Source: an uncultured Gammaproteobacteria bacterium
GTDB taxonomy: Bacteria; Patescibacteriota; Patescibacteriia; Magasanikbacterales; GWA2-37-8
Assembly: GCA_964511375.1 (NCBI GenBank)
Contig: CAZEEW010000004.1
Span: 5,542-69,541 of the forward strand
Length of the DNA: 64,000 nt
Direction of reading: 5' to 3'
In this document: piece by piece, positions 1 through 64,000 of the stretch
How the letters are laid out: every line of letters begins with the position of its first letter
Numbering within the stretch: position 1 is the first letter of the stretch
The notes under the pieces: generated by a model
The model's database searches: none
The model's input: the letters and a program-made list of their open reading frames with translations, nothing else
Told to the model about the DNA's origin: nothing
Position numbers and translations under genes: made by a program

Positions 1-1
1 G

Positions 2-340
2 GTTAACTTTAGTGCTCCGCCTAGAAATACCTATGTAAAAGCGCAGGTAAAAATTACCAATAAAAGAATAATAATAGTAGCAGCTAATTTATTTAATAGG
101 CAAGGTACTGTCTGGTGGGTGTTTAACTATGCTTCTTCGTTGCCCGATGGTAGTTTGTTAGGTAATAGTTTGAAAGGCGAATATTACATAAATAAAAAGG
201 ATATTAAAATTGAACGAGATGAGGATGGTAGGGAATATCTTTGTTGTGAGGGAAAAATGAGTGAAAGGATCTACCGTTTTAAAATAAAAATGCCACTAGT
301 TAATCTGTCTCGAACAAAAGAAATAATTGGTTTAAACTAG
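2..340 (+). CDS. hypothetical protein, 5'-truncated at window edge (ORF open to position 2)
   Basis: Reading frame is open from the window start through to the stop at 338-340. No recognisable motif. Confidence 0.3.
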   Translation, partial: VNFSAPPRNTYVKAQVKITNKRIIIVAANLFNRQGTVWWVFNYASSLPDGSLLGNSLKGEYYINKKDIKIERDEDGREYLCCEGKMSERIYRFKIKMPLVNLSRTKEIIGLN

Positions 341-350
341 GGAATAAATT

Positions 351-1454
351 ATGCCCAAAGATTATTACAAAATACTTGGTGTAGAAAAAAACGCCTCAGC
401 CGATGAGATCAAGCGGGCTTTTAAGAAACTCGCTATGCAGCATCATCCGGATCGACCGGGTGGAGATGAGGCAAAATTTAAAGAAATAAATGAAGCTTAC
501 CAGGTTCTAGGTGACGCGGATAAACGGTCACGTTATGACCAGTATGGTAGCGACTTTGAACAACAAGGTGGTTTCGGTCAAGGCATGAACTGGGAAGATT
601 TTATGCGTGCAGCTCGTGGTCAGGGAGGAGGCGGGTTTTCAAGTGGTGGATTTGACTTCGGTGGTGTGGATCTTGGGGATATCTTTGGTGAGATGTTTGG
701 CTTTGGTGGTGGGCGTTCGTCTGGTCGTCGCGCCAGGCGTGGTCAGGATATACAGGTAGATATACAATTAGATTTTAAAGAAGCAGCTTTTGGTCTTGAA
801 AAAGAAATTTCTTTACGTAAACAATCTAAATGTGATGTTTGTAATGGTAGTGGCAGTGAACCAGGTAGTAAAATGGAAAAGTGTCACACTTGTCAGGGGC
901 AAGGGCAAGTAGTACAAAACCAGAGAACTATTTTAGGCACCATGCAGACAGTTGTTACTTGTCCGGATTGTCATGGTCGTGGTGAAAAACCAAACAAGAA
1001 ATGTAAACATTGTGGAGGAGATGGAATATTAGCAAAAACCGAAACTCTAAAAGTGAAGGTTCCGGCCGGTATTGACGATGGACAATCCATTCGTCTGGAG
1101 GGACGAGGGGAAACTGCTCCGCATGGTGGAATGAGTGGTGACTTGTATGTCCGTGTACATGTTAAGCCACTAAAAGGTTTTGAACGCGATGGATTTGATG
1201 TTTTCACTGAAAATGAGATTAGCTATTCTCAAGCAGTACTCGGTGGTAAAATCGAAGTGGAAACCCTGGAGGGCCCGGTCAAGTTGGTGGTACCAGAAGG
1301 AACTGAGTCTGGACAATTAATAAGACTTCGTGGTAAAGGAATACCGCATATTGGTAATGGCGGGAGGGGAGACCAATATGTTAAGGTAAAAATTCGGGTG
1401 CCTAAAAAAGTCAGCCGTGAATTAAGAAAAAAATTGGAAGATCTAGACATCTAG
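351..1454 (+). CDS. dnaJ: molecular chaperone DnaJ (Hsp40)
   Basis: J-domain with the HPD motif (KDYYKILGV...HPDR). G/F-rich linker. Four CxxCxGxG zinc-finger repeats and a C-terminal substrate-binding domain. Confidence 0.92.
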   Translation: MPKDYYKILGVEKNASADEIKRAFKKLAMQHHPDRPGGDEAKFKEINEAYQVLGDADKRSRYDQYGSDFEQQGGFGQGMNWEDFMRAARGQGGGGFSSGGFDFGGVDLGDIFGEMFGFGGGRSSGRRARRGQDIQVDIQLDFKEAAFGLEKEISLRKQSKCDVCNGSGSEPGSKMEKCHTCQGQGQVVQNQRTILGTMQTVVTCPDCHGRGEKPNKKCKHCGGDGILAKTETLKVKVPAGIDDGQSIRLEGRGETAPHGGMSGDLYVRVHVKPLKGFERDGFDVFTENEISYSQAVLGGKIEVETLEGPVKLVVPEGTESGQLIRLRGKGIPHIGNGGRGDQYVKVKIRVPKKVSRELRKKLEDLDI

Positions 1455-1503
1455 ACTGTTCACCTTGCAAGGATAATGTCTAGTAGGGTATACTTCTTTT
1501 GTT

Positions 1504-2025
1504 ATGGGAAGCCCAAAGGACAAAAAGCGTTTCCAACAGTTTTACGAGGAAAATTTTGACAAAGTTTATCGCTTTGTCTTGTTTCGTGTTAAAGGAAATA
1601 AAGAGAAAGCTGAGGATTTAGTTTCAGAAATTTTTATCAAGGCCCTGGAGCATTTTGATGATTATGACGAAACTCGTGGCAAAAGTGCTTGGCTTCTTAT
1701 GATCGCTCGTAACCACGTAATTAGTTCCTGGAGAGATGAACGAATTACGACGGTTTCTTTGGCGGTAACTGATGACGAAGGGGATCAGGTAGAAGAGGAT
1801 TTTTACCTTATTTCTAAAGCAAAAGAGGCGGTGCGAGTAGGGCAGGTGGAGCAAGAAGTGCGTGAATTAATTGCTAAATTAAGCCCAGAAGACGCGGAAA
1901 TTGTAACTTTTCATTACCTTTTTGGGTATAGTTATAAGGAAATCGCGGAAATGCAGAATATGACTGAGGGGGCTGTTAAGGTGGCCGCGCACCGAGCCAT
2001 AAAGAAACTCCGAGAACTTTTATGA
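1504..2025 (+). CDS. RNA polymerase sigma factor, sigma-70 family (ECF-like; regions 2 and 4)
   Basis: Region 2-like motif (FYEENFDKVYRFVLFRV...LMIARNHVISSWRDE). C-terminal helix-turn-helix (YKEIAEMQNMTEGAVKVAAHRAIKKLRELL). Confidence 0.7.
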   Translation: MGSPKDKKRFQQFYEENFDKVYRFVLFRVKGNKEKAEDLVSEIFIKALEHFDDYDETRGKSAWLLMIARNHVISSWRDERITTVSLAVTDDEGDQVEEDFYLISKAKEAVRVGQVEQEVRELIAKLSPEDAEIVTFHYLFGYSYKEIAEMQNMTEGAVKVAAHRAIKKLRELL

Positions 2026-3191
2026 TAAAACTTCGATATAAATTGTGGAAAACGAAACGAGGTCTTGCACCGGAAGCTCTGTTTAAAGAGAGTTTACGGA
2101 AAGAGCTAGATCGAGCCTGGGATCTGAAATATGGCTCGGTGCCTTGGTTCCAGTCGGCATGGTTCCGTTATGTCTTAGTACCTACGACGGCTGTATTTTT
2201 AGTTATTTTTGCAGGTACAGGTGCTTATGCCTATACTTCCCCAGAAGTAACTGAAGGAAATTTGTTATATCCAATTAAAACAGCAGTAGAAAAAGTGGAA
2301 GAAAAATTGAGTGTTACCCCTAAAATGAAGACTCAGTTTTATATCCGTCAGTTAGATCGTCGCTATCAAGAAGCCGCAGCTGTAGGAAAAAAGATTAAAA
2401 CTAAACCAGCTAACACTGTGATAGAAACCGTTAAGGTTCAGGCTGGATTAGTAGAGAAGATAAATCAAGTCGAGAAAAAACTGGTGGAACAAAAACAGGT
2501 AATTCCATCCAACACTTTAAATGAAGTGAAGTTAAAAGCGAAAATTCAAGATGTTCTAAAAGAGTCGGAAGTTAAAAAAAGATTAATTGTTATACCGACA
2601 ACAACGATTAAAATTCGTGAGTTGGATCCAGATAAAATGAAAGTTAATCAAAACGGAAAAGAGAAAACTGAATTAGAAAGAAAATTGGAAGAGGTGGGTA
2701 AAAAACAAACTGAGAAAAAAGAACTGAGAAAATTAGAATTAGAAAAAGTACAGGAAAAATTGTCTCCGGAAAAAATTGAGACTTCGACCAGTCTTTTGCC
2801 AAAGGTTGTAAAGCCCAGCGAGAAATTTAAGGAAATTTTAGAACGGGCCAAGAGTCTTTTACCAGTTTTGCGAAAAGATTGTAATAATTGTTACGCAGTT
2901 ACTTCCACTCCGGCTATTTTGAAAAATAGTATGCCGGTTAAAGTAGTTGTTCCGACAAGCACTAGGCGAATTTATCCTGTCCCTTCCACTACTCCAAAGC
3001 CAGTAACCTCTACCCAAAGCGTTTCCCCATATTACAAACCTGTCCCAAGTCCGATCGCCACCAGCACAATTAAGTATCCAACAACGACGATAAGAGTTTC
3101 GCCAACTACTACTCCTAAATACACTACCTCAACAATTTATCTTAAACCGATTACTACTTCAAGCACCTCCACTGTCCTTTATTCGAGATAA
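2022..3191 (+). CDS. membrane protein, putative anti-sigma-factor-like partner; K-rich coiled-coil region and S/T/P-rich C-terminal tail
   Basis: Start overlaps the sigma-factor stop (ATGA). One transmembrane helix (VPTTAVFLVIFAGTGAYAY). Low-complexity PTTT/STS-rich C-terminus. Confidence 0.4.
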   Translation: MIKLRYKLWKTKRGLAPEALFKESLRKELDRAWDLKYGSVPWFQSAWFRYVLVPTTAVFLVIFAGTGAYAYTSPEVTEGNLLYPIKTAVEKVEEKLSVTPKMKTQFYIRQLDRRYQEAAAVGKKIKTKPANTVIETVKVQAGLVEKINQVEKKLVEQKQVIPSNTLNEVKLKAKIQDVLKESEVKKRLIVIPTTTIKIRELDPDKMKVNQNGKEKTELERKLEEVGKKQTEKKELRKLELEKVQEKLSPEKIETSTSLLPKVVKPSEKFKEILERAKSLLPVLRKDCNNCYAVTSTPAILKNSMPVKVVVPTSTRRIYPVPSTTPKPVTSTQSVSPYYKPVPSPIATSTIKYPTTTIRVSPTTTPKYTTSTIYLKPITTSSTSTVLYSR

Positions 3192-3204
3192 ACAACCCTC
3201 GGTA

Positions 3205-3236
3205 TGTAAAAACTCCCTTAACGGGGAGTTTTTACG
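3205..3236. terminator. bidirectional rho-independent terminator (AAAAACTCCC-ttaa-CGGGGAGTTTTT)
   Basis: Perfect 9-10 bp stem flanked by an A-run and a T-run, sitting between convergent genes. The rnhA stop codon lies in the loop. Confidence 0.55.
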
Positions 3237-3631
3237 TTGTCTAATGTTTGGTTGACCAGTTTATCTGCTTCTTGGTTTTTGGCGCGGAGAACGTGGCGAA
3301 AATTTACTTTTTTAAATTGTTGTGACAGGTTATATGCTTTAACAAAAAGTTTTTGTAAACTCGGCTCACGGATTTTGTATACGCCATTCATTTGCTTCAT
3401 AACTAATTCACTGTCCATGACACAGTCTGCTTCTGTTGCGCCGAGCTCTCGGGCTTTTTCTAGTCCGGCAATTAAGGCGGAATATTCCGCAAAATTGTTA
3501 GTTTGTTCGCCTAAATATTCTCCAAAGGCCGCGATAGTCTCACCCTTGTCGTTTTTTATCACCACTCCAAGTGCTGCTCGACCAGGGTTTCCCCGGGATC
3601 CGCCGTCAGTATAAATAGTTAATTTTGACAT
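3218..3631 (-). CDS. rnhA: ribonuclease HI
   Basis: Motif IYTDGGSRGNPGRAALGVV...FAEYSALIAGLEKA. Start re-picked at MSKL (ATG at 3629-3631), 3 nt after the upstream stop. Confidence 0.8.
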   Translation of the reverse strand: MSKLTIYTDGGSRGNPGRAALGVVIKNDKGETIAAFGEYLGEQTNNFAEYSALIAGLEKARELGATEADCVMDSELVMKQMNGVYKIREPSLQKLFVKAYNLSQQFKKVNFRHVLRAKNQEADKLVNQTLDNVKTPR

Positions 3632-3635
3632 AAAA

Positions 3636-4979
3636 TTAGTACTCAAGTTGCCACAATCCAGTTTGTTTATTAAGTACACCGCTAAAATACAGAATACGTT
3701 TTTCGGTGTTAGCTACGGGGTTAGAAATAGTCTGTTCTAGTAAGGGCGTGTTTACTAAATAATAGGGGTGCATGATAGTGGTCTTTTCTGCCCAAACTAA
3801 TAAAAGAGCGTTGTATTCATCTAATGGTAATACTTCTTTTAAGGTTTCGCCCGATCGGGTCAAAAGCGCTGGCTCTTCACTGTAGTTAAAAGTTCGCAGT
3901 TCAGACGCAGTCCAGAATAGCCACCAGTCATTGTAGCGGGAGATCAGACTTTTATCAGCATTAAAGTTCAGACGACGACCAGAATATACAAGGGTTAGTT
4001 CAGAATTAGCTCCAGCCTTAATTAGAGCAGTATCCTTCTTTACACCGAGGATGCTTGGCTTACTACCTTCTGGTAGATCAACTTCTAGAGCTCGCTCAAA
4101 ATAACCATAGACATCGTGGACTAGTTCCCATTGCAAAGTGGTACTGCTAGGGCGGATTATCCAAAGTTCCGAATTGTCTAAATACCAATCAGCATATTGT
4201 TCAATGCTTAAAACGCGATCTTGTTTGGAAGTTAGGTTGTAGGCGTTAAGAGTATTGTTGTCTAAACTATAATATATCTCTCCGCCATTGTTGGTCCATT
4301 GGAATTTGATAATTGTGTCTCCAGGCGCACTTTGTAAGGTTTGGCGGTCAGAGGCATTTTCTGCATTGAAAATATTAACACTTTTAATGTTGTTCTTATC
4401 CTCACTTACGGCAAGCAGATTTTTATTTTTTGCCCAGACTAAATAAGGGCTCGAAGTAGAATTAAAAGTGATTAGTGTAGTATCTGAATTGTCTTCGGTA
4501 TTTCTTAGTTTAATTTCCGTGATGTTATTATTTTTTAAAGCATAAGATAGAAAACGGCCGTCATTAGACAAGGCTATTGCTTGAATATTCCCGTTTTGTA
4601 AAAGGAGGGGCTGTTTCCTGCGGATTAAATTTATTTCTTTGATATATACTGTTTGTTTGTTTTTAACTTCTACTTCTTTAAGCCAGGGCAGGTAATCATC
4701 TGCTTCTAAGCGAATAGTGTATTTTCCTGGTGTAATATTATTAAGTCTAATTGGTACTTTACTTTTTAAGCGAATATTATTTAAATAGGCGATAGCGGTT
4801 TCTGGCTCAACATCAATACTGATTGCGCCGGTCTCGCGTAGTAACCCCGCTTGCCAATCATAGCGGTAGCCAATGGAGTAGAGGATAACAATCGGGGATA
4901 TGGCGAAAAAAGCCGCTATAAACAAGCCGAGTAGAATTAGACGAAAGGGTTTGGTAAATTTGGCGCCTGGATACTCCAT
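3636..4979 (-). CDS. membrane-anchored PEGA-domain protein with a C-terminal beta-propeller-like (TolB-like) region
   Basis: N-terminal transmembrane helix. PEGA-like segment (ISIDVEPETAIAYLNN...ITPGKYTIRLEADDY). Repeated hydrophilic beta-strand-like blocks follow. Confidence 0.45.
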   Translation of the reverse strand: MEYPGAKFTKPFRLILLGLFIAAFFAISPIVILYSIGYRYDWQAGLLRETGAISIDVEPETAIAYLNNIRLKSKVPIRLNNITPGKYTIRLEADDYLPWLKEVEVKNKQTVYIKEINLIRRKQPLLLQNGNIQAIALSNDGRFLSYALKNNNITEIKLRNTEDNSDTTLITFNSTSSPYLVWAKNKNLLAVSEDKNNIKSVNIFNAENASDRQTLQSAPGDTIIKFQWTNNGGEIYYSLDNNTLNAYNLTSKQDRVLSIEQYADWYLDNSELWIIRPSSTTLQWELVHDVYGYFERALEVDLPEGSKPSILGVKKDTALIKAGANSELTLVYSGRRLNFNADKSLISRYNDWWLFWTASELRTFNYSEEPALLTRSGETLKEVLPLDEYNALLLVWAEKTTIMHPYYLVNTPLLEQTISNPVANTEKRILYFSGVLNKQTGLWQLEY

Positions 4980-5043
4980 ATTGTCAAGTAAGGCTAAAAT
5001 AGGTATACTTAATAATAATCTAAACTTCTAAAACAGTCAAAAT

Positions 5044-6348
5044 ATGACCTATTTAACCGTTGAAGGTGGGCATAAATTAAAGGGTGAAATTGAGAATCAA
5101 TCAGCGAAAAATGCCGCTCTTTACGTTTTATATGCGGCTTTAATGATTAAAGGAATAACTACTCTAGAGAATGTGCCAGAGATAGAAGAAGTTAACCGCA
5201 CTCTCGAGTTATTCAAAAGCATCGGTGTGGGGGTGAAAAAAGAGGGTAAGGGTAAGTTAACCTTGGATGTTAGTAAAAAGATTGATATAAACAATGTAAA
5301 CCGTGAGGTTTGTGAAAAAACTCGGGTCTCCTTGTTTTTGTTCGGTGCCCTAACTAAGCGCGCTAATGATTTTAAGGTGTACAAAACTGGTGGTTGTAAA
5401 TTAGGTAAAAGAACAATTAAGCCCCACGTATTTGCTTTAGAAAAATTGGGTGTGGTAATTGAATCAAAAGACGACCATTACTTTGTTCACTACAATGCCC
5501 TAAAGGGGAACAAGATTGTTATGTATGAATCGGGAGATACTGCGACTGGCAATGCTATTATGGCTGCGGTTTTGGCGAAAGGAAAAACTGTGATTAAAAT
5601 GGCGTCAGCTAATTACATGGTGCAAGACCTGTGTTTCTTTTTGCAAAAAGCCGGGGCAAAGATTAAGGGTGTTGGTACTACAACCTTAGAAATTGAGGGT
5701 GTTACTAGTTTGAAACCGGTAAAAAATTATCCAATTATGCCTGATCCAATTGTAGCCATGACATTTTTAGCCGCAGGGATTGTGACTGGGGGAGAGATTA
5801 CGGTAAAGAATTGTCCTTTAGAGTTTTTGGAACTTGAACTGGCTAAATTGGAAGTTATGGGACAGAAGTTCAGCTTACTTCGACCACGAAAATCTAAAAA
5901 TGGTAAATTTGACGTTGTAGACATTAAACTTGCACCTAGTAAGCTGCAGGCTTTGCCAGATAAAATCGAAGGTCGACCTTTTCCAGGATTGAATATCGAT
6001 AACTTACCGTTGTTCATACCGATTTTGACCCAAGCCGAAGGCCGCACCTTAGTACACGACTGGGCCTATGAAAATCGGGCGGTATATGCTCTAGACTTGC
6101 AGAAAATGGGTGCGCAAGTAACGCTATTGGATCCACATCGGGTTTGGGTAGAAGGCCCAACTAAATTAAAAGGAAAAGAATTAATTGCTCCGCCAGCTTT
6201 ACGACCAGCGGTAAATGTATTAATCTCAATGTTGGCTGCCGACGGCAAGTCGATACTTCGCAACACCTACGAAATTGATCGCGGCTATGAGAATTTATAC
6301 GAAGTGCTAAATAAGGCAGGAGCAAGAATCGAGGTAGTTAAGGAGTAA
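5044..6348 (+). CDS. murA: UDP-N-acetylglucosamine 1-carboxyvinyltransferase
   Basis: EPSP-synthase fold. Active-site Cys in KTGGCKLGKRTIKPHV. Length is typical for MurA. Confidence 0.9.
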   Translation: MTYLTVEGGHKLKGEIENQSAKNAALYVLYAALMIKGITTLENVPEIEEVNRTLELFKSIGVGVKKEGKGKLTLDVSKKIDINNVNREVCEKTRVSLFLFGALTKRANDFKVYKTGGCKLGKRTIKPHVFALEKLGVVIESKDDHYFVHYNALKGNKIVMYESGDTATGNAIMAAVLAKGKTVIKMASANYMVQDLCFFLQKAGAKIKGVGTTTLEIEGVTSLKPVKNYPIMPDPIVAMTFLAAGIVTGGEITVKNCPLEFLELELAKLEVMGQKFSLLRPRKSKNGKFDVVDIKLAPSKLQALPDKIEGRPFPGLNIDNLPLFIPILTQAEGRTLVHDWAYENRAVYALDLQKMGAQVTLLDPHRVWVEGPTKLKGKELIAPPALRPAVNVLISMLAADGKSILRNTYEIDRGYENLYEVLNKAGARIEVVKE

Positions 6349-6374
6349 TATAATAATATAGATCAATTGAAATT

Positions 6375-7622
6375 ATGGATACATCACCTGTAAAGCAAAG
6401 AGCTCATCGGTACATTGGCGTATATCTTACAATCATTGTTTTTATCGTTGCTTTTGGCTTTGGTATTTTTGTCGGCCAAGGTTGGGCGATTAAAAAACAA
6501 ATATCTAATGCCGATGGTAATGTCGAAATAAGCAAGGTCTTAGATTTAAATCGCAAGTTAAACAAGAGTGACAGCGTTGAATTCGAACAATTTTGGGATG
6601 TTTGGGACCGGGTAAAGGAAAAATACGTTAAACAACCAGTTAAAGATGTAGATTTGTTTTATGGCGCCATTCAAGGGCTGGTCATGTCTTTGGATGATCC
6701 GTATTCAGTGTATTTGCCGCCACAAGAGGCCGCAGACTTTGCCGAAAGTTTATCCGGTGAATTTACAGGTATTGGCGCAGAGATTGGTATGAAAAAGGGC
6801 CAAATTATGGTTATTGCACCTTTGGATAACACACCAGCGCAAAGAGCGGGTCTTCGACCGGGGGATGCGGTAATTAGTATCAATGACGAAGATACTTTTG
6901 GCATGAATGTTAATACCGCCGTAGAAAAAATCCGGGGTGAGGCTGGCACTGAGGTAAAATTAGTTATTTACCGGGAAGGTCAACAAGAGCCAAAAGAGTT
7001 TAAGATTAAACGAGAGAAGATTAACGTACCATCTGTTCGTTTAACCATGCGTGAAGATAATCTGGCTTACATTCGTGTCATGCAGTTTAATGCGGATACG
7101 ACTTCACAGATGGATCGGGCGATTAAAGATTTAAAAAAGAAAAATGCCAGTGGGATAATTTTAGATTTACGTAGCAATCCAGGCGGGTATTTAGATGCCG
7201 CGATTGAAATGGGTAGTGAGTGGGTAAAAGAGGGGGTAATTGTAAGTGAAAGATCAACTGGTGGTCAAAAAAGAGACCATCGTTCTAGTGGTGTGCATCG
7301 TTTAGCTGGTATACCGACCGTGGTCTTAGTTAATGGTGGTTCAGCCTCGGCTTCGGAGATCGTGGCTGGTGCGTTAAAAGACCATAAATTAGCAATGATC
7401 GTGGGCGAACAAACTTATGGTAAAGGATCGGTACAAGATTTTGAGCTCTTCCCAGATGGTTCAGCACTGAAGATAACGATTGCTGAATGGCTAACGCCGA
7501 ATGGACAAAACATAAATGATCAGGGTATTGCCCCGGATGTTGAAGTAAAAGAAGACTATGCGAATGAGGCGGTGGGAGAGGACGTTGTGGTAGATAAGGC
7601 GGTGGAGATTTTAAAGAAATAA
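6375..7622 (+). CDS. carboxyl-terminal processing protease (S41 family, PDZ domain)
   Basis: N-terminal transmembrane helix. PDZ segment (GIGAEIGMKKGQIMVIAPLDNTPAQRAGLRPGDAVISIND). S41 core (LDLRSNPGGYL, GGSASASEIVAGAL...K). Confidence 0.85.
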   Translation: MDTSPVKQRAHRYIGVYLTIIVFIVAFGFGIFVGQGWAIKKQISNADGNVEISKVLDLNRKLNKSDSVEFEQFWDVWDRVKEKYVKQPVKDVDLFYGAIQGLVMSLDDPYSVYLPPQEAADFAESLSGEFTGIGAEIGMKKGQIMVIAPLDNTPAQRAGLRPGDAVISINDEDTFGMNVNTAVEKIRGEAGTEVKLVIYREGQQEPKEFKIKREKINVPSVRLTMREDNLAYIRVMQFNADTTSQMDRAIKDLKKKNASGIILDLRSNPGGYLDAAIEMGSEWVKEGVIVSERSTGGQKRDHRSSGVHRLAGIPTVVLVNGGSASASEIVAGALKDHKLAMIVGEQTYGKGSVQDFELFPDGSALKITIAEWLTPNGQNINDQGIAPDVEVKEDYANEAVGEDVVVDKAVEILKK

Positions 7623-7637
7623 GAAATGAACAGACAA

Positions 7638-7670
7638 CAAAACCTGCCTCACGGCAGGTTTCTTGTTTTG
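7638..7670. terminator. bidirectional terminator (AAACCTGCC-tcac-GGCAGGTTT + T-run) between convergent ctp and era
   Basis: Perfect 9-bp stem seen in the sequence, followed by TCTTGTTTTGTT. Confidence 0.55.
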
Positions 7671-8582
7671 TTAGATTCTTTCTTCCCAGTGGTTGTCTGA
7701 TTCAACTTCCAGTTCCAGGAATACTTTTTTGTTTCGTGCGGTAGACAATTCTTTTCGTGCGGCAATGCCAATTTCCTTCAAAGCTCGACCACCAGCCCCG
7801 ATAATCATCTTCTTGTATCGTTTATCTGAAGTTAAAATAACGGCATGTACCACCAAGATGTCTGGTTTATCTTCAATTTCTCGTACTTCGACATGAGTGC
7901 TGTAGGGTACTTCTTGCCGTAAAGCGAGGAGAATTTTTTCACGGATTACTTCGGCCATCCAGAATTTTTGGTCAATATTCGTTAATTGTTCTGGTGGGTA
8001 AAGTGGGTCGCCCTCTGGTAAGAGTTCAAAGATTTTCTTTTTTAATGGCTCAACATGTCTTGCGTGTAAGGCAGATAATTCAAAAATAGCGGCAAAGTCA
8101 TCGGACATTTCTTTGTAGTTATCTAAGAATTCTTTTTCTCGTTCAGCGAGATCAGACTTGTTAATAACCATTATTTTTGGCACAGAAGCTTTGCGTAACA
8201 AAGACAGGATAAATCTTTCTTCAGCACCAATGGCTTTCGTCGGGTCAACAACATAGATAATTAAGTCAATATCATGTAAGGCTTCTTCAACTCGTTCGGT
8301 CAGAATACCACCGAGGTTGTCATTACTAGATTTAAAAATACCTGGGGTATCAACAAGTACAGCTTGTCCTTCTGGTGCGTTAACAACACCATGAATAATG
8401 TTTCTGGTGGTTTGCGGTTTGTGGGTTACGGCGGCCAGTTTGGTGCCGACTAAAGTGTTAAGCAAGGTTGACTTACCCACATTAGAGCGTCCGACCAAAG
8501 TAACCATTCCAGATTTTAATTGTGGAGCCTGAGCGGCTTTCTCTGGAAGGTTGCCGGTAGAGATTTTTTTAGTTTTAGGCAT
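7671..8582 (-). CDS. era: GTPase Era
   Basis: G1 motif GRSNVGKST and G3 motif DTPG. C-terminal KH domain. Start re-picked at MPKTKK (ATG at 8580-8582). Confidence 0.85.
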   Translation of the reverse strand: MPKTKKISTGNLPEKAAQAPQLKSGMVTLVGRSNVGKSTLLNTLVGTKLAAVTHKPQTTRNIIHGVVNAPEGQAVLVDTPGIFKSSNDNLGGILTERVEEALHDIDLIIYVVDPTKAIGAEERFILSLLRKASVPKIMVINKSDLAEREKEFLDNYKEMSDDFAAIFELSALHARHVEPLKKKIFELLPEGDPLYPPEQLTNIDQKFWMAEVIREKILLALRQEVPYSTHVEVREIEDKPDILVVHAVILTSDKRYKKMIIGAGGRALKEIGIAARKELSTARNKKVFLELEVESDNHWEERI

Positions 8583-8629
8583 AGAATATATAACTATTTT
8601 TTGGCTTAAAATAACCGATCTCATCTATG

Positions 8630-8658
8630 TTGCCAAGGTAGTCTAAATATACTATACT
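8630..8658 (+). promoter_or_regulatory. sigma-70-like promoter (TTGCCA-17-TATACT) upstream of rplI
   Basis: Spacing and hexamers read directly from the sequence. Confidence 0.4.
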
Positions 8659-8697
8659 AAAAAATAGGTTTTAGCAAGGAGTAGACTAGGCATCTTA

Positions 8698-9144
8698 TTG
8701 TTTATGAAAGTCATATTATTACACAAAGTACCAGGCGTCGGAGATATTGACGATGTCGTTGAGGTGGCCGAAGGTTATGCCCGCAATTTTTTGTTTCCAA
8801 ACCACTTTGCCGTACAAGCTTCTAACCAGTCAGTGCACCAAAAGGAAGAGCAAGCCAAGAAAAAGGCTCGTATAGCTGAACGGGATTTGCAAGAGCAACA
8901 ATCCCTGGCCGCAAAATTGGACGGGTTAGAAGTAGAGCTGAAAGAGAAAGCCAACGAAATCGGTTTGCTATATGCAGCGGTGGGCCCGCAAAAGATTTCC
9001 GAAGTGCTAAACAAAATGGGTTTCAAGGTAGAAAGAAAGCAAATTTTGACACCGCAGATTAAATCAATAGGAGAACACAAAGTCACGGTTAAACTACGAC
9101 ATGGTTTAGAATCTGAATTCACCATCACTGTCTCTAAACAATAG
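8698..9144 (+). CDS. rplI: 50S ribosomal protein L9
   Basis: MKVILLHKVPGVGDIDDVVEVAEGYARNFLFP. Start may instead be at 8704. Confidence 0.85.
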   Translation: MFMKVILLHKVPGVGDIDDVVEVAEGYARNFLFPNHFAVQASNQSVHQKEEQAKKKARIAERDLQEQQSLAAKLDGLEVELKEKANEIGLLYAAVGPQKISEVLNKMGFKVERKQILTPQIKSIGEHKVTVKLRHGLESEFTITVSKQ

Positions 9145-9176
9145 CCTCCTCGTCTCTACGAGGGGGTTTTTGTTTT
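9145..9176 (+). terminator. rho-independent terminator after rplI
   Basis: CCTCCTCG-loop-CGAGGGGG stem followed by TTTTTGTTTT. Confidence 0.6.
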
Positions 9177-9238
9177 AATCAAATTAGTGTATAATATTCA
9201 ATTGTTAATAACTTTTTCAAATAGCCTTTTAATTAAAT

Positions 9239-10864
9239 ATGCATACTAAGTATATCTTTGTTATTGGAGGTGTATTGTCTGGAGTAGGTAAGGGAGTAAC
9301 GGCAGCATCAATTGGAAGAATGTTTAAGAATCGGGGTTTGAAAGTTTCGGCGATGAAAATTGATCCATATATTAATGTTGACGCGGGTACAATGAATCCT
9401 GTTGAACACGGAGAAGTGTTTGTAACAGATGATGGCTATGAGACAGATCAAGATATTGGTAACTATGAAAGGTTTCTCGACACAGATATTTTGTCAGACA
9501 ATTATTTAACGACTGGTCGTGTTTACGAAAGCGTTATTCACAAAGAGCGTAGCATGTTTTACAAGGGTCGCTGTGTGCAGGTTGTGCCTCATATCCCGCT
9601 CGAAGTCGTCGATTCTATCAAACGGGCATCAGCCCAAGCTAAAGCTGATGTGATGATTATAGAAATTGGTGGTACCGTTGGCGAATACGAGAATATTCTG
9701 TTTTTAGAGGCAGCGAGAATGATGAAATTGGATAACCCGGAAGATGTAGCTTTTGTACTGGTAAGTTATATGCCAGTCCCGGGGCATATTGGTGAGATGA
9801 AAACCAAACCAACTCAGCATGCGGCTCGGGCTTTAAATAATAGCGGCATTCAACCGGATTTTATTGTGGCACGGGGTAGTACGGAATTAGATATCCCACG
9901 TCGTGAAAAGTTAGCATTTTTCTGTTGGTTAAAATCTCGTGACCATGTTATTTCCGCTCCAGATGTCGAAAGTATTTATGACATTCCCGCTGTATTTGAA
10001 AAACAACGATTTGCGGAATTATTGTCAAAAGATTTGCATTTTACTTTGCCTAAGGTAGTAGATAAAAAATGGGATAATTTTGCCAAGAAACTTAAGTCAG
10101 CTAAAAAGGTGGTTAAAATAGCTGTTGTTGGTAAATATTTTGGGACTGGGAAATACACCTTATCTGATTCATACATATCCGTAATTGAGGCAGCTAAGCA
10201 TGCGGCTACACATAATGGCGCACGCACAGAAATGACCTGGGTAGATTCTGAGGATTATGAGAAGGACCCGAAGAAAGTAAGTGAATTGGCTGATTATGAC
10301 GCCGTTATTGTACCAGGTGGATTTGGGTCACGTGGCGTAGAGGGAATAATGGTAGCAATTCGTTATGCCCGTGAAAAGCAGATTCCTTACCTTGGTCTTT
10401 GTTATGGTATGCAGTTGGCTATGGTAGAGTTCGCCCGTAATGTTTTGGGACTCGAAAAAGCGAATGCTTTTGAAATAAATCCAAAGACGCCAGACCCAAT
10501 TATACATATTAATGAAGAACAGGCAGCTAATGTCAAGAATCAACGTTATGGTGGTACATTAAGGCTCGGGGCTTACCGCTGTACACTGAAGAAAGGTAGT
10601 AGGGTGCAAAGACTGTATGGCCAAAAGGAAGTAAGTGAGCGTCACCGCCACCGTTTTGAATTTAATAATGATTATCGTAGTGTTATGGAAGAGAAGGGTG
10701 TCGAGTTTGTTGGTATTAATCCAGAAAAAAATTTAGTTGAGATAATTGAACTTAAAGATCATCCGTATTTTGTGGGTAGCCAATTCCATCCGGAATTGAA
10801 GTCTCGGCCGCTTCATCCGCATCCGTTATTCATGGGACTGGTAAAGGCGGCTTTGAAGAAATAA
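9239..10864 (+). CDS. pyrG: CTP synthase
   Basis: N-terminal synthetase domain (GGVLSGVGKGVTAAS, EHGEVFVTDDGYETDQDIGNYERF). GATase domain (GLCYGMQ). Confidence 0.93.
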   Translation: MHTKYIFVIGGVLSGVGKGVTAASIGRMFKNRGLKVSAMKIDPYINVDAGTMNPVEHGEVFVTDDGYETDQDIGNYERFLDTDILSDNYLTTGRVYESVIHKERSMFYKGRCVQVVPHIPLEVVDSIKRASAQAKADVMIIEIGGTVGEYENILFLEAARMMKLDNPEDVAFVLVSYMPVPGHIGEMKTKPTQHAARALNNSGIQPDFIVARGSTELDIPRREKLAFFCWLKSRDHVISAPDVESIYDIPAVFEKQRFAELLSKDLHFTLPKVVDKKWDNFAKKLKSAKKVVKIAVVGKYFGTGKYTLSDSYISVIEAAKHAATHNGARTEMTWVDSEDYEKDPKKVSELADYDAVIVPGGFGSRGVEGIMVAIRYAREKQIPYLGLCYGMQLAMVEFARNVLGLEKANAFEINPKTPDPIIHINEEQAANVKNQRYGGTLRLGAYRCTLKKGSRVQRLYGQKEVSERHRHRFEFNNDYRSVMEEKGVEFVGINPEKNLVEIIELKDHPYFVGSQFHPELKSRPLHPHPLFMGLVKAALKK

Positions 10865-10873
10865 ATTAACTAA

Positions 10874-10905
10874 AAAACAGAGTAGCACACTCTGTTTTTT
10901 CTTTT
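10874..10905. terminator. bidirectional terminator (AACAGAGT-agcac-ACTCTGTT, A-run/T-run flanks)
   Basis: Lies between convergent pyrG and the sugar-transferase gene. Confidence 0.6.
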
Positions 10906-10911
10906 CAAATT

Positions 10912-12273
10912 TTATCTACCCTTAAATCCAAAAATTACATTAAGGGTTCGAAGTAGAATAACAATATCTAATAACAGACTGCGGTTTTTTATGTAATATA
11001 AATCGTATTCCAGTTTCCGCAAATTTTCTTCGGTGTTGCTATAGTAGCTTTTTTGTAATTGGGCCCAGCCAGTAAGACCTGGTTTAATCATGTGTCGTAA
11101 TGGATAATACGGCATTTGGCTGGTGAGTTCTTGAACAAATTCCGGACGCTCTGGTCGAGGACCAATAATTCCCATGTCGCCTTTCAAGATGTTAATAAAT
11201 TGAGGTATTTCATCAATACGAGCCAGGCGGAGAATCTTACCAATTTTGGTGATGCGTTCGTCTTTTTCTTTGGCATAGACTGGACCAGAAGTTTCTGCAC
11301 TCCCGTCTTTACCCAAGACCTTCATGCTGCGGTATTTAATTATTTTAAATTTTTGGCCCATGCGGCCAACCCGTTCGTGGGTGAAGAAGATCGGACCAGG
11401 AGAAAAAAGTTTAATTAGAAGGGCGATGATGGGAAAAGTAGTGATAAACACTAGTCCAAGGATAATTGCAATCAGGTAGTCAGTAACAATGCGGAAGCGA
11501 TCATAAATGCGCTTGTGCTGTTCGCGGAGGTTGGACAAAAACCAGGTTTGCGAAAAAGTAAATGGAGGAATACGCTTCATTAATTCTTCATAAAATTGTT
11601 CAAGGTCCAAGATGCTAACATGTCGGAAGAGCATGTCGTAAAGACTTTTAATTAGCTGTTCACTTTTTTCGAGGTTGGGGGCAATAACAATCATTCCAGG
11701 TTGAATATTGTCAATTTCGGATGTGCCAGTAAAAACTGGTACATCTAGCTTAAGATCTGAACTGTTTACATTTAATACACCTAAAATCGAGTAACCACGC
11801 TGTGGTTGTGATTTCAAGAAATTAATAATTTCAATTGTTTCTGATGTTGCGCCGACAAATAGTACACCTACTTGCCACAGATTCTTACTAATATGCCGGT
11901 TGTGGATGTATCTCCATAATGAGATTAACGCTAGATTAGACAAGGCCATGATGAGGAGAATTGTTTTGGGTGAAATTTGTAGGGTCGGATGAAGATAAAA
12001 ATATATGATGCCCAATCCTAACCAAACACTGCAGGCCAGAATAATTTTTTGGTACGTGGCCCAGTTGTTTTTTAGTCGTCCCAAATCATAAAGACCAACA
12101 ACAAACATGATTACTACAAAAAGAAGAAACAGTTGGGTGAGAGGAGAAAGTAGAGTAATAATACTTGTTGTGTCTGGTGTTTTAAGATAACGCAAGAAAA
12201 TGGCAATATAAAAGCCAATATAGAGAAAAACAAGGTCCCCGAGCATGACAGTTAACTGGCGTAGGCGGTACAT
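10912..12273 (-). CDS. undecaprenyl-phosphate sugar phosphotransferase (bacterial sugar transferase, WbaP/EpsB-like)
   Basis: N-terminal transmembrane helices. C-terminal catalytic domain (KFKIIKYRSM...RIDEIPQFINILKGDMGIIGPRPERPEF). Confidence 0.85.
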   Translation of the reverse strand: MYRLRQLTVMLGDLVFLYIGFYIAIFLRYLKTPDTTSIITLLSPLTQLFLLFVVIMFVVGLYDLGRLKNNWATYQKIILACSVWLGLGIIYFYLHPTLQISPKTILLIMALSNLALISLWRYIHNRHISKNLWQVGVLFVGATSETIEIINFLKSQPQRGYSILGVLNVNSSDLKLDVPVFTGTSEIDNIQPGMIVIAPNLEKSEQLIKSLYDMLFRHVSILDLEQFYEELMKRIPPFTFSQTWFLSNLREQHKRIYDRFRIVTDYLIAIILGLVFITTFPIIALLIKLFSPGPIFFTHERVGRMGQKFKIIKYRSMKVLGKDGSAETSGPVYAKEKDERITKIGKILRLARIDEIPQFINILKGDMGIIGPRPERPEFVQELTSQMPYYPLRHMIKPGLTGWAQLQKSYYSNTEENLRKLEYDLYYIKNRSLLLDIVILLRTLNVIFGFKGR

Positions 12274-12316
12274 AGACTCTTTTAGAAAGGTAAAATATCG
12301 TGTATAATAAGTAAGT

Positions 12317-14272
12317 ATGGTAGGATTTTACTCTAAAATATTGAAAAAAGCAATTGCTATTATAACCTTAGCCGTTTTTCTTGTTTTGCCGGTTATGACT
12401 TTGGCCAAGGTGCCAAATGATGCCAATTACCCCCTGCAGATGTCGTTTTGGGACAATGTTAATGCCCCTTTGGCTTGGGATTACTCTACTGGCTCAAGCG
12501 ACGTAGTAGTCGCTGTAATAGACAGCGGGGCAGATATACTGAATCCGGATTTAGTGACGAATATTTGGCAAAACCCGCGCGAGATAGCCGGGAATGGTAT
12601 TGACGATGACAATAATGGCTTTGTGGATGATATTAACGGTTGGAATTTCGTTGAGAACAATTCAGATATCCGTAATGCTATTCTTAATCGGAGTTCGGAT
12701 GAAGAAGCAGTGAGCCATGGTACTTTGGTGGCTGGATTAATTGGGGCGGTCGGAAACAACGGAAGAAATGGTACGGGTATTAATTGGCAGGTTAAGATTA
12801 TGCCTTTGCGTGCAATAGATAACTTGGGCTCAGGTTCTTATACAGATATTACCAGGGCAGTGGATTATGCTGTTCGAAACGGAGCCAGGGTAATAAGTAT
12901 GAGTTTTGTTGGAGAAAATAATGACCCAGTGTTACGAGATAGCTTGCGGAGTGCTTATGAAAAAGGCATTGTGATTGTTGCAGCGGCTGGAAATAACCGT
13001 GATGACACTTCTGTTAATCCTTATTACCCACTATGTTATGATGCCTATGATTCAGAAAATTGGATTTTGGGGGTAACCTCCATTAATAGTAATAATCGTT
13101 TAAGCAGCTTTGCTAATTATGGTAGGTGTGTAGATATAGCCGCACCCGGCGAACGTATTTACAGCACAGAGCATTATCTTCCTGAACAGGGATATAACCA
13201 AGAGTTTGGTGGCATGTGGCAAGGGACTTCTTTTGCTACACCAATTGTGGCGGGAACGGCGGCTTTGCTTAAAGCAACTCGTCCAGAGTGGAAAGCGAAA
13301 GAAATTATTAATCAAATATTACAGACTGCCCAAAATATTGACAATGTCAATACTTCTTTTGTTGGACAAATAGGCAGAGGTAAACTAAACGCCGGGACAG
13401 CGGTGCAGCAAGCGGCAGAAACGCGCATTACCAAAAAGCCAGCTCTTATTACCAACCAGGAGGGAACTTTAGTTTATGTGAAAGATAACAGCCTTATGGC
13501 TTTTAACACCGCTGGTGCTGAATCATCCTTGTTGGCACGCGTGCAAGATGGAAAATTAATAGATTGGGGTAATAATGAAGATGGTGGTTGGTCGTTGCTA
13601 ATTTACCGGGCACCATATTATTTTGTGCAAATAAGGGATAACGCTGGAGAATTTGTTACTGAATTTCCAGTAGGAGATGTTGACGAACTAAAAGCAAAAA
13701 AAGTAAATATCACTAGAATCGACGGCGCTTTTCGAGAGGAAGAACAACAGATAGTTGTAGCGGAAAACAAAAAAACTGCCACCGATATAGTTGTATTTAG
13801 TTTACAAGGTGAGGAAATAAATCGTTTTACTATTAATAAGAAATTGGATAATTGGAGTGTATATGGTAATTATGTTGCGACAGCACATTTTCAAACGGCT
13901 AATTTAATTTTAAGATTATATACTTTAGATGGTGAGTTAGTCGGGGAAAAGATTATTGCAAAAGCTTACGGGTTGGATGATCTAGATATAGGTATGCTCT
14001 GGGGAGGAGATAGCCCGCAAGTTGTCGCATTAGTTCGAAAAAGCCGTGACCGATCGAAATTAGAACGCACGGTTGTTGATTTGGGAAGCAATAGCACTCT
14101 GGTGCAGGGGATAAATAACCCTGGCACTAAGACTCGCTGGTATTTGGCCCTAACCGATATAGATGGGGATGGGCTGGACGATTATTTACCCTACCGCTTA
14201 ATTGGTGGAAAACACAATCTTTACTCAGGTAAAGGGGAACTATTGGCTACCTGGCAGTTGCCTAAATTATAG
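12317..14272 (+). CDS. secreted subtilisin-like serine peptidase (S8) with a ~270-aa C-terminal domain of unknown function
   Basis: Signal peptide. Catalytic triad motifs VAVIDSGAD, SHGTLVAGLIG and GTSFATPIVAG. Confidence 0.85.
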   Translation: MVGFYSKILKKAIAIITLAVFLVLPVMTLAKVPNDANYPLQMSFWDNVNAPLAWDYSTGSSDVVVAVIDSGADILNPDLVTNIWQNPREIAGNGIDDDNNGFVDDINGWNFVENNSDIRNAILNRSSDEEAVSHGTLVAGLIGAVGNNGRNGTGINWQVKIMPLRAIDNLGSGSYTDITRAVDYAVRNGARVISMSFVGENNDPVLRDSLRSAYEKGIVIVAAAGNNRDDTSVNPYYPLCYDAYDSENWILGVTSINSNNRLSSFANYGRCVDIAAPGERIYSTEHYLPEQGYNQEFGGMWQGTSFATPIVAGTAALLKATRPEWKAKEIINQILQTAQNIDNVNTSFVGQIGRGKLNAGTAVQQAAETRITKKPALITNQEGTLVYVKDNSLMAFNTAGAESSLLARVQDGKLIDWGNNEDGGWSLLIYRAPYYFVQIRDNAGEFVTEFPVGDVDELKAKKVNITRIDGAFREEEQQIVVAENKKTATDIVVFSLQGEEINRFTINKKLDNWSVYGNYVATAHFQTANLILRLYTLDGELVGEKIIAKAYGLDDLDIGMLWGGDSPQVVALVRKSRDRSKLERTVVDLGSNSTLVQGINNPGTKTRWYLALTDIDGDGLDDYLPYRLIGGKHNLYSGKGELLATWQLPKL

Positions 14273-14343
14273 CATTGCTAACCTGAAAGAAGAGTGGTAT
14301 AATAGTGGTATGAAAACCACTATTTTTTAGCCTATTTTTTACT

Positions 14344-15366
14344 ATGGATACGCCAATTTTTGAAAAGAAAAATGTCTTGGTGACAGGAGGTGCAGGATTT
14401 ATTGGCTCGCACTTGTGTGAGCGTTTGCTAAAAGAAGCCAAAGTTATTTGTCTTGATGATTTTTCTAATTCTAATCCTGAGAATATTAGTCATCTTTTAC
14501 AATATCCAGATTTTGAGTTTATTAAATACGATGTCAATAAACCAATAGATCTAGACCAGTTTGAAGAGTTAAATAAATTTAAAGTAAAATTTCAGGGAAT
14601 CCAGGAGGTTTATCACCTGGCGTGTCCGACGAGCCCAAAAGATTTTGAAAAATTAAAGCTGAAATCCCTGTGGGCTAATTCTCAGGCCATGATTAATACT
14701 TTGGACTTAGCGGTAAAATATAAGGCAAAATATGTCTTTACTTCTAGCTCTGTAGTATATGGTGAAGCCACAGAAGGGAAAGAGATATTTAAAGAAACTG
14801 ATGAGGGGATCGTTAATCATTTGTCGCCCCGAGCTTGTTATGACGAAGGGAAGAGATTTGCAGAGACTTGTGTAGAAACTTACCGACAAGTATATGGCGT
14901 GGATGCTAAAATTGCCCGCGTCTTTACCACTTACGGTCCGCGAATGAAATTATTTGAAGGTCAGTTAATTCCTGATTTTGTAATTAATGCTTTGGAAGGG
15001 AAGGACTTGGTAATCTATGGGGACAAAGATTTTTCTTATGCACTTTGTTATGTCTCAGATTTGGTTGATGGCTTAGTTAGACTAATGAATACAGGCCCAG
15101 AGGTTAAATTAGTAAACATGGGTAATGATGATATTGTTAAAATGTCTGAAGTAGCGGAAAAGATAATCGAAATGACCGGATCGAGCTCTAAGATTAATTA
15201 TGAAGATCCATTATTATTCTTAACTAAGAAAGGCGCGCCCGATCTACATTATGCGAAAGATGTTTTAGGTTGGCTGCCATTAGTTCGTCTGGAAGATGGA
15301 TTGAGAAAAACGATTGATTATGTAATTGCCAATAAGGAAGCTTTGCTATTCAACAATCATAATTAA
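14344..15366 (+). CDS. NAD-dependent sugar-nucleotide epimerase/dehydratase (UDP-glucuronate decarboxylase-like)
   Basis: Rossmann motif VLVTGGAGFIGSHL and YDEGKR (YxxxK) motif. Confidence 0.8.
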   Translation: MDTPIFEKKNVLVTGGAGFIGSHLCERLLKEAKVICLDDFSNSNPENISHLLQYPDFEFIKYDVNKPIDLDQFEELNKFKVKFQGIQEVYHLACPTSPKDFEKLKLKSLWANSQAMINTLDLAVKYKAKYVFTSSSVVYGEATEGKEIFKETDEGIVNHLSPRACYDEGKRFAETCVETYRQVYGVDAKIARVFTTYGPRMKLFEGQLIPDFVINALEGKDLVIYGDKDFSYALCYVSDLVDGLVRLMNTGPEVKLVNMGNDDIVKMSEVAEKIIEMTGSSSKINYEDPLLFLTKKGAPDLHYAKDVLGWLPLVRLEDGLRKTIDYVIANKEALLFNNHN

Positions 15367-15367
15367 C

Positions 15368-16030
15368 ATGTTGTTTGTTATTGTTCCGGCATATAATGAA
15401 GAAAAAAGAATTGGCCGCGTTATTAGCGGCCTTTTTGAACATGGTTACAACAATGTTGTCGTTGTTGATGATGGTTCAGTAGATAACACTAGTAAAGAGG
15501 CGAGGTTGCTAGGGGCAACGGTTTTAACTCACCCAGTAAATCGTGGGCAGGGTGCGGCTTTGCAAACTGGACACGAATTTGTTTTTGCGCGAGGAGCGGA
15601 AGTGGTGGTACATTTTGATGGCGATGGTCAATTTAACCCCGAGGACATTGCCCCAGCCGTCGAATTAGTAAGAAGTGGGGAATGTGACGTAATATTGGGG
15701 TCAAAGTTAATGGATGACCGTTCGAAGATCCCGTGGACAAAGCGCCACATCATAATTCCCATTGCTCGTTTTCTTAACCGTCTGTTCACTGGAGCAAAAC
15801 TATCTGATGTGCATAATGGTTTTCGTGTCTTAAACCGCAAGGCGGTGGAAAAAATTGAAATAAGGAATAGTGGTATGGCGCATAATACTGAAATAGTACG
15901 GAAAATACGGGAAAGCGGGTTAAAATTTAAAGAATTACCGGTTGAAGTAACTTACCATGAATATGGCTTGGGACCGCGTGGTGGAATACAGATTGTCTAT
16001 GATTTGTTCGTGTCCAAAATATTTAAATAG
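15368..16030 (+). CDS. family 2 glycosyltransferase (polyprenyl-phosphate/dolichyl-phosphate glycosyltransferase-like)
   Basis: FVIVPAYNEEKRI and VVVVDDGSVDNT motifs. Start re-picked at the ATG (15368) immediately after the upstream stop. Confidence 0.75.
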   Translation: MLFVIVPAYNEEKRIGRVISGLFEHGYNNVVVVDDGSVDNTSKEARLLGATVLTHPVNRGQGAALQTGHEFVFARGAEVVVHFDGDGQFNPEDIAPAVELVRSGECDVILGSKLMDDRSKIPWTKRHIIIPIARFLNRLFTGAKLSDVHNGFRVLNRKAVEKIEIRNSGMAHNTEIVRKIRESGLKFKELPVEVTYHEYGLGPRGGIQIVYDLFVSKIFK

Positions 16031-16035
16031 TTTTT

Positions 16036-16365
16036 ATGCTTATTCAATACCTTTTGGTTTTAGTTTTCATCTACGGGTTAGCCAGATCAATCGTAAAATT
16101 TCGAAACAAAGAACTGTCTAAAATTAATTTACTAGTTTGGATCTTTTTGTGGTTGGTAGGTATTGTTACAGTCCTAGTTCCAGATACCACCTTCTCTGTC
16201 GCGCATTTTTTTGGTGTGGGTCGGGGTGCGGATTTAGTAATATATTTATCCCTGACTTTTTTGTTTTTAGTAGTATTCCGACTCGTCTCGAAGACTGAAA
16301 AAATGGAGCGAGATATTACCAAGTTAACAAGAAATATTGCTCTAGACAAAGTAAATAAAGAATAA
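16036..16365 (+). CDS. small 2-3 TM membrane protein (DUF2304-like, commonly paired with GT2)
   Basis: Hydrophobic segments and position directly downstream of the GT2 gene. Family assignment is from memory. Confidence 0.4.
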   Translation: MLIQYLLVLVFIYGLARSIVKFRNKELSKINLLVWIFLWLVGIVTVLVPDTTFSVAHFFGVGRGADLVIYLSLTFLFLVVFRLVSKTEKMERDITKLTRNIALDKVNKE

Positions 16366-16367
16366 TT

Positions 16368-17480
16368 GTGAAAATTGCCCATGTTGTTGGTACATTCCCG
16401 CCACATTTAGGGGGGATGGGGAGTGTGGCCTTTGAAGAAGCACAAAGATTAAGCGAGTTAGGCCATGAGGTGGAGGTATATACAATGCAGTACCCAAATT
16501 TTGTTTACGAGAAATACAACTGGTCTTTTGTTATAAGAAGAACGAAGCCCTTTGTTAAACTCGGTGATGCTGGATTAATGCCTGGTTTAGTTAAATCCAT
16601 AAAAGGTTTTGATTTAGTACATCTGCATTATCCCTTTTTTGGGGGAGCAGAAATGGTGTGGTTTGCCAAGATGTTTAACAAACAAAAATATGTGGTGACT
16701 TACCACATGGATGCTAAACCAGATACTTTTTTAAAGAAAGTAATACAGGCCAAGTATAATCTATTCTTGAGTTCGCATATTTTAAATAACGCCGAAAAAA
16801 TTATTGTAGTAGATGATAATTTTTTCAATAGTTCTAAACTAAAAAAACGCGTTAAAAAGCCGGTGATTGAATTGTGGAATGGAGTAGATGAGCGAGTATT
16901 TCGTCCATTGATAGGGGCAAAAAATTTTGAACAAAAAACAAAAAAACTTCTTTTTGTCGGTAATTTATTAAAAGTTAAACGTTTGGATTTGTTATTAGAA
17001 ACACTTAAAAATCTATCTTCAGAATATGAATTGTTGGTAGTGGGCAGTGGCTATGCTGAGGCCGAGTACAGAAAACATGTGCAGGAGTTAAACTTGGGCG
17101 ATCAAGTAAGGTTTATTGGGGCGATTCAGGACAAGGAAACCTTGAATGATTATTATAATTCGGTTGATTGTACGGTAATACCAGCTAGTGACACCGAATC
17201 GTTTTCCCTTGTGGCTTTGGAGTCATTAGCGGCTGGTACGCCAGTAATAACTAGTGATTTGCCTGGCACGAAAGGAAGGATAGTTGATGGACAGGACGGT
17301 CTGTTGTTTAAGGCCGGAGATAGTACAGACCTAAAAGAAAAAATAGAAATATTCTTTGCCCGAACCAGCGAGGAAAGGAAAAAAATGGGGGAGGCGGGTA
17401 GAAGTAAGATTATTAATAGCTATACCTGGGATCAACATGTGCAAAAGCTGATTGAAATATATGGTCAGGCTTTACAGTAA
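16368..17480 (+). CDS. family 4 glycosyltransferase (GT-B)
   Basis: N-terminal domain (IAHVVGTFPPHLGGMGS). C-terminal motif (ESFSLVALESLAAGTPVITSDLPG). Confidence 0.8.
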   Translation: MKIAHVVGTFPPHLGGMGSVAFEEAQRLSELGHEVEVYTMQYPNFVYEKYNWSFVIRRTKPFVKLGDAGLMPGLVKSIKGFDLVHLHYPFFGGAEMVWFAKMFNKQKYVVTYHMDAKPDTFLKKVIQAKYNLFLSSHILNNAEKIIVVDDNFFNSSKLKKRVKKPVIELWNGVDERVFRPLIGAKNFEQKTKKLLFVGNLLKVKRLDLLLETLKNLSSEYELLVVGSGYAEAEYRKHVQELNLGDQVRFIGAIQDKETLNDYYNSVDCTVIPASDTESFSLVALESLAAGTPVITSDLPGTKGRIVDGQDGLLFKAGDSTDLKEKIEIFFARTSEERKKMGEAGRSKIINSYTWDQHVQKLIEIYGQALQ

Positions 17481-17491
17481 TATATAAATAT

Positions 17492-18070
17492 ATGGTTAAG
17501 GCCTTGCATGTTATTCCGGGTGCTTTTGATTATTTCGATGATATACGTAAAAGCGCGCTTCAATTAACAGATGCTTTGTCTGAGGTACAAGGATTAGAAG
17601 TAGAATATATTGTTTTGGAATATGGTATGCCAAAAGCTGGCCATGGTTCGTTTGAAGAAAGAATGACTGGCCGTGTACATCAAGGGTACGGCAAAGTTGA
17701 AGAAACTGTTGCCTCATTGGGGGAGTATGATATAGTGCATTTACATGCTCCGTTTTTAGGAGGAGCAAAGCAGATCATTAAATATTACAACGAAACAAGT
17801 AGCCCACCTGCACTAGTTATTACTTATTATCATGATCTCAAAATTACTGACCTTTTAAGTTACTATGTCCGTTGGTATAATCGGAAGTATTTGGGACAAT
17901 TATTTGAAAAAGCCTCTGCGATTTTGGTTGCGGGGAAAAAAGGGGAATGGAAAGAACTAACAACTCAGCAAACCATAGTGGATAAGTATGATTTTTTAGG
18001 GGATATTTCGCTAAATCAAGAGCAAGTTGTCGAAAAGAACATTATAATGTATAATAATTTAGCTAATTAA
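17492..18070 (+). CDS. GT4 N-terminal-domain-only paralog (truncated or split glycosyltransferase; possible pseudogene)
   Basis: Resembles the N-domain of the preceding GT4 (IVHLHAPFLGGAKQ...ITYYHD versus LVHLHYPFFGGAEM...VTYHMD). Lacks the C-terminal catalytic EX7E domain. Confidence 0.45.
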   Translation: MVKALHVIPGAFDYFDDIRKSALQLTDALSEVQGLEVEYIVLEYGMPKAGHGSFEERMTGRVHQGYGKVEETVASLGEYDIVHLHAPFLGGAKQIIKYYNETSSPPALVITYYHDLKITDLLSYYVRWYNRKYLGQLFEKASAILVAGKKGEWKELTTQQTIVDKYDFLGDISLNQEQVVEKNIIMYNNLAN

Positions 18071-18096
18071 TTTGTTTAATTTATCTCATACACATT

Positions 18097-18939
18097 ATGT
18101 CAGATAAAAAGACTTTCTTTGAAAGCCTTGAGCCAAAAAGCGCGTTAATCGTGGGGGTAGTTGCGGGTTTTTTGGTACTCGGAACAATTGGTTTTCTGGT
18201 TACACTCGGTATTTTACTCGGGGGAAACAATAATGCCGATTTAGCTTCAGACGACAACACGACTACGGTCAATGCTAATGTCACTAATAACACTCCACCG
18301 GTAATTCCAACTGTTCCAAAAGCCAAAAAGCCAAAAGTGGAACTTTTTGTAATGAGTTACTGCCCGTATGGTTTGCAGATGGAGAAAGCTTATTTACCCG
18401 CTTGGAATCTCTTAAAGGACAAGGCCGATATCAGTCTGAAGTTCGTTTCCTACGCCATGCATGGTTTGAAGGAAGTCGAAGAAAATACTCGTCAATATTG
18501 TATTGCTAAAGAACAAGAAGATAAATTTATCGCTTACCTTACTTGTTTTGCTGCCAAAGATGATACTCCTGGTTGTTTGAAAGAAGCAAAGATTAATGAA
18601 AGTAAAATGAATAGCTGTGTTACGAAAGCTAATAAAGATTTTGGCGTGATGGATAAATACAACGATCAAGCTTCTTGGTTGTCTGGTCGTTACCCAATCT
18701 ACCCAATTCATCAGGCTGAGAACGATCAGTACGGTGTACAGGGATCACCAACCTTAGTTATTAACGGACAAGAGGCGAGTGTTTCTCGTACGCCAGAAGC
18801 TGTAAAGCTTGCAATTTGCGCTGGGTTCGAAAATGCTCCTAAGGAATGCGAAACAGTTTTGAGTAATGCTTCACCGCAACCAGGCTTTGGTAGCGGTACA
18901 GCCGCTGCAGCGGTTGACCCGGCAGCTTGCGGAACATAA
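18097..18939 (+). CDS. membrane-anchored DsbA-like thioredoxin-fold protein with a degenerate CPYG active site
   Basis: Transmembrane helix. FVMSYCPYG in place of the canonical CPYC. cis-Pro loop GVQGSPTLVINGQ. Confidence 0.5.
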   Translation: MSDKKTFFESLEPKSALIVGVVAGFLVLGTIGFLVTLGILLGGNNNADLASDDNTTTVNANVTNNTPPVIPTVPKAKKPKVELFVMSYCPYGLQMEKAYLPAWNLLKDKADISLKFVSYAMHGLKEVEENTRQYCIAKEQEDKFIAYLTCFAAKDDTPGCLKEAKINESKMNSCVTKANKDFGVMDKYNDQASWLSGRYPIYPIHQAENDQYGVQGSPTLVINGQEASVSRTPEAVKLAICAGFENAPKECETVLSNASPQPGFGSGTAAAAVDPAACGT

Positions 18940-18957
18940 CAAAAGTGTGATAGAATA

Positions 18958-18993
18958 AGGTTAGTGTAGTAAAACACTAACCTTATTTATTTT
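18958..18993 (+). terminator. rho-independent terminator (AAGGTTAGTG-loop-CACTAACCTT + T-rich tail)
   Basis: Perfect 10-bp stem. Confidence 0.6.
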
Positions 18994-18995
18994 AT

Positions 18996-19304
18996 ATGGG
19001 TAATTTTAAAAAAGGATTATTTGTTGGTGGTTTGTTGGGTGCTGCTTTAATGTGGTTGAATGCTACTCCTAAAGGTAAGGAAATGCGCGCAAAATTGCGC
19101 GAGCACTTGGATCCATTGTTTAATGAGCTTAAAGAGAGTTTGGTGAAGCTCGAGGGCCCAACCAAAGATATGTATGATGCTCTAGTTGACAGAGCGGTTG
19201 AAGAGTACGCGGTTAAAAAAGAATTAGCGCAAGATTTTAAAATGCACCTAGTTCGAGAATTAAAAAAGAAGTGGAAAGATATTGAGGGCAATTTAAGAAA
19301 GTAA
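18996..19304 (+). CDS. YtxH-like small membrane-associated protein
   Basis: GLFVGGLLGAALMWLNATPKGKEMR followed by a charged coiled region. Confidence 0.45.
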   Translation: MGNFKKGLFVGGLLGAALMWLNATPKGKEMRAKLREHLDPLFNELKESLVKLEGPTKDMYDALVDRAVEEYAVKKELAQDFKMHLVRELKKKWKDIEGNLRK

Positions 19305-19308
19305 TAGA

Positions 19309-19337
19309 AAAGCCTCGAGTTAACTCGAGGCTTTTTT
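19309..19337. terminator. bidirectional terminator (AAGCCTCGAG-ttaa-CTCGAGGCTT + T-run)
   Basis: Perfect palindrome between convergent genes. The recJ stop codon lies in the loop. Confidence 0.65.
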
Positions 19338-21110
19338 AATATCTACGACTGTTAATTGTAGTTCTCGATTTCCGTTCCACTCGTTGACATCCACCGAAAA
19401 TACCATGTCTATCTTGTCTCCGATATGAAGAGTGTTTTTCCAATCGCTCGGGTGACGCTCTTTATCTCCAAAACCAAAGGCAATCGTTTTCTTAATTGTG
19501 TGCGAGTTGTGTTTGACCATCAGGCGTAAGTGTTTACCGTCCTGGCCGACTGGATCAATGCTCGCGACAGTTAAATTTTTAGCTAAATATTTTGGCTCTT
19601 CATTGCATTGGCCAAAAGGCTCGAATTTTTGTAAGAGGTCGTAAAGTTTCCAGTTAACATCTTCTAGATCTACTTCTGCATCGATCGCGATTGTTAGTTG
19701 GAGTTTTTTGATATCGAATTGTTCCTCAGCTTTTTTTAACAATTCAGATTTAAATTCTTCTAAAACATTTGGTGACTTTAGGGAAAAACCACAGGCTTGT
19801 GGGTGACCACCAAACTTGTCAAAAAAGTCAGGAATGGCCTGTAGGTTTTTTATCATGTTAAATTCAGGAATGCTTCGACCGGAACCAGTTATCTCATCGT
19901 TGTTTAAGCCCATTACGACTACCGGACGATAAAGCTCTTCCTTAAGTTTACCGGCGATCAGACCTAAAATTCCGGTTGACCACCCTTCGCCAAGGATGAA
20001 TATAATGGAATTATTTTCTTGTTTAGTTTTTTTGATCTGGTCCCGAGCTTGATTAACGAGGCTTTCGGTTAGTTTTTGGCGATCCAGATTGTTTTGGTTT
20101 AACTGGAGAGCGAGCGTGTCAGCTTCTTTCGGATTCTCGGCCATTAGTAACATGTAAGCCGTGTTAGCATGGTCCATTCGGCCAGCAGCATTAATCCGCG
20201 GCGCAATTTGGAAACTAATTGTTTCGGTCGTAAACTGACCACGTTTAGATTTACCGAATTCATCGATTAACCCGGCTGTTTGCATTAGCTTCCGTAAGCC
20301 TAAGTTACGAGATTTGTTTAAAACCGTTAAACCGTAACGAGTTAATGTCCTTGATTCACCAAGTAGGGGCACCATATCGCCGACAGTGGCGATGGCGACT
20401 AAATCCAAAAGCCACTTTTCGTAACTTTCATGTGGTTGTCCGTCTGGTAAAAATTCATTTTTTTGAGCGTGTTTCTTTAAAAGAGCCTGCACCAGCTTAA
20501 AAGCGACACCGGCACCAGCTAAACCCTTGTCTGGGTATTTTTCTTGCAGCACAAGTGGGTGAATGATGGCGTCAGCTGGCGGCAAAGTCGCGGGCACGGA
20601 ATGGTGATCTGTAATAACTACCAGCATACCATACTCTTTTGCTTTTACTATTTCTTCACGGTTACTAATGCCACAATCGCAGGTAATTATTAGATCAGTT
20701 TTTTGTTCGTGTAGTAATTTAACCGTGTTTAAATTTAGGCCATAACCGTCGATTTCACGGTGGGGGATAAAGACGTTGACGTGCTCAGCGCCAAATTTCC
20801 GCAGCGTCGATACTAAAATAGTGGAGGCAGATACGCCGTCCGCGTCATAATCGCCGTGCACCACAATATTTTTTTGCTCCTTTATGGCAGTGAAGATAAC
20901 CTCCACGGCTTTTTCCATATCATTAAAAAGATACGGATCGTGGAGATCGGTTGAATAGTCAGGGTTTAAGAATTCATCGATTGCTTCTTGGGTACGGATG
21001 TTGCGTGTCCAGAGTAGCCGCGCAACAATTGGGGGAAGTTCGGGATGAGAATTTAAAAAATCTTGGTTTGGTGCCTCCAATACGTGCCACTTTTTTTCTT
21101 GGGTATTCAT
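19320..21110 (-). CDS. recJ: single-stranded-DNA-specific exonuclease RecJ
   Basis: DHH motifs (VHGDYDADGVSAS, ITDHH) and DHHA1 domain. Start picked at MNTQEKKW (ATG at 21108-21110). The ORF track extends 18 codons further. Confidence 0.85.
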   Translation of the reverse strand: MNTQEKKWHVLEAPNQDFLNSHPELPPIVARLLWTRNIRTQEAIDEFLNPDYSTDLHDPYLFNDMEKAVEVIFTAIKEQKNIVVHGDYDADGVSASTILVSTLRKFGAEHVNVFIPHREIDGYGLNLNTVKLLHEQKTDLIITCDCGISNREEIVKAKEYGMLVVITDHHSVPATLPPADAIIHPLVLQEKYPDKGLAGAGVAFKLVQALLKKHAQKNEFLPDGQPHESYEKWLLDLVAIATVGDMVPLLGESRTLTRYGLTVLNKSRNLGLRKLMQTAGLIDEFGKSKRGQFTTETISFQIAPRINAAGRMDHANTAYMLLMAENPKEADTLALQLNQNNLDRQKLTESLVNQARDQIKKTKQENNSIIFILGEGWSTGILGLIAGKLKEELYRPVVVMGLNNDEITGSGRSIPEFNMIKNLQAIPDFFDKFGGHPQACGFSLKSPNVLEEFKSELLKKAEEQFDIKKLQLTIAIDAEVDLEDVNWKLYDLLQKFEPFGQCNEEPKYLAKNLTVASIDPVGQDGKHLRLMVKHNSHTIKKTIAFGFGDKERHPSDWKNTLHIGDKIDMVFSVDVNEWNGNRELQLTVVDIKKASS

Positions 21111-21226
21111 TTTATTATTGGAAAATCGGCATGATGGTAAAGAAAAGCATCGCAACAATGCCAATGAGAGCGATAACCGTCCAAAGTTTTTTTGCCGTTT
21201 TATGATTCATAATTTACTAAATAGAG

Positions 21227-23032
21227 TTATCTTTTTAAGACCGCGAGGTAGGCTTCGGTCGGAATTTCGACTGTACCGCGACCACGTTCCATCATCTTCT
21301 TTTTGCCTTTCTTTTGCTTCTCTAGAAGTTTATTTTTGCGTGTTACATCACCACCGTATAGTTTGGCTGTAACATCCTTACGAAGAGCGGATAGGCGATC
21401 AGCGGCAATAATTTTCCCGCCGACAGCTGCTTGAATTTTCAATTCAAACTGTTGACGGGGGAGTGTCTCTTTTAGAGAACCAACGATTTTTTTGCCAATC
21501 TTAAAGGCTTCGTCATCGCGAACTAAGGTCGCTAATTCTTCAATTTTATCCTCTGCCACTAGTATATCTAGGCGCACAATATCTACTTTTTGGTAGTCTT
21601 TGTATTCATAGTTCATGGAGGCATAGCCAGAAGTAACGGTCTTCAGTTTATCATAAAAGTCCGTAATGAGAGAGGCGAGTGGTATTTCGTAGTGAAGTAA
21701 AACGCGGGTGTCGTTGCCAGTGCTTAAATATTCAGTATTCTTGTAGCTGCCATTACGTTCAGAGACAAGTGCCATCACATCGCCGACCGTGGCTTTGGTG
21801 GTAATAATGTCTAGAGTCATCCATGGTTCTTCTACTTCTGTATAATAGTTTGGATCAGGCATTTCTTGTGGGCTGTGGACAACAATATTTTCTCCATTGG
21901 TTTTTTGTACTTTGTAAGCAACACTAGGCACGGTTATTGCCACTTCTAAATTGTATTCGCGTCTCAAACGCTCTTGGAAAATATCCAAGTGCAGCATACC
22001 CAAGAAACCACAACGAAAACCAAAGCCTAAGGCTTGTGAGTTTTCTGGTTCATAGGTTAGCGAAGAATCGTTTAATTTTAATTTTTCAATAGCATCACGC
22101 AATCGTTCGTAAGCGTCGCCATCTTTGGGGAAGATGCCGGCAAAAACCATTGGTTTAATTTCGCGGTAACCAGGTAAGGGCGTTGTTTCAGTTGCGGTAT
22201 CCAAACGGGTTATAGTATCACCGACACGACAATCCTGTACATTTTTTAAACCCGTGACAACATAGCCAATCTCACCGCTCGTTAATTTTTCAGCCGATTT
22301 AAATTTTGGTGTGTAATAGCCAATCTCCAATACTTCAGCTGGAGTCCTGGTGGTCATGAGTTGAATTTTGTCACCTTTTTTTAGTTCTCCATCCACCATG
22401 CCGATCGAGGCAACTACACCTTTAAATTCATTGTACTCTGAATCAAAGATTAAAGCGCGTGGTTGTTCGTCACTGTGATCAATTGGAGGGGATACTCTTT
22501 TTATGACTGCTTCTAAAATTTCTGGAACACCTTGTCCAGTTTTACCGGATGCCAAAATAATGTCTTCTTCTTTACAACCAATAAGATGGATAATTTCCGC
22601 CATGGTTTTCGGAATGTCAGCCATGGCCATATCAACTTTGTTAATAACTGGAATAATCGCAAGATCTTGGTCTAAAGCAAGATACAAATTACCAATCGTT
22701 TGCGCTTGTACGCCTTGGGTTGCATCAACTAAAAGAATGGCGCCATCTACAGCGGCGAGCGAGCGAGAAACTTCGTAATTAAAATCCACATGCCCAGGAG
22801 TATCGATTAAGTTTAAAATATATTTTTCTTTTTCAAACTCATAACTCATGCGAACCGGCGTGAGTTTGATGGTAATCCCACGTTCGCGTTCAAGTTCCAT
22901 AGAATCAAGGAGCTGGTCCTTCATGTCTCGTTTGGAAACTGTGCCAGTAAATTCTAAAAGACGATCGGCTAAAGTAGATTTACCATGATCGATGTGGGCA
23001 ATAATACAGAAATTGCGGATATTGTTAGTCAT
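21227..23032 (-). CDS. lepA: elongation factor 4 (LepA)
   Basis: IRNFCIIAHIDHGKSTLADR G-domain motif. Typical length. Confidence 0.93.
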   Translation of the reverse strand: MTNNIRNFCIIAHIDHGKSTLADRLLEFTGTVSKRDMKDQLLDSMELERERGITIKLTPVRMSYEFEKEKYILNLIDTPGHVDFNYEVSRSLAAVDGAILLVDATQGVQAQTIGNLYLALDQDLAIIPVINKVDMAMADIPKTMAEIIHLIGCKEEDIILASGKTGQGVPEILEAVIKRVSPPIDHSDEQPRALIFDSEYNEFKGVVASIGMVDGELKKGDKIQLMTTRTPAEVLEIGYYTPKFKSAEKLTSGEIGYVVTGLKNVQDCRVGDTITRLDTATETTPLPGYREIKPMVFAGIFPKDGDAYERLRDAIEKLKLNDSSLTYEPENSQALGFGFRCGFLGMLHLDIFQERLRREYNLEVAITVPSVAYKVQKTNGENIVVHSPQEMPDPNYYTEVEEPWMTLDIITTKATVGDVMALVSERNGSYKNTEYLSTGNDTRVLLHYEIPLASLITDFYDKLKTVTSGYASMNYEYKDYQKVDIVRLDILVAEDKIEELATLVRDDEAFKIGKKIVGSLKETLPRQQFELKIQAAVGGKIIAADRLSALRKDVTAKLYGGDVTRKNKLLEKQKKGKKKMMERGRGTVEIPTEAYLAVLKR

Positions 23033-23034
23033 AA

Positions 23035-24660
23035 CTACTGTTCTTTAAGGTCAATACCCTCCTGGTCGGTCTTAATGTTTGCAATTTTAAGCCATTTTTT
23101 ACGGAAAGCCTGGGCGAATTTAAGCATTTCTGGCAGACGGAAAATATAGCACAAGAGCAGATAAATGAAAAGCCCAGTCAAGGCTGCCACAAAACCTTGG
23201 CCAAAGATGCCCCAGAAGTAGTCTTGGTTAAAGATTTTGGCTAGAGGCGTCTTAATGTATTGCATCGCAAGAGCCATAGCGATAGCAGCTATGGAGATCC
23301 GGTATAAAGAAGACAAAAGCTTTCCTTCTTCGAGGTTGTGGATGGTAGTCTTTAAATAAATGAGAAGCAAACTTAAATTAACGATTGCACCGATTGAGGC
23401 GGCCAGGGCTAAACCAGCTACCCCTAACGGTTCCATTAATACCAGTGAAGCAATAATGTTAATTAGGGCGGCAAAGACACCAATGAAAAATGGTGTTTTC
23501 GTATTAGATAAGGCATAGAAAGCCCGGGCGAGGAGTGGAATGAGACTTTGGGCAAAAAGGCCCAAAGAAAAGAAGGCTAAAGCATCGGCGGTGTTAATGG
23601 TGGCAGTCCAGTCAAATTCACCGCTACCTAAAACAACGCGGACAATTTGAGCGCGGAGAATTAGAAATATTAAGCTAACAGGGATAATTAAAAATAGTAT
23701 TTGACGCATGGTATTGCCAAGACCAGCAATAAATTTTTCCTCGTTGCCTTCTGCTACACTCGCCGATAGAAGCGGGAAAGTAGCTAAGGCAAAAGAAATG
23801 CCAATTACGCCAATCGGCACCCACTGTAAGTTATCCGCATAATTATAAACTGCAATGCTACCTGCTGGTAATAATGAGGCCAGGATTGTAGTTACAAAAG
23901 TGTTTAAATTACTAACCGCCAAGCCAAGCGTGCGCGGTATCATGAGTTTACCAATTAGACGAGTATTTTTGTCTTTCCATTTGAATATTGGTTGCCAGCG
24001 GAAGCCAACTAAGTAAGCGCCATAAAATTGAAGACTAAAGTGAATCGCCGCGCCAATTACCACACCAATACCGAGTCCAACGGGGCCAAAGAATTTAGTT
24101 AAACCTGCTGCGCCAAAAATAATGCCGAGGTTGTAGAAGATGGGCGCAAAAGAATACAAAACAAAACGGCGTAACGACTGCAAAACTCCGCCTAAGACCA
24201 TGGAGAAACCTAAAAAGATCGGCGAGAGAAACATGACTCGGGTTAAGGTGATGGTCAGATTTAGGTTTTCTTGATTAAATCCAGGCGTAAGGAGGGGTAC
24301 TAGATAGGGAGCAAAAATAATTCCTAAGCCACATAAGACAACTAGAGCAATGGCGGCAATGTTTAAAACATTGTTGGCGAGGCGCCAGGCCTGACTTTTG
24401 TCCTTACCTTCTTCTAAGAATAGTTTGGTAAAAACGGGAATAAATCCTGCGGTCAAAGCACCGACAATTAAAAGGTTGTAAATCAAGTCAGGAATTTTGA
24501 AGGCAGCATAGTAGGCGTCAGTAACAGGTCCAGCCCCATAAAAATGGGCGATTATTCTGTCACGTAAAACACCAATAACTTTGTTTAACAAAGTTGCACC
24601 GCCAATTAATAAGGCGGCGCCGGTCGTTGAATTAGATTCAGAATTCAAAATTTTAAACAT
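23035..24660 (-). CDS. murJ: lipid II flippase MurJ (MviN)
   Basis: LLIGGATLLNKVIGVLRDRIIAHFYGAG...DAYYAAFKIPD. Fourteen predicted transmembrane helices. Confidence 0.85.
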   Translation of the reverse strand: MFKILNSESNSTTGAALLIGGATLLNKVIGVLRDRIIAHFYGAGPVTDAYYAAFKIPDLIYNLLIVGALTAGFIPVFTKLFLEEGKDKSQAWRLANNVLNIAAIALVVLCGLGIIFAPYLVPLLTPGFNQENLNLTITLTRVMFLSPIFLGFSMVLGGVLQSLRRFVLYSFAPIFYNLGIIFGAAGLTKFFGPVGLGIGVVIGAAIHFSLQFYGAYLVGFRWQPIFKWKDKNTRLIGKLMIPRTLGLAVSNLNTFVTTILASLLPAGSIAVYNYADNLQWVPIGVIGISFALATFPLLSASVAEGNEEKFIAGLGNTMRQILFLIIPVSLIFLILRAQIVRVVLGSGEFDWTATINTADALAFFSLGLFAQSLIPLLARAFYALSNTKTPFFIGVFAALINIIASLVLMEPLGVAGLALAASIGAIVNLSLLLIYLKTTIHNLEEGKLLSSLYRISIAAIAMALAMQYIKTPLAKIFNQDYFWGIFGQGFVAALTGLFIYLLLCYIFRLPEMLKFAQAFRKKWLKIANIKTDQEGIDLKEQ

Positions 24661-24663
24661 GTT

Positions 24664-25338
24664 TTACTGCGAGACATTAACAATCAGTGAGGCATAGTTT
24701 GTTCCTCGGCCGTTAACCGGGCCTTCAACATACATCGATCCACTGACATTGTCAGTTTGACGTTGGAAAGAAAATTGTTTGACAACTTTGTTTACGTTTT
24801 TTCCTTCACTTTCCGCTTCAATGTTAAAATTTTTCTTTTTTAGTTCTGTCATGTAGTAGTTAATAACAAAATTTGGCTCGGCGTTCATGTCTACCCACTT
24901 TATTTGCACCGTATCGCGATGATCACCCACTGGCTGAGTCAGAACATTGACAAAATCTTTAAATATACCCTCCGAATCTTCGGAGTGTTCGTTTTCGGTA
25001 TTTTGGTTGTTCACTAAAAGGGGAGAGAGAATCAATTTGGGAAAAAGGGCGGCGATCTCCACGCCACGATTTTTGTATTGTCCAGAAATAAAAGTAATCG
25101 ACTCGATGTTATCTGCATCGTAAACCGGGATATCTTTAGGGAAGTATTCCGGAACAGATTTTAGAGTTTGGGGGCCAGGACCGACCGCAAGTTTTAGGGC
25201 AATAATGGCACCAACGATAAAAATAACAACACAACCACAGCCAGATAGGCAGGTCCGTTTAAAGCCAGAGCGTTGCTTGGTTAGTTCTTCTAGAGGCGGT
25301 TCAACAATCTCGACGTTATCGATAACCGGTCGGCGCAT
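24664..25338 (-). CDS. membrane-anchored hypothetical protein, translationally coupled to murJ (4-nt gap)
   Basis: Single transmembrane helix (CVVIFIVGAIIALKLAV). No recognised domain. Confidence 0.45.
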   Translation of the reverse strand: MRRPVIDNVEIVEPPLEELTKQRSGFKRTCLSGCGCVVIFIVGAIIALKLAVGPGPQTLKSVPEYFPKDIPVYDADNIESITFISGQYKNRGVEIAALFPKLILSPLLVNNQNTENEHSEDSEGIFKDFVNVLTQPVGDHRDTVQIKWVDMNAEPNFVINYYMTELKKKNFNIEAESEGKNVNKVVKQFSFQRQTDNVSGSMYVEGPVNGRGTNYASLIVNVSQ

Positions 25339-25444
25339 AAATTAGACAGGTTTTAATACTTGTTTTTATACATCCATTCTAGCAGATTTTTTGAATTCTG
25401 ACTAGATATCACACACTTAAAATTCGGAAACAAAAACAGCCTTT

Positions 25445-26035
25445 AAACAAAGCTGCTTTTGAGGGATCTCGATGCGCCAGGGGCGCGCGTCGAGGGCGCC
25501 CCTCCTTGTATTTAGAAAGAACAGGTGGGGGACGAGCGACTCAGTTCGTCTCGTCCTTGGCGGGGGGTTGCGGAGCGGTCGTGCAGCAGTTGCTGGCCCT
25601 GATCAGGCCGAGCCTCTCGGCTTTCTGCCGCTGCTCTTCCGCATGCTCGCGGAAGCGGTGGTTCTCGGAGCGCAGCACTTCCGTGTGCTGGAAGTGCGAC
25701 CACACCAAGGCGGCCATGATCCGTCTCAGGTTGACCAGATACCGATCGGTCGCCCTGGAGCAGGAGTGGGCCATGCACGCGAACAGCTCGTTGACCTCGG
25801 TCAGCTCGTCGCCGAGCGCCTTCGGGACCTCGGTCCAGTCACTCTCTGGAGGCTCGCGGGGTGGGAGGATGGTGGTGGATCCGCTCAGTCGCCAGGCGTC
25901 CTTCCAGGGCTCAGAGCCCCTGCGAAGAACGTTGACGCCCACTCCCCCCACGACCAGCATCGTGTGGTACCAAAAGTTGGACTTGAACACTGCCCCTCAC
26001 TTTCCGTAAACACTCCCGTCCATCGGGATTGGAAT
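25445..26035. other. anomalous high-GC (~65%) block in a ~40% GC background; foreign-origin or chimeric segment
   Basis: Abrupt composition shift on both edges. Contains a minus-strand ORF whose codon third positions are about 88% G/C. Confidence 0.7.
25541..25990 (-). CDS. gene fragment of high-GC origin (hypothetical; weak resemblance to an IS4/IS5-type transposase C-terminus); likely truncated or non-functional
   Basis: Sampled codons have GC3 of about 15/17. Protein-like composition. A hairpin plus T-run lies downstream on the minus strand (~25428-25455). Confidence 0.35.
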   Translation of the reverse strand: MFKSNFWYHTMLVVGGVGVNVLRRGSEPWKDAWRLSGSTTILPPREPPESDWTEVPKALGDELTEVNELFACMAHSCSRATDRYLVNLRRIMAALVWSHFQHTEVLRSENHRFREHAEEQRQKAERLGLIRASNCCTTAPQPPAKDETN

Positions 26036-26103
26036 AAACTTAGCAGAAAACTGGATGTTTGTCTATGCTAGACATGTGGGGATATTTTTAAGTAGAAAAA
26101 GTA

Positions 26104-26131
26104 TGACAAGATTGTTTTGGGTTGGTATAAT
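26104..26131 (+). promoter_or_regulatory. promoter candidate (ATGACA-16-TGgTATAAT, extended -10)
   Basis: Read from the sequence upstream of the RNase J-like gene. Confidence 0.4.
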
Positions 26132-26163
26132 ACCTAAACTAGATATTTGTTACATATAACGTT

Positions 26164-27537
26164 ATGAATCTTACATTTTATGGCGCAGCCCGGGAGGTGA
26201 CTGGTTCGTCGACGCTCTTGGAAACTGGAGGACAGAAAATTTTGGTAGATTGTGGCATGTTCCAAGGAGGAGAGTTTAATAGTGATAAAAATTTTGAACC
26301 ATTAATTTTTGATCCGAAAGAATTAGATGCAGTCTTGGTAACGCATGCTCATTTAGATCACGTTGGTCGTTTGCCGCTTCTAGTAAAAAATGGTTATGAG
26401 GGTCATTTCTTTGCAACTCCAGCGACGCGGGAATTGGCTGAGTTAATCATGCTAGACGCTTTGGAAATCATGGAATACAACGAACGGAAAATGGGAATAC
26501 CAACTTTATATCACGCGACAGATGTGGCGGGGGTAATGCAAAGATTTAAACCAGTTAATTACCATGAAGAGCTGATGCTTCCAACCCGTAAAAAAGAGCA
26601 ACAAGAAGTTAAAGTTACTTTTTACGATGCTGGCCACATCTTTGGCTCATCTTTTATTTTGGTTGAGTCGGAAGGAAAGCGCGTAGTATTTTCTGGTGAT
26701 GTCGGCAATGTCGAAGTTCCAATTTTAAAAGACACGGAAGTTTTACCAGAAAAAGTGGATGCCATAGTTTGCGAATCTACCTATGGTAATCGCGTGCATG
26801 AGCCGTCCAGTGAACGACAGAAAATGTTAGAGGAAGTAATCACTGAAGCGATTGGGTGTGGTGGAGTATTAATGATTCCATCCTTTTCTTTAGAAAGAAC
26901 CCAGGAACTACTTTATGCCCTCAATGATCTGATTGATCGGAAAAAACGTTTGCCTCGTTTGCCAATCTTTTTGGATAGTCCTTTGGCTATCGGCGCTACT
27001 CGGGTTTACCGAAGATATGTAGAGTATTATGATGAGGAAGCGATGAAACTTCACAATAGTGGCGATGACTTGTTTGAATTTTCAGGCTTAACAATGTGTG
27101 AGACGAGAGAAGAATCGAAAAAAATTAACCATGTTCCCGGACCAAAGATAATAATTGCTGGGGCGGGCATGATGAATGGTGGTCGTATTGTGCACCATGC
27201 TCTGAGATATTTGTCAGATGAAAGGAACACCTTGCTTATCATCGGTTACCAGGCACATGGCACTTTAGGTAGAGCAATTTTGGACGGTCAGTCACCAGTA
27301 AATATTTTAGGTGAGCAAGTCGTTGTAAAAGCACAGATTAAAGCCATTGGTGCATTTTCTGCTCATGCTGATCAAGAGAAGTTGTTAGATTGGTTAGGTG
27401 GTGGAGGGGAAGTGCCAAAAAAAGTATTTTTAAATCATGGTGAGCCAGAAGCTTCTGAAGTACTAGAAAAGAGGCTAAAAGAAGATTTGGGAATAAAAGC
27501 AACAGTAGTTAACGAAGGACTACAAGTTAAAATTTAG
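26164..27537 (+). CDS. MBL-fold beta-CASP ribonuclease (RNase J-like)
   Basis: LVTHAHLDHVGRLP (HxHxDH) motif. beta-CASP motifs. C-terminal HGEP. Confidence 0.8.
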   Translation: MNLTFYGAAREVTGSSTLLETGGQKILVDCGMFQGGEFNSDKNFEPLIFDPKELDAVLVTHAHLDHVGRLPLLVKNGYEGHFFATPATRELAELIMLDALEIMEYNERKMGIPTLYHATDVAGVMQRFKPVNYHEELMLPTRKKEQQEVKVTFYDAGHIFGSSFILVESEGKRVVFSGDVGNVEVPILKDTEVLPEKVDAIVCESTYGNRVHEPSSERQKMLEEVITEAIGCGGVLMIPSFSLERTQELLYALNDLIDRKKRLPRLPIFLDSPLAIGATRVYRRYVEYYDEEAMKLHNSGDDLFEFSGLTMCETREESKKINHVPGPKIIIAGAGMMNGGRIVHHALRYLSDERNTLLIIGYQAHGTLGRAILDGQSPVNILGEQVVVKAQIKAIGAFSAHADQEKLLDWLGGGGEVPKKVFLNHGEPEASEVLEKRLKEDLGIKATVVNEGLQVKI

Positions 27538-27563
27538 AAGATTTTGTTTTTAATTTTAATAAT

Positions 27564-27980
27564 ATGCTTGGCAGACTAGACAAAGCAGTGATACCTGCCG
27601 GTTTAATACGCAGTGCTAAGACTTATTCTTTAGTTTTAGAGACAGACGGACTATACATTATACACACTGGTCCAGCTGGACGGCATGTACGAACTAGGGA
27701 TACTTTAAGTAATGCAGTTGCTAATATGGTCCACAATAACCAAGCCTTGAAATTAGCGGAGGGAGAGAAGCGGTTGGATTCGGTGTCATTAGTTGAACTC
27801 GTCAAAGAAAAAGGTAATACTTTTATTACTAGAGGAGAAATTAAAGGTGTAGAGGTTGGTAAAAATATTTATGAAGAAACTACCATGACGATTAATACCG
27901 AGCAGAAAAAATGGAAGTTCCATTTCTTTTTTCAAGCTAGTGAGGAGCAGGTTAGAAAATTTGCCGCTCTTTTCTTTTAG
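27564..27980 (+). CDS. hypothetical protein
   Basis: ORF with protein-like composition. No recognised motif. Confidence 0.35.
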   Translation: MLGRLDKAVIPAGLIRSAKTYSLVLETDGLYIIHTGPAGRHVRTRDTLSNAVANMVHNNQALKLAEGEKRLDSVSLVELVKEKGNTFITRGEIKGVEVGKNIYEETTMTINTEQKKWKFHFFFQASEEQVRKFAALFF

Positions 27981-28047
27981 TTGAAAGAAGTTATCCACTT
28001 TTTTTGAAGTAGGAAATAAAAATATTTTGTAAAAAGAGATTATTTTA

Positions 28048-28082
28048 TCCACAGTCTGAGAGGGCGGTGGATTTTGTTTTAT
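28048..28082 (+). terminator. terminator candidate (ATCCAC-loop-GTGGAT + TTTTGTTTT)
   Basis: Hairpin plus T-run seen in the sequence. Confidence 0.4.
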
Positions 28083-28121
28083 TTAAGCCATAATTTTCGT
28101 GCATTTTTTTGGTTCAAAGTG

Positions 28122-28150
28122 TTGACCAGTGAGTCGAAGTGGAGTAAAAT
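28122..28150 (+). promoter_or_regulatory. sigma-70-like promoter (TTGACC-17-TAAAAT) for the mraZ/dcw cluster
   Basis: Canonical spacing. Sits 19 nt upstream of mraZ. Confidence 0.5.
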
Positions 28151-28168
28151 GGAATTAGGTGGGGAAAA

Positions 28169-28618
28169 ATGGGGAAATATGTAACTATGTTCATCGGTGA
28201 ATTCACGCATAATCTGGACGAAAAAGGACGACTGGCTATCCCGGTTAAGTTTAGGCGTGACTTGACTAAAGGAGCCGTTGTAACCCGCGGCTTAGATAAT
28301 TGTCTTTTTCTTTATACTAAAGGCGAATGGGAAAAGTTGGCTGAGAAATTGGCAACTTTGCCGATTAGCCAAGCAAACAGCCGAGCCTTTGCCCGTCTTA
28401 TGCTCGCGGGAGCGATGGATGTTGATGTGGACAAACAAGGAAGAATTGTTTTACCAGAATACCTTAGACAGTTTGCTGGCTTAAATAAGAACGTTATTGT
28501 CGCTGGTTTATATAATCGGGTGGAAATATGGGATGAAGCCAAGTGGCAGAGTTACAAACAACAAACTGAAACTAACAGCAATGAGATTGCTGAAAAGATG
28601 GCTGAGCTGGGGGTGTAA
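28169..28618 (+). CDS. mraZ: transcriptional regulator MraZ
   Basis: MFIGEFTHNLDEKGRLAIPVKFR, with a second SpoVT/AbrB-like repeat. Start could instead be 28187. Confidence 0.85.
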   Translation: MGKYVTMFIGEFTHNLDEKGRLAIPVKFRRDLTKGAVVTRGLDNCLFLYTKGEWEKLAEKLATLPISQANSRAFARLMLAGAMDVDVDKQGRIVLPEYLRQFAGLNKNVIVAGLYNRVEIWDEAKWQSYKQQTETNSNEIAEKMAELGV

Positions 28619-28646
28619 GTTAGGTGATTGAATTAAAGATAATGTT

Positions 28647-29564
28647 ATGACGACTAGACACACACCAGTTTTATTACACGAAGTTCTTAAAAATCTAAAT
28701 TTACCTAAAGGAGGCAGAGTTGTTGATTGTACTTTGGGCGATGGGGGACATAGCGAAGAGATTTTAAAAGCAATTGGGCCAAAGGGAAAGTTGTTGGGAA
28801 TGGACGCTGATCCTGAGTCGCTCCTGCGCGCTAAACAGTACCTTTATAACTTTACCGATCAGATTACTTTTATCCGAGATAATTTTAGTACCTTGGAAAA
28901 AACTGCTAAAGAGAATGGCTTCGAGACAGTAGACGGCATACTTATGGACCTTGGTTGGTCTAGTCCGCAGTTTGCCGAACGTAATCGTGGTTTTAGTTTT
29001 CTTTCCAACGAACCGTTAGATATGCGTTACAGTGGAGGAATGGGGGAATCTGCTTTGACAGCAGCGGAAATAGTAAATGGTTATTCTGAATCTGAATTAG
29101 AGCATATTTTAAAATTCTTTGGTGAAGAGGATTTGGCTGAAGAGGTGGCCAAAGAAATTATTGAGCAGCGAAGGTTAAAAAGAATTGAAACGAGCGGCGA
29201 ATTAACCGAAGTAATTTTAAAAGCATATCGTAAGAAATTAAAAACAGATAAGGAAGTGCCGTGGGTTGGGGGAATTCATCCCGCCACCAAAGTATTTCAG
29301 GCTTTAAGGATTGAGGTAAACCATGAGCTTGAGGTATTAAAACAAGCATTGCCTCAAGCCGTTGGTTTACTGGCTACTGGCGGGCGACTGGCGGTTATAA
29401 CCTTTCATTCTCTGGAAGACCGAATCGTGAAGCAGTTTTTTCAAAAGGAAGAAAACAAAACTATTAAATTAATAACAAAAAAACCCATCGTTGCGAGTGA
29501 GGAGGAAGCACAGATTAATCCTCGGGCTCGTAGCGCTAAACTTAGGGTCATTGAAAAAAAATAA
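28647..29564 (+). CDS. rsmH: 16S rRNA (cytosine1402-N4)-methyltransferase RsmH (MraW)
   Basis: HTPVLLHEVL and DCTLGDGGHS motifs. Confidence 0.9.
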   Translation: MTTRHTPVLLHEVLKNLNLPKGGRVVDCTLGDGGHSEEILKAIGPKGKLLGMDADPESLLRAKQYLYNFTDQITFIRDNFSTLEKTAKENGFETVDGILMDLGWSSPQFAERNRGFSFLSNEPLDMRYSGGMGESALTAAEIVNGYSESELEHILKFFGEEDLAEEVAKEIIEQRRLKRIETSGELTEVILKAYRKKLKTDKEVPWVGGIHPATKVFQALRIEVNHELEVLKQALPQAVGLLATGGRLAVITFHSLEDRIVKQFFQKEENKTIKLITKKPIVASEEEAQINPRARSAKLRVIEKK

Positions 29565-29571
29565 TTTTACT

Positions 29572-29931
29572 ATGATCACCACACGCCGTCTCGCTTTACA
29601 TTATCGTTATTTTTCCTCTGCTGTGACCTCAATCTCCATGCCAAACTGGTTGCAAATATTACCAGCCCGCATCACGATTGCTGTTCTACTTGCCGCTTTA
29701 GCTTTTGCCTATGTGGTGAAGACAAGTTCTATGGCGGAAAGTGGTTATGAATTACATAGGTTAGAGAATCAGCTGACTTCTTTACAAGGAGACATTGAAA
29801 AAACTAGTATCTTCATTGCCGAAGCTAGCGCTATCACCAAAGTGGAAGAAAGACTCAAGGAAGTGAAGATGGTTTCTGCCCCTAAGCCAAAATATTTAGC
29901 ACCAAGTGGTTCAGCGGTGGCAGTAAAGTAA
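29572..29931 (+). CDS. FtsL-like cell-division protein (TM helix plus coiled coil), dcw-cluster position
   Basis: Transmembrane helix ITIAVLLAALAFAYVV followed by a heptad-like region. Start re-picked at the ATG at 29572. Confidence 0.45.
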   Translation: MITTRRLALHYRYFSSAVTSISMPNWLQILPARITIAVLLAALAFAYVVKTSSMAESGYELHRLENQLTSLQGDIEKTSIFIAEASAITKVEERLKEVKMVSAPKPKYLAPSGSAVAVK

Positions 29932-29960
29932 AACATATTTCTTTATCTTTAATTATTTGG

Positions 29961-29988
29961 TATAATACCCACATCGCTATGTGGGTAT
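29961..29988 (+). promoter_or_regulatory. -10 box (TATAAT) fused to a perfect 10-bp palindrome (ATACCCACAT-cgct-ATGTGGGTAT) that contains the start codon of the downstream gene
   Basis: Read directly from the sequence. Operator-like or translation-occluding hairpin at a leaderless start. Confidence 0.4.
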
Positions 29989-30335
29989 TAATTTTTCAGC
30001 GTCTTTTCATTGACGCTTTAATAGATATTTTTTACTTCCCGTTGTGGTGGTACTCGGGTGGAGCAAAACATGCTCTGATTTGGTGTCTTAATCTTTTAAA
30101 GTACGGCAACCAAATGTTCGCACCAGGACTTTGGTTACAAAATATTTTTGTACCCATGTATGGTCAATACGATTGGCAGGGACGGCTGATTAGTTTTTTC
30201 ATGAGATTAGTTCAGGTCATTGTTCGTACCTTCGCATTATTTATCTGGATGTGGGTCAGCGTCGCTTTGTTTTTCCTTTGGCTTGGTTTACCGATCATTG
30301 TTATTTACGGAATCATTAAAATTTTGGTTTCCTAA
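29979..30335 (+). CDS. small polytopic membrane protein (hypothetical)
   Basis: Three to four hydrophobic helices. Confidence 0.4.
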   Translation: MWVLIFQRLFIDALIDIFYFPLWWYSGGAKHALIWCLNLLKYGNQMFAPGLWLQNIFVPMYGQYDWQGRLISFFMRLVQVIVRTFALFIWMWVSVALFFLWLGLPIIVIYGIIKILVS

Positions 30336-30337
30336 GT

Positions 30338-33136
30338 ATGTTATTCGAACCGCAAAAACCAATTAACATTCTAATTTGTCCAGTTTGTAAATCTACTGGC
30401 CAGTCTAGATTTGGTAAGTGCGAAGAATGCCGCGGAATGAGCATGGGGCATTTTGTACGGGATAGGTTTTTGTACTGGGGACATTATCTAAACAGGTATA
30501 ACCTAAGCTTATCTAAAGCCAGACGAATTTTCAACAGAGTACGTTTTCTTTCGGTTTTAATATTATGGTTGAACACTTGGTTTTGGTTAGGTTGGGCATT
30601 GAACAAACAAGAAATTGTTACCCCAGAATTGTTAATACCAACCAATTGGTTAATGTTGTTTTCGTTATTTTCTCCAGGACAGAAATTTGTGTTTTGGCTT
30701 GGTGCTTGGATGTTGTTGTACCTCTGGTACAGGGATATTGTTGAGAAACAACATATAGGTGCAGTAGAAAAGTTTTCTTATGACGATAAACAAAAAAAAC
30801 CAGAAGAGGATTTGATAGATAGTCCGGCTTGGAACAACTGGCAGGAAGTTTTAAAATTATCTACCAGTAAACGAAGAGATATTTCTAAAGCTTTTACAGA
30901 TGAAGCTTTGGGTGTTTTGGGTGAAGCTTACCGTTTGGCCGACAAGAATGGTTTTAGCACTGTTGAACCAATGCATTTGTTTTACGCTTTGTTATCTTTT
31001 AACCGTGTAGGTAATATTTTTATTCGCTTAGGTATTCCGGCCAGTGTGTTGCAAACCAGTTTGTCCAAAATAATTGTTAAAGATGAGAAGTCCATTGTCT
31101 CAAAAGACAAGCTTGCCATGCCTTTAATTTCCTCAGCTTTCCAGCAAGTACTTTTCCAAGCGTATGAAGAAGCTTACGCCGGGAAGCAAGAATATGTCAG
31201 CGTGACAGAATTATTATTTTCAACAGTAAAAGAAACGCCAGCGATACAAGAAATGTTGTACGACTTAGAAGTGGATCGTCGGAAATTAGAAAACGTTATT
31301 ACTTGGGCTCGTATCCGTGAAAAGATGTATCGTGATTACCAAAAATTTCGTTCTGCCGCTGGCCACCGCTCTACTAAAGGCATGGATAAAGCGATGACCG
31401 CCGTCCAAACACCGTTTTTAAACCAGTTTAGTGAGGATTTGACGATGCTAGCACAGTTTGGGCACTTAGAAACTTGCGTGGCAAGAGATAAAGAAATGGA
31501 AGAAATATTCCGCGTGGTAGACGGCGGAGGACAAAATGTAATTTTAGTTGGTGGTAATGGTGTAGGAAAGAAAAGTATTGTGGAGGGATTGGCCCAACGG
31601 ATGGTGGAAGACAATGTTCCTAAGCGTTTACAAGATAAACGATTTGTTAGATTGTCTGTTTCTTCGCTTTTGGCTGGGACTACTCCGGCTGGTGCAGTAG
31701 AAAGGCTGATGGGAATAATGAATGATGTGGCCAGAGCGGGAAACATAATTTTATTCATTCATAATATTCATGAATTAGTCGGTGTCTCAGCTGGAGGAGA
31801 GGGTGGTAGCTTAGACGTTGCAGATTCTTTGGCCGAATATTTGCGCGGTGGTCGTTTTTTAACGATTGCTACTTCTTCTACTCATGAGTACGGCCAGATG
31901 ATAGCCAACACCCCCTTGGGCGGTGTGTTTTCCAAGGTAGATATTCGGGAAATGGATGAGGACCAGGCCATTCAAGTTTTGGAATCTAAGGTCGGTGCGG
32001 TGGAATACAAACAACAAGTTTTCTTTTCCTATGATGCAGTAGAAAAAGCGGTGGAATTTGCCATGCGTTACATGCACGAAACAGCACTACCGGGTAGTGC
32101 ACTTGAGATTATGCGCGAGGCAGCAGTGTATGCTCATAACAAAAAAGGCGCTAATTCTTTGGTGGGAAAAGATGAAGTGGGGGCTGTGATTTCGGAAAAA
32201 ACTGGCGTGCCAGTAACGACAGTATCAGCGGACGAGTCAACAAAGTTATTACGTCTGGAAGAAGAAATGCACAAGCGAGTTATTGGCCAGGACGAAGCCG
32301 TGGGACTGGTCGCTAATGCCTTGCGTCGTGCTAGAGCCGAAATGCGCTCGCAAAACCGACCAGTGGCGAACTTTTTGTTCTTAGGACCGACTGGTGTTGG
32401 TAAAACCGAATTGGCAAAAACCATTGCTGAGGTATACTTTGGTGGAGAGAATCGCATGATTCGTTTGGATATGAGTGAATTTCAAGATAAACAGAGTGTT
32501 TATCGCCTGATCGGCACACCAAATGAAAAGGCCAGTGGTATTTTAACCGAGAGTGTTAAACATAGTCCCTTTGGGATACTGCTCTTAGATGAAATTGAAA
32601 AAGCAGATCATGATGTATTAAATATTTTCTTACAGGTCATGGACGATGGACGACTTACCGATAGCGTCGGCGAAGTTGTTGATTTTACTAATCTAATTAT
32701 CGTTGCAACTTCAAATGCCGGAACGAGCTATGTTTCCGAACAAGTCAAAGCTGGTTTGTCTAGTGAGGCGATAAAAGAAAGATTGTTACATGGTGAGTTG
32801 GCCTCGTATTTTAGACCAGAGTTTTTAAACCGTTTTGACGGGATTGTTCTCTTCAAACCATTATCAAAAGAAGATATTAAACAAGTAGCAAACCTCATGT
32901 TAAAGAAAGTGGCCAAGAACCTGGAAGAAAAAGGAGTAGAATTAAAGGTAGATGACGTGGCTTTGGAATTTTTAGCTGGTGTTGGTTATGACCCTGAGTT
33001 TGGCGCTCGCCCAATGCGCCGGGCGATTCAGGAGAGAGTTGAGAATAAACTAGCAGAATTAATTTTATCTGGTGGACTAAAACGTCGTGATGTGGTAAAA
33101 GTAGGTGAGAATGGAAATATTGAAATTGTTACCTAA
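30338..33136 (+). CDS. ClpC/ClpB-like AAA+ ATPase with two nucleotide-binding domains, fused to an N-terminal C4 zinc ribbon and two TM helices
   Basis: NBD1 Walker A LVGGNGVGKKSIVEGLAQRM. NBD2 Walker A FLFLGPTGVGKTELAKTIAE. Clp_N-like repeats. N-terminal CPVCKS...CEECRG followed by hydrophobic segments. Confidence 0.85.
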   Translation: MLFEPQKPINILICPVCKSTGQSRFGKCEECRGMSMGHFVRDRFLYWGHYLNRYNLSLSKARRIFNRVRFLSVLILWLNTWFWLGWALNKQEIVTPELLIPTNWLMLFSLFSPGQKFVFWLGAWMLLYLWYRDIVEKQHIGAVEKFSYDDKQKKPEEDLIDSPAWNNWQEVLKLSTSKRRDISKAFTDEALGVLGEAYRLADKNGFSTVEPMHLFYALLSFNRVGNIFIRLGIPASVLQTSLSKIIVKDEKSIVSKDKLAMPLISSAFQQVLFQAYEEAYAGKQEYVSVTELLFSTVKETPAIQEMLYDLEVDRRKLENVITWARIREKMYRDYQKFRSAAGHRSTKGMDKAMTAVQTPFLNQFSEDLTMLAQFGHLETCVARDKEMEEIFRVVDGGGQNVILVGGNGVGKKSIVEGLAQRMVEDNVPKRLQDKRFVRLSVSSLLAGTTPAGAVERLMGIMNDVARAGNIILFIHNIHELVGVSAGGEGGSLDVADSLAEYLRGGRFLTIATSSTHEYGQMIANTPLGGVFSKVDIREMDEDQAIQVLESKVGAVEYKQQVFFSYDAVEKAVEFAMRYMHETALPGSALEIMREAAVYAHNKKGANSLVGKDEVGAVISEKTGVPVTTVSADESTKLLRLEEEMHKRVIGQDEAVGLVANALRRARAEMRSQNRPVANFLFLGPTGVGKTELAKTIAEVYFGGENRMIRLDMSEFQDKQSVYRLIGTPNEKASGILTESVKHSPFGILLLDEIEKADHDVLNIFLQVMDDGRLTDSVGEVVDFTNLIIVATSNAGTSYVSEQVKAGLSSEAIKERLLHGELASYFRPEFLNRFDGIVLFKPLSKEDIKQVANLMLKKVAKNLEEKGVELKVDDVALEFLAGVGYDPEFGARPMRRAIQERVENKLAELILSGGLKRRDVVKVGENGNIEIVT

Positions 33137-33139
33137 ATT

Positions 33140-34198
33140 ATGTGGTGGTACTTTCTTTTTGCTCTTGGTTTAACCTTGCTTGTTACTCCCTTAGTTAAGT
33201 ATTTAGCTCTAAGAACAGGTGCAGTTGACGCCCCTGATCAGGGCAGAAAAAAACATTTAGTGCCGACACCACTTTTAGGTGGATTGGCAATTTTTTTTGT
33301 TTTTTGGTTAGTGGTTGGTTATTTAGCCATTTTTACTAATCGCTTAAGTGAAGAGATAACATCAGTCAAGTTACTTGGAATTTTTGCGACTAGTTTAATA
33401 ATGGTTTTGGTTGGTATTTGGGATGATTTTAAGAATGTTTCGGTAAAGATTAGATTGATTTTCGTATCCCTCGCGATAATGATTGCTATTTTATCTGGTT
33501 TAAAATTAGGAGCTATTACCAATCCTTTTGGTGGGGTAATACCATTAGATTGGCGAACTATTGATTTGGGTTGGCTTGGTAATCTAGTTTTGGTAGGAGA
33601 TGTTTTGGCCTTTTTTTGGTTGTTTGGTATTACATACACCGCAAAGATTTTGGATGGTTTGGATGGCTTAACAGCTGGAATCATTTTCATTGGTTCCATG
33701 ATGATATATTTTCTTACTCAGACTGACAAATTTTACCAACCTGAAGTTGGAATAATGGCCCTGGTTTTGGCCGGAACATGTTTAGGGTTTCTTTTGTTTA
33801 ATTTTTACCCAGCCAAGATATTTTTGGGAGAAAGCGGTGGTTTATTCCTCGGGTTTATGTTGGCAGTACTGGCAATCATTTCTGGTGGTAAAATTGCGAC
33901 AGCCTTGCTAGCTCTCGCCGTGCCGCTTTTAGACTTGCTTCGAGTTCTTTTTACTCGCTGGCGCAAGGGTAGAAGGATTTTTGAAGGGGACCGCGAGCAT
34001 CTACATTTTCGATTAATGGATGCTGGACTAAGTCATCGTCAGACGGTAATATTCTTTTACTTTGTCGCTAGTATTTTTGGTATCACCACTTTGTTTTTGC
34101 AAAGCGCGATGAAATTAGTTACCTTGTTATTACTTGGATTAGCCATGTTAACGGTAGGATGGTGGCTGAACAGAGTAACAAATTTACAAAGTAAGTAG
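33140..34198 (+). CDS. MraY/WecA-family polyprenyl-phosphate N-acetylhexosamine-1-phosphate transferase
   Basis: DAPDQGRKKHLVPTPLLGG and ILDGLDGLTAG motifs. Ten to eleven transmembrane helices. Confidence 0.75.
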   Translation: MWWYFLFALGLTLLVTPLVKYLALRTGAVDAPDQGRKKHLVPTPLLGGLAIFFVFWLVVGYLAIFTNRLSEEITSVKLLGIFATSLIMVLVGIWDDFKNVSVKIRLIFVSLAIMIAILSGLKLGAITNPFGGVIPLDWRTIDLGWLGNLVLVGDVLAFFWLFGITYTAKILDGLDGLTAGIIFIGSMMIYFLTQTDKFYQPEVGIMALVLAGTCLGFLLFNFYPAKIFLGESGGLFLGFMLAVLAIISGGKIATALLALAVPLLDLLRVLFTRWRKGRRIFEGDREHLHFRLMDAGLSHRQTVIFFYFVASIFGITTLFLQSAMKLVTLLLLGLAMLTVGWWLNRVTNLQSK

Positions 34199-34221
34199 CT
34201 TCAGTGGTATAATAATTAGTT

Positions 34222-34668
34222 ATGAGGATACGAAGTTATGTAAATGGGGACGCACGAAAAATTTCTAACGTAATTAGAAGGTGCCTTAAAGAAGTAAACA
34301 GCAAGGATTATTCGAAGAGAACCATTGCAAATTTATATAATTTTTTTACACCTTCTCAAATTGTTCGAAACTCAAAAGATAGAATAATTTTTGTTGCAGC
34401 GGAAGGTGATAAAATAATTGGAACCGCCAGTTTAAAAGGCAATACAATATACACCGTTTTTGTTAATCCGGATTTTCATGGGAGAGGCATCGGATCAAAA
34501 TTAATGAGTAAAGTTGAAGTTGTAGCTAGGCAAAGCGGGTATAGAAAATTACAGGTACCTTCATCCATTACTTCAGTAGAGTTTTATAAAAAATTAGGTT
34601 ATAAGAAAGTTAAAACAATTCGTTTTCTCGAGCGCGGAGATACTATTTTGATGGAAAAGAGTATTTAA
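34222..34668 (+). CDS. GNAT family N-acetyltransferase
   Basis: VFVNPDFHGRGIGSKLM acetyl-CoA-binding motif. Confidence 0.75.
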   Translation: MRIRSYVNGDARKISNVIRRCLKEVNSKDYSKRTIANLYNFFTPSQIVRNSKDRIIFVAAEGDKIIGTASLKGNTIYTVFVNPDFHGRGIGSKLMSKVEVVARQSGYRKLQVPSSITSVEFYKKLGYKKVKTIRFLERGDTILMEKSI

Positions 34669-34686
34669 CTTTTTGGGTTTTCGTAA

Positions 34687-35175
34687 ATGACGAGTATGCT
34701 TTTTAGTAGAAGAGAAAAAAGTAAATTTAATAAGTGGTACTTATTATTACTGCTCATCTTTGTTATTGCCGGCGTTGGTTTAAAAATGTATGGACTGCGC
34801 TGGCCAAAGGCCAAGGTGGTATTTGGAGACAAACAGATTGAAGTTTTGGTGGCAGATACTTTGCGCCATCGGTACACGGGACTTGGCGGACGTGAAAGTC
34901 TAGGTGAATATGACGGCATGCTTTTTGTTTATCCAGTAGAGGGCAGTCATGGTATCGTGATGCGGGATATGCAGTTTTCAATCGATATTATCTGGATTAA
35001 AGGTGGTAGAGTGATAGACATTGCTCCTAGCGTTGCCTTGGAGCCAGGGGTAGCAGAAAAGGATTTAACGGTATATTTACCGCGTGTTCCGGCTACTTTG
35101 GTTCTTGAGGTACCAGCTGGCTTTACAAGCCAAAATAACCTAAAAATAGGGGATCCAGTGAAAATTTTGGATTAA
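34687..35175 (+). CDS. DUF192-domain protein with an N-terminal TM anchor
   Basis: MLFVYP...SIDIIWI signature. Family assignment is from memory. Confidence 0.55.
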   Translation: MTSMLFSRREKSKFNKWYLLLLLIFVIAGVGLKMYGLRWPKAKVVFGDKQIEVLVADTLRHRYTGLGGRESLGEYDGMLFVYPVEGSHGIVMRDMQFSIDIIWIKGGRVIDIAPSVALEPGVAEKDLTVYLPRVPATLVLEVPAGFTSQNNLKIGDPVKILD

Positions 35176-35189
35176 TTTAATCGGGGTCC

Positions 35190-35218
35190 TTGACAAAAAA
35201 GGTAAAATGCTCTAAACT
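35190..35218 (+). promoter_or_regulatory. sigma-70-like promoter (TTGACA-17-TAAACT) upstream of rplU
   Basis: Canonical -35 and 17-bp spacer. Confidence 0.5.
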
Positions 35219-35261
35219 AAGCCCTACTTAGCCCCCGAAATATATCTAATTTTAGTAAACT

Positions 35262-35567
35262 ATGTTAGCAGTTATCGCAACCGGCGGAAAACAATATCTT
35301 GTTAAGACCGGTGACAGTTTAAAAATTGAGAAGCTTGAAGCACAGGAAGGCGATAAAATTACTTTTGACAAAGTACTTTTGACCGCCGATGATAATGGTG
35401 GAAATGTAAAACTCGGTATGCCTTTGTTAGATGGCGTAACCATTGAAGCTACTGTTGTAAAACAGGGTCGTTCTAAAAAAGTTCGTGTTGAGAAATTCAA
35501 ACGAAAAGTTCGTTACCATAAAGTATACGGACATCGCCAGGCTTTCACTGAGGTAAAGGTTGCCTAA
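35262..35567 (+). CDS. rplU: 50S ribosomal protein L21
   Basis: MLAVIATGGKQYLVKTGD. Confidence 0.9.
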   Translation: MLAVIATGGKQYLVKTGDSLKIEKLEAQEGDKITFDKVLLTADDNGGNVKLGMPLLDGVTIEATVVKQGRSKKVRVEKFKRKVRYHKVYGHRQAFTEVKVA

Positions 35568-35584
35568 ACCAAAAAATATAAATT

Positions 35585-35615
35585 AACACCAGCTTTAGAG
35601 GCTGGTGTTTTTTTA
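35585..35615. terminator. bidirectional terminator (AACACCAGC-loop-GCTGGTGTT + T7)
   Basis: Perfect 9-bp stem. Overlaps the stop codon of the convergent minus-strand ORF. Confidence 0.65.
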
Positions 35616-35870
35616 GTCGTGCGTGAGTAAACCGTAAATTCTTTTTTTAAGTTCCTCCATGACTTGGGCGTTTACATCTTCAACCCCTTGTTCTTTCATT
35701 ATTTCGTTTAGCGTCCGGTCTACCAAGTCTTGCGCTTCAATTTGAGTGCGGACCCGGTGAGTCCAAATTGCAGGGTTATGACGTCGTCTGTATACCATGT
35801 CTGCAAGATCGGCCACCTCTTGGTTGATTAATCTAGGATCAAAAGTACCTACTGGTCGTTCTCTATCCAT
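35613..35870 (-). CDS. small hypothetical protein, last gene of the dnaB-ybaB-recR operon
   Basis: ORF in an operon position. No recognised motif. Confidence 0.35.
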   Translation of the reverse strand: MDRERPVGTFDPRLINQEVADLADMVYRRRHNPAIWTHRVRTQIEAQDLVDRTLNEIMKEQGVEDVNAQVMEELKKRIYGLLTHD

Positions 35871-35880
35871 ACTATATTAA

Positions 35881-36483
35881 TTAAGTAATTAGTCGATTTT
35901 TAAAAGCACTACTCAAGGTAATTTCATCGGCATATTGCAAGTCGCTGCCCATTGGTAGGCCACGTGCTAAACGAGACACTTTAATATTGGGGTTAATGTT
36001 TTTTACTTCTCGTTCTAAGTATAGCATAGTGGTTTCACCTGGTAAATCCGGGTTTAAAGCTAGAATAATTTCTTTGGGTCTTGGTTCGTTCTGTAGTCGT
36101 AAAAAAAATTCCTTTAATTTTAAATCTTGCCAGGCATCCTCTTTGTTTGGGTCTACTAAACCACGCAGTACGTGGTAAAGTCCTTTGAACTCGCCGGTTC
36201 GTTCAATAACAGGAATAGATTGTGGATCACTCACAACACAAATTGTAGTTTTGTCACGACTGGGATTTTGACAAATTGGACAAGGATTCGTTTCCGAAAA
36301 GTCCCAGCAGGTTTCGCAGCTTTTTATCTTGTCCATGACGTCTTTTAAAGCCAAAAGCAATTCGCCAACTTCGCGCTTACCGGCTTTAAGCCAATAAAAA
36401 ACAAACCGTTCGGCGGTATGCTGGCCAACCGACGGTAGTTTTCTTAGCTCCTTGATCAGTTTGTCGATCGCAGGAGAGTACAT
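35881..36483 (-). CDS. recR: recombination protein RecR
   Basis: HhH motif. C4 zinc finger (CETC...CPIC). Toprim domain. Confidence 0.9.
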   Translation of the reverse strand: MYSPAIDKLIKELRKLPSVGQHTAERFVFYWLKAGKREVGELLLALKDVMDKIKSCETCWDFSETNPCPICQNPSRDKTTICVVSDPQSIPVIERTGEFKGLYHVLRGLVDPNKEDAWQDLKLKEFFLRLQNEPRPKEIILALNPDLPGETTMLYLEREVKNINPNIKVSRLARGLPMGSDLQYADEITLSSAFKNRLIT

Positions 36484-36487
36484 AGAG

Positions 36488-36793
36488 TTACTTTAATCCC
36501 GGTAAATTGAATTCACCAGATTGCTGCATCTTCATGGCTAGTGTGCGCTGGATCTTTTTCTTAGCATCTTCGTGGGCGTCTTTAATAGCGTTAACCAACT
36601 TATCTTTTTGGTCTTTGTTCATCATTTCATCATCAATAGCAAGGCCAGTAATTTTAAAAGTGCCATCCATAGTCATTACCACTTTGTCGCCAGCGGTGCG
36701 CACTGTCACGGATTCTTGGCTCATCATTTCTTCCATCTTCTTGCCTTGTTCACGCAAGTCTTTAAATTGTTTTAACTTAGATAACATTGACAT
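36488..36793 (-). CDS. ybaB: nucleoid-associated protein YbaB/EbfC
   Basis: Typical ~100-aa protein (MSMLSKLKQFKDLREQGKKMEE...) immediately upstream of recR. Confidence 0.8.
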   Translation of the reverse strand: MSMLSKLKQFKDLREQGKKMEEMMSQESVTVRTAGDKVVMTMDGTFKITGLAIDDEMMNKDQKDKLVNAIKDAHEDAKKKIQRTLAMKMQQSGEFNLPGLK

Positions 36794-36827
36794 AGCTCGT
36801 TTACATTATATTTTTAAAACTTTTAAA

Positions 36828-38300
36828 TTAAAATTGTGGTTCTTCATTCCCGCCTTCCGGTTTAGGCTTTTGGAAAGCAGATTTTGGTTTTAAAACTGTT
36901 GGTGTCGATATGCCCCCGCCGCTTGAGCCGGCCGTATAGTTGGTGTCCATATTGCGGAAAGAGGTGAACTGTTCATTAAAGACTAATTTTACCACACCAG
37001 TTGGACCGTTTCTGTGTTTAGCAATGTGAATTTCTGCTAAGTATCGTTCGTCCGGTGGAATTTCTTCAGGGCGGTAGTTGCGGTCAGCGGCTTTGCGGTA
37101 GATAAACATAACTATGTCCGCATCTTGCTCAATAGAACCAGATTCGCGTAAATGGGCTAGTTTTGGTATGGCTGGCTTGTTCTGCTCGACCGCACGAGCT
37201 AACTGTGACAGGGCGATAACGGGAACATTTAACTCACGAGCGAGACCTTTCAAACCACGGGTAATTTCCGCAACTTCTTGAACGCGGTTCTCTGAGTCGC
37301 CGCTCGAATCCATAAGCTGCAAGTAGTCGATCACGATCAAACCTAACCCGTGTTCTGCTTGTAATCGACGGGCTTTGGTACGAATCTGCAAGATGTTAAT
37401 GTTCGGAGTGTCGTCAATAAAAATTTTTGCTTCAGACAAAGCACCAATGGCGTGTCCGATGCGGGGGAAGTCGTCGTCTTCTGGCCGGTCAGACAAATTC
37501 CCAGTACGCATTTTCCAGAGGTCGACATTGGCCTCCGCACAAAGCAAGCGGTCAACTAGCTGTTCTTTGCTCATTTCAAGTGAAAAGAAACCAACCGGCA
37601 CTTTGGATTTTACCCCAATATTTCGAACCATGTCGAGCGCAAAGGAGGTTTTACCAACAGCTGGACGGGCAGCCAGGATAATGAGATCAGACTTTTGTAA
37701 GCCAGCTAAGATATTGTCTAATTGAGTAAAACCGGTTGGCACACCGCGTAACTGTCCTTTATTTTTGTGCAATTCATCGATGCGGTCAAAGGCGTCAGCT
37801 AGGACGTTGCGGATTGGAGTGAAAGCTTGTTTAAAGTAAATCTGTGAAACACCGAATAAATGCTGTTGTGCCTGGTCTAAAACTTTTTGGATATCGTCAG
37901 TTTCTTCTTCAAAAGAAAGTTTAGTAATTTCTTGGGAAGCGGTTAAGAGACGACGACGCGTTGCTTTACGGTGAATGATATGGGCGTAATGAACAATGTT
38001 TGACGAAGTGGCAACGGCATTGGTAAGGGCGGCCAGGTAAGTTCGTCCACCGATTCGGTCTAAGACGTTTTTTTCTTCCAGTCTGTTGCTTAAGGTGATG
38101 ATATCTATTGGGCTGTTGCCGCTATATAGATCAATAATTGTTTCGTATATTAGTTCGTGATTTTTACTATAGAAGTCATCGGGTCGAACTAAGTCGGCGA
38201 TTTTTAAGATGCCATCCTTGTCAATTAAAAGCGAGCCGAGAAGTGACATCTCAGCTTCCATACTTTGTGGTGGAATTCGTTCGACTTGAGTAATATCCAT
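36828..38300 (-). CDS. dnaB: replicative DNA helicase DnaB
   Basis: N-terminal domain. Walker A ILAARPAVGKTSFALDM. RecA-like core. Unusual ~40-aa Gly/Pro-rich C-terminal extension. Confidence 0.9.
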   Translation of the reverse strand: MDITQVERIPPQSMEAEMSLLGSLLIDKDGILKIADLVRPDDFYSKNHELIYETIIDLYSGNSPIDIITLSNRLEEKNVLDRIGGRTYLAALTNAVATSSNIVHYAHIIHRKATRRRLLTASQEITKLSFEEETDDIQKVLDQAQQHLFGVSQIYFKQAFTPIRNVLADAFDRIDELHKNKGQLRGVPTGFTQLDNILAGLQKSDLIILAARPAVGKTSFALDMVRNIGVKSKVPVGFFSLEMSKEQLVDRLLCAEANVDLWKMRTGNLSDRPEDDDFPRIGHAIGALSEAKIFIDDTPNINILQIRTKARRLQAEHGLGLIVIDYLQLMDSSGDSENRVQEVAEITRGLKGLARELNVPVIALSQLARAVEQNKPAIPKLAHLRESGSIEQDADIVMFIYRKAADRNYRPEEIPPDERYLAEIHIAKHRNGPTGVVKLVFNEQFTSFRNMDTNYTAGSSGGGISTPTVLKPKSAFQKPKPEGGNEEPQF

Positions 38301-38402
38301 AGTGGAGTATATATTAACCTATTTCAACCAGGTACCGCAATAGAGAACAAAGACTAATTTGGGTATATCCTGTGTACAGGATTGGGGATTGGGGACAGGG
38401 CT

Positions 38403-38430
38403 TTGCCTTTCTTGGAATTTGGGATATAAT
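38403..38430 (+). promoter_or_regulatory. sigma-70-like promoter (TTGCCT-16-TATAAT), followed by an AGGAGA Shine-Dalgarno
   Basis: Read from the sequence. The ATG at 38447 lies 8 nt after the SD. Confidence 0.5.
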
Positions 38431-38446
38431 ACAGGAGAATTCGCCT

Positions 38447-40546
38447 ATGGAAAGAAGAAAAATAAAAGAACTGGGAGCGATTGTTTTTTTGGCTTCCTTT
38501 GCCTATTTTTTACTGACCATATATACCAACCTGGGTTTGGCCCTGGTTTTTTTATTCCTGTATTTTGGTTTAACTGGAAGATGGTACCGGGATTACTTAA
38601 TTAGCATTTTTCGCCTTGGCCGGTTGGGTACGACTTGGGTGGTTGGTGTTTTTTTAAGTTTGTTTGTTTTTGTTTCACTATCTAGCCCCTGGGTGTTGTT
38701 TTTTCGTTACACAGCCCCCGAGATTAGTGTGGTTTTTCTTTTGAGTGGCCTTTTGGCTTGGTATCTAAGAACTTATATTGTTAAGAAAGGAATATCACTA
38801 GAAAATAATATCTCTACTGAAAGCAACTCGTGGCAATTCATGCCTGGAAAGGTAATAAGCTTCTGGGTATATATTGTGGTTTTTGCTGTTGCAACTTATA
38901 TTTTGCAAAACCGACTTGGCGATGGAGTAGTGAATAGTCCGTGGCAAATAATACAAGAGGAATATATTTACGTTTACGCGTTGGCGACTTTTGTTTTGTG
39001 TTTAAATATTTTATCTAAATTACCATCACGGCAAGTTCTTTTTCTCCTCATTCTTCATACTTTTCTAACCGTTAGCTATCTACCTTTAACTCATGTTTTA
39101 ATCTATGGCGCCGACTCCTGGCGACACATGGCGACGGAGGCGCAGATTCTCGAGTCCGGACGGATTGCGCTGAAAGATTTTGGGAGTGGCTTTAATGCGA
39201 TCGTGAACGCTTTAAATCCCGGTCGTTTCTCTTACGCCTGGTTTTGGGGGCTGGGGGTAGTAGTAGCCAAACTCACGGGTGGAACTTTAATTGAGGTAAA
39301 TAAATGGTTAGGACCATTGCTTTTCACAATTGGTTTCCCGGTTCTGCTTTTTGCTTTCTTGAAAAGTTGGTTTAAAGAAGAAAGATTGCCCTTGCTCCTA
39401 GTTTGGTTATCTCTTATTTTTTTCGCTTTTCAAGTCGGTGGGGCGTTTACTTTACCTGTCAATACTGGATTTTTATTTTTTTTGGTTTTACTGATTTTAC
39501 TCACAAAACATTTAGACAACCCGCAGCCGGGACGGAAATGGTTTTTGGGCTTGCTCGGTTTCTTTAGCCTTTTTGGATATTTGGTGTACTTTATTTTATT
39601 CTTTTTAGCTTGGGGTATAATGGTCCTTACGAAAAAGAGCTGGAACGCTGGCAAAAAAAACGTGTTAATAATAGTGGGTGCGGGTATTTTAATTCCGTTT
39701 TTTGAGTTAGTGTTTAATTACAGCGATGTTTCGAAAATCAATTTATTAGGACAGATAAAACAATTGGTTGGTAATTTTACAGCTTATTACTTGGCAACTG
39801 GTCCTCGGCAGCACGACATTTTGACTGGCAACATTCTTTTTAACCAGACACCAAGCTACGCCTATGTGGGAAATTTTTTATTAGAACACAAACCATGGTT
39901 GGTAGCGGTCGCAATACTAGTTTGGGCCGGTGTAGCTTGGGGAGTTAGAGAATATTTTAGAAAGAAAGAAAGTCGTGGGATCGGAATATTGTTTTTAGGG
40001 GTGTTTGTAAGTTTGCTGATCGGAAGATACTTTTTAGTGGGTGAGCAAATTTTGTCTCGGCGCTTAGATTTAGTATTTGCACTCGGTGCAGTGTTTTTTA
40101 TCGGGTTCACTGTGAAGAGGATTTTTTCTCGTTACCAGATTGCCGAAAAAGCAACATCGAGACTGCTTGCAATTTTAGTAGTATTTATTTTTTCTTTGGC
40201 TATTACGGCGTCATATACCCTGGGACCAGATACTAATACTGTATCCTTGACCGGGTATCGCAATATGGAAGTAGTTTGGGACCAGGAAAAGGAAAACGAG
40301 AAACACTGTGTTATAGCCGATACTTATCCTTTGCTAGCCTTAGAATTCATTTCTAAAAAAGAAATTGTGGGCGGGGGATTTCCAATGAACGCGTATTTTG
40401 CCCAGCTAGAACGCGTGGCGCTATGGCAGGAGATTAAAAACAAAGGCTATTTAACCAAAGAAGAACTAGAGAAAGCCAAGGAACTAACCGGAGCAGGAGA
40501 GTGTCATATTGTCGGTGGTTCGCTTGATCCATGGTTTGGCAAGTAG
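38447..40546 (+). CDS. large polytopic membrane protein, possibly a GT-C-type (ArnT/PMT-like) glycosyltransferase
   Basis: At least 12 hydrophobic helices and a C-terminal soluble domain. Start re-picked at MERRKIKE with promoter and SD. Family call is low confidence. Confidence 0.4.
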   Translation: MERRKIKELGAIVFLASFAYFLLTIYTNLGLALVFLFLYFGLTGRWYRDYLISIFRLGRLGTTWVVGVFLSLFVFVSLSSPWVLFFRYTAPEISVVFLLSGLLAWYLRTYIVKKGISLENNISTESNSWQFMPGKVISFWVYIVVFAVATYILQNRLGDGVVNSPWQIIQEEYIYVYALATFVLCLNILSKLPSRQVLFLLILHTFLTVSYLPLTHVLIYGADSWRHMATEAQILESGRIALKDFGSGFNAIVNALNPGRFSYAWFWGLGVVVAKLTGGTLIEVNKWLGPLLFTIGFPVLLFAFLKSWFKEERLPLLLVWLSLIFFAFQVGGAFTLPVNTGFLFFLVLLILLTKHLDNPQPGRKWFLGLLGFFSLFGYLVYFILFFLAWGIMVLTKKSWNAGKKNVLIIVGAGILIPFFELVFNYSDVSKINLLGQIKQLVGNFTAYYLATGPRQHDILTGNILFNQTPSYAYVGNFLLEHKPWLVAVAILVWAGVAWGVREYFRKKESRGIGILFLGVFVSLLIGRYFLVGEQILSRRLDLVFALGAVFFIGFTVKRIFSRYQIAEKATSRLLAILVVFIFSLAITASYTLGPDTNTVSLTGYRNMEVVWDQEKENEKHCVIADTYPLLALEFISKKEIVGGGFPMNAYFAQLERVALWQEIKNKGYLTKEELEKAKELTGAGECHIVGGSLDPWFGK

Positions 40547-40616
40547 AATTGAGGGGAGTATAATTATTTCAGTAATAAAAAATAATTAAGAGCAGTAAAA
40601 TAATTGAGAACTAAAT

Positions 40617-43043
40617 ATGTTTGGAAGAAAACTGCCAGAAAATCCAATTGGCATCAAAGGAGAAGAATTAAAACGATACGAACCAGCATTGGAAGTGCTA
40701 AAGCAGGAGCGGGCTGTGGTTAAGGAATTGGCCGAGGTGTATCCGCTTTACCAGGAACTTCTTAAGAACAACACAATAAAATTTGTTGCCGAACAGGGGA
40801 ACGAGGCGACCGAGCGGACAGTTTCGGTTTTGGGCGAGGAATGGGAAGATTGGTTGCGGGATGATTATCTTCGATTGGATGCCTGGTCTAGAAAGTATCT
40901 TTTGGAAATGGATCCCGGTTTAGATAGTGTGCCAGCCTTTAAAGAATTAGAGCGGATGTCTGTGCATCTGGAGCAATTGAAAGAACTAGCGGCAGATGAC
41001 GCTTCCAAGAAGCGCGAAGGGGTAGGTAGCCGGTTAAGAGAAAATTTGAGGAAACCGAACGGGGGCCAAGCTGGCCACGAAGTTATTGTTTATCCCACGG
41101 CAGATGAGCACTTAGAGGCTTCAAGGTGGGATGACTTTCTAGCTTTTTTATCTAGTAATAAGCAAATTAAAGACGGGAAGGATGTTGAATCAAGGCCTAT
41201 CTGGTGGAGAAGGGGACTAAGGAAGGCGGGGAAAGACTATAAAAAAGAAAGACTGCCGCAAGAACAATTGCGCCAAGCAGTAGCAGAACATATTACTAAA
41301 ATTGCCACTGAACAACGCACTGACATTGAAAGAAAAAATCTTTTAGAGCGAATCCAACAATTTCGGAAGTTGATTCGGATACTTAAGCGCTGGCAGGAGG
41401 TTTTATTCACTGATCAATTGCAAGATTCTTCGTTAAGAGGAGAAAGCCCCTATACTCCTTCACAAGTTAGTATAGTCAGAGAGTGTAACAGAGAACTAAT
41501 GGACCACTTACGAACGCGTGTTAATACTTTTGTGCGTCCGATAGAAGCTAACGAGAGAGGGCCTTTGCCGATCGATAACACTGTCGTCGAATTTGCCGAA
41601 GAGCTCGATGCAAAAGTAAGAGATAGTTTGGATATTCGAGAAAAGATTCGTGTTTTAAAACAGGACTTAGAGGAGTTAGCACATGGTTTAAATTTAGAAG
41701 TGCAAGAGTTAAAACAAACAGCTGAAGGTTTAGTTTGGACGTACCAGGGTTTAAGTGAAGGAGAGCAAGATTTGACAGAAAGAAAAGACAAATTGAAGCC
41801 TTTAGTGACTGGTATTGGCCAGGCACTGGAAAAAGTAGTTAGTGCTTATGGAGACGAGAAGAGTGGAGTGGTGGGCGTCCTGGACCGTCTTATGAAGATT
41901 TTGTCTGAAGCGGAAAAGCGTAATGGTCAAGCCTTTAGGCAAGTTGAGGCAATGGCCAGAGAATTGGAGGGAGCCAATCTCCGCTCTTTATATTTTCAAG
42001 AATTTGATATCACCCTACAGGGATTGCGTCAAGCGATTAGTGACGCACGGGAGTTTATCCGAGACAGAGAACAAAGGCGGTTAGCAGAAAAAGTGTTGCC
42101 AGCGCCAATGACCAAAGTTATAGACGCGGATATGGTTGATGTACGGCCTAATAGTCGTGAGGGCATACTAGATCCCGGAGAGGTCTATACAAATAACGAG
42201 GAATTACGTGTGGCGTTAGAAGACAGAGGTGGAGAATTTGGTTTGTACGCACCCTTAGTTGATTATGCGATGTTGCCACCGGAATTTTCCAAAGAGCATT
42301 TGCGGATTTTTAAAAATTATCTTGGTAAATTAGATGCATCCAGAGTACCACAAGTAAAAAATTGGGAACAGTATTTTGAAATGATGTACCCCCGATACCA
42401 AAGACCAGAAGACACACAAAGAAATTTAGTTGCTCATCGTCCAGACTGGTGGTATGAACAAGCAGATGGGAGTGATTTTTATGATAAAGAAACTTGGGGT
42501 GAGGCTTACAAACGGTCGATACAAGAAGAGTCTGAGAAATTGAGTGATAGGGTATTTCTTACTGAGAAAATACAAAAACCAAATTATACCGATGGGAGCA
42601 AACAGTATGGATCTAAAGACCATCAAGACGCGCCGCAAGACGTGCTTTTACCAATCATTCAAGAAGTATTAGGGCCAGACCATAATCGGTTTGGTAATAC
42701 GTGGGATGAAGTCAACTGGGTAGCGGAAAAAGTAAAAGAGAAAATCATCGCTGAATTGCGTTCGGCAGGGCTACCTGTCCCGAAGTTTGATATTGTGATA
42801 ACACCTGCGATTATTTCTAATTTAGAAATGATATCCAGAAATAGAGAAAATTCACAGACTAATACTTATGAGTGGACTTCAACTCCATTATTGAAAAAAG
42901 ATGGTGGTGATTACGGTTCTCGCCTGGTGGTTGGCCGCTCGGGGAAAGGTGGTGCCGGTTATATCGGCAACCTTCAACACAACGCTAGGTCAGACTCGTT
43001 GGGGTTCCGCCTCTCAGCGACGTTCAATAATCATAAACCTTAA
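40617..43043 (+). CDS. large (808-aa) soluble charged protein of unknown function
   Basis: Long uninterrupted ORF. No transmembrane or signal segment. No recognisable catalytic motif. Confidence 0.6.
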   Translation: MFGRKLPENPIGIKGEELKRYEPALEVLKQERAVVKELAEVYPLYQELLKNNTIKFVAEQGNEATERTVSVLGEEWEDWLRDDYLRLDAWSRKYLLEMDPGLDSVPAFKELERMSVHLEQLKELAADDASKKREGVGSRLRENLRKPNGGQAGHEVIVYPTADEHLEASRWDDFLAFLSSNKQIKDGKDVESRPIWWRRGLRKAGKDYKKERLPQEQLRQAVAEHITKIATEQRTDIERKNLLERIQQFRKLIRILKRWQEVLFTDQLQDSSLRGESPYTPSQVSIVRECNRELMDHLRTRVNTFVRPIEANERGPLPIDNTVVEFAEELDAKVRDSLDIREKIRVLKQDLEELAHGLNLEVQELKQTAEGLVWTYQGLSEGEQDLTERKDKLKPLVTGIGQALEKVVSAYGDEKSGVVGVLDRLMKILSEAEKRNGQAFRQVEAMARELEGANLRSLYFQEFDITLQGLRQAISDAREFIRDREQRRLAEKVLPAPMTKVIDADMVDVRPNSREGILDPGEVYTNNEELRVALEDRGGEFGLYAPLVDYAMLPPEFSKEHLRIFKNYLGKLDASRVPQVKNWEQYFEMMYPRYQRPEDTQRNLVAHRPDWWYEQADGSDFYDKETWGEAYKRSIQEESEKLSDRVFLTEKIQKPNYTDGSKQYGSKDHQDAPQDVLLPIIQEVLGPDHNRFGNTWDEVNWVAEKVKEKIIAELRSAGLPVPKFDIVITPAIISNLEMISRNRENSQTNTYEWTSTPLLKKDGGDYGSRLVVGRSGKGGAGYIGNLQHNARSDSLGFRLSATFNNHKP

Positions 43044-43071
43044 TTTTTATCTCTTGTTTCCCCCTTTACAT

Positions 43072-43476
43072 ATGTCAGACTGTATTTTTTGTAAAATTAT
43101 CGCCAAGGAGATTCCGAACTACGCGGTGTATGAAGACGAACATGTTTTGGCCTTTTTAGACATTCATCCACATGCTAAAGGGCATACGGTTATCATCCCC
43201 AAAACGCATGTAGATAATTTTGCGGCGTTGGAAGAACAGGAATATACTTTTATTTTAAAAGCAGTTAAAATTGTGATGAATAAGTTGGACAAAGCCTTGC
43301 AGCCAGCTGGATATAATGTGGGTTGGAACGAAAAACCAGCCGGCGGCCAAGTGGTTCCTCATTTACATGTTCATGTAATGCCCCGTTATGAAAACGATGG
43401 TGGCCGTAGTATGCACGCGATAGTTAACAATCCAGGAGACAAGAGCGTGGAGGAAGTTTTTAAACTTATCGTCTAA
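43072..43476 (+). CDS. HIT-family (histidine triad) nucleotide hydrolase
   Basis: MSDCIFCKII start and HLHVHVMP triad. The ORF-track extension upstream was rejected. Confidence 0.85.
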   Translation: MSDCIFCKIIAKEIPNYAVYEDEHVLAFLDIHPHAKGHTVIIPKTHVDNFAALEEQEYTFILKAVKIVMNKLDKALQPAGYNVGWNEKPAGGQVVPHLHVHVMPRYENDGGRSMHAIVNNPGDKSVEEVFKLIV

Positions 43477-43479
43477 TCT

Positions 43480-44037
43480 ATGCCCCGATATATCAAAAAA
43501 AAATCTGAAGAAGTATTGTCAGAAAATCCGTGGTGGAAATATAAACATGATAAATACACTTTTCCCGACGGAAGTGAAGGCGATTATTATTACGGCGAAA
43601 ACAATGGTAGCGCAATGGTCATTCCGATTTTGGATGATGGGCGACTTGTATTAGTTTCTTTGCACCGTTACCTAAGCGATAAGCCAAGTATCGAATTTCC
43701 TTGTGGCGGTATAGAGAAAGATGAGGTGCCACAAGCTGCGGCTTTCCGCGAGTTGAGAGAAGAAACCGGCTGGCAGTCTGACGGCTTATCTAAGGTAGGC
43801 AGTTTTATAGCTTTAAACGGATTGTTCAAAGATGAAACCCATTTATTCGTGGCCAATAATTTGGAACAAATAAGTGGGCCATCAAGTGAACCGGGGGAAG
43901 TCACAGAAGTAATGTATCGCCGGCCGGATGAATTAGAAGATATGATTAAGCGTGGGGAAATTTGGGATGGGCAGACATTGGCAGCGTGGTCACTAGCAAG
44001 AGAATTTATTCGATCTAACACTTTTAGAAATTCGTAG
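43480..44037 (+). CDS. NUDIX hydrolase
   Basis: Nudix box GGIEKDEVPQAAAFRELREETGW. Confidence 0.8.
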   Translation: MPRYIKKKSEEVLSENPWWKYKHDKYTFPDGSEGDYYYGENNGSAMVIPILDDGRLVLVSLHRYLSDKPSIEFPCGGIEKDEVPQAAAFRELREETGWQSDGLSKVGSFIALNGLFKDETHLFVANNLEQISGPSSEPGEVTEVMYRRPDELEDMIKRGEIWDGQTLAAWSLAREFIRSNTFRNS

Positions 44038-44038
44038 T

Positions 44039-45772
44039 ATGTTTAAAAAGATCGTGTTTTTTATAGCAGCAAGTGTTTTACTGTTGCCACTTTTAGCGCA
44101 AGCACAAGTTGAGGATAATACAGAAAAAATTAGGTCGTATGATGTTAAAATACAGATTAACCAGGACGCGACTTTTGATGTTGAAGAACAGATTGTTTAC
44201 GATTTTGCCAATACGCCAGATCGGCATGGAATATATCGTGATATTCCAATTAAATATGGTAAAAGTTTCACTGATCCAAAAATAAAAATTACTGATATAC
44301 AGGTGGTAGATGAAAATAGTATTCCTTATAGATTTTCAAAAGATGTTTCTGGAGGCACATTGGATATTAAGATTGGAGATCCTGACGTCATTATTTCTGG
44401 AGTAAAAACCTATATTATAAAGTATAAGGTTAAAGGGGCAATCTCATTTTATGATCAATTTGATGAATTGTATTGGAACGCAATTGGACACGGTTGGGAC
44501 GTGCAGATTTTTAATCCCAAAGTGGTGTTGACCTTACCGGACAAGGTTAGCCAAGACGATGTAGACATTTCTTGTTATGCTGGGGGGTTTGGTAGTTCAG
44601 ACAGCTGCGAACGGGACTTTGATTTAGAACAAGGGGCATATATTAGAACTATCAAATTTACTGGTCCAGAGGTGCTTGATCCCTATGAAGGAATGACTGT
44701 GGCGGTCGGTTGGCCAAAGAATCTAATAGCTTATCCAAGCCAGAGTGAAAAGATCATTGATCTGATATACGCCTATGGATATTTAATAATACCAATTTTA
44801 GTATTTATCATAATGTTCCGTTTGTGGTGGAGACGCGGGAGAGACCCCAAAGGACGAGGGGTAATTGTGGCAGAGTTTGGTCCACCAAATAATTTTACTC
44901 CCGCCCAGACTAGTACGTTGCTTAAAGATTATTGTGGTTTAAATGGTATTAGTGCGGAGATTATACAGCTAGCAGTGCTGGGTTATCTGAAAATTAAACA
45001 GGTAGAAAAGGCTAAACTAATCGGGAAAGATTTTACTTTTGTATTACAAAAAATACAAAAAGTACCAGCTAATTTGAAACCACACCAAGAGAAGATTTTA
45101 GAGGCTTTGTTTAAAGGCGGAGATACACGTGAATTGGGTAAAAAAAATCGGGATTCTGAATTTTACGATGCACTGACTACGGTAAAGGAAGATATCCTTA
45201 AATCTCTGGTCAAGGATAAATACTTGAGAAAGAATCCAACCACTGTGAAGGTCGTGTATTTTGTTATCGCGGCTGTACTTATGTTTGGTTTCATCGCATT
45301 TACTGCTTTTATTGGGGTCGTGGGCGTCTTGTCTTTTGTTTTTGCTGGTTTAATCGTTGCAATCTTCGGTTTTTTTATGCCAGCGAAGACACAGGCAGGA
45401 GCTTATGCGAAGGAGCACATTCTAGGTTTTAAGAAATATTTAGAGGTGGCCGAAAAAGACCGTCTAGAATTTCACAATGCACCAGAAAAAAGTCCGGCTA
45501 TCTTTGAAAAATTTTTACCATTCGCTATTGCTTTGGGGGTAGAAGAAAAATGGGCAAAACAATTTACTGGATTATACACTATCCCGCCCGGTTGGTACGA
45601 TGACGGAAATTTCTCTGCTGGCTTCAACGCGGTTTTGTTTGCAAATAGTATGAAGAGCTTCACTTCGGAAACTAGTGCCGCCTATAGCGCCAGCGCGCCA
45701 CGAAGCAGCGGATCATCAGGCGGCGGATTCTCCGGTGGTGGGTTTGGGGGCGGCGGTGGAGGTAGTTGGTAG
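44039..45772 (+). CDS. DUF2207-family membrane protein with a Gly-rich C-terminal tail
   Basis: Signal peptide, internal transmembrane helices and a C-terminal GGGFSGGGFGGGGGGSW tail. Confidence 0.55.
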   Translation: MFKKIVFFIAASVLLLPLLAQAQVEDNTEKIRSYDVKIQINQDATFDVEEQIVYDFANTPDRHGIYRDIPIKYGKSFTDPKIKITDIQVVDENSIPYRFSKDVSGGTLDIKIGDPDVIISGVKTYIIKYKVKGAISFYDQFDELYWNAIGHGWDVQIFNPKVVLTLPDKVSQDDVDISCYAGGFGSSDSCERDFDLEQGAYIRTIKFTGPEVLDPYEGMTVAVGWPKNLIAYPSQSEKIIDLIYAYGYLIIPILVFIIMFRLWWRRGRDPKGRGVIVAEFGPPNNFTPAQTSTLLKDYCGLNGISAEIIQLAVLGYLKIKQVEKAKLIGKDFTFVLQKIQKVPANLKPHQEKILEALFKGGDTRELGKKNRDSEFYDALTTVKEDILKSLVKDKYLRKNPTTVKVVYFVIAAVLMFGFIAFTAFIGVVGVLSFVFAGLIVAIFGFFMPAKTQAGAYAKEHILGFKKYLEVAEKDRLEFHNAPEKSPAIFEKFLPFAIALGVEEKWAKQFTGLYTIPPGWYDDGNFSAGFNAVLFANSMKSFTSETSAAYSASAPRSSGSSGGGFSGGGFGGGGGGSW

Positions 45773-45773
45773 T

Positions 45774-46331
45774 ATGTTTACTAAACAGGAACAAGAATAT
45801 TTGTTACGGCTGGCTCATGAGGCGATTGAGCACTATTTAGGCACAGGTAAAGAATTAATTGTAGGTAAAGCAAACATATCTTCATTTCTTCAGGAAAACA
45901 GGGCTTGCTTTGTCACACTAACTTTAAATAAAGAGTTGCGTGGTTGTATTGGGCACTTGCAGGCGATTCAGCCGCTGTATAAAGATGTTGTCGAAAACGC
46001 GATGGGGGCGGCTTTCCAGGATCCTCGTTTTCCGCCTTTAAAGCATGACGAGTTGGATAATATCGAAATAGAAGTTTCGGTCTTGTCGGAAGCTCGCCAA
46101 TTGTCTTACCAAAACCGCGAGGAGTTGGTTCAGGGCTTACGCCCGCAAATTGACGGAGTGATTATTGAGAAAGGTGAATGTGGTGCTACTTATTTACCTC
46201 AAGTGTGGGAAGAATTATCTAGCCCAGAAGAATTTCTTTCCTCGTTATGCTTAAAGGCCGGGCTGCCGGAAAATGAGTGGACAAAAGGTGACTTAAGGGT
46301 TTCGACATATACTGTCGAGATAATTAAATAA
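45774..46331 (+). CDS. AMMECR1-domain protein
   Basis: CFVTLT...LRGCIGHL...PRFPPL motif. Start re-picked at the ATG at 45774. Confidence 0.8.
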   Translation: MFTKQEQEYLLRLAHEAIEHYLGTGKELIVGKANISSFLQENRACFVTLTLNKELRGCIGHLQAIQPLYKDVVENAMGAAFQDPRFPPLKHDELDNIEIEVSVLSEARQLSYQNREELVQGLRPQIDGVIIEKGECGATYLPQVWEELSSPEEFLSSLCLKAGLPENEWTKGDLRVSTYTVEIIK

Positions 46332-46341
46332 TTAAACATTT

Positions 46342-46977
46342 ATGGGACAAAACACCGTAATCGTCGTAGCAGGCGGAACGGCATCTGGTAAAACTACTCT
46401 GGCGAATATTTTAAAAAAGCTTTTGGGCGAGAATGAGTGTGTTTTGATTTCTGAGGATTGGTACTACCATGATCGTCCAGAATTGACCATGGAGGAAAGG
46501 CAAAAATTAAATTACGATCATCCGACTGCTTTGGATTTTGAGCTCATGGTAAATCATATAAGTGCTTTGCAGCGCGGTGAACCGGTTAAAACACCTCGGT
46601 ATGACTTCAAAACTCACAGTCGTATTACCAATGGTTGGATTGAAATCGCACCAAAGCCAATTATTATTGTGGAAGGTATATTGGTATTGTGGGAAGAAAG
46701 TATTCGGGGTACGGCCGAATTTAAATTTTTTGTGGATACAGCCGATGATGTTAGATTGTTACGAAGGATGAGTAGGGATATGAAAGAACGTGGTCGGACC
46801 TTTGAAGGAGTTAAAGAACAGTGGCAGAAAACTGTTCAACCCATGTATTATGAATTTTGTTTACCTTCTAAACGTTACGCTGACATGATCATCCCAGAGG
46901 GGGGAGAAAATCCGGCCGTACATACTATTTTGGAAAGAGGGTTGAAACGTTTGTCTGTTGGAGAAGAAAGTAGATAA
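46342..46977 (+). CDS. udk: uridine kinase
   Basis: P-loop VVAGGTASGKTTLA. Uridine kinase/PRK family length. Confidence 0.8.
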   Translation: MGQNTVIVVAGGTASGKTTLANILKKLLGENECVLISEDWYYHDRPELTMEERQKLNYDHPTALDFELMVNHISALQRGEPVKTPRYDFKTHSRITNGWIEIAPKPIIIVEGILVLWEESIRGTAEFKFFVDTADDVRLLRRMSRDMKERGRTFEGVKEQWQKTVQPMYYEFCLPSKRYADMIIPEGGENPAVHTILERGLKRLSVGEESR

Positions 46978-46990
46978 TGTTCAATTAGGT

Positions 46991-47018
46991 TTAAATATTT
47001 AGGATTTTTGTGTATAAT
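46991..47018 (+). promoter_or_regulatory. promoter candidate (TTAAAT-16-TgTATAAT) implying a leaderless or near-leaderless start at 47026
   Basis: The -10 ends 7 nt before the ATG at 47026. Confidence 0.35.
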
Positions 47019-47025
47019 ATATACC

Positions 47026-49041
47026 ATGGTAGATAATAACGAGGAACAAAAACCAGTGGACTCTTTTAAAACTGATCCCAACGTCAATTTTTTTGGTTTA
47101 ACAAATTTTCGGAATCAGTATCGGAAATTTGGCATTAAACTAGATGATCGTCGCCGGCACATGTACATTGTGGGTAAAACGGGCATGGGAAAAACTACCA
47201 TGCTTGAGAACATGGTTTTAAACGATATCTATGCCGGACATGGTGTTGGGTATATTGATCCGCATGGTGATACAGCAGAGAAGATCATTGACTTTATTCC
47301 GTCTTGGCGGATGAATGACGTGGTGTACTTTAATCCGGCGGATTTAGATTATCCGATTGGTTTTAATATTTTAGAAACCATTAATGCTTCGCAAAAACAC
47401 CTTGTAGCGTCGGGTCTGATGGGTGTGTTTAAAAAGATTTGGCCAGATGTTTGGAGCTCAAGAATGGAGTATATCTTAAACAATACCATTTTAGCTTTGT
47501 TAGATTTTCCGGGTACGACTTTATTAGGCATTAATCGAATGTTGGCAGATGAAGATTACCGGCGTCGAGTAGTAAAAGCAGTTAAAGATCCGGTGGTTAA
47601 ATCTTTCTGGCAAACGGAGTTTGCATCCTATAGTGAAAAGTACCAACAAGAAGCAGTCGCACCTATCCAGAATAAAATTGGTCAGTTCTTGTCTGCTTCA
47701 GTTATACGTAACATTGTGGCTCAGGTAAAGTCCCGTATTAATATACGGGAGATAATGGATAACAAGAAAATTTTTATCATGAACTTGTCAAAAGGTAGAA
47801 TCGGTGAAGACAATTCTCGTCTTTTGGGAGGCATGCTCATCACTAAACTCCAACTATCTGCTATGGAACGTGTCGATATGCCAGAACTAGATCGCAAAGA
47901 TTTCTTCCTGTATGTTGATGAGTTTCAAAATTTTGCAACCGAAAGTTTTGCTAATATCTTGTCCGAAGCGCGAAAGTACCGTTTAGGATTGGTCTTGGCT
48001 CACCAGTACATGGAACAGTTAGATGAAAAAGTACTGGCGGCGGTTATCGGTAACGTTGGTACCATGATTACATTCCGTGTTGGTTCAACGGATGCGGAAA
48101 TACTGGCCAAGGAATTTGCACCGATTTTTGTGGAAGAGAATTTAGTAAATTTACCGAAGTTTAACGTTTATTTAAAACTCATGATTGATGGTGTAGCCTC
48201 GCGACCGTTTAGTGCTCTGGCGATGCCACCAATTAAATTGTCTACCACTGGCAGCGCTGATAAAGTCATTCGTGTTTCGAGAGAACGTTATGCTGTGACC
48301 AGAGACAAGATTGAAGACAAGATTGCACGCTGGAGTGGAATGGTTATTCTAGATGAAGAGGGAAATCCGACTACCGATGATCCGGATGAGGAATTTGATG
48401 ATGGACCAAAGAAAGAAGAAACCGTTCCAACTAAGAGCCCGCCAGTAGCTAAAAAGAACGAGTCTAAAAAAGAAGAAACGTTCAAGCCGATTGTAGTTGA
48501 GTCGGCTAAAGAAGAGAGTAGCTTACCGGTAGCGGAAGAAATATTTAACATACTAATGGCAGAAGATAAGCCAGTACAGTTGCCTAACTTAGAAAGGGCA
48601 ATGATTGATAAACCGAAAGATGATCAAGCAAAGCCACCACGGAGGATAAATAATCCTGTACAGCAACCATCTCTAACTAGTAATCCAGATATTGTTAAGA
48701 AACGTAAGAGAAAAAGAAAAAAGAAAAGTGGGGGAGGGGGCGGGCAAGGCTTTACTAATTCAGAGCCGGTTTTACTGGTAAAACCAGAAACCAAAGGTAT
48801 TTCTTTGAACGATCTTAAGCCTCTGCCTAAAAACGAAGAAAAACCACAGCATGTTACTCGAGAGGAAGATTTAAATAGTACAGCAAAACAAGAGGAAACA
48901 CTAGGATTTTTGAAGTCTAGTCAAGACAGCAAATTTGAACCGCTAAAATTGAGCGAGCAAAACGATCCAAATATTCATGATAATAGTGGTCCAAAGACCG
49001 TACCTAAGGGTAAAATTGAAGCAATCAATGATGATAAATAG
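47026..49041 (+). CDS. VirD4/TraD-like (type IV coupling-protein-type) P-loop ATPase with a ~250-aa K/E-rich disordered C-terminal tail
   Basis: Walker A VGKTGMGKTT. Walker B FFLYVDEFQNF. No N-terminal transmembrane segment. Tail carries KKRKRKRKKKSGGGGGQG. Alternative TTG start at 47008. Confidence 0.6.
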   Translation: MVDNNEEQKPVDSFKTDPNVNFFGLTNFRNQYRKFGIKLDDRRRHMYIVGKTGMGKTTMLENMVLNDIYAGHGVGYIDPHGDTAEKIIDFIPSWRMNDVVYFNPADLDYPIGFNILETINASQKHLVASGLMGVFKKIWPDVWSSRMEYILNNTILALLDFPGTTLLGINRMLADEDYRRRVVKAVKDPVVKSFWQTEFASYSEKYQQEAVAPIQNKIGQFLSASVIRNIVAQVKSRINIREIMDNKKIFIMNLSKGRIGEDNSRLLGGMLITKLQLSAMERVDMPELDRKDFFLYVDEFQNFATESFANILSEARKYRLGLVLAHQYMEQLDEKVLAAVIGNVGTMITFRVGSTDAEILAKEFAPIFVEENLVNLPKFNVYLKLMIDGVASRPFSALAMPPIKLSTTGSADKVIRVSRERYAVTRDKIEDKIARWSGMVILDEEGNPTTDDPDEEFDDGPKKEETVPTKSPPVAKKNESKKEETFKPIVVESAKEESSLPVAEEIFNILMAEDKPVQLPNLERAMIDKPKDDQAKPPRRINNPVQQPSLTSNPDIVKKRKRKRKKKSGGGGGQGFTNSEPVLLVKPETKGISLNDLKPLPKNEEKPQHVTREEDLNSTAKQEETLGFLKSSQDSKFEPLKLSEQNDPNIHDNSGPKTVPKGKIEAINDDK

Positions 49042-49053
49042 AGCCTGGGGCCA

Positions 49054-49082
49054 TTGACAAAATATGAAAAATAGGGTATAAT
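49054..49082 (+). promoter_or_regulatory. consensus sigma-70 promoter (TTGACA-17-TATAAT) with a ~140-nt leader before the zinc-ribbon gene
   Basis: Perfect hexamers and spacing read from the sequence. Confidence 0.6.
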
Positions 49083-49223
49083 GATACCTGTAAATTGGGC
49101 AACTAAAAAACGTCAAAAAGGCCTTTTCCAAAAGGATACAATTAGATGGTGTTAGTTCCCAGTCGGTCGATTAATTAAGTTTTTTCTCAAAAACCATTTT
49201 GGGAACAAAGTATAGGAAAATTT

Positions 49224-49535
49224 ATGCCTTTTGGAACTGATAGGCAAATGTATTCCGTAGACTTGTCTTGTGCTAAGTGTGGCGCTCACATCAGTGAACT
49301 CCCATTTCAGCCAAGTGGTGACAGGCCAGTGTATTGCTCTGATTGCAATCGCGCCTTCCGCCAGAGCCGTGCTCCAAGAAATGGTGGTGGTCGTACAAAC
49401 GGCCCTCGCCAGATGTTTCAGGTCAATTTGACCTGTGCAGACTGCGGAACTGCCATCAACGAGCTTCCTTTCCAACCAGATGGAAGCAAGCCAGTTTACT
49501 GCCGCACCTGCCTTATGGCAAAACGTGCTGCGTAA
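49224..49535 (+). CDS. tandem-duplicated C4 zinc-ribbon protein (two CxxC-x17-20-CxxC modules)
   Basis: Internal repeat VDLSCAKCGAHISELPFQPSGDRPVYCSDC / VNLTCADCGTAINELPFQPDGSKPVYCRTC. Confidence 0.6.
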   Translation: MPFGTDRQMYSVDLSCAKCGAHISELPFQPSGDRPVYCSDCNRAFRQSRAPRNGGGRTNGPRQMFQVNLTCADCGTAINELPFQPDGSKPVYCRTCLMAKRAA

Positions 49536-49549
49536 TTACTACAAGCTTA

Positions 49550-49588
49550 AAACTCCCTCTGACATCTAGTCGGAGGGTTTTTTATTTT
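49550..49588 (+). terminator. rho-independent terminator after the zinc-ribbon gene
   Basis: TCCCTCTGAC-loop-GTCGGAGGG stem followed by a T-run. Confidence 0.6.
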
Positions 49589-49645
49589 GAATTGAATACG
49601 CTTGTTTTTATCTCCTTGTTATTATATACTAGGCCATAGTCTTTT

Positions 49646-50242
49646 ATGATTAAACTTCTATCTATGGAAACATTAAATATGCCGTTAATAGGTAAGCAAT
49701 TGCCAGATTTAACTCTCAAAGCTTTTTTTAAGGAAGCCTTTTCCAGCATTTCTCTTAAAGAGGCCCGCGGTAAGTGGTTGATCTTATTTTTTTATCCAGC
49801 CGATTTTACTTTCGTTTGCCCAACAGAATTAGTAGAAATGGCCCAGTTATATGAGCAGTTTAAAGCCGAAGGGGCCGAAGTAATGAGCGTGAGTACTGAC
49901 ACTGAATTTGTTCACAAAGCCTGGCATGATAATTCTCCAGCCATTAAACAAATTAATTTTCCTATGTTAGCTGACCCAGCTGGTGAATTGTCCAGAGTAC
50001 TCGGCGTATATATTCCGGAAGAGGGGTTATCTTTGCGAGGCACCTTTATTATTGATCCAGAAGGTAAGATTAAAGCCTGTGAAATTCATGATAACTCAAT
50101 CGGTAGAAATGCGAATGAGTTATTAAGAAAATTACAGGCCGCTAAATTTGTTTACGAGCACAATGGAGAAGTATGCCCGGCGAGTTGGAAGCCCGGTGCT
50201 AGTACCTTAAAACCCGGTATTGAATTAGTTGGGAAGATCTAG
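49646..50242 (+). CDS. 2-Cys peroxiredoxin (AhpC/Prx1 type)
   Basis: FFYPADFTFVCPTE peroxidatic Cys motif. Resolving Cys near the C-terminus (VCPASW). Start may instead be 49664 or 49679. Confidence 0.9.
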   Translation: MIKLLSMETLNMPLIGKQLPDLTLKAFFKEAFSSISLKEARGKWLILFFYPADFTFVCPTELVEMAQLYEQFKAEGAEVMSVSTDTEFVHKAWHDNSPAIKQINFPMLADPAGELSRVLGVYIPEEGLSLRGTFIIDPEGKIKACEIHDNSIGRNANELLRKLQAAKFVYEHNGEVCPASWKPGASTLKPGIELVGKI

Positions 50243-50472
50243 TTGTTTTAGAGATTTAATAAAACTAAATTCAAGAAATAAGTTGAATGGTTTATATGGT
50301 CATTGATATCGAACTTACGTTAAACAGGTTTGGATTTGGAAACATTGCGGAAAATAAGTTTCAATTATTTTGTTTTAGGTTTTCCAAATGGAAGATTCAA
50401 GGCAAATATTCAATTTCCTTTGAGATAAATTGGCGAACAAAAAATTAAATTAAATTTTAAGAGAATTTAAAT

Positions 50473-50796
50473 ATGAATGAACTCCAAATTGAGATAATAC
50501 GCTCGGGCGAAGGCACAGAAGCTAAAAAAGGGGACAATGTCGTAGTGCACTACACTGGTACTTTTGAAGATGGGACCAAGTTTGATTCAAGTCTCGATCG
50601 CGATGATCCTTTTTCTTTTTCGCTTGGTGCTGGAATGGTGATAAAAGGTTGGGATGAAGGTGTGGTTGGTATGAAAGTAGGAGAGAAACGAAAGCTGATG
50701 ATTCCTTACCACTTAGCCTACGGTGAGTATGGTTACGGGCCAATACCGCCCAAGGCGACCCTAGTTTTTGAAGTGGAATTGTTGAAGATTTCTTAG
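50473..50796 (+). CDS. FKBP-type peptidyl-prolyl cis-trans isomerase
   Basis: [18 protein letters not shown]...[19 protein letters not shown]. Confidence 0.9.
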
Positions 50797-50816
50797 CCTT
50801 AATGTTGCTGCGGGCT

Positions 50817-50846
50817 AAAATCACCTTAACCAAGGTGATTTTATAA
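50817..50846 (+). terminator. rho-independent terminator (AAAATCACCTT-aacc-AAGGTGATTTT)
   Basis: Perfect 11-bp stem. Confidence 0.65.
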
Positions 50847-50917
50847 TACCTAATCACTTTATTGGTAGTCTTTGTTTAGGCTTGAAAATATCCGGTTTTT
50901 AAGATAATATAGCCACT

Positions 50918-52009
50918 ATGAACAAGAAAAAAGAAAAAGTACTAGTCGCTATGAGCGGTGGAGTTGATTCGGCTGTCGCGGCTTTGTTGCTCTTAAAAAG
51001 TGGCTATGATGTCACCGGCGCCTTTATGGTTAACTTCGAGGGGCAAAATGCTTTGGGAGAATCTTGTTGGCATGGTGATTACCAAGAAGCGCTTAGAGTG
51101 GCGGCTAAACTCGACATACCTTTAATGCGGTTGGATTTTACCAGAGAGTACCGACGAGATGTCTTAAGTTACGTAAAAAAAGAATATGAATCTGGTGGTA
51201 CGCCTAATCCGGATGTTATGTGCAATCGTCTTATTAAATTCGGTGCTTGGTTAAATAAAGCCAAGGAAATGGGTTTTGATTATTTAGCTACCGGTCATTA
51301 TGCTGCTTTAAAAAAAGAAAAAGGTAATTTTATTTTAAAGCAAGCTAAAGACCAAAACAAAGATCAAACGTACTTCTTGCATCAGCTAAACCAAGAACAA
51401 TTAAAACATGTTTTTTTTCCTTTGGGAGAATTGATCAAAGAGAAAGTTAGAAAATTGGCTAAAAAATATGAATTGCCCAACGCCGGACGTGAAGAAAGTA
51501 TGGGTATTTGTTTTATTGGTGAAGTAAGCATGAAGGATTTTTTGCAAAAAGAGTTAAAGGTCAAAGCTCATACTGGTAAAATTGTTTTAACTAGCGGCGA
51601 AACGGTAGGTAGTCATATTGGATTACCGTTTTATACTATTGGTCAACGTGAGCAACTGGGTATCAATAGCGAAGCCAAGAAAGAACTTGGTAATGGCGCG
51701 GTATATGTTTTAGAAAAAAGAGGTACGAGTAACGAATTGGTGGTCGGTCAGGAAAATAATAGCCTTTTGTTCCGAGAAAAAATCGAGGTTAAAGATATGA
51801 ATTGGATTACTGGACAGGAGCCAAGATTACCGTTAAAATGTCAGGTGAGACTACGACATCGCCAAGAATTACGTCCCTGCACTCTTTCTGTTAGTAGTAG
51901 CCGCCGTTATGTCATAAATTTTCAAATTCCTGAGCGGGCGGTTACGCCTGGTCAGTTTGCTGTCTTTTACAGCAAAAATATTTGTTTAGGCGGTGGAATA
52001 ATTCAATAA
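50918..52009 (+). CDS. mnmA: tRNA-specific 2-thiouridylase MnmA
   Basis: PP-loop VLVAMSGGVDSAVAA. Catalytic Cys region. Typical length. Confidence 0.9.
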   Translation: MNKKKEKVLVAMSGGVDSAVAALLLLKSGYDVTGAFMVNFEGQNALGESCWHGDYQEALRVAAKLDIPLMRLDFTREYRRDVLSYVKKEYESGGTPNPDVMCNRLIKFGAWLNKAKEMGFDYLATGHYAALKKEKGNFILKQAKDQNKDQTYFLHQLNQEQLKHVFFPLGELIKEKVRKLAKKYELPNAGREESMGICFIGEVSMKDFLQKELKVKAHTGKIVLTSGETVGSHIGLPFYTIGQREQLGINSEAKKELGNGAVYVLEKRGTSNELVVGQENNSLLFREKIEVKDMNWITGQEPRLPLKCQVRLRHRQELRPCTLSVSSSRRYVINFQIPERAVTPGQFAVFYSKNICLGGGIIQ

Positions 52010-52019
52010 AGTAATTAAT

Positions 52020-53954
52020 ATGAATTTTTTACCTATGTCGTCCACAACACATTTAGGAGAAAAGCGTTACGGCCGATTAGTATTAATTGGAGTTGCTTTT
52101 CTTATGGCCGTGTTTTACGAGATGTTTGCTTATAAGCACTGGGACGGTATTGGGGCGTTGGGATTTGTCCTGGCTTCTTCTGCCGTATTTTTAATGGTAG
52201 CTAAATACTACGGAATGGTTAAAAATAAGTGGGCACTATGGTTTTTGGCTTTTCCAGTGGTCCTCGGATTTGATTTATTCCTTTACAACAATGTTTTAGT
52301 TCGAGCGCTGGCCCCTGTGTTCATATTGTTGTTCTATTTGTTCTTTATCTTTGTGCTAGGGGTACATCAAGGGGAAACCAAAACAGAATTCCGTTTCCGC
52401 AAGATTCCCGTTCCGCCGCTGCTTCGAGGTATTTGGAAGGCTGTTCAGGACCTTACCGAAAGTCCTACCCAAGAAAGAAAGAGGACGATAATCAAAGTTT
52501 TAATAGGCATCATAGTCGCTGTTCCTCTGGTTTTAATTTTTGGCAGCTTATTTGCTGATGCTGACCGTCAATTTGCAGATTTTATACGCGATATCTTTAA
52601 TTTCGATATCAACGAGCAGTTGTTGTTTCGTGTGTTACGTTTGGCTTTTATTACGATCTTTATGTCAGCGGTTTATTATGCCTTACTTGATTCGCGTTTT
52701 GTTTTAAAAAGCAAAGAAGATAAGGCCGCTCGAAAGTTTGATCAGACAATTATCTTAACAGTAATGGTACTCCTAAACATTTTGTTTTTGACTTTTGTTT
52801 TTATACAATTTAAACATTTGTTTTTTTCTTACCAAAATGTAGTAGACAGTGGATTAGTGTTTTCTGCTTACGCGCGCCAAGGTTTTTTCCAATTGCTATG
52901 GGCATCTGGTTTAGCGTTGGCACTTTTCCTAGTTGTGTTTCGCTCCTTCTCCCATCATGGTATGGATGTATGGATAAAAAGTTCTTTAGGACTATTTTTG
53001 ATTTCAACTGGTGTCGTAGCTTATTCGGCATTGCACCGTACAAACTTGTATCAAGATGCCTATGGTCTTACTGCCGACAGATTTTATGCCGAGATTATTA
53101 TATATTATATAATGTTTGGCTTAGCGCTTGGGATTGCGTGGTTAATTATGAATGGCAAGTTCGCCAAGTTGTTTTATGCTGGTTTAACCGCCGCGGCAAT
53201 TACATTTATGATAGCCATGTCAATTAATGTCGATGCAGTTATTGCTAAGAAGAATATCTATTTAGCCTTAAATGGCAATAAGCCCTTAGACACCGACTAC
53301 TTGAATTGGCTTTCCGTAGATGTTACGCCGATTGTAGTTGAAGTAATGAAATCTGGAGAAGTGGATAAACTCTCCTATACCGCGAAGTTAACTTTAACTG
53401 ACTTTTTAGTGAGAGCACAGAATAAAAGCACAAATAATGCTTACCTAGATTTTAATTTAGGTAAATATTTAGCCAAGAGATCTCTGGCAGATTGGAAAGA
53501 GAATCCGGCTGCTTTTCAACAATTGAGGAATAGGTTGACTAAGTTTAAAGAAGATTTGAACTACGCAAATCGTTTAAAAGCCGCAGGATATTTTGGGGCT
53601 TTGCAGTATGGGAAGGAAACAATTAATTACCAAATTATCCCAAAGTTTAATATTAAACCGTGGAAAGAAAATGAAGGTTGGACTTGGCCACCACATATTA
53701 CTATTCTTCGTGCCGACCAAACTAAGCCGGCTTCACTAAATTATAAGTATTCCAATGATATTATTCTGTATACTGATGCGGAATATACAGAGATGCGTAG
53801 AGTACATTCTAGAGATAACAATTTGGATGGAACTTATCCCTATACATTTTTGCTTAGTAACGGCAGAATCTGGAAAATGGACCCGAAAAATTTAACCAAG
53901 GAAGAATTTGAACTAAGATATAACGGAAGTAAATTTGTTTTACAGAAAGTTTAA
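52020..53954 (+). CDS. polytopic membrane protein (DUF4153/DUF4173-like) with a C-terminal soluble domain
   Basis: Ten to twelve hydrophobic helices. Family guess is from memory. Confidence 0.4.
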   Translation: MNFLPMSSTTHLGEKRYGRLVLIGVAFLMAVFYEMFAYKHWDGIGALGFVLASSAVFLMVAKYYGMVKNKWALWFLAFPVVLGFDLFLYNNVLVRALAPVFILLFYLFFIFVLGVHQGETKTEFRFRKIPVPPLLRGIWKAVQDLTESPTQERKRTIIKVLIGIIVAVPLVLIFGSLFADADRQFADFIRDIFNFDINEQLLFRVLRLAFITIFMSAVYYALLDSRFVLKSKEDKAARKFDQTIILTVMVLLNILFLTFVFIQFKHLFFSYQNVVDSGLVFSAYARQGFFQLLWASGLALALFLVVFRSFSHHGMDVWIKSSLGLFLISTGVVAYSALHRTNLYQDAYGLTADRFYAEIIIYYIMFGLALGIAWLIMNGKFAKLFYAGLTAAAITFMIAMSINVDAVIAKKNIYLALNGNKPLDTDYLNWLSVDVTPIVVEVMKSGEVDKLSYTAKLTLTDFLVRAQNKSTNNAYLDFNLGKYLAKRSLADWKENPAAFQQLRNRLTKFKEDLNYANRLKAAGYFGALQYGKETINYQIIPKFNIKPWKENEGWTWPPHITILRADQTKPASLNYKYSNDIILYTDAEYTEMRRVHSRDNNLDGTYPYTFLLSNGRIWKMDPKNLTKEEFELRYNGSKFVLQKV

Positions 53955-53957
53955 GAT

Positions 53958-54254
53958 ATGGATAATAAACCTAGCTTAAGAGAAATTATTAAGATAATCT
54001 GGGAGAACCGGGAGAAAATTAAACAAGCCCAACCAATGAAAAAACCGACGATCAAGCAGACCTTGTCTTTGCTTGCATTTTTAATTATCATGGTTGGTTT
54101 GGTAGCGTTTGCGTTTTGGCAGAAAGCTGGTTTTTTTACAATCGTTCACTGGTATGTATTTGTTATCACTGCTTGCCTATTTTTTCTTTTAGGACTTGCA
54201 GTTTTAATTTGGTATATTTATTTACTTATTCGAAAAGATAGTAGCAAGTTGTAA
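53958..54254 (+). CDS. small two-TM membrane protein (hypothetical)
   Basis: Two hydrophobic helices. Confidence 0.4.
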   Translation: MDNKPSLREIIKIIWENREKIKQAQPMKKPTIKQTLSLLAFLIIMVGLVAFAFWQKAGFFTIVHWYVFVITACLFFLLGLAVLIWYIYLLIRKDSSKL

Positions 54255-54255
54255 T

Positions 54256-56106
54256 ATGTTAAGCTCTCAAGAATTACGTCAAAAATATTTAGATTTTTTT
54301 AAGAGTAAGGGACATACCATAATCCCTTCGGCTTCTTTAATCCCAGAAAATGACCCAACAGTATTGTTTACTACCGCTGGCATGCATCCACTGGTGCCGT
54401 ATTTGCTTGGTGAAAAACATGCCGGAGGTACAAGACTCGCCAATGTCCAGAAATGCGTTCGCACACAAGACATTGATGAGGTGGGAGATAACCGGCATCA
54501 AACCTTTTTTGAAATGCTAGGTAACTGGTCACTTGGGGATTACTTTAAGAAAGAAGCGATTGAGTGGAGTTACGAATTTTTAACTTCAAAAGAATGGCTA
54601 GGTTTAGACGCGAAGAAATTGGCGGTATCCGTGTTCGTTGGAGATGATGATGCACCGCGCGACGAAGAATCGGCTAATATTTGGAAATCCTTGGGTATGC
54701 CGGAAGAGAGGATCGCGTATTTGCCTAAGAAAAATAACTGGTGGGGTCCAGCTGGACAAACCGGACCGTGTGGACCAGATACAGAGATGTTTTACTGGAA
54801 AGGAGATACTGAATTTCCACCTGATGGTAGTAACCCGGGTAACGATGAAGATCATTGGCTGGAAATCTGGAACGATGTATTCATGCAATATTTTAAAAAA
54901 GAAGACGGTACTTACGAGCCTTTGAAACAACAAAATGTCGATACAGGCATGGGTTTAGAGAGAACGCTTATGGTTTTGAATGGTTTCGCTGATACTTTTC
55001 AAGTAGATACTTTCTGGCCGCTAATATTAAAATTACAAAGCATTAGCGGTCACGAATATGTTGAGGGTGGTGAAGTAACTACTTCCATGAGAATTATCGC
55101 TGACCATATTCGCACTGCGACTATGATCATGGGGGATGATCGTGGTGTGGCACCGTCTAATGTTGATCAAGGCTACATTGTCCGTCGTTTAATCCGTCGG
55201 GCAGTTCGCCACGGACGACTATTGGGAATTCAGGAAAATTTTTGTTCGGAAATTTCTCGTACCGTAATTAATATTTTTAAAGATGTTTATCCTGAAGTGG
55301 GTCGGAACGAAGAGTTCATGCTACGCGAGATGGCTGCTGAAGAAAGTAAGTTTAGAAATACTATTGAGCAAGGATTGAAAGAATTCGAAAAATTAATTAA
55401 TGGTTACAGAATCGCCTTTGAGAAAACTGGTAATAATATTACCGAGATTCCTGGTAAGCAGTCTTTTAAATTGTATGACACCTTTGGTTTCCCCTTAGAA
55501 ATGACCCAAGAATTGGCTCGGGAAAACGGATTGACTGTTGACGTCAATGGTTTTGAAGAGGCATTTAAAGCTCACCAAGATTTGTCTCGTGCGGGTGCTG
55601 AGCAAAAGTTTAAAGGTGGTTTAGCAGACACAAGTGAAATGTCGACTAAGTACCATACTGCGACTCATTTATTGCATGCGGCCCTGAGAAAGGTGCTCGG
55701 CACCCATGTTGAGCAGCGCGGTAGTAATATTACAGCTGAACGACTTCGTTTTGACTTTTCTCATCCTGAAAAGTTAACGGATGAACAAAAGAAACAAGTA
55801 GAAGATTTAGTTAATGCTGCAATTCAGAAAGATTATCCAGTTAGTTTTTCCGAAATGACCGTGGCCGAAGCTAAGAATGGGGGAGCGATGGGTTTGTTTG
55901 AAGATAAATATGGTGCTAAGGTGAAAGTATATAGCATTGGTGATCCGAGCCAGCTACCAGCGGCTGATCCTAATTCACCAACCTTTAGCAAAGAAATCTG
56001 TGGCGGGCCACACGTTGAACATACGGGAGTAATTGGACGCTTTAAGATTTCTAAAGAAGAGGCCTGTAGTGCTGGTATCCGACGCATTAAAGCGATTGTT
56101 GAATAA
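54256..56106 (+). CDS. alaS: alanine--tRNA ligase, short form (catalytic + editing domains; no C-Ala/DHHA1 domain)
   Basis: N-terminal class II motifs (LFTTAGM). Editing-domain HTATHLLHAAL and CGGPHV motifs. Only 616 aa. Confidence 0.9.
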   Translation: MLSSQELRQKYLDFFKSKGHTIIPSASLIPENDPTVLFTTAGMHPLVPYLLGEKHAGGTRLANVQKCVRTQDIDEVGDNRHQTFFEMLGNWSLGDYFKKEAIEWSYEFLTSKEWLGLDAKKLAVSVFVGDDDAPRDEESANIWKSLGMPEERIAYLPKKNNWWGPAGQTGPCGPDTEMFYWKGDTEFPPDGSNPGNDEDHWLEIWNDVFMQYFKKEDGTYEPLKQQNVDTGMGLERTLMVLNGFADTFQVDTFWPLILKLQSISGHEYVEGGEVTTSMRIIADHIRTATMIMGDDRGVAPSNVDQGYIVRRLIRRAVRHGRLLGIQENFCSEISRTVINIFKDVYPEVGRNEEFMLREMAAEESKFRNTIEQGLKEFEKLINGYRIAFEKTGNNITEIPGKQSFKLYDTFGFPLEMTQELARENGLTVDVNGFEEAFKAHQDLSRAGAEQKFKGGLADTSEMSTKYHTATHLLHAALRKVLGTHVEQRGSNITAERLRFDFSHPEKLTDEQKKQVEDLVNAAIQKDYPVSFSEMTVAEAKNGGAMGLFEDKYGAKVKVYSIGDPSQLPAADPNSPTFSKEICGGPHVEHTGVIGRFKISKEEACSAGIRRIKAIVE

Positions 56107-56111
56107 TTACC

Positions 56112-56555
56112 ATGCGAGAAAAAATAGCAGCTTATTATCACAGAACCAAAAAAGAGTTTTTTCGGTACTTTGTGGTCGGAATTACCGGTGTTTTATTAGA
56201 TTTGGGGCTACTTATTGTTTTAAAAGAGTACCTTGATTGGACACCGTTCTTGTCAGTGGCTATAAGTCAGATTCTTGTTATCCTTTACAACTTCCTTCTT
56301 AATAAGTACTGGTCATTTGGTAGCAGGGACATGCCACATTGGCAGTTTGTGCGGTTTATGGTTGTTGTTGGTTTTAACTATTTAGTTTCTTTGGCTGTTA
56401 TCTACATTTTTAGCCAAAAAATGAGCTTTGATTACCGGATTGTACGACTTGCAAACATTATACTTTCGGTCAGTTGGAACTTTGTTCTGTATAAATATTG
56501 GGTATATAAGGTAGAGAAAGAAGTAGGTGGAGAGTTGCATAGTGCCCGGAAATAG
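56112..56555 (+). CDS. GtrA-family membrane protein (polysaccharide synthesis/translocation associated)
   Basis: Four transmembrane helices with FRYFVVGITGVLLDLGLL...NKYWSF. Confidence 0.65.
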   Translation: MREKIAAYYHRTKKEFFRYFVVGITGVLLDLGLLIVLKEYLDWTPFLSVAISQILVILYNFLLNKYWSFGSRDMPHWQFVRFMVVVGFNYLVSLAVIYIFSQKMSFDYRIVRLANIILSVSWNFVLYKYWVYKVEKEVGGELHSARK

Positions 56556-56589
56556 GCTAAAATATGTGTATAAAGCCGGGGCACGGGCC

Positions 56590-56618
56590 TTGACTTATTT
56601 CCAAAAATCGTTTATTAT
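56590..56618 (+). promoter_or_regulatory. sigma-70-like promoter (TTGACT-17-TATTAT) upstream of the infA-rpmJ-rpsM-rpsK-rpsD-rpoA-rplQ cluster
   Basis: Read from the sequence. Confidence 0.5.
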
Positions 56619-56642
56619 ATTCACAACCTAACATTTTATTGA

Positions 56643-56861
56643 ATGGCTAATAAGGAAGACATTATCGAGGTTAGAGGCAAAATCGAAGAGCTTTTGCCAG
56701 CCGGAACCTTTCGTGTGCTCCTCGAGAGCGGCCAAAGCATTATTGCCCATTTAGCGGGTAAAATGCGGCTTAACAAGATCCGCTTAGGGATCGGCGATGA
56801 GGTGAAGGTGGAAATGACTCCCTACGATTTAATGCGTGGGAGAATCACGTTCCGCTACTAA
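56643..56861 (+). CDS. infA: translation initiation factor IF-1
   Basis: 72-aa S1-like OB-fold protein ([42 protein letters not shown]). Confidence 0.92.
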
Positions 56862-57016
56862 CAATAAAAGCAAAATTCTGAACAATTTTAGTTCAGGAAT
56901 GAATATCAACCAGTGCGGTGGAGCCTGAAGAAAGTTTGGGCGTAGATATCGCGGCAGTGGTTGGTATTTTTTCATTAAAAAATATTTTTTCAATTTAAAA
57001 AGTAACCGTATCTACT

Positions 57017-57130
57017 ATGCAAGTCAAAGCATCGGTAAAGAAAATTTGCATGAAATGCAAAGTTTTAAGGAGAAAAGGCCGAGTGGTCGTAATCTGCAGT
57101 AATCCAAAGCATAAACAACGCCAAGGATAA
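57017..57130 (+). CDS. rpmJ: 50S ribosomal protein L36
   Basis: Manual translation gives [37 protein letters not shown]. Below the ORF-track length cutoff. Confidence 0.85.
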
Positions 57131-57153
57131 TTTTTGTATATATTTTAAAGTCT

Positions 57154-57540
57154 ATGCGTATTTCTGGTATCAATATCCCAAAGGACAAAAAGATCGGAAT
57201 TTCCCTTCGCTATTTATATGGCATTGGGCCGACTTTGTCCAAGAAAGTTTTAGCAGCTGCTAAAATTGACGAAAATATTCGTACTAAAGATTTATCTCCT
57301 GAAGATCAGGATAAACTTCGTGCGATTGTTGAAAAGAGCTATAAAACTGAAGGTGACCTTCGCCGTGAAGTTATGGCGAACATCAAACGTTTAAAAGACA
57401 TTAAGGCTTTCCGTGGTATTCGCCACATGCGCCATTTGCCAGTTCGTGGTCAAAGAACTAAAACAAATTCTCGTACTGTTCGCGGCAATGTTCGCAAAAC
57501 TGCTGTATCTGGCAAGAAGCCATCGGCACAAAAGACTTAA
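57154..57540 (+). CDS. rpsM: 30S ribosomal protein S13
   Basis: MRISGINIPKDKKIGISLRYLYGIG. Confidence 0.93.
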   Translation: MRISGINIPKDKKIGISLRYLYGIGPTLSKKVLAAAKIDENIRTKDLSPEDQDKLRAIVEKSYKTEGDLRREVMANIKRLKDIKAFRGIRHMRHLPVRGQRTKTNSRTVRGNVRKTAVSGKKPSAQKT

Positions 57541-57572
57541 ACTTAACCTCCAAGTAATTTACGAAATAAAAT

Positions 57573-58028
57573 ATGTCTGAAGAACAAAATGTACAAACCG
57601 TTGCTGCTGAATCAGCTCAAAAGGATGGTAAGGCCGCTGGTAAAGCAACGGGTAAAACCAAGAAGCGTAAAGTTGTACGTCAAGTACCAAAGGGCAATGC
57701 TTATGTCCAAGCTTCCTACAATAACACCATCGTAACGGTTACTGATCCAAATGGAAATGTTTTGGGTTGGTCTTCTGCTGGTGTAAATGGTTTTAAAGGT
57801 CCTAAGAAAGCAACTCCTTATGCCGCTAGTATGGTTGTTAAAGATGTTATGAACAAAATTGGTGATGTTGGCTTGAAGGAAGTAAATGTTTTTGTAAAAG
57901 GTATTGGTGGAGGCCGTGAAAGTGCTATTCGTGCTTTACACGCTAATGGTTTAACTGTGCTGGCTATATCTGACGTTACTCCTTTGCCACACAATGGTTG
58001 CCGTCCACCAAAGAGGCGTCGCGTCTAA
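57573..58028 (+). CDS. rpsK: 30S ribosomal protein S11
   Basis: AYVQASYNNTIVTVTDPNGNVLGWSSAG. Confidence 0.93.
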   Translation: MSEEQNVQTVAAESAQKDGKAAGKATGKTKKRKVVRQVPKGNAYVQASYNNTIVTVTDPNGNVLGWSSAGVNGFKGPKKATPYAASMVVKDVMNKIGDVGLKEVNVFVKGIGGGRESAIRALHANGLTVLAISDVTPLPHNGCRPPKRRRV

Positions 58029-58051
58029 TCCTTGGATAATATTTTGAATCT

Positions 58052-58612
58052 ATGAGTACTAATCCTATTGAAACAACTAACAAGATGAAGAAACCTGCTC
58101 CAGCTGCTAAGGGTTCTGGGCAATCCAAGAATCGTAAGGTATCTGGTTATGGTAAGCAATTGGCGGAAAAACAAAAAGCCAAAGAAGTCTATGGTTTGCG
58201 CGAACGTCAGTTTGCTAACTACGTGGCTAAGGCTGCCAAGAAAACTGGTGATACCAGCAAGATTCTGTTAGCTGAACTAGAATCTCGTTTAGATAACGTG
58301 GTATTTCGTGCTGGTTTAGCAGCTACTCGAGCTGCGGCTCGTCAGATGGTCAGTCACGGCCACATTTTATTAAATGGTCGCAAATTAACTGTTCCATCTT
58401 CTGTCGTAAAAGCCGGAGATGAGATCAAGGTATCTAACCGCGCTAAGGGTCGCAAGGGTTTTGAGACCATGCCGGAAAATTTAGCCAAATTAGAAGCACC
58501 AGCTTGGTTAACTGTAAATGCCAAAGATGTGAGCGCAAAAGTATTGAATGAACCAACGGTTGACATGCCAGCTTTTGACGCTAAATTAATCATTGAGTTC
58601 TATTCTCGTTAA
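58052..58612 (+). CDS. rpsD: 30S ribosomal protein S4
   Basis: S4 RNA-binding domain LESRLDNVVFRAGLA... Confidence 0.92.
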   Translation: MSTNPIETTNKMKKPAPAAKGSGQSKNRKVSGYGKQLAEKQKAKEVYGLRERQFANYVAKAAKKTGDTSKILLAELESRLDNVVFRAGLAATRAAARQMVSHGHILLNGRKLTVPSSVVKAGDEIKVSNRAKGRKGFETMPENLAKLEAPAWLTVNAKDVSAKVLNEPTVDMPAFDAKLIIEFYSR

Positions 58613-58631
58613 TTTTAACCACATATTTAGT

Positions 58632-59450
58632 ATGGAGAACTTTTTATTACCTTCCAAGGTAGAGTTCGCTCCTCAAAAGGAGGCCAATACCGCCAGTGTT
58701 GTGATCACCCCATGTTACCATGGTTATGGTACAACTTTGGGTAATGCACTACGCCGGGTATTGCTATCTTCTTTGCCAGGTGCGGCCGTGGAGTCATTTA
58801 AGATTAAGGGTGTTAACCACGAGTTTTCGACTGTTGATGGTGTTAAAGAAGATGTGGTGGAAATGATGTTGAACTTAAAACAATTAGTGGTTAAAGTACA
58901 TTCAGATGATCCCGTTGTCTTAACTTTAAGTAAAAAAGGACCAGGTCCAGTTACGGCTGGTGACATTACTCCAAATAGTGAAGTAGATGTTATTAATAAA
59001 GATTTAGTTATTGCCAATTTGACCTCCGCTAAGTCACTAGACATGGAAATCACTGTTAGCCGCGGACGTGGTTACAAACCAGCCGAAGATAAGGATCGTC
59101 AGTCACAAGATTTAGGTACGATTGTTATTGATTCAGTGTATACTCCAGTACGTGATGTTGGCTACGTAGTTGACTTTACTCGCGTAGGAGATATTACCAA
59201 CTTTGAAAAGTTGACTTTGAATATTGAAACTAATGGTACGATTACTCCGGAAGAAGCCATGCAACAAGCAACCAAAATTTTAATGGATCACTTTACGATT
59301 ATTTCCGGTGCCGTTGCACAAGGGGGCACCAATAAGGCGGAAGTGGTGGTGGAAGAAACCGTAGCCCCGGTTGAAACCACCGAAGAGGTTGTTTCAGAAG
59401 AAGAGTCTGAAGAACCTAGGAAAGCTAAGAAAAGCAAAAAGAAAGCTTAA
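58632..59450 (+). CDS. rpoA: DNA-directed RNA polymerase alpha subunit, N-terminal-domain-only with an acidic/basic tail (no alpha-CTD)
   Basis: MENFLLPSKVEF...ITPCYHGYGTTLGNALRRVLLSS alpha-NTD motifs. 273 aa ending ...EEESEEPRKAKKSKKKA. Start re-picked at 58632. Confidence 0.85.
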   Translation: MENFLLPSKVEFAPQKEANTASVVITPCYHGYGTTLGNALRRVLLSSLPGAAVESFKIKGVNHEFSTVDGVKEDVVEMMLNLKQLVVKVHSDDPVVLTLSKKGPGPVTAGDITPNSEVDVINKDLVIANLTSAKSLDMEITVSRGRGYKPAEDKDRQSQDLGTIVIDSVYTPVRDVGYVVDFTRVGDITNFEKLTLNIETNGTITPEEAMQQATKILMDHFTIISGAVAQGGTNKAEVVVEETVAPVETTEEVVSEEESEEPRKAKKSKKKA

Positions 59451-59473
59451 CTGTAATTATTTACCATAAAGGT

Positions 59474-59827
59474 ATGCGACACCAAAAGAAAAAAGTTACC
59501 TTGGATCGAAAAGCCGCTCCTCGACGCGCCTTACTTTCTAGCTTAGTCGAAAGCCTCGTTTTATTTGAAAAAATTAAAACTACTAAGGCGAAAGCAAAAG
59601 TTACTCGTTCCTTGGTTGAAAAATTAATCACTAAAGCTAAGAAAAATACCTTAGCGGCTCGTCGAGATATTGCCAAAGATCTTCACACTGAAAACGCTGT
59701 TAAAAAGTTGATGGAAGTTCTTGGCCCACGCTATGCTGAACGCAAGGGTGGTTTCACACGCTTAACTTTGGTTTCCAATAGCCGTAAAGGTGATGGTGCT
59801 GAAGAAGCAATTGTTGAATTCGTCTAA
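59474..59827 (+). CDS. rplQ: 50S ribosomal protein L17
   Basis: MRHQKKKVTLDRKAAPRRALL. Confidence 0.92.
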   Translation: MRHQKKKVTLDRKAAPRRALLSSLVESLVLFEKIKTTKAKAKVTRSLVEKLITKAKKNTLAARRDIAKDLHTENAVKKLMEVLGPRYAERKGGFTRLTLVSNSRKGDGAEEAIVEFV

Positions 59828-59838
59828 AGAACATATAT

Positions 59839-60204
59839 TTGAACACTATGGCTATTAAAAGACACACCGTCGTATTAGATGCCGCCGGACAAGCCCCAGG
59901 CCGTCTGGCTACTCAAATTGCGACAATTTTAATGGGTAAGAACAAACCAGATTATGTTCCACATATTGACTCTGGAGATAAGGTGGAAGTAATCAATGCA
60001 AAAGACATTGTTTTTACTGGTAAAAAGCTTGACCAGAAGGTTTATCGCCATCACACCAATCATCCTGGTGGTTTAAAAGAAACCGGAGCAAAAACTTTGT
60101 TTAAAGACAAACCAGAAGAAGTGGTTCGTTTGGCGGTAATTAAAATGTTGCCAAAGAATAAACTTCGAACTGCTCGGATGAAAAGACTTAAGATTAAGAA
60201 ATAG
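59839..60204 (+). CDS. rplM: 50S ribosomal protein L13
   Basis: ...ATILMGKNKPDYVPHIDSGDKV... Start may instead be 59848. Confidence 0.9.
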   Translation: MNTMAIKRHTVVLDAAGQAPGRLATQIATILMGKNKPDYVPHIDSGDKVEVINAKDIVFTGKKLDQKVYRHHTNHPGGLKETGAKTLFKDKPEEVVRLAVIKMLPKNKLRTARMKRLKIKK

Positions 60205-60215
60205 TAATATACACT

Positions 60216-60623
60216 ATGGCTAAAATTGTTAACAAAACCGATACTAACCGCGCAGTTGGTCGCCGCAAAAGCGCTTCTGCCCGCGTTAAGATCGACAAAG
60301 GTGCCGGTAAGATTACCGTTAATGGTAAAAACTTTACTGAATATTTTCCAGGCTTTGAATTACAGGAAACTGTCTTAGCTCCTTTAAAAGCTTTAGCTAA
60401 ATTAAAGGACTATGATATCTCTGCTAAAGTGGTTGGTGGAGGTTTAAAGGGTCAAGCTCAAGCTGTGCAATTAGGTATTGCTCGCAGCTTGGTAGTTTGG
60501 AATGAGGATTTCAAGAAAACTTTAAAAACCATTGGCTTACTTACTCGTGATGCTCGCGTAAAAGAAAGAAAGAAACCGGGTTTGAAAAAAGCTCGTCGTG
60601 CACCACAGTGGAGCAAACGTTAA
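60216..60623 (+). CDS. rpsI: 30S ribosomal protein S9
   Basis: GRRKSASARVKI...RRAPQWSKR C-terminus. Confidence 0.92.
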   Translation: MAKIVNKTDTNRAVGRRKSASARVKIDKGAGKITVNGKNFTEYFPGFELQETVLAPLKALAKLKDYDISAKVVGGGLKGQAQAVQLGIARSLVVWNEDFKKTLKTIGLLTRDARVKERKKPGLKKARRAPQWSKR

Positions 60624-60650
60624 TCCGTCTTTCATTTACAACATCTATAC

Positions 60651-60680
60651 AAAGCACCTGCAAACAGGTGCTTTTTTGTA
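60651..60680 (+). terminator. rho-independent terminator after rpsI (AGCACCTG-caaa-CAGGTGCT + T6)
   Basis: Perfect 8-bp stem. Confidence 0.65.
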
Positions 60681-60741
60681 ATTGAATAATCTCCTGTGGA
60701 TAATATTATATAACGCTCAAATATACAGTGTTTATCCAGCT

Positions 60742-60770
60742 TTGACAGAGCTGTGTGCATGATATATAAT
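60742..60770 (+). promoter_or_regulatory. consensus sigma-70 promoter (TTGACA-17-TATAAT) driving a ~130-nt unit
   Basis: Perfect hexamers and spacing read from the sequence. Confidence 0.6.
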
Positions 60771-60776
60771 CTATCC

Positions 60777-60907
60777 TTAGATATCAATTGTGAAAAAGAT
60801 TTTACAACAATGAAAGGTGTTTTTCTAATAATGAGGAAACGAGTGATGTGTTTTCATTTTCATAAAAAAAGTATTTAGACCTTGGCGTTAGGCCAGGGTC
60901 TTTTTTT
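60777..60907 (+). ncRNA. candidate small transcript (promoter-to-terminator unit) containing a 22-codon ORF (60810..60878, MKGVFLIMRKRVMCFHFHKKSI) without a Shine-Dalgarno
   Basis: Bounded by the consensus promoter at 60742-60770 and a hairpin + T7 terminator at 60878-60907. No protein-coding support. Confidence 0.3.
60878..60907 (+). terminator. rho-independent terminator (GACCTTGGC-gttag-GCCAGGGTC + T7)
   Basis: 9-bp stem with one G-U pair, followed by TTTTTTT. Confidence 0.55.
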
Positions 60908-61013
60908 GACCATTTGGTATAAAGAGGTGCAAACAATTTTGTATCCAGTGGCCAACCTCTTATTCCTAGGGCCGACTTCCGGCTCGTACGGTAATAGAGG
61001 TGGGGAGGGGAAT

Positions 61014-61202
61014 ATGTGCAACATGTGCCAGAAGACTAATGGTCAGCCGGAAAACTGGCCGACCGATCCTATGGCCTTGGCTCGTAAGGGCGGTGGTGCT
61101 GCAGGGCAGCCGTGCATGCCCTACATTCCAGGCTCTCTCGACGTTGAGCCGAAGCCCCTCGTCGAAGAGGAGCCAGACAACAAGTCGGAGCCGACCAAGT
61201 GA
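61014..61202 (+). CDS. small (62-aa) Cys-containing protein encoded in a local high-GC (~58%) patch with a strong Shine-Dalgarno
   Basis: GGTGGGGAGGGGAAT immediately precedes the ATG. Peptide MCNMCQKTNGQPENWPTDPMALARKGGGAAGQPCMPYIPGSLDVEPKPLVEEEPDNKSEPTK. GC3 is enriched relative to the host background. Confidence 0.4.
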   Translation: MCNMCQKTNGQPENWPTDPMALARKGGGAAGQPCMPYIPGSLDVEPKPLVEEEPDNKSEPTK

Positions 61203-61212
61203 TCGGCAGCCT

Positions 61213-61245
61213 AAACCAGTTTTCAGGTGGTTTTCCTGGTTTTTG
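61213..61245 (+). terminator. terminator candidate (AAACCAG-loop-CTGGTTT + TTTT), with an overlapping alternative hairpin GGTGGTTTT/AAAACCACC (61227-61254)
   Basis: Two mutually exclusive stems read directly from the sequence. Confidence 0.45.
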
Positions 61246-61438
61246 AAAACCACCCTAAAGATCTATTAATAGCAGTTTTCTTCGCTAGACAAGAATGATA
61301 AAAGTGGTAAGGTAAATATGTAATTGGTGTTTGTGAACACGGCTTTGGCCGTGTCCTTTGTTTAGATAGGGAAGTTTAGAGAACAATAACTTTATTAATT
61401 AAGGGCAGAGTAGTAATCTCTGTCGTGACAATAAATAT

Positions 61439-62269
61439 ATGGCTTTAAAAATTATGCGTTCATCATCCAAGGAATTTAAACCGCGAGTAAACATGTTGGT
61501 ATATGGACATGGTGGAGTGGGTAAAACAACTTTTGCCGCTTCCGCTCCCAAACCGATCTTTGCGGATTGTGAAGGCGGCACAAATTATTTTGGCCGGCGG
61601 GGGATAGAAGTTGATGTGGCGAGAATTTTAACCTGGAAGGACATGGAAGAGTTTTATCTTATGATCAAAGACAGTGACTACGAGACTATTATTATTGATC
61701 CAGCGAATGAAGCCTTAGAGAAGTTGATTACCCACCTTAAGGAGACCGGTAATTATACTAACAAGGCCGAAGGTTTGACCCTACAGGGTTGGGGAGTGGC
61801 GAAAGATAAAATGCGTTCATTTCTAAAAGCCATGCGTGATTTAGATAAACATATTGTTATTATTGCACATGTGGAAGAAAAGCAAGATGAAGGCCAAGTA
61901 CTTAAAAAGCGTCCTAAGCTGCAAGCTAACTTATCCCAAGAATTAATCGACATGATGGATATTGTTGCTTACATGCAAGTAATTAAAACTATTGACGGGG
62001 GAGTGAAGCGAATTTTACGGGTTCAACCAGAGAGTGATGTATACGAGGCAAAAGATCGGACTGGTGTGCTCGGAACAGTTATCGAGCCGGACTTTGAGAA
62101 GATCGTTGAAGCGGTGGTGGAGAACAAACAATTTGCTTGGACAAAGGAATTAGATGTACGAACTAGAGAAAACCTTCAGGAATTTGAAAGTGGACTAGAA
62201 ATTAAGAAGTTTGGTGATGTCGAAAAACAGGAAACGAAAAAGGCGAAAGAAAAACAAAAGGCGGACTAG
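61439..62269 (+). CDS. phage-type AAA_24 family ATPase (Sak4-like recombination/annealing-associated ATPase)
   Basis: N-terminal Walker A MLVYGHGGVGKTTFA followed by KPIFADCEGG, matching the AAA_24 pattern. ~250-aa size. Lys-rich C-terminus. Start could instead be 61454. Confidence 0.65.
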   Translation: MALKIMRSSSKEFKPRVNMLVYGHGGVGKTTFAASAPKPIFADCEGGTNYFGRRGIEVDVARILTWKDMEEFYLMIKDSDYETIIIDPANEALEKLITHLKETGNYTNKAEGLTLQGWGVAKDKMRSFLKAMRDLDKHIVIIAHVEEKQDEGQVLKKRPKLQANLSQELIDMMDIVAYMQVIKTIDGGVKRILRVQPESDVYEAKDRTGVLGTVIEPDFEKIVEAVVENKQFAWTKELDVRTRENLQEFESGLEIKKFGDVEKQETKKAKEKQKAD

Positions 62270-62324
62270 TCGTCTTGTGTTATAATTGCCTTTTAAGCCA
62301 TTTTCCGGTAAAATACTTAGGATT

Positions 62325-63761
62325 ATGGCTTATACCGTTACCCAAAATACTAGCTTTTTAACTTTAGCTTCCGTATTACAAAAGATTATCTCTTTTGTAT
62401 ATTTTACGATCATCGCTCGGATTATTGGTGTAGAGAATACCGGGCAATATTTTTTCGCAATTGCTTTTACTACAATCTTTACAGTCGTGGCGGACTTTGG
62501 TTTAGGACCAGTTTTTACCCGAGAAGTAGCCCGGGCACCCGAAAAGTCAGAGAAGTATCTAAATACCGTAATTACCACTAAGATCCTGTTTGGTTTAGCC
62601 GCATACTTGTTAGTAGTTTTGTTTGCTAATCTTTTGAATTATCCAATGCTTACCAAACATTTGATCTACCTTTCCGGTATCACCATGTTTTTTGACAATC
62701 TACACGCTGGTTATTATGCTCTGTTTCGAGCCAGGAAGAACTTAGTGTACGAAGCAATTGGTTTGGTTGGTTCGCAATTCCTAACTCTGGTTATTGGCAC
62801 GGTGGCCTTGGTATTAAAATGGTCTTTAATCTGGCTCATCATTGCGTATACTATTCCGGCCTTTTTAAATTTCATATTCTCTGGTTTATCTGCCAAAAGA
62901 GTATTTAAGTTAAAATACTATTTTTCTTTGTCTAAGGATATTTTGAAATGGCTGCTGCCCATGGCATTGCCTTTTGCGATCGCTGGTCTTTTGGGTCGAT
63001 TGTACTCTTACAGCGACTCTATTCTCATGTCCAAATTTTTATCTTCTGACGCGCTCGGTTACTGGAGTGTGCCTTACAAAATTACTTTTGCTTTCCAGTT
63101 TATCCCGATTGCCTTAGCCACCAGTGTTTATCCGGTCATGAGCGGATTGCATGTCAGTGAACCGAACAAAATTGGGGAGTTATTTCAAAAGTCTTGGCGG
63201 TATCTGTTTATGATCGTTTTTCCTTTGTCGCTGGGGGTGATCACCTTGGCGGAACCAATTATTTTGCATTTATATAAACCGACATTCGCTCCTTCCATTC
63301 CGGTTCTACAGATTCTTATGGTAAGCTTAATTTTTGGTTATCTAGGATTTATTACTACTGCTTTAATTAACGCAACAAATCATCAGAAGGTGCAAACCAG
63401 TTTAGTTGCCGTTGCTTTAGTAGTTAATTTATCCTTAAATTTTTTCTTACTGCCGCGGCACGGCATTCAAGGCGCGGCCTTGGCGGCATTGGGTAGTAAT
63501 ATCACCTTATGTCTTTTAGGTTATTACTTTTCTAGTCGTTATGTGAAGTTAAATCACGGCCTGATTACGAGTTATTTATTGAGTAGCTTATTCGCCGCAC
63601 TAATCATGGCTGTGGTAGTTTGGTATCTTTCAACAACAGTTCATTACCTTTTAATCATTCCCATTGGTGCCTTAGTTTACATTATAATGTTATTCCTCGT
63701 TAAAGGTGTAACTATGGAAATGGTAAGAGAAGCTAAAAGAAAAATATTTAAAACTACCTAA
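62325..63761 (+). CDS. Wzx-type polysaccharide/oligosaccharide flippase (MOP superfamily)
   Basis: Twelve to fourteen transmembrane helices (LQKIISFVYFTIIARIIGVENTGQYF...). Start re-picked at the ATG at 62325, after TATAAT at 62281-62286. Confidence 0.75.
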   Translation: MAYTVTQNTSFLTLASVLQKIISFVYFTIIARIIGVENTGQYFFAIAFTTIFTVVADFGLGPVFTREVARAPEKSEKYLNTVITTKILFGLAAYLLVVLFANLLNYPMLTKHLIYLSGITMFFDNLHAGYYALFRARKNLVYEAIGLVGSQFLTLVIGTVALVLKWSLIWLIIAYTIPAFLNFIFSGLSAKRVFKLKYYFSLSKDILKWLLPMALPFAIAGLLGRLYSYSDSILMSKFLSSDALGYWSVPYKITFAFQFIPIALATSVYPVMSGLHVSEPNKIGELFQKSWRYLFMIVFPLSLGVITLAEPIILHLYKPTFAPSIPVLQILMVSLIFGYLGFITTALINATNHQKVQTSLVAVALVVNLSLNFFLLPRHGIQGAALAALGSNITLCLLGYYFSSRYVKLNHGLITSYLLSSLFAALIMAVVVWYLSTTVHYLLIIPIGALVYIIMLFLVKGVTMEMVREAKRKIFKTT

Positions 63762-63762
63762 T

Positions 63763-64000
63763 ATGTCTACGGTTATTGTTACCAAACATTTTCCACCCGA
63801 AGTAAGTAGTAAAAGTTTCTTTTTACGAAATTTAGCTACTCATTTAACGGGAGATAATATAATTTTAGCACCTGAAGTAAAAAATAAAACAGGATCCATG
63901 GTGGATGAGAAAAACGTAAAGCGTATTAGTTTTTCCGGATTAGTATTGCCAAGTTCGTATAAAATATATTCCGAACTTAAGAAGACTCTGAAAGGTATGC
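63763..64000 (+). CDS. glycosyltransferase (GT4-like N-terminus), 3'-truncated at window edge
   Basis: MSTVIVTKHFPPEV resembles a GT4 N-terminal start. ORF runs off the window. Confidence 0.45.
   Translation, partial: MSTVIVTKHFPPEVSSKSFFLRNLATHLTGDNIILAPEVKNKTGSMVDEKNVKRISFSGLVLPSSYKIYSELKKTLKGM

Follow-up and report, generated by a model that had tools for sequence, protein, structure and literature searches.

The window, by which we mean the whole 64-kb stretch of DNA analysed, contains a complete CDS at 40617-43043 (+) that opens with ATG and encodes a protein of 808 aa (93 kDa, pI 5.5). The coordinates given for this ORF in a first-pass annotation are exact, and the identical product was recovered by an independent gene call in the Logan assembly. 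The chance of an 808-codon open frame at the local base composition is ~3e-23, and the codon-position GC of the gene is like that of its neighbours. Upstream lies a gene for a polytopic membrane protein (38447..40546, +), called at 699 aa with a longest ORF of 724 aa from 38372, whose product has no Pfam, NCBIfam, or PDB-sequence match, so that these libraries do not bear out the GT-C-like label first given to it. The HIT/Nudix pair described downstream is present, with the HIT gene at 43072-43476 (+; E 7e-27), starting 28 nt past the stop of the 808-aa ORF, and the Nudix gene behind it at 43480-44037 (+; E 7e-15). The genes around the ORF form a housekeeping context.

With a GRAVY of -0.74, 123 K+R, and 140 D+E residues, the protein is soluble and charged as originally described, and its maximum 19-residue hydropathy of 1.16 indicates that a TM segment is absent. 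Having neither signal peptide nor TM segment, it is probably cytoplasmic. The initial impression of no recognisable domain was also borne out, as no Pfam, NCBIfam, PHROGs, PADLOC, or PDB-sequence family scored above threshold, and IMG/VR, PHROGs, and PADLOC yielded no relatives of the protein. Pfam matches to Sec8_N, FAO_M, VMAP-M8, and Trp_dioxygenase fell below threshold and were discarded. A HEPN assignment (PF05168) was likewise rejected at 13.9–17.1 bits against a cutoff of 22, and residues 401-500 contain no histidine, so that the Rx4-6H catalytic motif is absent there.

Homology was recovered for the C-terminal part of the protein. A word-indexed search with the full 808-aa query returned the self-match only, and a query restricted to residues 501-808 recovered homologs; the charged helical N-terminal half had probably swamped the candidate list of the full-length search. 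Exhaustive phmmer searching matched 85 cluster representatives, the best at E 4.6e-87, and for every one of these except P0084 the match lay at residues ~462-808. Artefactual homology is implausible for alignments that reach E ~1e-87. The conserved domain spans residues ~520-805 (42174..43031, +) and is common to the variable proteins of Patescibacteria DGRs; by homology, these residues belong to the Patescibacteria (CPR) DGR variable-protein scaffold family. An alignment of 18 family sequences has 40 invariant columns, and the window protein keeps the invariant residue in all 40. Its nearest relatives (P0002 and P0086) are 53–54% identical to it, and one of them is the target in an active-looking DGR locus. 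Pfam, NCBIfam, and PDB sequences offer no match to the family, which comprises 80+ clusters. A confident match to a housekeeping family, which the first-pass annotation held would speak against its orphan reading, was not obtained; the match is instead to an uncurated accessory family in the DGR literature.

Residues 1-~505 (40617..42131, +) are predicted to be all-helical, and the exhaustive phmmer search of 1.84 billion representatives returned no homolog of them. The region shows no internal repeats and is unlike the N-terminal parts of its family counterparts, and its sole domain signals are the weak, sub-threshold HEPN and Sec8_N matches. A heptad-like, coiled-coil-type segment (residues ~327-432; 41595..41912, +) is the source of the match to P0084, an MCP-signalling-like coiled-coil protein (E 9e-5) that we judged to be a compositional and spurious hit. 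A single-sequence AF2 model of the full protein reached a pLDDT of 37. Judged from its sequence, the protein is composed of two modules, a novel helical N-terminal half and a C-terminal domain of the DGR target family. The lack of detectable homology and the lineage-specific orphan status first ascribed to the whole protein therefore apply to its N-terminal ~500 residues and not to the C-terminal part, with its 80+ homologous clusters. It is highly improbable that the protein is wholly an orphan whose lineage-specific function lies outside all known systems. Curated libraries do recognise no part of it and the N-terminal 505 residues stand alone, but the C-terminal 290 residues recur throughout the family with the 40 invariant positions of the 18-sequence alignment, and their homologs are demonstrable DGR targets, which refutes the orphan reading for the C-terminal half.

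The family shows evidence of diversification: 12 or more distinct related loci carry a VR/TR pair, in each case within the homologous 34 codons (102 nt). In eleven loci with TRs (L002, L004, L127, L128, L129, L131, L137, L149, L157, L159, and L163), TR and VR differ by 0–3 non-adenine and 5–19 adenine mismatches per 102 nt, the background of the adenine-tolerant TR scan being 24–38 non-adenine mismatches per 102 nt; L003 also carries a TR. Avd and RT genes adjoin the family target in ~17 distinct loci. A full-length RT of ~350 aa occurs in six distinct loci, and RT decay is common in the family (L002, L003, L004, and L137). Across 51 family VR peptides, positional entropy follows the template adenines (Spearman 0.90, p 6e-13). 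By these signatures the relatives are demonstrably canonical DGR targets. Domains are typically unrecognisable in CPR DGR targets, whose top architecture combines an AAA ATPase with CLec (PMC8144416, PMC10907252, PMC5758913).

The Gly-rich C-terminal segment pointed out in the first-pass annotation was found as quoted and is the VR-equivalent of this target family. It comprises 34 codons (GSRLVVGRSGKGGAGYIGNLQHNARSDSLGFRLS; 42915-43016, +) that are position-for-position homologous to the TR-paired VRs of relatives. Adenine makes up 15.7% of it compared with 32.4% gene-wide, a depletion like that of diversified VRs, and its two scaffold deviations fall within the family range of 0–4. Six of its residues (K11, I17, L20, Q21, H22, and N23) are absent from all 51 family VRs and cannot be reached by adenine mutagenesis of family-typical template codons. 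The VR 3′ junction, at the IMH-like position (42999..43022, +), was compared with 54 other VR/TR sequences. It reads CTCTCA|GCGACG in the window versus CTC[T/G]CG|GT[C/T]GT in the others, so that five of six near-invariant core nucleotides are changed, a state unique among the 55 sequences. Even a synonymous junction G, kept in 54/54 of the others, is altered in the window. The protein tail after the VR is ‘ATF’ in the window and ‘VV’ in 54/56 sequences.

No retroelement accompanies the gene within the window. A repeat search found no second copy of the VR in the 64 kb, and the adenine-tolerant TR scan of the same DNA gave a best value of 24 non-adenine mismatches per 102 nt, equal to background; over 45 nt the best was 8, versus 0 in positive controls. 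Searches of the window for RT or Avd by tblastn with five full-length family RTs and two Avds yielded none (best E 0.5), and no AAA_5/MoxR, CobT_C/vWA, or transglutaminase homologs were found there at E<=0.01. On the related contig L002, a 9.7-kb DGR island occupies the syntenic site between dnaJ and a sigma-factor gene. The same site is empty in the window, where the intergenic gap at 1455..1503 (no strand) separates dnaJ (351-1454) from sigma-70 (1504-2025). The window neighbours of the 808-aa ORF (membrane protein, HIT, Nudix, DUF2207, DnaB, and RecR) were each found in 0/46 family loci; co-occurrence with the upstream membrane protein, put forward earlier as a check, was thus not observed.

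A gene in this state might still be an active target if it is hypermutated in trans from a DGR cassette located elsewhere in the genome, with a TR and an IMH* that have diverged in step with its VR. Non-adjacent or remote DGR targets are documented (PMC5758913; PMC10907252), and no cassette lies within 5–10 kb of the family loci L134, L139, and L160. The adenine depletion of the window VR is within the range of diversified VRs, a cognate TR could lie outside the 64 kb in view, and a divergent DGR with matching IMH and TR would account for the junction and the odd residues equally well. However, the junction that is altered at five of six positions here is near-invariant elsewhere across sub-families at 35–50% protein identity, and it is kept even in the three family loci lacking a local cassette. 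The six residues beyond the reach of family-typical template codons also count against continuing diversification, as does, weakly, the Logan VR, which shows no difference from the window VR and probably derives from the same sample. We consider an active remote target rather unlikely.

The window without TR, Avd, or RT, the lost VR 3′ boundary element (IMH site), and the VR residues of non-adenine type together make a ‘retired’ Patescibacteria DGR target the most likely identity of the gene, with a specificity that would now be fixed and a new N-terminal module. We put the probability of this reading at roughly 0.7. Loss of the cassette and of the junction element, along with the frequent RT decay in the family (L002, L003, L004, and L137), might also point to a pseudogene, the decaying remains of what was once a target. 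The gene itself gives little sign of decay: its 808-codon frame is intact, 40/40 invariant family residues are retained, VR scaffold deviations are no more numerous than in the family, and codon-position GC matches that of the neighbouring genes. A pseudogene is therefore very unlikely.

The history proposed for the retired target begins with its relatives, in which, as their sequences show, the last 34 codons are rewritten from a nearby TR by an error-prone RT that randomises adenines. The result is a hypervariable, putatively ligand-binding surface set in a conserved frame. The window gene would have become separated from its retroelement, leaving a binder that presumably owes its specificity to past selection by hypermutation; this specificity would now be fixed, and the gene would evolve by ordinary mutation. 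Where paralogs have a MoxR-type AAA ATPase or another of the variable N-terminal modules, the window protein has residues 1-~505. These may supply oligomerisation, scaffolding, or output, which is the weakest step of the proposal.

An MSA-based AF2 model of the C-terminal domain had a pLDDT of 81 and a pTM of 0.84, and in it the last ~85 residues follow the order beta-alpha-alpha-beta-beta-(VR loop)-beta. Structure comparison with Foldseek, suggested in the first-pass annotation, gave no match below E 0.5 for this model. The weak matches include Mtd (five variants) and TaqVP, at E >=2.4, as well as the FGE-domain enzymes EgtB, SenA, and OvsA. At E<=10, PF03781 still matched neither the query nor any of 18 family members. 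Profile searches of PDB sequences had no relevant match, with 0 for a profile of the 135 C-terminal residues, and hhalign against BPP-1 Mtd gave a probability of 0.3%. The motif pattern, the VR position, and the weak fold matches suggest a divergent C-type-lectin/FGE-like fold for the C-terminal scaffold.

Tentatively, these observations could be extended to the domestication of a DGR-evolved binder, a proposal that we hold with limited confidence. Once hypermutation had led to a selected specificity, the retroelement and homing signal would have been lost, and a lectin-like scaffold, fused to or kept on the ~505-residue helical module, would have become a fixed-specificity cytoplasmic protein of a core chromosomal operon in a reduced CPR genome. 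In structure, the scaffold would be new among C-type lectins, carrying an additional sub-domain and having no significant neighbour in the PDB.

The retired-target reading gives a supposed orphan an evolutionary identity, leaving one false ‘orphan’ fewer, and it offers a nucleotide-level picture of an uncoupled DGR target: an intact scaffold, an adenine-depleted but drifting VR, and a destroyed homing junction. Retired targets escape any DGR survey that demands an adjacent RT and TR, and they may commonly underlie large ‘domain-less’ proteins in CPR genomes. A curated model for the C-terminal family would improve Patescibacteria annotation, and the CTC[T/G]CG|GT[C/T]GT junction could serve as a simple marker of whether a family member is still DGR-addressable.

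Among known systems, the solved DGR CLec proteins (Mtd and TaqVP) resemble the family of the window protein in having a C-terminal VR as putative binding surface and a TR rich in AAC codons, and the secondary-structure order of the last ~85 residues fits their fold. They differ from it in that there is no significant sequence or structure match between them. The family domain also has an extra alpha/beta sub-domain at its N-terminal end and is about double a minimal CLec domain in size, and known CLec DGR proteins are phage tail fibres or lipoproteins, whereas the window protein is predicted to be cytoplasmic. The family’s C-terminal E-W...[R-L-x-V-G-x-S]...G-F-R-L resembles, at the level of motifs, the W-E-W...R-V-x-R-G-G-S...G-F-R of FGE-sulfatase/SUMF1. 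Unlike FGE-sulfatase/SUMF1 proteins (PF03781; ‘FGS’ domain of Kaur et al. 2020), the family has no PF03781 match, and the resemblance does not imply catalysis.

The MoxR-vWA ternary conflict systems (PMC7159879, PMC10907252) are a second point of comparison, as paralogs of the window domain are fused to AAA_5/MoxR and lie near CobT_C/vWA-like proteins. AAA_5/MoxR, CobT_C/vWA-like, and transglutaminase-like proteins are present in three paralog loci (L002, L003, and L004). By analogy, the window protein might act as the sensor in a conflict or defence system of the cytoplasm, its lectin-like domain, whether fixed or variable, detecting an invader or host molecule and its helical module signalling or acting as effector. 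MoxR-vWA architectures with DGR-diversified FGS/CLec sensors have been read as conflict systems (PMC7159879, PMC10907252), and the lack of a signal peptide or TM segment, pointing to a cytoplasmic location, is consistent with such a role. The window protein, however, has no ATPase, and no MoxR, vWA, VMAP, or peptidase partner occurs in the window, where the neighbours are housekeeping genes. PADLOC gives a 28-residue match at E 1e-3 and nothing more, and Dore et al. see the RT clade 5F DGRs of CPR/DPANN as unlinked to conflict domains (PMC10907252). We regard a sensor of this kind as unlikely.

The closest counterparts of the retired target are the CPR DGR targets, whose described classes include the CLec-AAA ATPase of Paul et al. 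2017 (as relayed in PMC10907252), the ‘UVR’ proteins (Wu et al. 2018, PMC5758913), and the targets of RT clade 2 (Roux et al. 2021, PMC8144416). In contrast to these, the window gene has no TR, Avd, or RT in 64 kb, its junction element is destroyed, and it is placed among housekeeping genes. The place of their AAA_5/MoxR ATPase or short helical leader is taken in the window protein by a unique helical region of ~505 residues. The likenesses are a homologous C-terminal domain of ~290 residues (E to 1e-87), the absence of Pfam domains, signal peptide, and TM segment, a modular and variable N-terminal region, and a 34-codon VR at the extreme C-terminus, set in the invariant frame G-R-L-G-S-GG-G-R-L.

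The gene occupies positions 40617-43043 on the + strand, exactly where the first-pass annotation had placed it, with an ATG start and 808 codons, and the same 808-aa product was recovered in an independent gene call (Logan assembly, run SRR5011273). The chance probability of so long an open frame at this base composition is ~3e-23, and codon-position GC resembles that of the neighboring genes. Acidic (pI 5.5) and strongly hydrophilic (GRAVY -0.74), the 93 kDa product contains 123 K+R and 140 D+E residues. Hydropathy over 19 residues peaks at 1.16, so the protein lacks transmembrane segments and a signal peptide, in agreement with its earlier description as soluble and highly charged. Searches of Pfam, NCBIfam, PHROGs, PADLOC, and PDB sequences with the whole protein and its segments returned no match above threshold.

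The earlier reading of the protein as an orphan was only partly supported. A word-indexed search with the full 808-aa query matched only the protein itself, while exhaustive phmmer comparison with 1.84 billion cluster representatives yielded 85 proteins (48 with E < 1e-30), whose matches fall on residues ~462-808 in all cases but one. The exception, an MCP-signaling-like protein that aligns with the coiled-coil stretch at 328-447, was rejected as a compositional match. Orphan status stands for residues 1-~505, which lack homologs and internal repeats and do not resemble the N-terminal regions of the other members; their predicted structure is helical and includes a heptad-like segment (327-432). 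It does not stand for the C-terminal part. Most homologs are stand-alone proteins of 300-400 aa; others (570-990 aa) begin with regions unrelated to one another, in many cases an AAA_5 (MoxR-type) ATPase. An alignment of 18 sequences retained 40 invariant columns. A further case of N-terminal modularity was seen in P0007, P0101, and P0102, family members from loci L134 and L135 without a local retroelement cassette, where about four tandem repeats of ~30 residues each (EGVIIQKGDELLLNGKELLYKG.F) precede the conserved C-terminal domain.

Related loci link this domain to diversity-generating retroelements (DGRs). The accessory gene bAvd directly follows the homolog in L002 (a 209 kb JGI contig) and in L004/L005, where reverse-transcriptase (RT) ORFs follow too. 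Repeat analysis showed that the final ~110 nt of each homologous gene, the variable region (VR), recurs 270-400 nt downstream, just ahead of Avd. When the template was allowed to carry either the VR base or an A at each position, no other mismatch remained between the P0002 VR and its template over 111 nt, and four remained for P0106. With 42 further loci fetched and all loci scanned, template repeats (TRs) were found in L002, L004, L127, L128, L129, L131, L137, L149, L157, L159, and L163, where each 102 nt contains 5-19 mismatches at adenines and 0-3 at other bases; L003 has a TR as well. The best matches in loci lacking a TR had 24-38 non-adenine mismatches. Avd and/or RT adjoin the homolog in ~17 distinct loci. 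The RT is full-length (~350 aa) in six (L127, L128, L131, L145, L149, and L159, not counting L142 and L164, duplicates of L128 and L149) and split or truncated in L004, L002, L003, and L137. The templates are rich in AAC codons and encode the peptide G-N-R-L-x-V-G-N-S-D-N-G-G-A-G-Y-V-N-N-D-H-R-x-N-R-W-N-N-R-G-F-R-L-S. Positional entropy among the family's VR peptides (51 distinct) tracks template adenine at codon positions 1-2 (Spearman 0.90, p 6e-13). This is a DGR signature, and it identifies the C-terminal domain as the scaffold of the variable proteins in a DGR lineage of Patescibacteria.

At L002 9264-10008 only an N-terminal 91-aa RT remnant is left, yet over 102 nt all three VRs of the locus show no mismatch to the TR other than at adenines; either the loss of the RT is very recent, or a different RT works in trans. 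L003 3096-9445 holds three paralogous targets with 100% identical 114-nt VRs (4155-4268, 6762-6875, and 9059-9172), a single TR (9332-9445, 86% identity), an exact 300-nt duplication (3096-3395 and 8000-8299), and an AbiEii/DUF6922 pair between the copies, a pattern that could reflect recent segmental duplication, gene conversion, or assembly collapse. The family VR at L141 4727-4828 contains an in-frame stop codon (…RRGN*WDN…), so the target may have been inactivated by mutagenesis, or the sequence may be a consensus from a mixed population. In two unrelated loci the gene next downstream of the RT or RT remnant encodes a 690-750-aa protein with a match to CobT_C, which is vWA-associated (L003 10118-12367 and L004 7453-9534). 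Together with the AAA_5-fused targets, these proteins suggest that the DGRs of this CPR lineage have a conserved accessory pair of the MoxR/vWA type.

The window gene keeps the domain and appears to have lost its connection to the retroelement. Its VR-equivalent (42915-43016) has all frame residues. The VR is not repeated within the 64-kb window, which covers 42 kb before the gene and 21 kb after it. The best adenine-tolerant match there is at background level, and 45-nt sub-windows likewise gave only background, compared with zero mismatches in controls. No RT or Avd was detected in the 64 kb (best E 0.5). The main alternative is that a divergent DGR located elsewhere in the genome targets the gene from a distance. 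Members in L134, L139, and L160 keep the VR junction despite having no local cassette. That junction reads CTC[T/G]CG before and GT[C/T]GT after the boundary in 54 further distinct VRs and TRs, and its synonymous third-position G, kept in 54/54, points to a cis-acting element at the boundary, where the IMH homing signal sits (PMC5758913). In the window gene it reads CTCTCA and GCGACG, with 5/6 core nucleotides altered, the sole such sequence in the comparison, and the protein tail is ATF versus VV in 54/56 members. Six VR residues (K11, I17, L20, Q21, H22, and N23) are absent at those positions in the 51 family VRs and are unreachable by adenine substitution from the usual template codons. The VR contains 15.7% adenine versus 32.4% for the whole gene. 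Diversified VRs span 4.9-17.6% and templates 20.6-24.5%, so the value fits a VR that was diversified in the past, although its Gly/Arg-rich composition contributes too.

The surroundings are housekeeping genes (DnaB, RecR, L21, HIT, Nudix, AMMECR1, uridine kinase, and MnmA), including the HIT and Nudix genes previously reported downstream. None of the gene's neighbors was found again beside other family members. The upstream polytopic membrane protein, putatively GT-C-like (38372-40546, called 38447-40546; 699-724 aa), had no match in Pfam, NCBIfam, or PDB sequences. The DnaB clusters at ≥90% with a "Patescibacteria group bacterium" protein, placing the window in a Patescibacteria genome. Further along are a TrwB/VirD4-type coupling-protein ATPase (47008-49041; PF10412, E 5e-11) with a K/E/P-rich, low-complexity C-terminal tail of ~250 residues, and a small protein of two tandem treble-clef zinc fingers (49224-49535; PF23477, E 3e-25) encoded upstream of a peroxiredoxin gene. 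GC skew is >0 in all 2-kb bins of 1-64000 and climbs monotonically when cumulated, which, with most genes on the + strand, suggests that the window belongs to one replichore and that + is its leading strand. The window is syntenic with L002, the related Patescibacteria contig that carries the closest DGR-linked homolog. There, a 9.7-kb DGR island (1173-10931; three targets, a transglutaminase-like protein, TR, Avd, and RT remnant) has dnaK-dnaJ on one side and a sigma-70/DUF5667 pair on the other; only about 50 nt (1455-1503) separate dnaJ (351-1454) from the sigma-70 gene (1504-2025) in the window. Comparison of the two sequences marks this junction as an insertion or deletion hotspot.

A retired DGR target is the best-supported reading of the window gene. 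The protein would be a fusion of a lineage-specific helical module and a lectin-like binding domain with a hypervariable loop that mutagenic retrohoming can no longer reach, and the gene has been kept intact. By analogy with the family, the VR surface may bind a ligand, and the N-terminal coiled-coil region could serve as scaffold, oligomerization element, or output module.

The protein is a new member of the CPR DGR variable proteins; modestly novel are its N-terminal half, which is unique, and the clear evidence in its sequence for uncoupling from the retroelement. CPR DGR targets are typically without recognizable transmembrane or conserved domains, and uncharacterized VR-overlapping domains have been proposed to be new C-type lectin (CLec) variants (Roux et al. 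2021, PMC8144416). Six CPR VR clusters were classed as "unknown VRs", one of which, UVR4, is linked to a Midasin/AAA domain (Wu et al. 2018, PMC5758913). The commonest CPR target architecture, as Dore et al. 2024 (PMC10907252) relay from Paul et al. 2017, is a CLec and AAA ATPase fusion. Whereas the window holds no MoxR, vWA, or transglutaminase partner, the associations of the protein's paralogs with these three partners resemble the conflict systems described by Kaur et al. and by Dore et al.

Follow-up and report, generated by a model that had tools for sequence, protein, structure and literature searches.

The window analyzed here is a 64-kb stretch of a CPR chromosome that is Magasanikbacteria-like. 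At positions 47026 to 49041 of its forward strand lies a genuine gene for a VirD4/TrwB-type coupling ATPase (T4CP). An identical copy of the 671-aa protein is present in public data (P0001). The ATG at 47026 is favored as the start codon over a TTG located upstream at 47008. Rfam and tRNA scans of the 64-kb window gave no matches. The features of the locus are as follows, with the basis of each call in brackets.

46990 to 47018, forward strand: promoter-like site with a -35 box TTTAAA, a 17-nt spacer and a -10 box TATAAT at 47013 to 47018 (sequence inspection)
47026 to 49041, forward strand: coding sequence of the soluble T4CP-type ATPase (short form), 671 aa plus stop (stop-free translation, Pfam)
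47083 to 48345, forward strand: folded ATPase core, aa 20-440, with an N-terminal beta-hairpin, a RecA-like NBD and an inserted all-alpha domain (AF2, Foldseek)
47173 to 47199, forward strand: Walker A (P-loop) GKTGMGKTT, aa 50-58 (translation, alignment)
47386 to 47760, forward strand: all-alpha domain, aa ~121-245, between Walker A and Walker B (AF2, Pfam, structural alignment with TrwB)
47908 to 47934, forward strand: Walker B LYVDEFQNF, aa 295-303 (translation, alignment)
48346 to 49038, forward strand: tail, aa 441-671 (~230 aa), an intrinsically disordered linker with conserved short motifs (composition, ortholog alignment)
48346 to 48405, forward strand: acidic patch ILDEEGNPTTDDPDEEFDDG, aa 441-460, directly 3' of the core (composition)
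48697 to 48750, forward strand: polybasic KKRKRKRKKK (aa 558-567), then Gly-rich SGGGGGQG (aa 568-575) (translation)
48769 to 48816, forward strand: conserved island VLLVKPETKGISLNDL, aa 582-597 (ortholog comparison)
49003 to 49032, forward strand: C-terminal peptide PKGKIEAIND, aa 660-669 (ortholog comparison)

Family and fold of the ATPase core

A first-pass annotation of this DNA had placed the protein with the VirD4/TrwB/TraD-type ATPases, and both Pfam and the predicted fold support this assignment. In the profile check, TrwB_AAD_bind (PF10412) aligned over aa 40-355 with 42.7 bits (cutoff 20.5) and TraG-D_C (PF12696) scored 23.4 bits (cutoff 22), while FtsK_SpoIIIE (PF01580) had no match in the ATPase at E<=0.01. 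The protein scored far below all cutoffs of the NCBIfam equivalogs TraD, TrbC, CD1115 and CedD, the best scores being 45.5 bits for SXT_TraD against a cutoff of 366 and 35.8 bits for CD1115 against a cutoff of 250. [quoted passage not shown] G50, K51, G53, G55 and K56 of Walker A and D298, E299, F300, Q301 and F303 of Walker B do not vary at all.

The core was modeled with AF2 from this 108-sequence alignment, which mixes short and long forms, and the model has a pLDDT of 91.2 and a pTM of 0.89. A shallow alignment of 27 close full-length homologs resulted in a pLDDT of 45, and that model was unusable. The helices of the all-alpha domain run from H121-138 through H240-245 in the core model, and the domain is inserted at the same position as the AAD of TrwB. 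Foldseek returned TrwBdeltaN70 as the best PDB match (E 4e-13, TM 0.62-0.67, ~412 columns), followed by Cag-beta (8dol) and DotL (6sz9), with HerA ranked lower (TM ~0.5). By sequence, the only PDB matches were TrwB and DotL.

The membrane anchor that coupling proteins carry had been described as missing here, and this is the case. No TM helix was found in the ATPase, since its highest 19-residue Kyte-Doolittle value, 1.39, is not TM-grade and falls within the core beta-sheet. Walker A lies at residue ~48 in 80 complete orthologs, which leaves no space for an N-terminal TMD.

Chromosomal setting and the separate anchor gene

The ATPase belongs to a large family with at least 8000 close homologs, and 6,646 representatives remained at 50% clustering (E<=1e-30). 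All named close homologs among those listed are labeled as Patescibacteria. Synteny is conserved across 85 ATPase loci, and MnmA is found downstream in 48 of them. In Magasanikbacteria-type genomes the ATPase gene is located upstream of mnmA-alaS and of the S13-S11-S4-rpoA operon, and its neighbors are replication, translation and tRNA-modification genes. Core identity is 60-85% across the clade. None of the 85 loci has a disrupted ORF, and in 80 of them the C-terminal end is complete. Judged by these sequence comparisons, the ATPase gene belongs to the chromosomal core, is inherited vertically with high conservation and sits in a housekeeping block.

This bears on an earlier suggestion that the gene could be the relic of a mobile element. 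The family does originate from conjugation machinery, and T4SS and relaxase genes were not found nearby. As the first-pass annotation had noted for the adjacent genes, no VirB4, VirB6 or relaxase domain turned up in a Pfam scan of 43 ORFs of the window. This set covers the 46 listed ORFs with a length of 150 aa or more, apart from three that were judged to be overlapping or alternate-frame calls. The Pfam-annotated relative loci L002-L005 likewise showed no association with virB4 or a relaxase. However, every catalytic residue is invariant, and the ORF is undamaged throughout the related loci. The core is 95% identical to that of the nearest ortholog, and it is 84-95% identical to named orthologs compared to 25-42% for the tail. 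The chromosomal position is fixed amid housekeeping genes, the GC content of 0.40-0.41 equals that of the window, and the Pfam scan of window ORFs found no flanking integrase, transposase or repeats. That the gene is what remains of a conjugative or mobile element in decay is, therefore, hardly credible.

The closest relatives with a different architecture are long forms of the T4CP, in which one N-terminal TM helix and a ~380-aa DUF8128 domain (PF26449) precede a homologous ATPase core. Sister CPR lineages have such long forms, and others were found in Bacillus phage G and in a conjugation cluster of an actinobacterium. The core of the window ATPase is 50-58% identical to CPR long forms over ~420 aa (65 representatives), 32% to the Embleya T4CP and 28% to phage G gp156. 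An HMM of DUF8128, built from 70 CPR long forms, matched the N-terminus of the Embleya plasmid T4CP (E 2.7e-14) and phage G gp156 (E 2.8e-35); it had no match in the window ATPase or elsewhere in the 64-kb window. In Embleya the gene is flanked by those for a VirB4-like ATP-binding protein and a relaxase, with PrgI (VirB3/PrgI) and NlpC/P60 near, and gp156 follows gp155, which is 'VirB-like'. CPR long forms also adjoin secDF. A tblastn search of plasmids with a DUF8128 protein, meant to test whether it is the same as TraI of pIP501-type systems, detected only a long form/pseudogene on a Priestia megaplasmid and none on Inc18-type plasmids. No mention of DUF8128 was found in the literature searched.

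A stand-alone TM-DUF8128 ORF of 442-590 aa, with the C-terminal end ...PPxNLP, is present upstream of the short ATPase gene in 32 of the 85 related loci. It directly abuts the ATPase gene in 29 of the 32, with a typical gap of -4 to +30 nt, and is located 5-9 kb away in the remaining three. Adjacent anchor and motor genes are a feature of Uhr- and Falkowbacteria-type genomes and are probably translationally coupled. Stop-codon recoding at the same-frame DUF8128/ATPase junctions was rejected since TGA, TAA and TAG are all seen there. In Magasanikbacteria-type genomes the two halves are dispersed, and the anchor follows secA-secD-secF. They are ~72 kb apart on chromosome OZ246405.1 (locus L044), and a stand-alone DUF8128 gene is also tied to the ATPase locus of WJJZ01000004.1 (L051). 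Seen from the anchor side, the ATPase gene is adjacent in none of 55 Magasanik-type loci, and in 43 of 51 the stand-alone DUF8128 gene has SecD/F directly upstream of it and in the same orientation.

No window-type contig carrying DUF8128 was detected among the 120 matches listed and 80 metagenome loci. Two ORFs of the window were considered as the anchor and rejected, as neither has similarity to DUF8128 by BLAST or HMM. The first, a syntenic ORF of 724 aa (38372-40546), is an unrelated polytopic membrane protein. The other, of 808 aa (40617-43043), encodes a soluble protein and is missing from every one of the 85 related loci.

Because relatives encode the anchor as a separate TM-DUF8128 gene, we infer that a long-form T4CP gene underwent fission. 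The cut appears to lie precisely in the linker between the domains, and to have occurred in the ABY1-type CPR clade to which the window belongs. In a crude NJ tree, most of the short forms group in a single block. What the first-pass annotation missed, judging from these relatives, is that the anchor would not be simply absent, but separately encoded.

The C-terminal tail and the promoter

The tail had been described as ~250 aa of low complexity. Its composition is that of a disordered segment (K/E/P-rich, 14/12/11%), but it measures ~230 aa and is not featureless since it contains conserved islands. Tail length ranges from 105 to 435 aa among 80 orthologs. Identity to the nearest ortholog is 41% in the tail versus 95% in the core, and identity to named orthologs is 25-42% in the tail and 84-95% in the core. 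Across many species, the core identity is 80-95%.

The motifs of the tail differ in frequency between the split and the unsplit forms. The acidic patch occurs in 90% of window-type orthologs versus 10% of unsplit long forms. A polybasic run, defined as at least 6 K/R per 10 residues, is found in 40-83% of split forms versus 15% of long forms, and in 85 of 87 cases it is N-terminal to the GISL motif. An equivalent of the polybasic/Gly run is present in orthologs at 75% identity, which rules out a sequencing artifact. The VLLVKPETKGISLNDL island has the family consensus V-L-L-V-D-P-x-x-K-G-I-S-L-x-x-L, and its GISL core is present in 80% of window-type orthologs, 0-12% of other split forms and 1% of long forms. 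The peptide at the C-terminus, for which the family consensus is P-G-Q-h-h-K-h-D, was detected with a crude regular expression in 77% of window-type orthologs and 23% of long forms. By counts that ignore kinship, the tail motifs rise stepwise with growing separation from the anchor gene. The tail of the split motor appears to have gained the acidic patch, the polybasic run, the VLLVxPxxKGISL island and the C-terminal PGQ-h-h-K-h-D peptide.

The -10 box TATAAT ends 7 nt from the ATG of the ATPase gene, and the window sequence has no Shine-Dalgarno (SD) ahead of this ATG. Together these fit a leaderless mRNA, as had been proposed from the promoter geometry. The arrangement also recurs: a -10 box lies 4-10 nt 5' of the ATG in 29 of 54 DUF8128-unlinked loci compared to 1 of 29 bicistronic loci, and only 3 of the 54 unlinked loci have an SD-like sequence. 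The unlinked ATPase gene would have its own promoter, with a placement consistent with a leaderless transcript.

Proposed function and relation to known systems

On balance, we favor the view that the product of the gene is the cytoplasmic motor of a T4CP split into two subunits, which is recruited to the membrane in trans and feeds a CPR T4SS. By analogy with TrwB, the ATPase would assemble into an ATP-driven hexameric ring. Recruitment in trans could occur via the separate DUF8128 subunit, the tail, or both; in the tail, the polybasic run may contact anionic lipids while the short motifs dock on a partner. The recruited motor would then hand its substrate, protein or nucleic acid, to a relaxase-less CPR T4SS encoded elsewhere in the genome. 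Against the split-T4CP reading is the lack of a DUF8128 gene, VirB4, VirB6 and a relaxase in the 64-kb window. Contigs of the closest window-type genomes, which were not seen among the DUF8128 matches listed, also count against it, as do the small number of Patescibacteria T4CP homologs near virB4 and the S. epibionticum ML1 homolog that epibiotic growth does not require (PMC12102498). A more far-reaching version is possible, although we hold it only tentatively. It describes a two-part, dispersed and strongly constrained core machine in a large CPR clade, in which a TM-DUF8128 receptor encoded next to secA-secDF works with a free hexameric motor, and the tail acts as a regulated tether. Such a machine would no longer serve conjugation. 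Its task would be the macromolecule traffic that these epibionts depend on, with nucleic acid or protein from the host passing through the relaxase-less T4SS or some other conduit.

Patescibacteria T4CP homologs were reported by Quinonero-Coronel et al. (2025; PMC12102498), and the following is limited to passages of that paper. The authors count 5,713 VirD4-type homologs in 2,918 Patescibacteria genomes, 148 of them near virB4, and leave exaptation open. Epibiotic growth depends on the relaxase-less CPR T4SS in S. epibionticum ML1, the only system in which this was tested; the T4CP homolog there is not essential, while the other T4SS genes are. ABY1 genomes have virB4 loci, often with comF/recG/radA. 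The window ATPase family is almost certainly the protein set of that paper.

The most serious alternative to a split T4CP motor is an exapted housekeeping translocase without a T4SS role, which we regard as unlikely, if by no means negligible. Such an enzyme would work on nucleic acid, either incoming or belonging to the cell itself. Candidate tasks include segregating or resolving chromosomes, processing competence DNA and importing RNA or DNA; the polybasic tail would bind nucleic acid, and the other motifs a partner outside the T4SS. The core-gene position by replication, translation and tRNA-modification genes and the very high conservation could both be read this way, though in tiny genomes housekeeping synteny is weak functional evidence. 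Distance from virB4 in nearly all Patescibacteria, the dispensable ML1 homolog and the exaptation raised by the authors point in the same direction in the passages of PMC12102498. T4CPs also bind DNA non-specifically (PMC7434980), and the polybasic run was gained in split forms. However, the clade has retained TM-DUF8128 in a conserved gene of its own, and this favors a role at the membrane; in addition, Pfam detected no FtsK-gamma or other sequence-reading domain. Another role, Sec-linked or in envelope biogenesis, in which the DUF8128 subunit and with it the ATPase work with the SecA/SecDF translocon instead of a T4SS, would account for the stand-alone DUF8128 gene that immediately follows secD/secF, co-oriented with them, at 43 of 51 loci and for secDF next to CPR long forms. 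We find it improbable since synteny is its sole support, non-CPR DUF8128-T4CPs adjoin VirB4-like ATPases and a relaxase rather than Sec genes, and the window ATPase gene is unlinked from sec genes, none of which were found within the window (Pfam, 43 ORFs). An anti-phage defense ATPase, a mad8/HerA-like motor, is suggested by a PADLOC match to mad8 at 59 bits (HerA is weak, at most 28 bits), by non-CPR relatives that reach 120 bits on mad8 and by HerA-type defense complexes among the lower Foldseek matches. The mad8 match is partial and weaker than the T4CP match, no nuclease, Sir2 or methylase partners were found nearby in the 43 window ORFs, and the context is conserved housekeeping rather than a variable defense island. 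This defense reading was rejected on score and context, and we consider it very improbable.

Much of bacterial diversity consists of Patescibacteria (CPR). Our analysis suggests that their very abundant orphan VirD4 homologs are bona fide T4CP motors derived from a DUF8128-containing monoderm T4CP. In one major clade the gene would have been split in two, one half for the anchor and one for the motor, with both kept, and the ordered motifs of the motor's tail would have been gained alongside the split. DUF8128, an uncharacterized Pfam domain, is given a context: it forms the N-terminal part of T4CPs of one lineage, which occurs in CPR, Actinobacteria and jumbo phages of Bacillus. The split form could serve as a natural experiment on what the T4CP membrane domain does beyond anchoring. 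It also offers handles, namely the binding partner of the tail peptides, DUF8128 as a membrane receptor and the docking of the motor on VirB4/VirB6.

FtsK/SpoIIIE, HerA and the T4CPs form one ASCE P-loop superfamily of ring translocases. HerA gave the weaker Foldseek matches, and some homologs of the window ATPase have weak matches to DUF87. The window ATPase lacks the HAS-barrel of HerA, and it has neither the PF01580 match, the TM anchor nor the gamma domain of FtsK/SpoIIIE. In contrast to FtsK and HerA, it has the all-alpha insertion typical of T4CPs, which come first in the structural ranking. With TrwB (R388) and other VirD4-type T4CPs, including Cag-beta and DotL, it shares the fold of a RecA-like NBD with an all-alpha insert (TM 0.62-0.67), and with TrwB/VirD4 also Walker A and B, TrwB_AAD_bind and TraG-D_C, at a sequence identity of ~14-17%. 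Several T4CPs also have a C-terminal extension rich in acidic residues (PMC7434980). The TrwB/VirD4 type differs in its N-terminal two-helix TMD, which is absent here, and in being encoded on plasmids and ICEs, whereas the window ATPase is a chromosomal core gene without a relaxase or T4SS alongside. Compared to that type, its tail is long, with polybasic and other islands.

The long-form DUF8128-T4CPs of Berkelbacteria (CP011213), Embleya (NZ_CP108778) and phage G (gp156/phrog_5156; PHROG 212 bits, TMq 0.82) have a homologous core and, like the window ATPase, a disordered C-terminal tail. They carry the TM helix and DUF8128 in the same polypeptide, while the window ATPase has neither, and the motif islands of its tail are rare among them. 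The Embleya and phage G long forms adjoin VirB4-like genes; the window ATPase does not.

T4CPs that lack a TMD and have a membrane protein as partner, as in the TraJ/TraI pair of pIP501, form a recognized subclass (PMC7431656, PMC7434980), listed as subclass iii of Llosa and Alkorta in passages of the two papers that cite that scheme. Thus TMD-less T4CPs, and abundant Patescibacteria VirD4 homologs far from virB4 (PMC12102498), are already published in the passages of these sources. The passages of PMC12102498 contain no DUF8128, two-gene split, dispersal, synteny, tail motifs or leaderless promoter. Like the split form, TraJ is a soluble ATPase of the VirD4 family that presumably contacts the membrane through a separately encoded membrane protein, and traI adjoins traJ upstream as TM-DUF8128 adjoins the ATPase gene in most of the 32 loci. 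The setting in CPR is chromosomal and relaxase-poor, with no conjugative tra operon and no membrane-partner gene in the window, and the halves are dispersed in the Magasanikbacteria-type lineage. The partner here also differs from TraI, as TM-DUF8128 can be shown to be the N-terminal half that split from a long T4CP.

The ATPase and its coupling-protein core

The first-pass annotation described a VirD4/TraD-like coupling ATPase with no membrane anchor, a low-complexity tail and no type IV secretion neighbours. ORF, Pfam and hydrophobicity checks confirmed this observation as a whole; the feature is real and correctly classified. Public data hold a 671-aa protein (P0001) identical to the ATPase.

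47026-49041 (+): ATPase ORF, 671 open codons
aa 50-58: Walker A, GKTGMGKTT
aa 295-303: Walker B, LYVDEFQNF
aa 441-671: K/E/P-rich tail, ~230 aa

Both Walker motifs are of the translocating-ATPase type, as had been read from the sequence, and an alignment of 108 family sequences shows no variation at their key residues. With 19-residue windows, no part of the protein reached membrane-helix hydrophobicity, and the Kyte-Doolittle maximum (1.39) lies within a core beta-strand. Since Walker A sits at about residue 48 in 80 complete orthologues, the whole family has no space for an N-terminal membrane domain.

Two Pfam models scored above their cutoffs: TrwB_AAD_bind (aa 40-355; 42.7 bits, cutoff 20.5) and TraG-D_C (23.4 bits, cutoff 22). 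Scores for the NCBIfam equivalogs TraD, TrbC, CD1115 and CedD were all far below threshold, and PDB sequence searches returned only DotL and TrwB. The core was modelled with AlphaFold from the 108-sequence alignment, which combines two architectures (pLDDT 91.2, pTM 0.89, compared with pLDDT 45 from 27 close homologues). In the model, as in TrwB, a RecA-like NBD takes up an all-alpha segment (aa ~121-245) between the Walker motifs. Its best Foldseek match in the PDB was TrwBdeltaN70 (E 4e-13, TM 0.62-0.67, ~412 aligned columns), followed by Cag-beta and DotL and then by HerA and DndH-C. Therefore, the core is almost certainly a genuine VirD4/TrwB-type coupling ATPase.

Genomic setting and promoter

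The ATPase has at least 8000 homologues. Among the matches listed, the named ones all come from Patescibacteria, mostly Magasanikbacteria, and are annotated as 'type IV secretion system DNA-binding domain-containing protein'. An exhaustive HMMER search of 1.84 billion representatives gave 6,646 clusters at E<=1e-30.

Pfam scans of 43 window ORFs found no VirB4, VirB6 or relaxase, in agreement with the claimed lack of adjacent secretion or conjugation genes. Only housekeeping functions were seen (DnaJ, an ECF-type sigma factor, a MurA-like EPSP-synthase-fold enzyme, CtpA, Era, PyrG, RecJ, LepA, MurJ, RsmH, ClpB, RecR, DnaB, HIT, NUDIX, DUF2207, AMMECR1, Udk, peroxiredoxin, FKBP, MnmA, DUF4153, AlaRS, S11, S4 and RpoA). 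It had been suggested that the gene might be a mobile-element relic. The same housekeeping block surrounds it in long contigs and 80 GTDB species loci: ClpB, MraY-like, DUF192, RecR(-), DnaB(-), a ~700-aa membrane protein, HIT, NUDIX, (AMMECR1), the ATPase, (a zf_Tbcl_2 protein), MnmA, AlaRS, InfA and the L36-S13-S11-S4-RpoA-L17 operon. MnmA lies downstream in 48 of the 85 related short-form loci, many of which are partial. Against the named orthologues that were compared, the core is 84-95% identical and the tail 25-42%, and the GC content of the gene is that of the window. The fixed synteny, core identity and base composition contradict the relic reading, which we consider barely credible; the ATPase gene is a core gene.

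Several other features of the region were recorded. Upstream, a 724-aa polytopic membrane protein (38372-40546, +; ~14 hydrophobic segments, divergent from dnaB) has no Pfam match, is unrelated to DUF8128 and keeps its synteny in 24/85 loci. Between its gene and the HIT gene lies an 808-aa soluble, highly charged ORF (40617-43043, +), which looks like a lineage-specific insertion; it has no Pfam or PHROG match, and none of the 85 loci carries a homologue. An AAA_24 ATPase gene (61439-62269, +) just precedes a polysaccharide-flippase gene, and this domain is typical of phage Sak4-like recombination proteins. Since the flippase gene directly follows that for ribosomal protein S9 in three relatives (L002-L004), the AAA_24 gene may be a small insertion. 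Alanyl-tRNA synthetase (54256-56106, +) stops just past the tRNA_SAD domain here and in L002-L005 (603-636 aa), consistently missing its usual C-terminal region. Local G+C rises to 0.475 at 24001-26000, against ~0.40 window-wide, over a 224-aa ORF without a Pfam match (24664-25338, -) and a 199-aa ORF (25472-26071, +). Many GTDB-representative MAGs (L006-L084) titled 'uncultured Gammaproteobacteria bacterium' are clearly Patescibacteria by gene content and closest labelled relatives; the title is probably a bulk-submission mislabel.

The flanks of the ATPase gene carry the following elements.

47013-47018 (+): TATAAT of the ATPase promoter (TTTAAA, 17-nt spacer, TATAAT), ending 7 nt before the ATG
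49054-49577 (+): region with a perfect sigma-70 consensus (TTGACA-17-TATAAT, 12/12), 13 nt past the ATPase stop
49224-49535 (+): zf_Tbcl_2 protein gene (103 aa, two treble-clef zinc fingers), after a ~140-nt untranslated stretch
49555-49577: terminator-like hairpin, 3' of the zf_Tbcl_2 gene

No SD precedes the ATPase ATG. A TATAAT/TATACT/TACAAT box, often preceded by TG, ends 4-10 nt before the ATG in 29/54 loci where the gene is unlinked to DUF8128 versus 1/29 bicistronic loci, and an SD-like sequence occurs in only 3/54 unlinked loci. These counts lend comparative support to the earlier suggestion, predicted from sequence, that the mRNA is leaderless. The zinc-finger gene follows the ATPase gene in 26/85 loci, making its product a possible partner.

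Probable separation of anchor and motor

Half of the best representatives were long forms of 850-1130 aa, in which a single N-terminal TM helix and a ~380-aa domain precede the ATPase core (50-58% identity), and a tail follows. The ~380-aa domain is PF26449/DUF8128 in the precomputed annotation of the sequence collection; a Pfam scan with a local copy did not report it in long forms. An HMM was built from 70 CPR long forms. Outside CPR, it matched an Embleya plasmid T4CP at its N-terminus (E 2.7e-14), from a monoderm conjugation cluster with PrgI/VirB3, a VirB4-like ATP-binding protein, a replication-relaxation protein and NlpC/P60, and Bacillus phage G gp156 (E 2.8e-35), whose gene follows 'VirB-like' gp155. 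The best viral structural match to the ATPase was also gp156 (TMq 0.82), which corresponds to phrog_5156 (212 bits). Thus, TM + DUF8128 + ATPase is an established T4CP architecture in monoderm-type systems.

ATPases resembling DUF8128-T4CPs (phrog_5156) are encoded by one jumbo phage and by numerous Bacillus phages (matches H11-H25, SPO1-like and others), several of the proteins being misannotated as 'lipid A export/MsbA-like'; in phage G the ATPase is paired with a VirB4-like protein (L091 3268-7410). CPR long forms are often present as tandem pairs of DUF8128-ATPase paralogues (L086 6851-12988; L088 5373-13543), in which the core of one member has diverged further. A ~170-aa ORF separates the two, to which L088 adds a Sigma70_r4/HARE-HTH gene. 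L087 has only one long form, again with a Sigma70_r4 gene in front of it, and a third, par1-like copy directly follows the short form in L055 (11974-14208).

Scanning with the DUF8128 HMM found a stand-alone TM-DUF8128 ORF (442-590 aa) in 32 of the 85 short-form loci. It ends in '...PPxNLP', the very linker that joins the two domains in long forms, and in most of the 32 the ATPase ATG lies -4 to +30 nt from this end. In L043, L045 and L051, 5-9 kb separate the two genes. On chromosome OZ246405.1, the DUF8128 gene (P0499) follows secA-secD-secF at ~965 kb and the ATPase gene (L044) is at ~1,037 kb. Starting instead from the anchor gene, 55 Magasanik-type metagenome loci extended far enough downstream to be scored: the ATPase gene adjoined the anchor gene in none and lay 6-7 kb away in four, and secD/secF was directly upstream of the anchor gene in 43 of the remaining 51. 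Short forms fell mostly in one block of a rough NJ tree that had the Embleya protein as its root. No DUF8128 gene was detected by the HMM in the 64-kb window.

The simplest reading of these arrangements is that a long T4CP gene would have been cut by fission at the interdomain linker and that, in the Magasanikbacteria-type lineage, the halves would then have dispersed, both being kept. The window ATPase very likely belongs to a lineage that arose by such fission, and the anchor is probably still supplied in trans in its source genome. We consider the missing anchor explained. In seven loci (L056, L057, L063, L067, L074, L077, L081), the two ORFs share a frame with one stop (TGA, TAA or TAG) between them, where low-level readthrough would restore the fused form.

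The tail, first described as ~250 aa of poly-K/poly-G low complexity, does carry basic and glycine runs (KKRKRKRKKK-SGGGGGQG, aa 558-575); it is shorter than stated and contains ordered islands. Orthologue tails (105-435 aa) barely align, yet share an acidic patch immediately past the core, a polybasic run that in many cases leads into glycines, the island VLLVxPxxKGISLxxL ~10-15 residues further on, and a PGQ-h-h-K-h-D peptide near the C-terminus. The polybasic run precedes GISL in 85/87 cases.

Frequency of tail motifs by gene arrangement
Arrangement; acidic patch; polybasic run; GISL; C-terminal peptide
Long forms; 10%; 15%; 1%; 23%
Adjacent split; 27%; 65%; 12%; 27%
Dispersed; 67%; 83%; 0%; 54%
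Window-type; 90%; 40%; 80%; 77%

Motif frequency is higher with greater anchor separation, a correlation uncorrected for phylogeny, which fits a tail that would have taken over tethering or docking once anchor and ATPase were no longer covalently joined.

Function and relation to known systems

Tentatively, we regard the ATPase as the coupling motor of a CPR T4SS. The main rival, an exapted nucleic-acid translocase independent of any T4SS, is the less probable reading. Quinonero-Coronel et al. (2025, PMC12102498) counted 5,713 VirD4-type homologues across 2,918 genomes of Patescibacteria, and only 148 of these homologues lie close to virB4; the authors consider exaptation possible, and the homologue of S. 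epibionticum is not required for epibiotic growth. The same paper describes virB4 loci in ABY1 genomes, often with comF, recG and radA.

A Sec-linked function is improbable. Its basis is the anchor gene, which comes right after secA-secD-secF, preceded by a ~50-aa ORF (L092 3798-11431; L094 2338-11401), a same-strand linkage conserved in the 43/51 metagenome loci (L095-L174), and the CPR long forms L086 and L088 also neighbour secDF; the ATPase gene keeps its own housekeeping block. A role in a defence system is more improbable still. The strongest PADLOC mad8 matches (up to 120 bits) fall in P0204, P0221 and P0264, which points to a possible branch of the family with a role in defence. These non-CPR, high-G+C proteins of ~1,200 aa have two tandem ATPase cores at 35-40% identity, with an additional N-terminal TM segment and a C-terminal extension in P0264.

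In the literature passages searched, we found no account of the DUF8128 module (DUF8128 itself went unmentioned), of gene fission with subsequent dispersal, of the conserved gene order, of the tail motifs or of a leaderless promoter at unlinked copies. The ATPase offers ways to test how the essential CPR T4SS is powered and supplied with substrate. The gene family and its anchor-less design are already known from T4CP reviews and from PMC12102498. 'T4CPs without TMD' form one of five architectures in the reviews, and some pair with a small membrane protein, as TraJ does with TraI of pIP501 (PMC7431656, PMC7434980). Extended C-terminal regions recruit partners in T4CPs such as TraD and DotL, and the C-terminal domains of T4CPs are typically acidic (PMC7434980).

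Follow-up and report, generated by a model that had tools for sequence, protein, structure and literature searches.

Between the last gene of a ribosomal-protein operon and a flippase gene, a Candidatus Magasanikbacteria-like genome carries some 1.6 kb of DNA with a phage-type ATPase gene. The question raised by this locus is whether the segment is an ancestral part of the junction or an acquisition and, if acquired, what it is derived from. The window considered here is the whole stretch of 64,000 nucleotides that was analysed, and its relevant features are collected in Table 1. The left anchor of the site is rpsI, which is the last gene of the rpoA-rplQ-rplM-rpsI cluster according to synteny across 80 genome loci. 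The right anchor is the gene of the flippase, which adjoins rpsI across Patescibacteria. Window positions 59619-62545, both junctions included, recur with 100% identity in a Logan assembly obtained independently (L003; 2,927 bp), and the order rpsI-ATPase-flippase is therefore not a chimera of the window assembly.

Table 1. Features at the rpsI-flippase junction, in window coordinates.
Feature	Position	Strand	Basis or remark
rpsI (ribosomal protein S9)	60216-60623	+	Pfam Ribosomal_S9, E 9.8e-45
25-nt core CACCACAGTGGAGCAAACGTTAATC (last 23 nt of rpsI plus 2 nt)	60601-60625	+	Alignment of L091, L004, L092 and the window
T1, intrinsic terminator of the ribosomal-protein operon	60651-60680 (hairpin 60651-60674 plus T-run)	+	-15.4 kcal/mol, z -4.7
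Lineage-specific insertion, ~1.6 kb	60681-62279	+	blastn against the empty site L091
Perfect DnaA-box 9-mer, TTATCCACA	60695-60703	-	Left edge of insertion; significance uncertain
Sigma-70-type promoter, TTGACA-17-TATAAT	60742-60770	+	12/12 consensus matches
Predicted mini-transcript, ~130 nt, AT-rich	60777-60908	+	Promoter to T2
22-codon ORF in mini-transcript	60810-60878	+	
10-codon ORF, in frame with the 22-codon ORF	60846-60878	+	GAGGAAA, Shine-Dalgarno-like motif
T2, terminator	60877-60901 plus T7	+	-18.2 kcal/mol, z -5.5
Orphan 62-codon ORF	61014-61202	+	GGAGG at 61004-61008, 5 nt before ATG
Hairpin region after the 62-codon ORF	61221-61259	+	-13.7 kcal/mol, z -1.9
GC-rich hairpin, T-poor tail, weak terminator-like	61337-61354	+	Upstream of ATPase gene; -12.1 kcal/mol, z -2.9
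Sak4-like RecA-core ATPase (AAA_24), 276 aa	61439-62269	+	PF13479, PHROG_124
Native flippase promoter region	62286-62314	+	-10 element GGTAAAAT kept upstream in relatives
Flippase, MOP-family (wzx/MurJ-like)	62325-63761	+	Polysacc_synt E 8e-33, MurJ E 1.6e-11

An empty site is present in L091, which is the closest relative with sequence across the junction and has a flippase 85% identical in amino acid sequence to that of the window. By blastn, window positions 60509-60628 correspond to L091 positions 1-120 and window positions 62280-62500 to L091 positions 169-390, with 48 bp between the two blocks in L091 versus ~1.65 kb (60629-62279) in the window. The left limit of the insertion falls within 60626-60681 and the right limit at 62270-62280, and the empty-site homology restarts at the flippase promoter region. 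In related loci carrying both rpsI and the flippase gene (n = 76), the gap between the two is at most 200 bp in 41, 201-500 bp in 6, 501-1000 bp in 14 and more than 1000 bp in 15, and the window ATPase was absent from this gap in all related loci examined. These alignments and the synteny identify the segment at ~60681-62279 as an evident insertion relative to the ancestral rpsI-flippase junction, as the initial annotation had suggested in describing an insertion-like region between the ribosomal-protein operon and wzx. Many of the other insertions at the same junction contain ordinary cellular genes (QueA, NUDIX, DUF218, KGG), so the site is variable in general and not by way of phages alone.

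The strong rpsI terminator that had been described before is T1, which precedes the insertion and resembles the terminator regions of L009 (native) and L004. In alignments, T1 scored 47 against the terminator that follows the core in the L004 element and 30 against the native L091 terminator, compared to 17.8 +/- 3.5 for shuffles. T1 might perhaps have been supplied by an element, though it is also like the native terminator of L009.

The ATPase gene had been assigned to AAA_24 (Sak4-like), a family said to be typical of phage recombination modules, and both the family and its phage character are borne out. The protein matches PF13479 over profile positions 3-195 of 195 (E 1.5e-36; 126.5 bits with a cutoff of 27) and PHROG_124, “Sak4-like ssDNA annealing protein”, with an E-value of 1.3e-50. 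Its score for the curated NCBIfam model TIGR01618 (phage_P_loop) is below the cutoff (53.1 versus 138.75 bits). Walker A is found at G23-T30 (GHGGVGKT) and Walker B at T83-D87 (TIIID), with K29 and D87 invariant in an alignment of 42 sequences. The AlphaFold model (pLDDT 91.6) shows the RecA/Rad51 core fold and lacks the domains that flank it in RecA. A sequence search of the PDB gave no match, and Sak4 was reached via a fold search, in which the best Foldseek match was Sak4 (PDB 8rc5_A; E 4e-9, TM 0.77 on target), followed by RAD51 paralogs, RadA and RecA. The N-terminal 18 residues are conserved in the closest homolog (L001), and the start is therefore placed at 61439 and not at Met19 as called in Logan. 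From profile coverage, motifs and length, the ATPase is to be classed as an intact, full-length member of the phage Sak4/RecA-core-only family. The Sak4 family catalyses ATP-dependent annealing of ssDNA, stimulated by the cognate SSB, as described for Sak4 of HK620 (PMC5928155), and the window protein would be expected to bind ATP and anneal complementary ssDNA in the same way. No terminator separates its gene from the flippase gene, so that any transcription of the former enters the latter.

Relatives of the ATPase are found in a phage setting. A tblastn search with the protein matched 447 phage records; a scan of viral contigs with it gave one locus, and the gene contexts come from a search for contigs encoding homologs. 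Homologs at 65%, 67%, 56%, 51%, 50% and 45% identity reside in phage or prophage contigs that carry, variously, terminase, integrase, SSB, RusA, Phage_rep_O or PDDEXK nuclease. In its phage relatives the gene belongs to modules for recombination and replication: the PDDEXK nuclease is encoded directly downstream of the homolog in L089/L090, L236 and L237, and L089/L090 also has an SSB. Beside the window ATPase, neither SSB nor nuclease was found in the ORF list or by Pfam. The 76% identical homolog in L001 is a lone gene of a cellular genome, with an M23 peptidase gene on one side and an FtsQ-like gene on the other.

Integration at this place is best seen in a sister species, from which three types of site are available: the empty site (L091), a left junction (L004/L235) and a right junction (L092). 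To the left, L091 equals L004/L235 up to ...GTTAATC and, to the right, it equals L092 from CACCAC... onwards, such that all three have only a 25-nt core in common, located at the rpsI 3´ end. The core in the window is identical to this att-like core at the empty site and at both junctions. The last 32 nt of rpsI are likewise identical to L091, with 85.8% identity over the aligned 120-nt rpsI segment (60509-60628). The element in L004/L235 encodes a Lin1244_N replication protein and an AAA_24 ATPase (E 1.7e-18) different from that of the window; among 63 IMG/VR viral contigs that encode relatives of this second ATPase, the identity was 54-70% in 61 and 43% in the remaining two. As judged from these junction alignments, the element of the sister species, which has an AAA_24 gene other than that of the window as well as a phage replication gene, sits exactly at the 25-nt rpsI core. 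L004/L235 and L092 are from different assemblies, and the two junctions need not be the ends of one element. Both contigs stop inside the element, which accounts for the lack of a visible integrase. An exact search for the core in IMG/VR viral contigs gave no match, and no free attP is thus known. Since the insertion in the window starts ~55 nt downstream of the core, past a native-looking terminator, integration at the core itself is only a possibility for the window genome.

We consider the segment at ~60681-62279 to be a remnant, now decayed, of at least one integrative element of phage origin lodged between rpsI and the flippase gene, with a probability of about 0.75. Site-specific recombination would have placed a temperate phage or phage-like element at the 3´ end of rpsI or beside it. 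Subsequent deletions would have removed the integrase, the partner nuclease, the SSB and everything rightward to ~10 nt of the ATPase stop codon, presumably leaving behind the ATPase gene together with a small moron-like ORF whose composition is foreign and a short transcript with a strong promoter. The word remnant is appropriate because the integrase, the att repeats and the structural phage genes are gone from the window. No integrase-like ORF is present in 60625-62280 (ORF list, Pfam), and tblastn with the integrase of L086 finds nothing in the window. Flanking direct repeats or att-like sequences, which had been proposed as a check, did not turn up: over 60400-62500 there are just chance-level repeats of 10-15 nt, none of which flanks the insertion, and the rpsI 3´ core occurs as a single copy in the window. 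Structural, replication and lysis genes of phages were not found within the insertion by Pfam, PHROG or tblastn. ARAGORN detected no tRNA or tmRNA in the whole window, which excludes an att site of the tRNA type. When the DNA of 60625-61438 was compared to phage records and 235 loci, only the identical L003 and a weak match to the terminator region of L009 were retrieved.

A perfect DnaA box is found at the left edge of the insertion. The window has two such boxes with 0.7 expected, which alone is not above chance. In the right arm of the L092 element, TTGACA promoters are preceded at 7 nt by similar DnaA boxes.

One alternative, possible if on the unlikely side, is that the host has domesticated the ATPase gene, which selection would then maintain as a solitary factor in recombination or repair or as one that interferes with phages. 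Such domestication is compatible with a phage origin and may follow prophage decay or transfer of a single gene. The ORF is intact with all motifs and, compared to the 76% homolog, has a dN of 0.18 with dS saturated, but purifying selection could have acted mostly while the gene still resided in phages. The L001 homolog is likewise alone, with promoter-like and terminator-like sites of its own, elsewhere in the chromosome; lone copies are, however, known from two cases only, and these are not syntenic. The return of empty-site homology within ~10 nt of the ATPase stop codon would fit deletions having been tolerated as far as the ORF and no further, yet there is no strong promoter or Shine-Dalgarno sequence directly upstream of 61439, and the nuclease and SSB that partner the ATPase in its phage relatives are absent beside it. 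The GC3 of the ATPase gene (0.39) matches that of the host, which is uninformative because phages usually share the GC content of their hosts. A wider proposal, which we hold to be doubtful, is that lone Sak4-like ATPases such as those of the window and L001, which are at different sites and would each have lost their nuclease and SSB partners, are selected as single Patescibacteria genes, serving as a minimal annealing or repair factor or acting against infecting phages whose recombination depends on a Sak4-type protein, and that the 3´ end of rpsI is an entry port at which incoming elements repeatedly overwrite the last rpsI codons.

The initial annotation described a mini-transcript running from a consensus promoter to a terminator, and this is supported by a sigma-70-type promoter without a single mismatch (two perfect matches in 64 kb, none in 100 shuffles) and by the stable T2 hairpin. 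The stop codon shared by the two short ORFs of the mini-transcript overlaps the first bases of the T2 stem. The mini-transcript has no Rfam match and no homolog among phage records and the fetched loci. A reading as a riboswitch or attenuator is not supported, as no antiterminator for T2 was seen by eye in the leader.

Further downstream is a GC-rich block (~60950-61200) of 54-62% GC versus 40.4% for the whole window. It contains the 62-codon ORF, which corresponds to the high-GC small-peptide gene with a strong Shine-Dalgarno sequence that had been proposed, and which is also called as a gene in L003. The ORF has 60% GC, and its GC1/GC2/GC3 of 0.60/0.48/0.71 compares to a host GC3 of 0.31-0.40; it is very unlike the ATPase gene in composition (GC3 0.71 versus 0.39). 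A word-indexed search of 5.8 billion proteins returned only the 62-aa protein itself. An exhaustive phmmer search of 1.84 billion representatives gave just weak, repeat-summed matches to MBG_2 (YGX) repeats, which share the motif Y.PG.L...P.PL across ~24 residues. Because Pfam gives the protein no family at E-values up to 0.1, MBG_2 included, we treat the MBG_2 match as a weak lead and not as homology. A tblastn search of phages found nothing for this ORF. Two mutually exclusive hairpins, one of them terminator-like, can form in the region that follows it.

The layout of promoter, gene, terminator and deviant GC resembles that of morons in prophages. The ORF has a strong Shine-Dalgarno sequence and, further upstream, a perfect promoter; terminator-like hairpins flank it on both sides, and its GC content is 60% compared to ~40% in its neighbours. 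Unlike morons, it is not surrounded by an intact prophage, has no homolog or known function, and is separated from the promoter by a strong terminator. The mini-transcript, the 62-codon ORF and the ATPase gene may have arrived separately and need not share one origin.

It is also conceivable, although quite improbable, that the GC-rich block (taken as ~60905-61265) is a structured non-coding RNA rather than a peptide gene. In AT-rich genomes, islands of high GC often turn out to be RNA genes, and here 54-62% GC is found in a 40% genome. Both strands of the block fold better than shuffles (z -3.4 and -3.6), and the ORF is without a protein homolog. On the other hand, the plus-strand frame has a coding-type order of GC3 > GC1 > GC2 (0.71/0.60/0.48) that the other long frames do not have, and its ATG is preceded at 5 nt by GGAGG. 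Rfam 15 gave no match at E-values up to 1 over 58000-64000, where ARAGORN also found no tRNA or tmRNA, and at gathering thresholds Rfam gave none in 12 related loci. Finally, the phage records and 235 loci contained no sequence homologous to the block that could be used for covariation.

The defence island that was offered next to the prophage or mobile-element remnant gains no support from PADLOC, as opposed to the remnant itself, which is supported by the insertion and the phage-type ATPase. A reading as a small anti-phage island or as a toxin-antitoxin-like module would fit the location in a variable hot spot (by the rpsI-flippase gap statistics), the small ORFs with a strong promoter, and the sensing or targeting of phage Sak4-type recombinases by defence systems and satellites that has been published (PMC11846896), but it is very improbable. 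For the ATPase, PADLOC gave only a match to mad8 below threshold (E 0.0033, no stretch passing), and neither the small ORF nor the neighbouring genes in L004 matched its models; NCBIfam likewise yielded no model diagnostic of a system. Pfam does not detect an effector domain of any kind, be it nuclease, TIR, SIR2 or toxin, and the small peptides, as read from sequence, have no transmembrane segment typical of type I toxins.

In conclusion, the segment in the window is probably an ordinary decayed mobile-element remnant, at an integration site that other bacteria are already known to have. Current concepts are unchanged, and the result is a useful annotation and a modest lead. Lysogeny-type integration is documented in Candidatus Magasanikbacteria with a defined 25-nt rpsI 3´ core, in a group where such sites are poorly described, and the target is the one used by streptococcal integrative elements. 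Across Patescibacteria, genes have been gained repeatedly where the ribosomal-protein operon borders on the flippase gene, and the window and L001 are two cases in which a phage recombinase persists by itself in a very small genome.

Three known systems invite comparison. With the Sak4 family (HkaL of HK620, Sak4 of PA73 and 80alpha), the window ATPase shares an architecture of a RecA core only, with ~220 core residues and both Walker motifs. It differs in being encoded by a solitary gene of a cellular chromosome, with no SSB, nuclease or other phage gene beside it, and in having a C-terminal tail that forms an extra K/E-rich helix; it is just ~30% identical to Sak4 of cultured phages, and its annealing activity is putative. 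The second system is found in Escherichia coli, where e14 and phage 21 integrate in the 3´ end of icd, which encodes an essential protein, and supply a replacement 3´ end, leaving behind a displaced copy of the icd 3´ end with synonymous differences. This is reminiscent of L004 and L005, in which the rpsI stop codon is followed after 8-9 nt by another rpsI 3´ end (QWSKR-stop) that carries synonymous changes, although these copies are adjacent and not separated by a prophage, and the window has one copy only. The third is the 3´ end of rpsI in streptococci, an integration site of integrative elements that is targeted by three families of tyrosine integrases and at which tandem accretion and decayed elements are found (PMC5357655). 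The host phylum here is Patescibacteria, and the window insertion lies past the terminator and not inside the core. Moreover, the streptococcal ICEs and IMEs carry relaxase and coupling-protein modules, whereas the elements described here have a phage-like cargo with a Sak4-type ATPase and a Lin1244_N replication protein. What the two have in common is the same end of the same target gene, the presence of differing elements at one site in related genomes, remnants without an integrase and, in the sister species, a 25-nt core that is found at the empty site as well as at both junctions.

The S9 protein of the window has its nearest relatives in Patescibacteria, mostly Candidatus Magasanikbacteria records or unnamed bins (66-80% identity), and the closest is encoded at L004 (DATDYA010000024; S9 80%, RpoA 94%), a locus from a sister species. 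Downstream of rpsI, the description in the initial annotation was correct in every part, and the rpsI terminator, the promoter-terminator unit, the GC-rich ORF and the ATPase ORF were all located (see the table). An independently assembled 2.9-kb Logan contig, L003, is 100% identical to window 59619-62545. The perfect TTGACA-17-TATAAT promoter occurs twice in 64 kb and in none of 100 shuffles. Folding of the stretch from the ATPase ORF to the flippase gene revealed no terminator, and transcripts across the ATPase gene would run on into the flippase gene.

Features of the rpsI-flippase region (window coordinates)
Feature	Position	Properties
rpoA	58632-59450	
rplQ	59474-59827	
rplM	59848-60204	
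rpsI	60216-60623	Ribosomal_S9, E 9.8e-45
25-nt core	60601-60625	
Strong intrinsic terminator after rpsI	60651-60674 + T-run	-15.4 kcal/mol, z -4.7
Perfect DnaA box	60695-60703	
Perfect promoter	60742-60770	TTGACA-17-TATAAT
Predicted mini-transcript	~60777-60908	AT-rich
Second strong terminator	60877-60901 + T7	-18.2 kcal/mol, z -5.5
GC-rich block	~60950-61200	54-62% GC vs 40.4% window GC
62-codon ORF inside GC-rich block	61014-61202	GGAGG 5 nt before ATG
Hairpin region after small ORF	61221-61259	
Hairpin upstream of ATPase ORF	61337-61354	
276-codon ATPase ORF	61439-62269	
MOP-family flippase gene	start 62325	Polysacc_synt, E 8e-33

The junction was surveyed in S9 loci from species-representative genomes and flippase loci from metagenomes. 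Among the 76 loci with rpsI and flippase in the same orientation, the gap is ≤200 bp in 41, 201-500 bp in 6, 501-1000 bp in 14 and >1000 bp in 15. All short gaps have one layout, in which the rpsI stop codon is followed by a terminator, a GGTAAAAT-type -10 element and the flippase ATG. The adjacency with this conserved element spans many Patescibacteria lineages (76 loci, L005-L170). Larger gaps have varied contents (QueA, NUDIX, DUF218, KGG stress protein, SDH-type protease, FemAB-like and others); insertions >500 bp, with cellular genes, e.g. QueA, ArfB-like, NUDIX, DUF218 and FemAB-like, make up ~38% of loci. The window ATPase is absent between rpsI and flippase from all related loci examined, and the retention of the adjacency without it clearly speaks against the window arrangement being ancestral. 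The closest relative spanning the junction, L091 of the sister species (flippase 85% identical), aligns with window 60509-60628 and 62280-62500 with 48 bp between, homology returning no more than ~10 nt past the stop codon of the ATPase (62267-62269). From the survey and this alignment, ~1.6 kb (roughly 60681-62279) is lineage-specific, and the comparison shows this segment to be an insertion at a conserved junction.

The proposed AAA_24 (Sak4-like) identity of the ATPase is borne out by a full-length match to the AAA_24 profile (E 1.5e-36) and a match to PHROG_124, "Sak4-like ssDNA annealing protein" (E 1.3e-50). The protein has both Walker motifs, A (GHGGVGKT, 23-30) and B (TIIID, 83-87), and K29 and D87 are invariant in an alignment of 42 homologs. 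An AlphaFold model built from this alignment (pLDDT 91.6) has as its top solved-structure match the Sak4 chain of 8rc5 (E 4e-9, TM 0.77 on target), with RAD51 and its paralogs, RadA and RecA ranking next; as modelled, the ATPase thus belongs with the RecA-core-only proteins of the Sak4 type. Such proteins perform ATP-dependent ssDNA annealing that is boosted by the cognate SSB (PMC5928155). Since the first 18 residues are kept in a 76% identical homolog on L001, the true start is probably 61439, not Met19. The Logan gene call (P0001, 258 aa) begins at Met19 and excludes window 61439-61492.

Searched by tblastn with the ATPase, cultured phages gave 447 matching records at ~25-32% identity. Closer homologs lie on a contig of small phage-like ORFs (P0004, 65%, L002), with terminase, ParB and 7-deazaguanine genes (P0005, 67%, L084), and ~1.2 kb downstream of a tyrosine integrase (P0006, 56%, L086/L087). 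A PDDEXK nuclease directly follows P0007 (51%, L089/L090; SSB, RusA and Phage_rep_O further downstream), P0010 (50%, L236; terminase on the contig) and P0023 (45%, L237). The window gene is shown to be intact and of phage ancestry, with a predicted Sak4 fold, and its position in an insertion at a conserved junction supports the initial reading of a mobile-element or prophage remnant. The defence island suggested alongside found no support in PADLOC.

The sister species is informative about the site. L092 matches L091 at 100% identity starting with the final 23 nt of rpsI; its DNA upstream of this segment is unrelated and contains a small helix-turn-helix-like ORF plus two TTGACA promoters, both preceded by a DnaA-box-like 9-mer. 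L004, which recurs in the 92.6-kb ENA contig L235 (99.95% identity), agrees fully with L091 as far as 2 nt past the rpsI stop and diverges thereafter. Only CACCACAGTGGAGCAAACGTTAATC is common to L091, L004/L235 and L092. Such a distribution would be expected of attB (L091), attL (L004/L235) and attR (L092), and the alignment shows site-specific junctions at the rpsI 3´ end. The 25-nt core is absent from IMG/VR and identical in the window, where the last 32 nt of rpsI match L091 within a 120-nt aligned segment (60509-60628) of 85.8% overall identity. The four independent assemblies of the sister species (L091, L092, L004 and L235) break at or inside the rpsI-flippase junction or the element, which would fit a coexistence of occupied and empty sites in the populations sampled.

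After the core, L004/L235 carries a second rpsI end with synonymous codons (CAG TGG TCG AAG AGG TAG), a terminator, two small ORFs, a 367-aa AAA_24 ATPase (E 1.7e-18), a 69-aa ORF and, before the contig end, a Lin1244_N replication protein. No BLASTP alignment of the 367-aa ATPase to the window ATPase was obtained; its relatives are 54-70% identical on 61 of the 63 IMG/VR viral contigs found and 43% on the other two. Directly behind rpsI, two species of one genus thus have phage-type AAA_24 genes that differ from each other. A duplicated, recoded rpsI end of the same kind is present in L005. The second QWSKR-stop copy lies 8-9 nt past the rpsI stop (L004:6394-6439 = L235:9363-9408; L005:4677-4727), uses different synonymous codons, including Ser AGC vs TCG/TCC, and has a native-looking terminator behind it; it looks like an rpsI 3´ end displaced or captured in integration events.

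In the window insertion itself, there is no integrase, no second core copy and no further phage gene besides the ATPase, and the att-like flanking direct repeats considered in the initial annotation do not rise above chance. The insertion starts past a terminator, and the sequence around that terminator is similar both to the native terminator region of L009 and to the terminator borne by the L004 element. One or more phage-like elements may have reached the rpsI 3´ port, and a later deletion would have taken all but the ATPase and two small units. It is suggestive of a present role in the cell that a second lone copy (P0002, 76%) sits at another site, on the cellular contig L001, flanked by genes for an M23 peptidase and an FtsQ-like protein, and that the presumed deletion endpoint adjoins the ATPase stop codon. 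The L001 copy has its own promoter-like and terminator-like sites, and differs from the window gene with dN 0.18 and saturated dS.

The GC1/2/3 values of the 62-codon ORF (0.60/0.48/0.71) are of the coding type, which sets it apart from the other long frames of the block; it also has a good SD and is called as a gene in L003. No homolog turned up among 5.8 billion proteins (word-indexed search), in phage records or in any fetched locus, and an exhaustive search matched only MBG_2 repeat proteins over a motif of ~24 residues, a weak lead. This repeat-amplified likeness (window 61086-61160, residues 25-49) is to the C-terminal part of the YGX-type repeats found in giant surface proteins (motif Y.PG.LD..P.PL); it may be due to chance, or the ORF may be a piece of an MBG_2-type gene whose donor had a higher GC content. 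That the region encodes an RNA rather than a peptide is less likely: both strands fold better than shuffles (z about -3.5), but no Rfam family matches. The GC3 differs strongly from that of the ATPase (0.71 vs 0.39), and the ORF, much as a moron would, probably comes from a different source. Two mutually exclusive hairpins are found 3´ of it (61212-61262): a short, terminator-like one (61223-61239 + TTTTT) and one with a 10-bp stem, GGTGGTTTTC / GAAAACCACC, whose loop contains the TTTTT run of the first. The mini-transcript has neither Rfam match nor homolog, and no antiterminator was found in it; it holds ORFs of 22 codons and, in the same frame, 10 codons, the latter with a GAGGAAA motif, and their stop codon overlaps the first bases of the terminator stem.

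In the phage contigs carrying the closest ATPase homologs, a perfect DnaA box precedes the ATPase coding region by ~70-90 nt (L084:7923-7931, L085:951-959, L002:10059-10067). The right arm of the sister-species element (L092:1-359; helix-turn-helix-like ORF of 62 aa) has two near-identical units in which a DnaA-box-like 9-mer (TTATCCACA or ATATCCACA) is separated by 7 nt from a downstream TTGACA-17-(AATAAT/TACAAT) promoter. Besides its perfect box, the window has TTATCCAGC directly before its perfect promoter. Boxes with ≤1 mismatch number 30 in the whole window (18 ± 4 expected), with a small cluster at 27658-28434 around the intergenic region upstream of mraZ (28169-28618; perfect box 28045, one-mismatch boxes 27658, 27991 and 28426). 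The only other perfect promoter (49054-49082) lies between genes for a TrwB/VirD4-like type IV coupling protein (47008-49041, E 4.7e-11) and a treble-clef zinc-finger protein (49224-49535); window 47008-49535 may be another mobile or DNA-transfer-related locus.

In conclusion, the insertion is probably a decayed integrative element with a Sak4-family gene at an rpsI 3´ hot spot. Its value is modest and lies mainly in the evidence it gives for integration in Patescibacteria, with a defined att core. The kind is already known: in streptococci, the rpsI 3´ end is an established ICE/IME integration site, used by three tyrosine-integrase families and showing both tandem accretion and decayed elements (PMC5357655).
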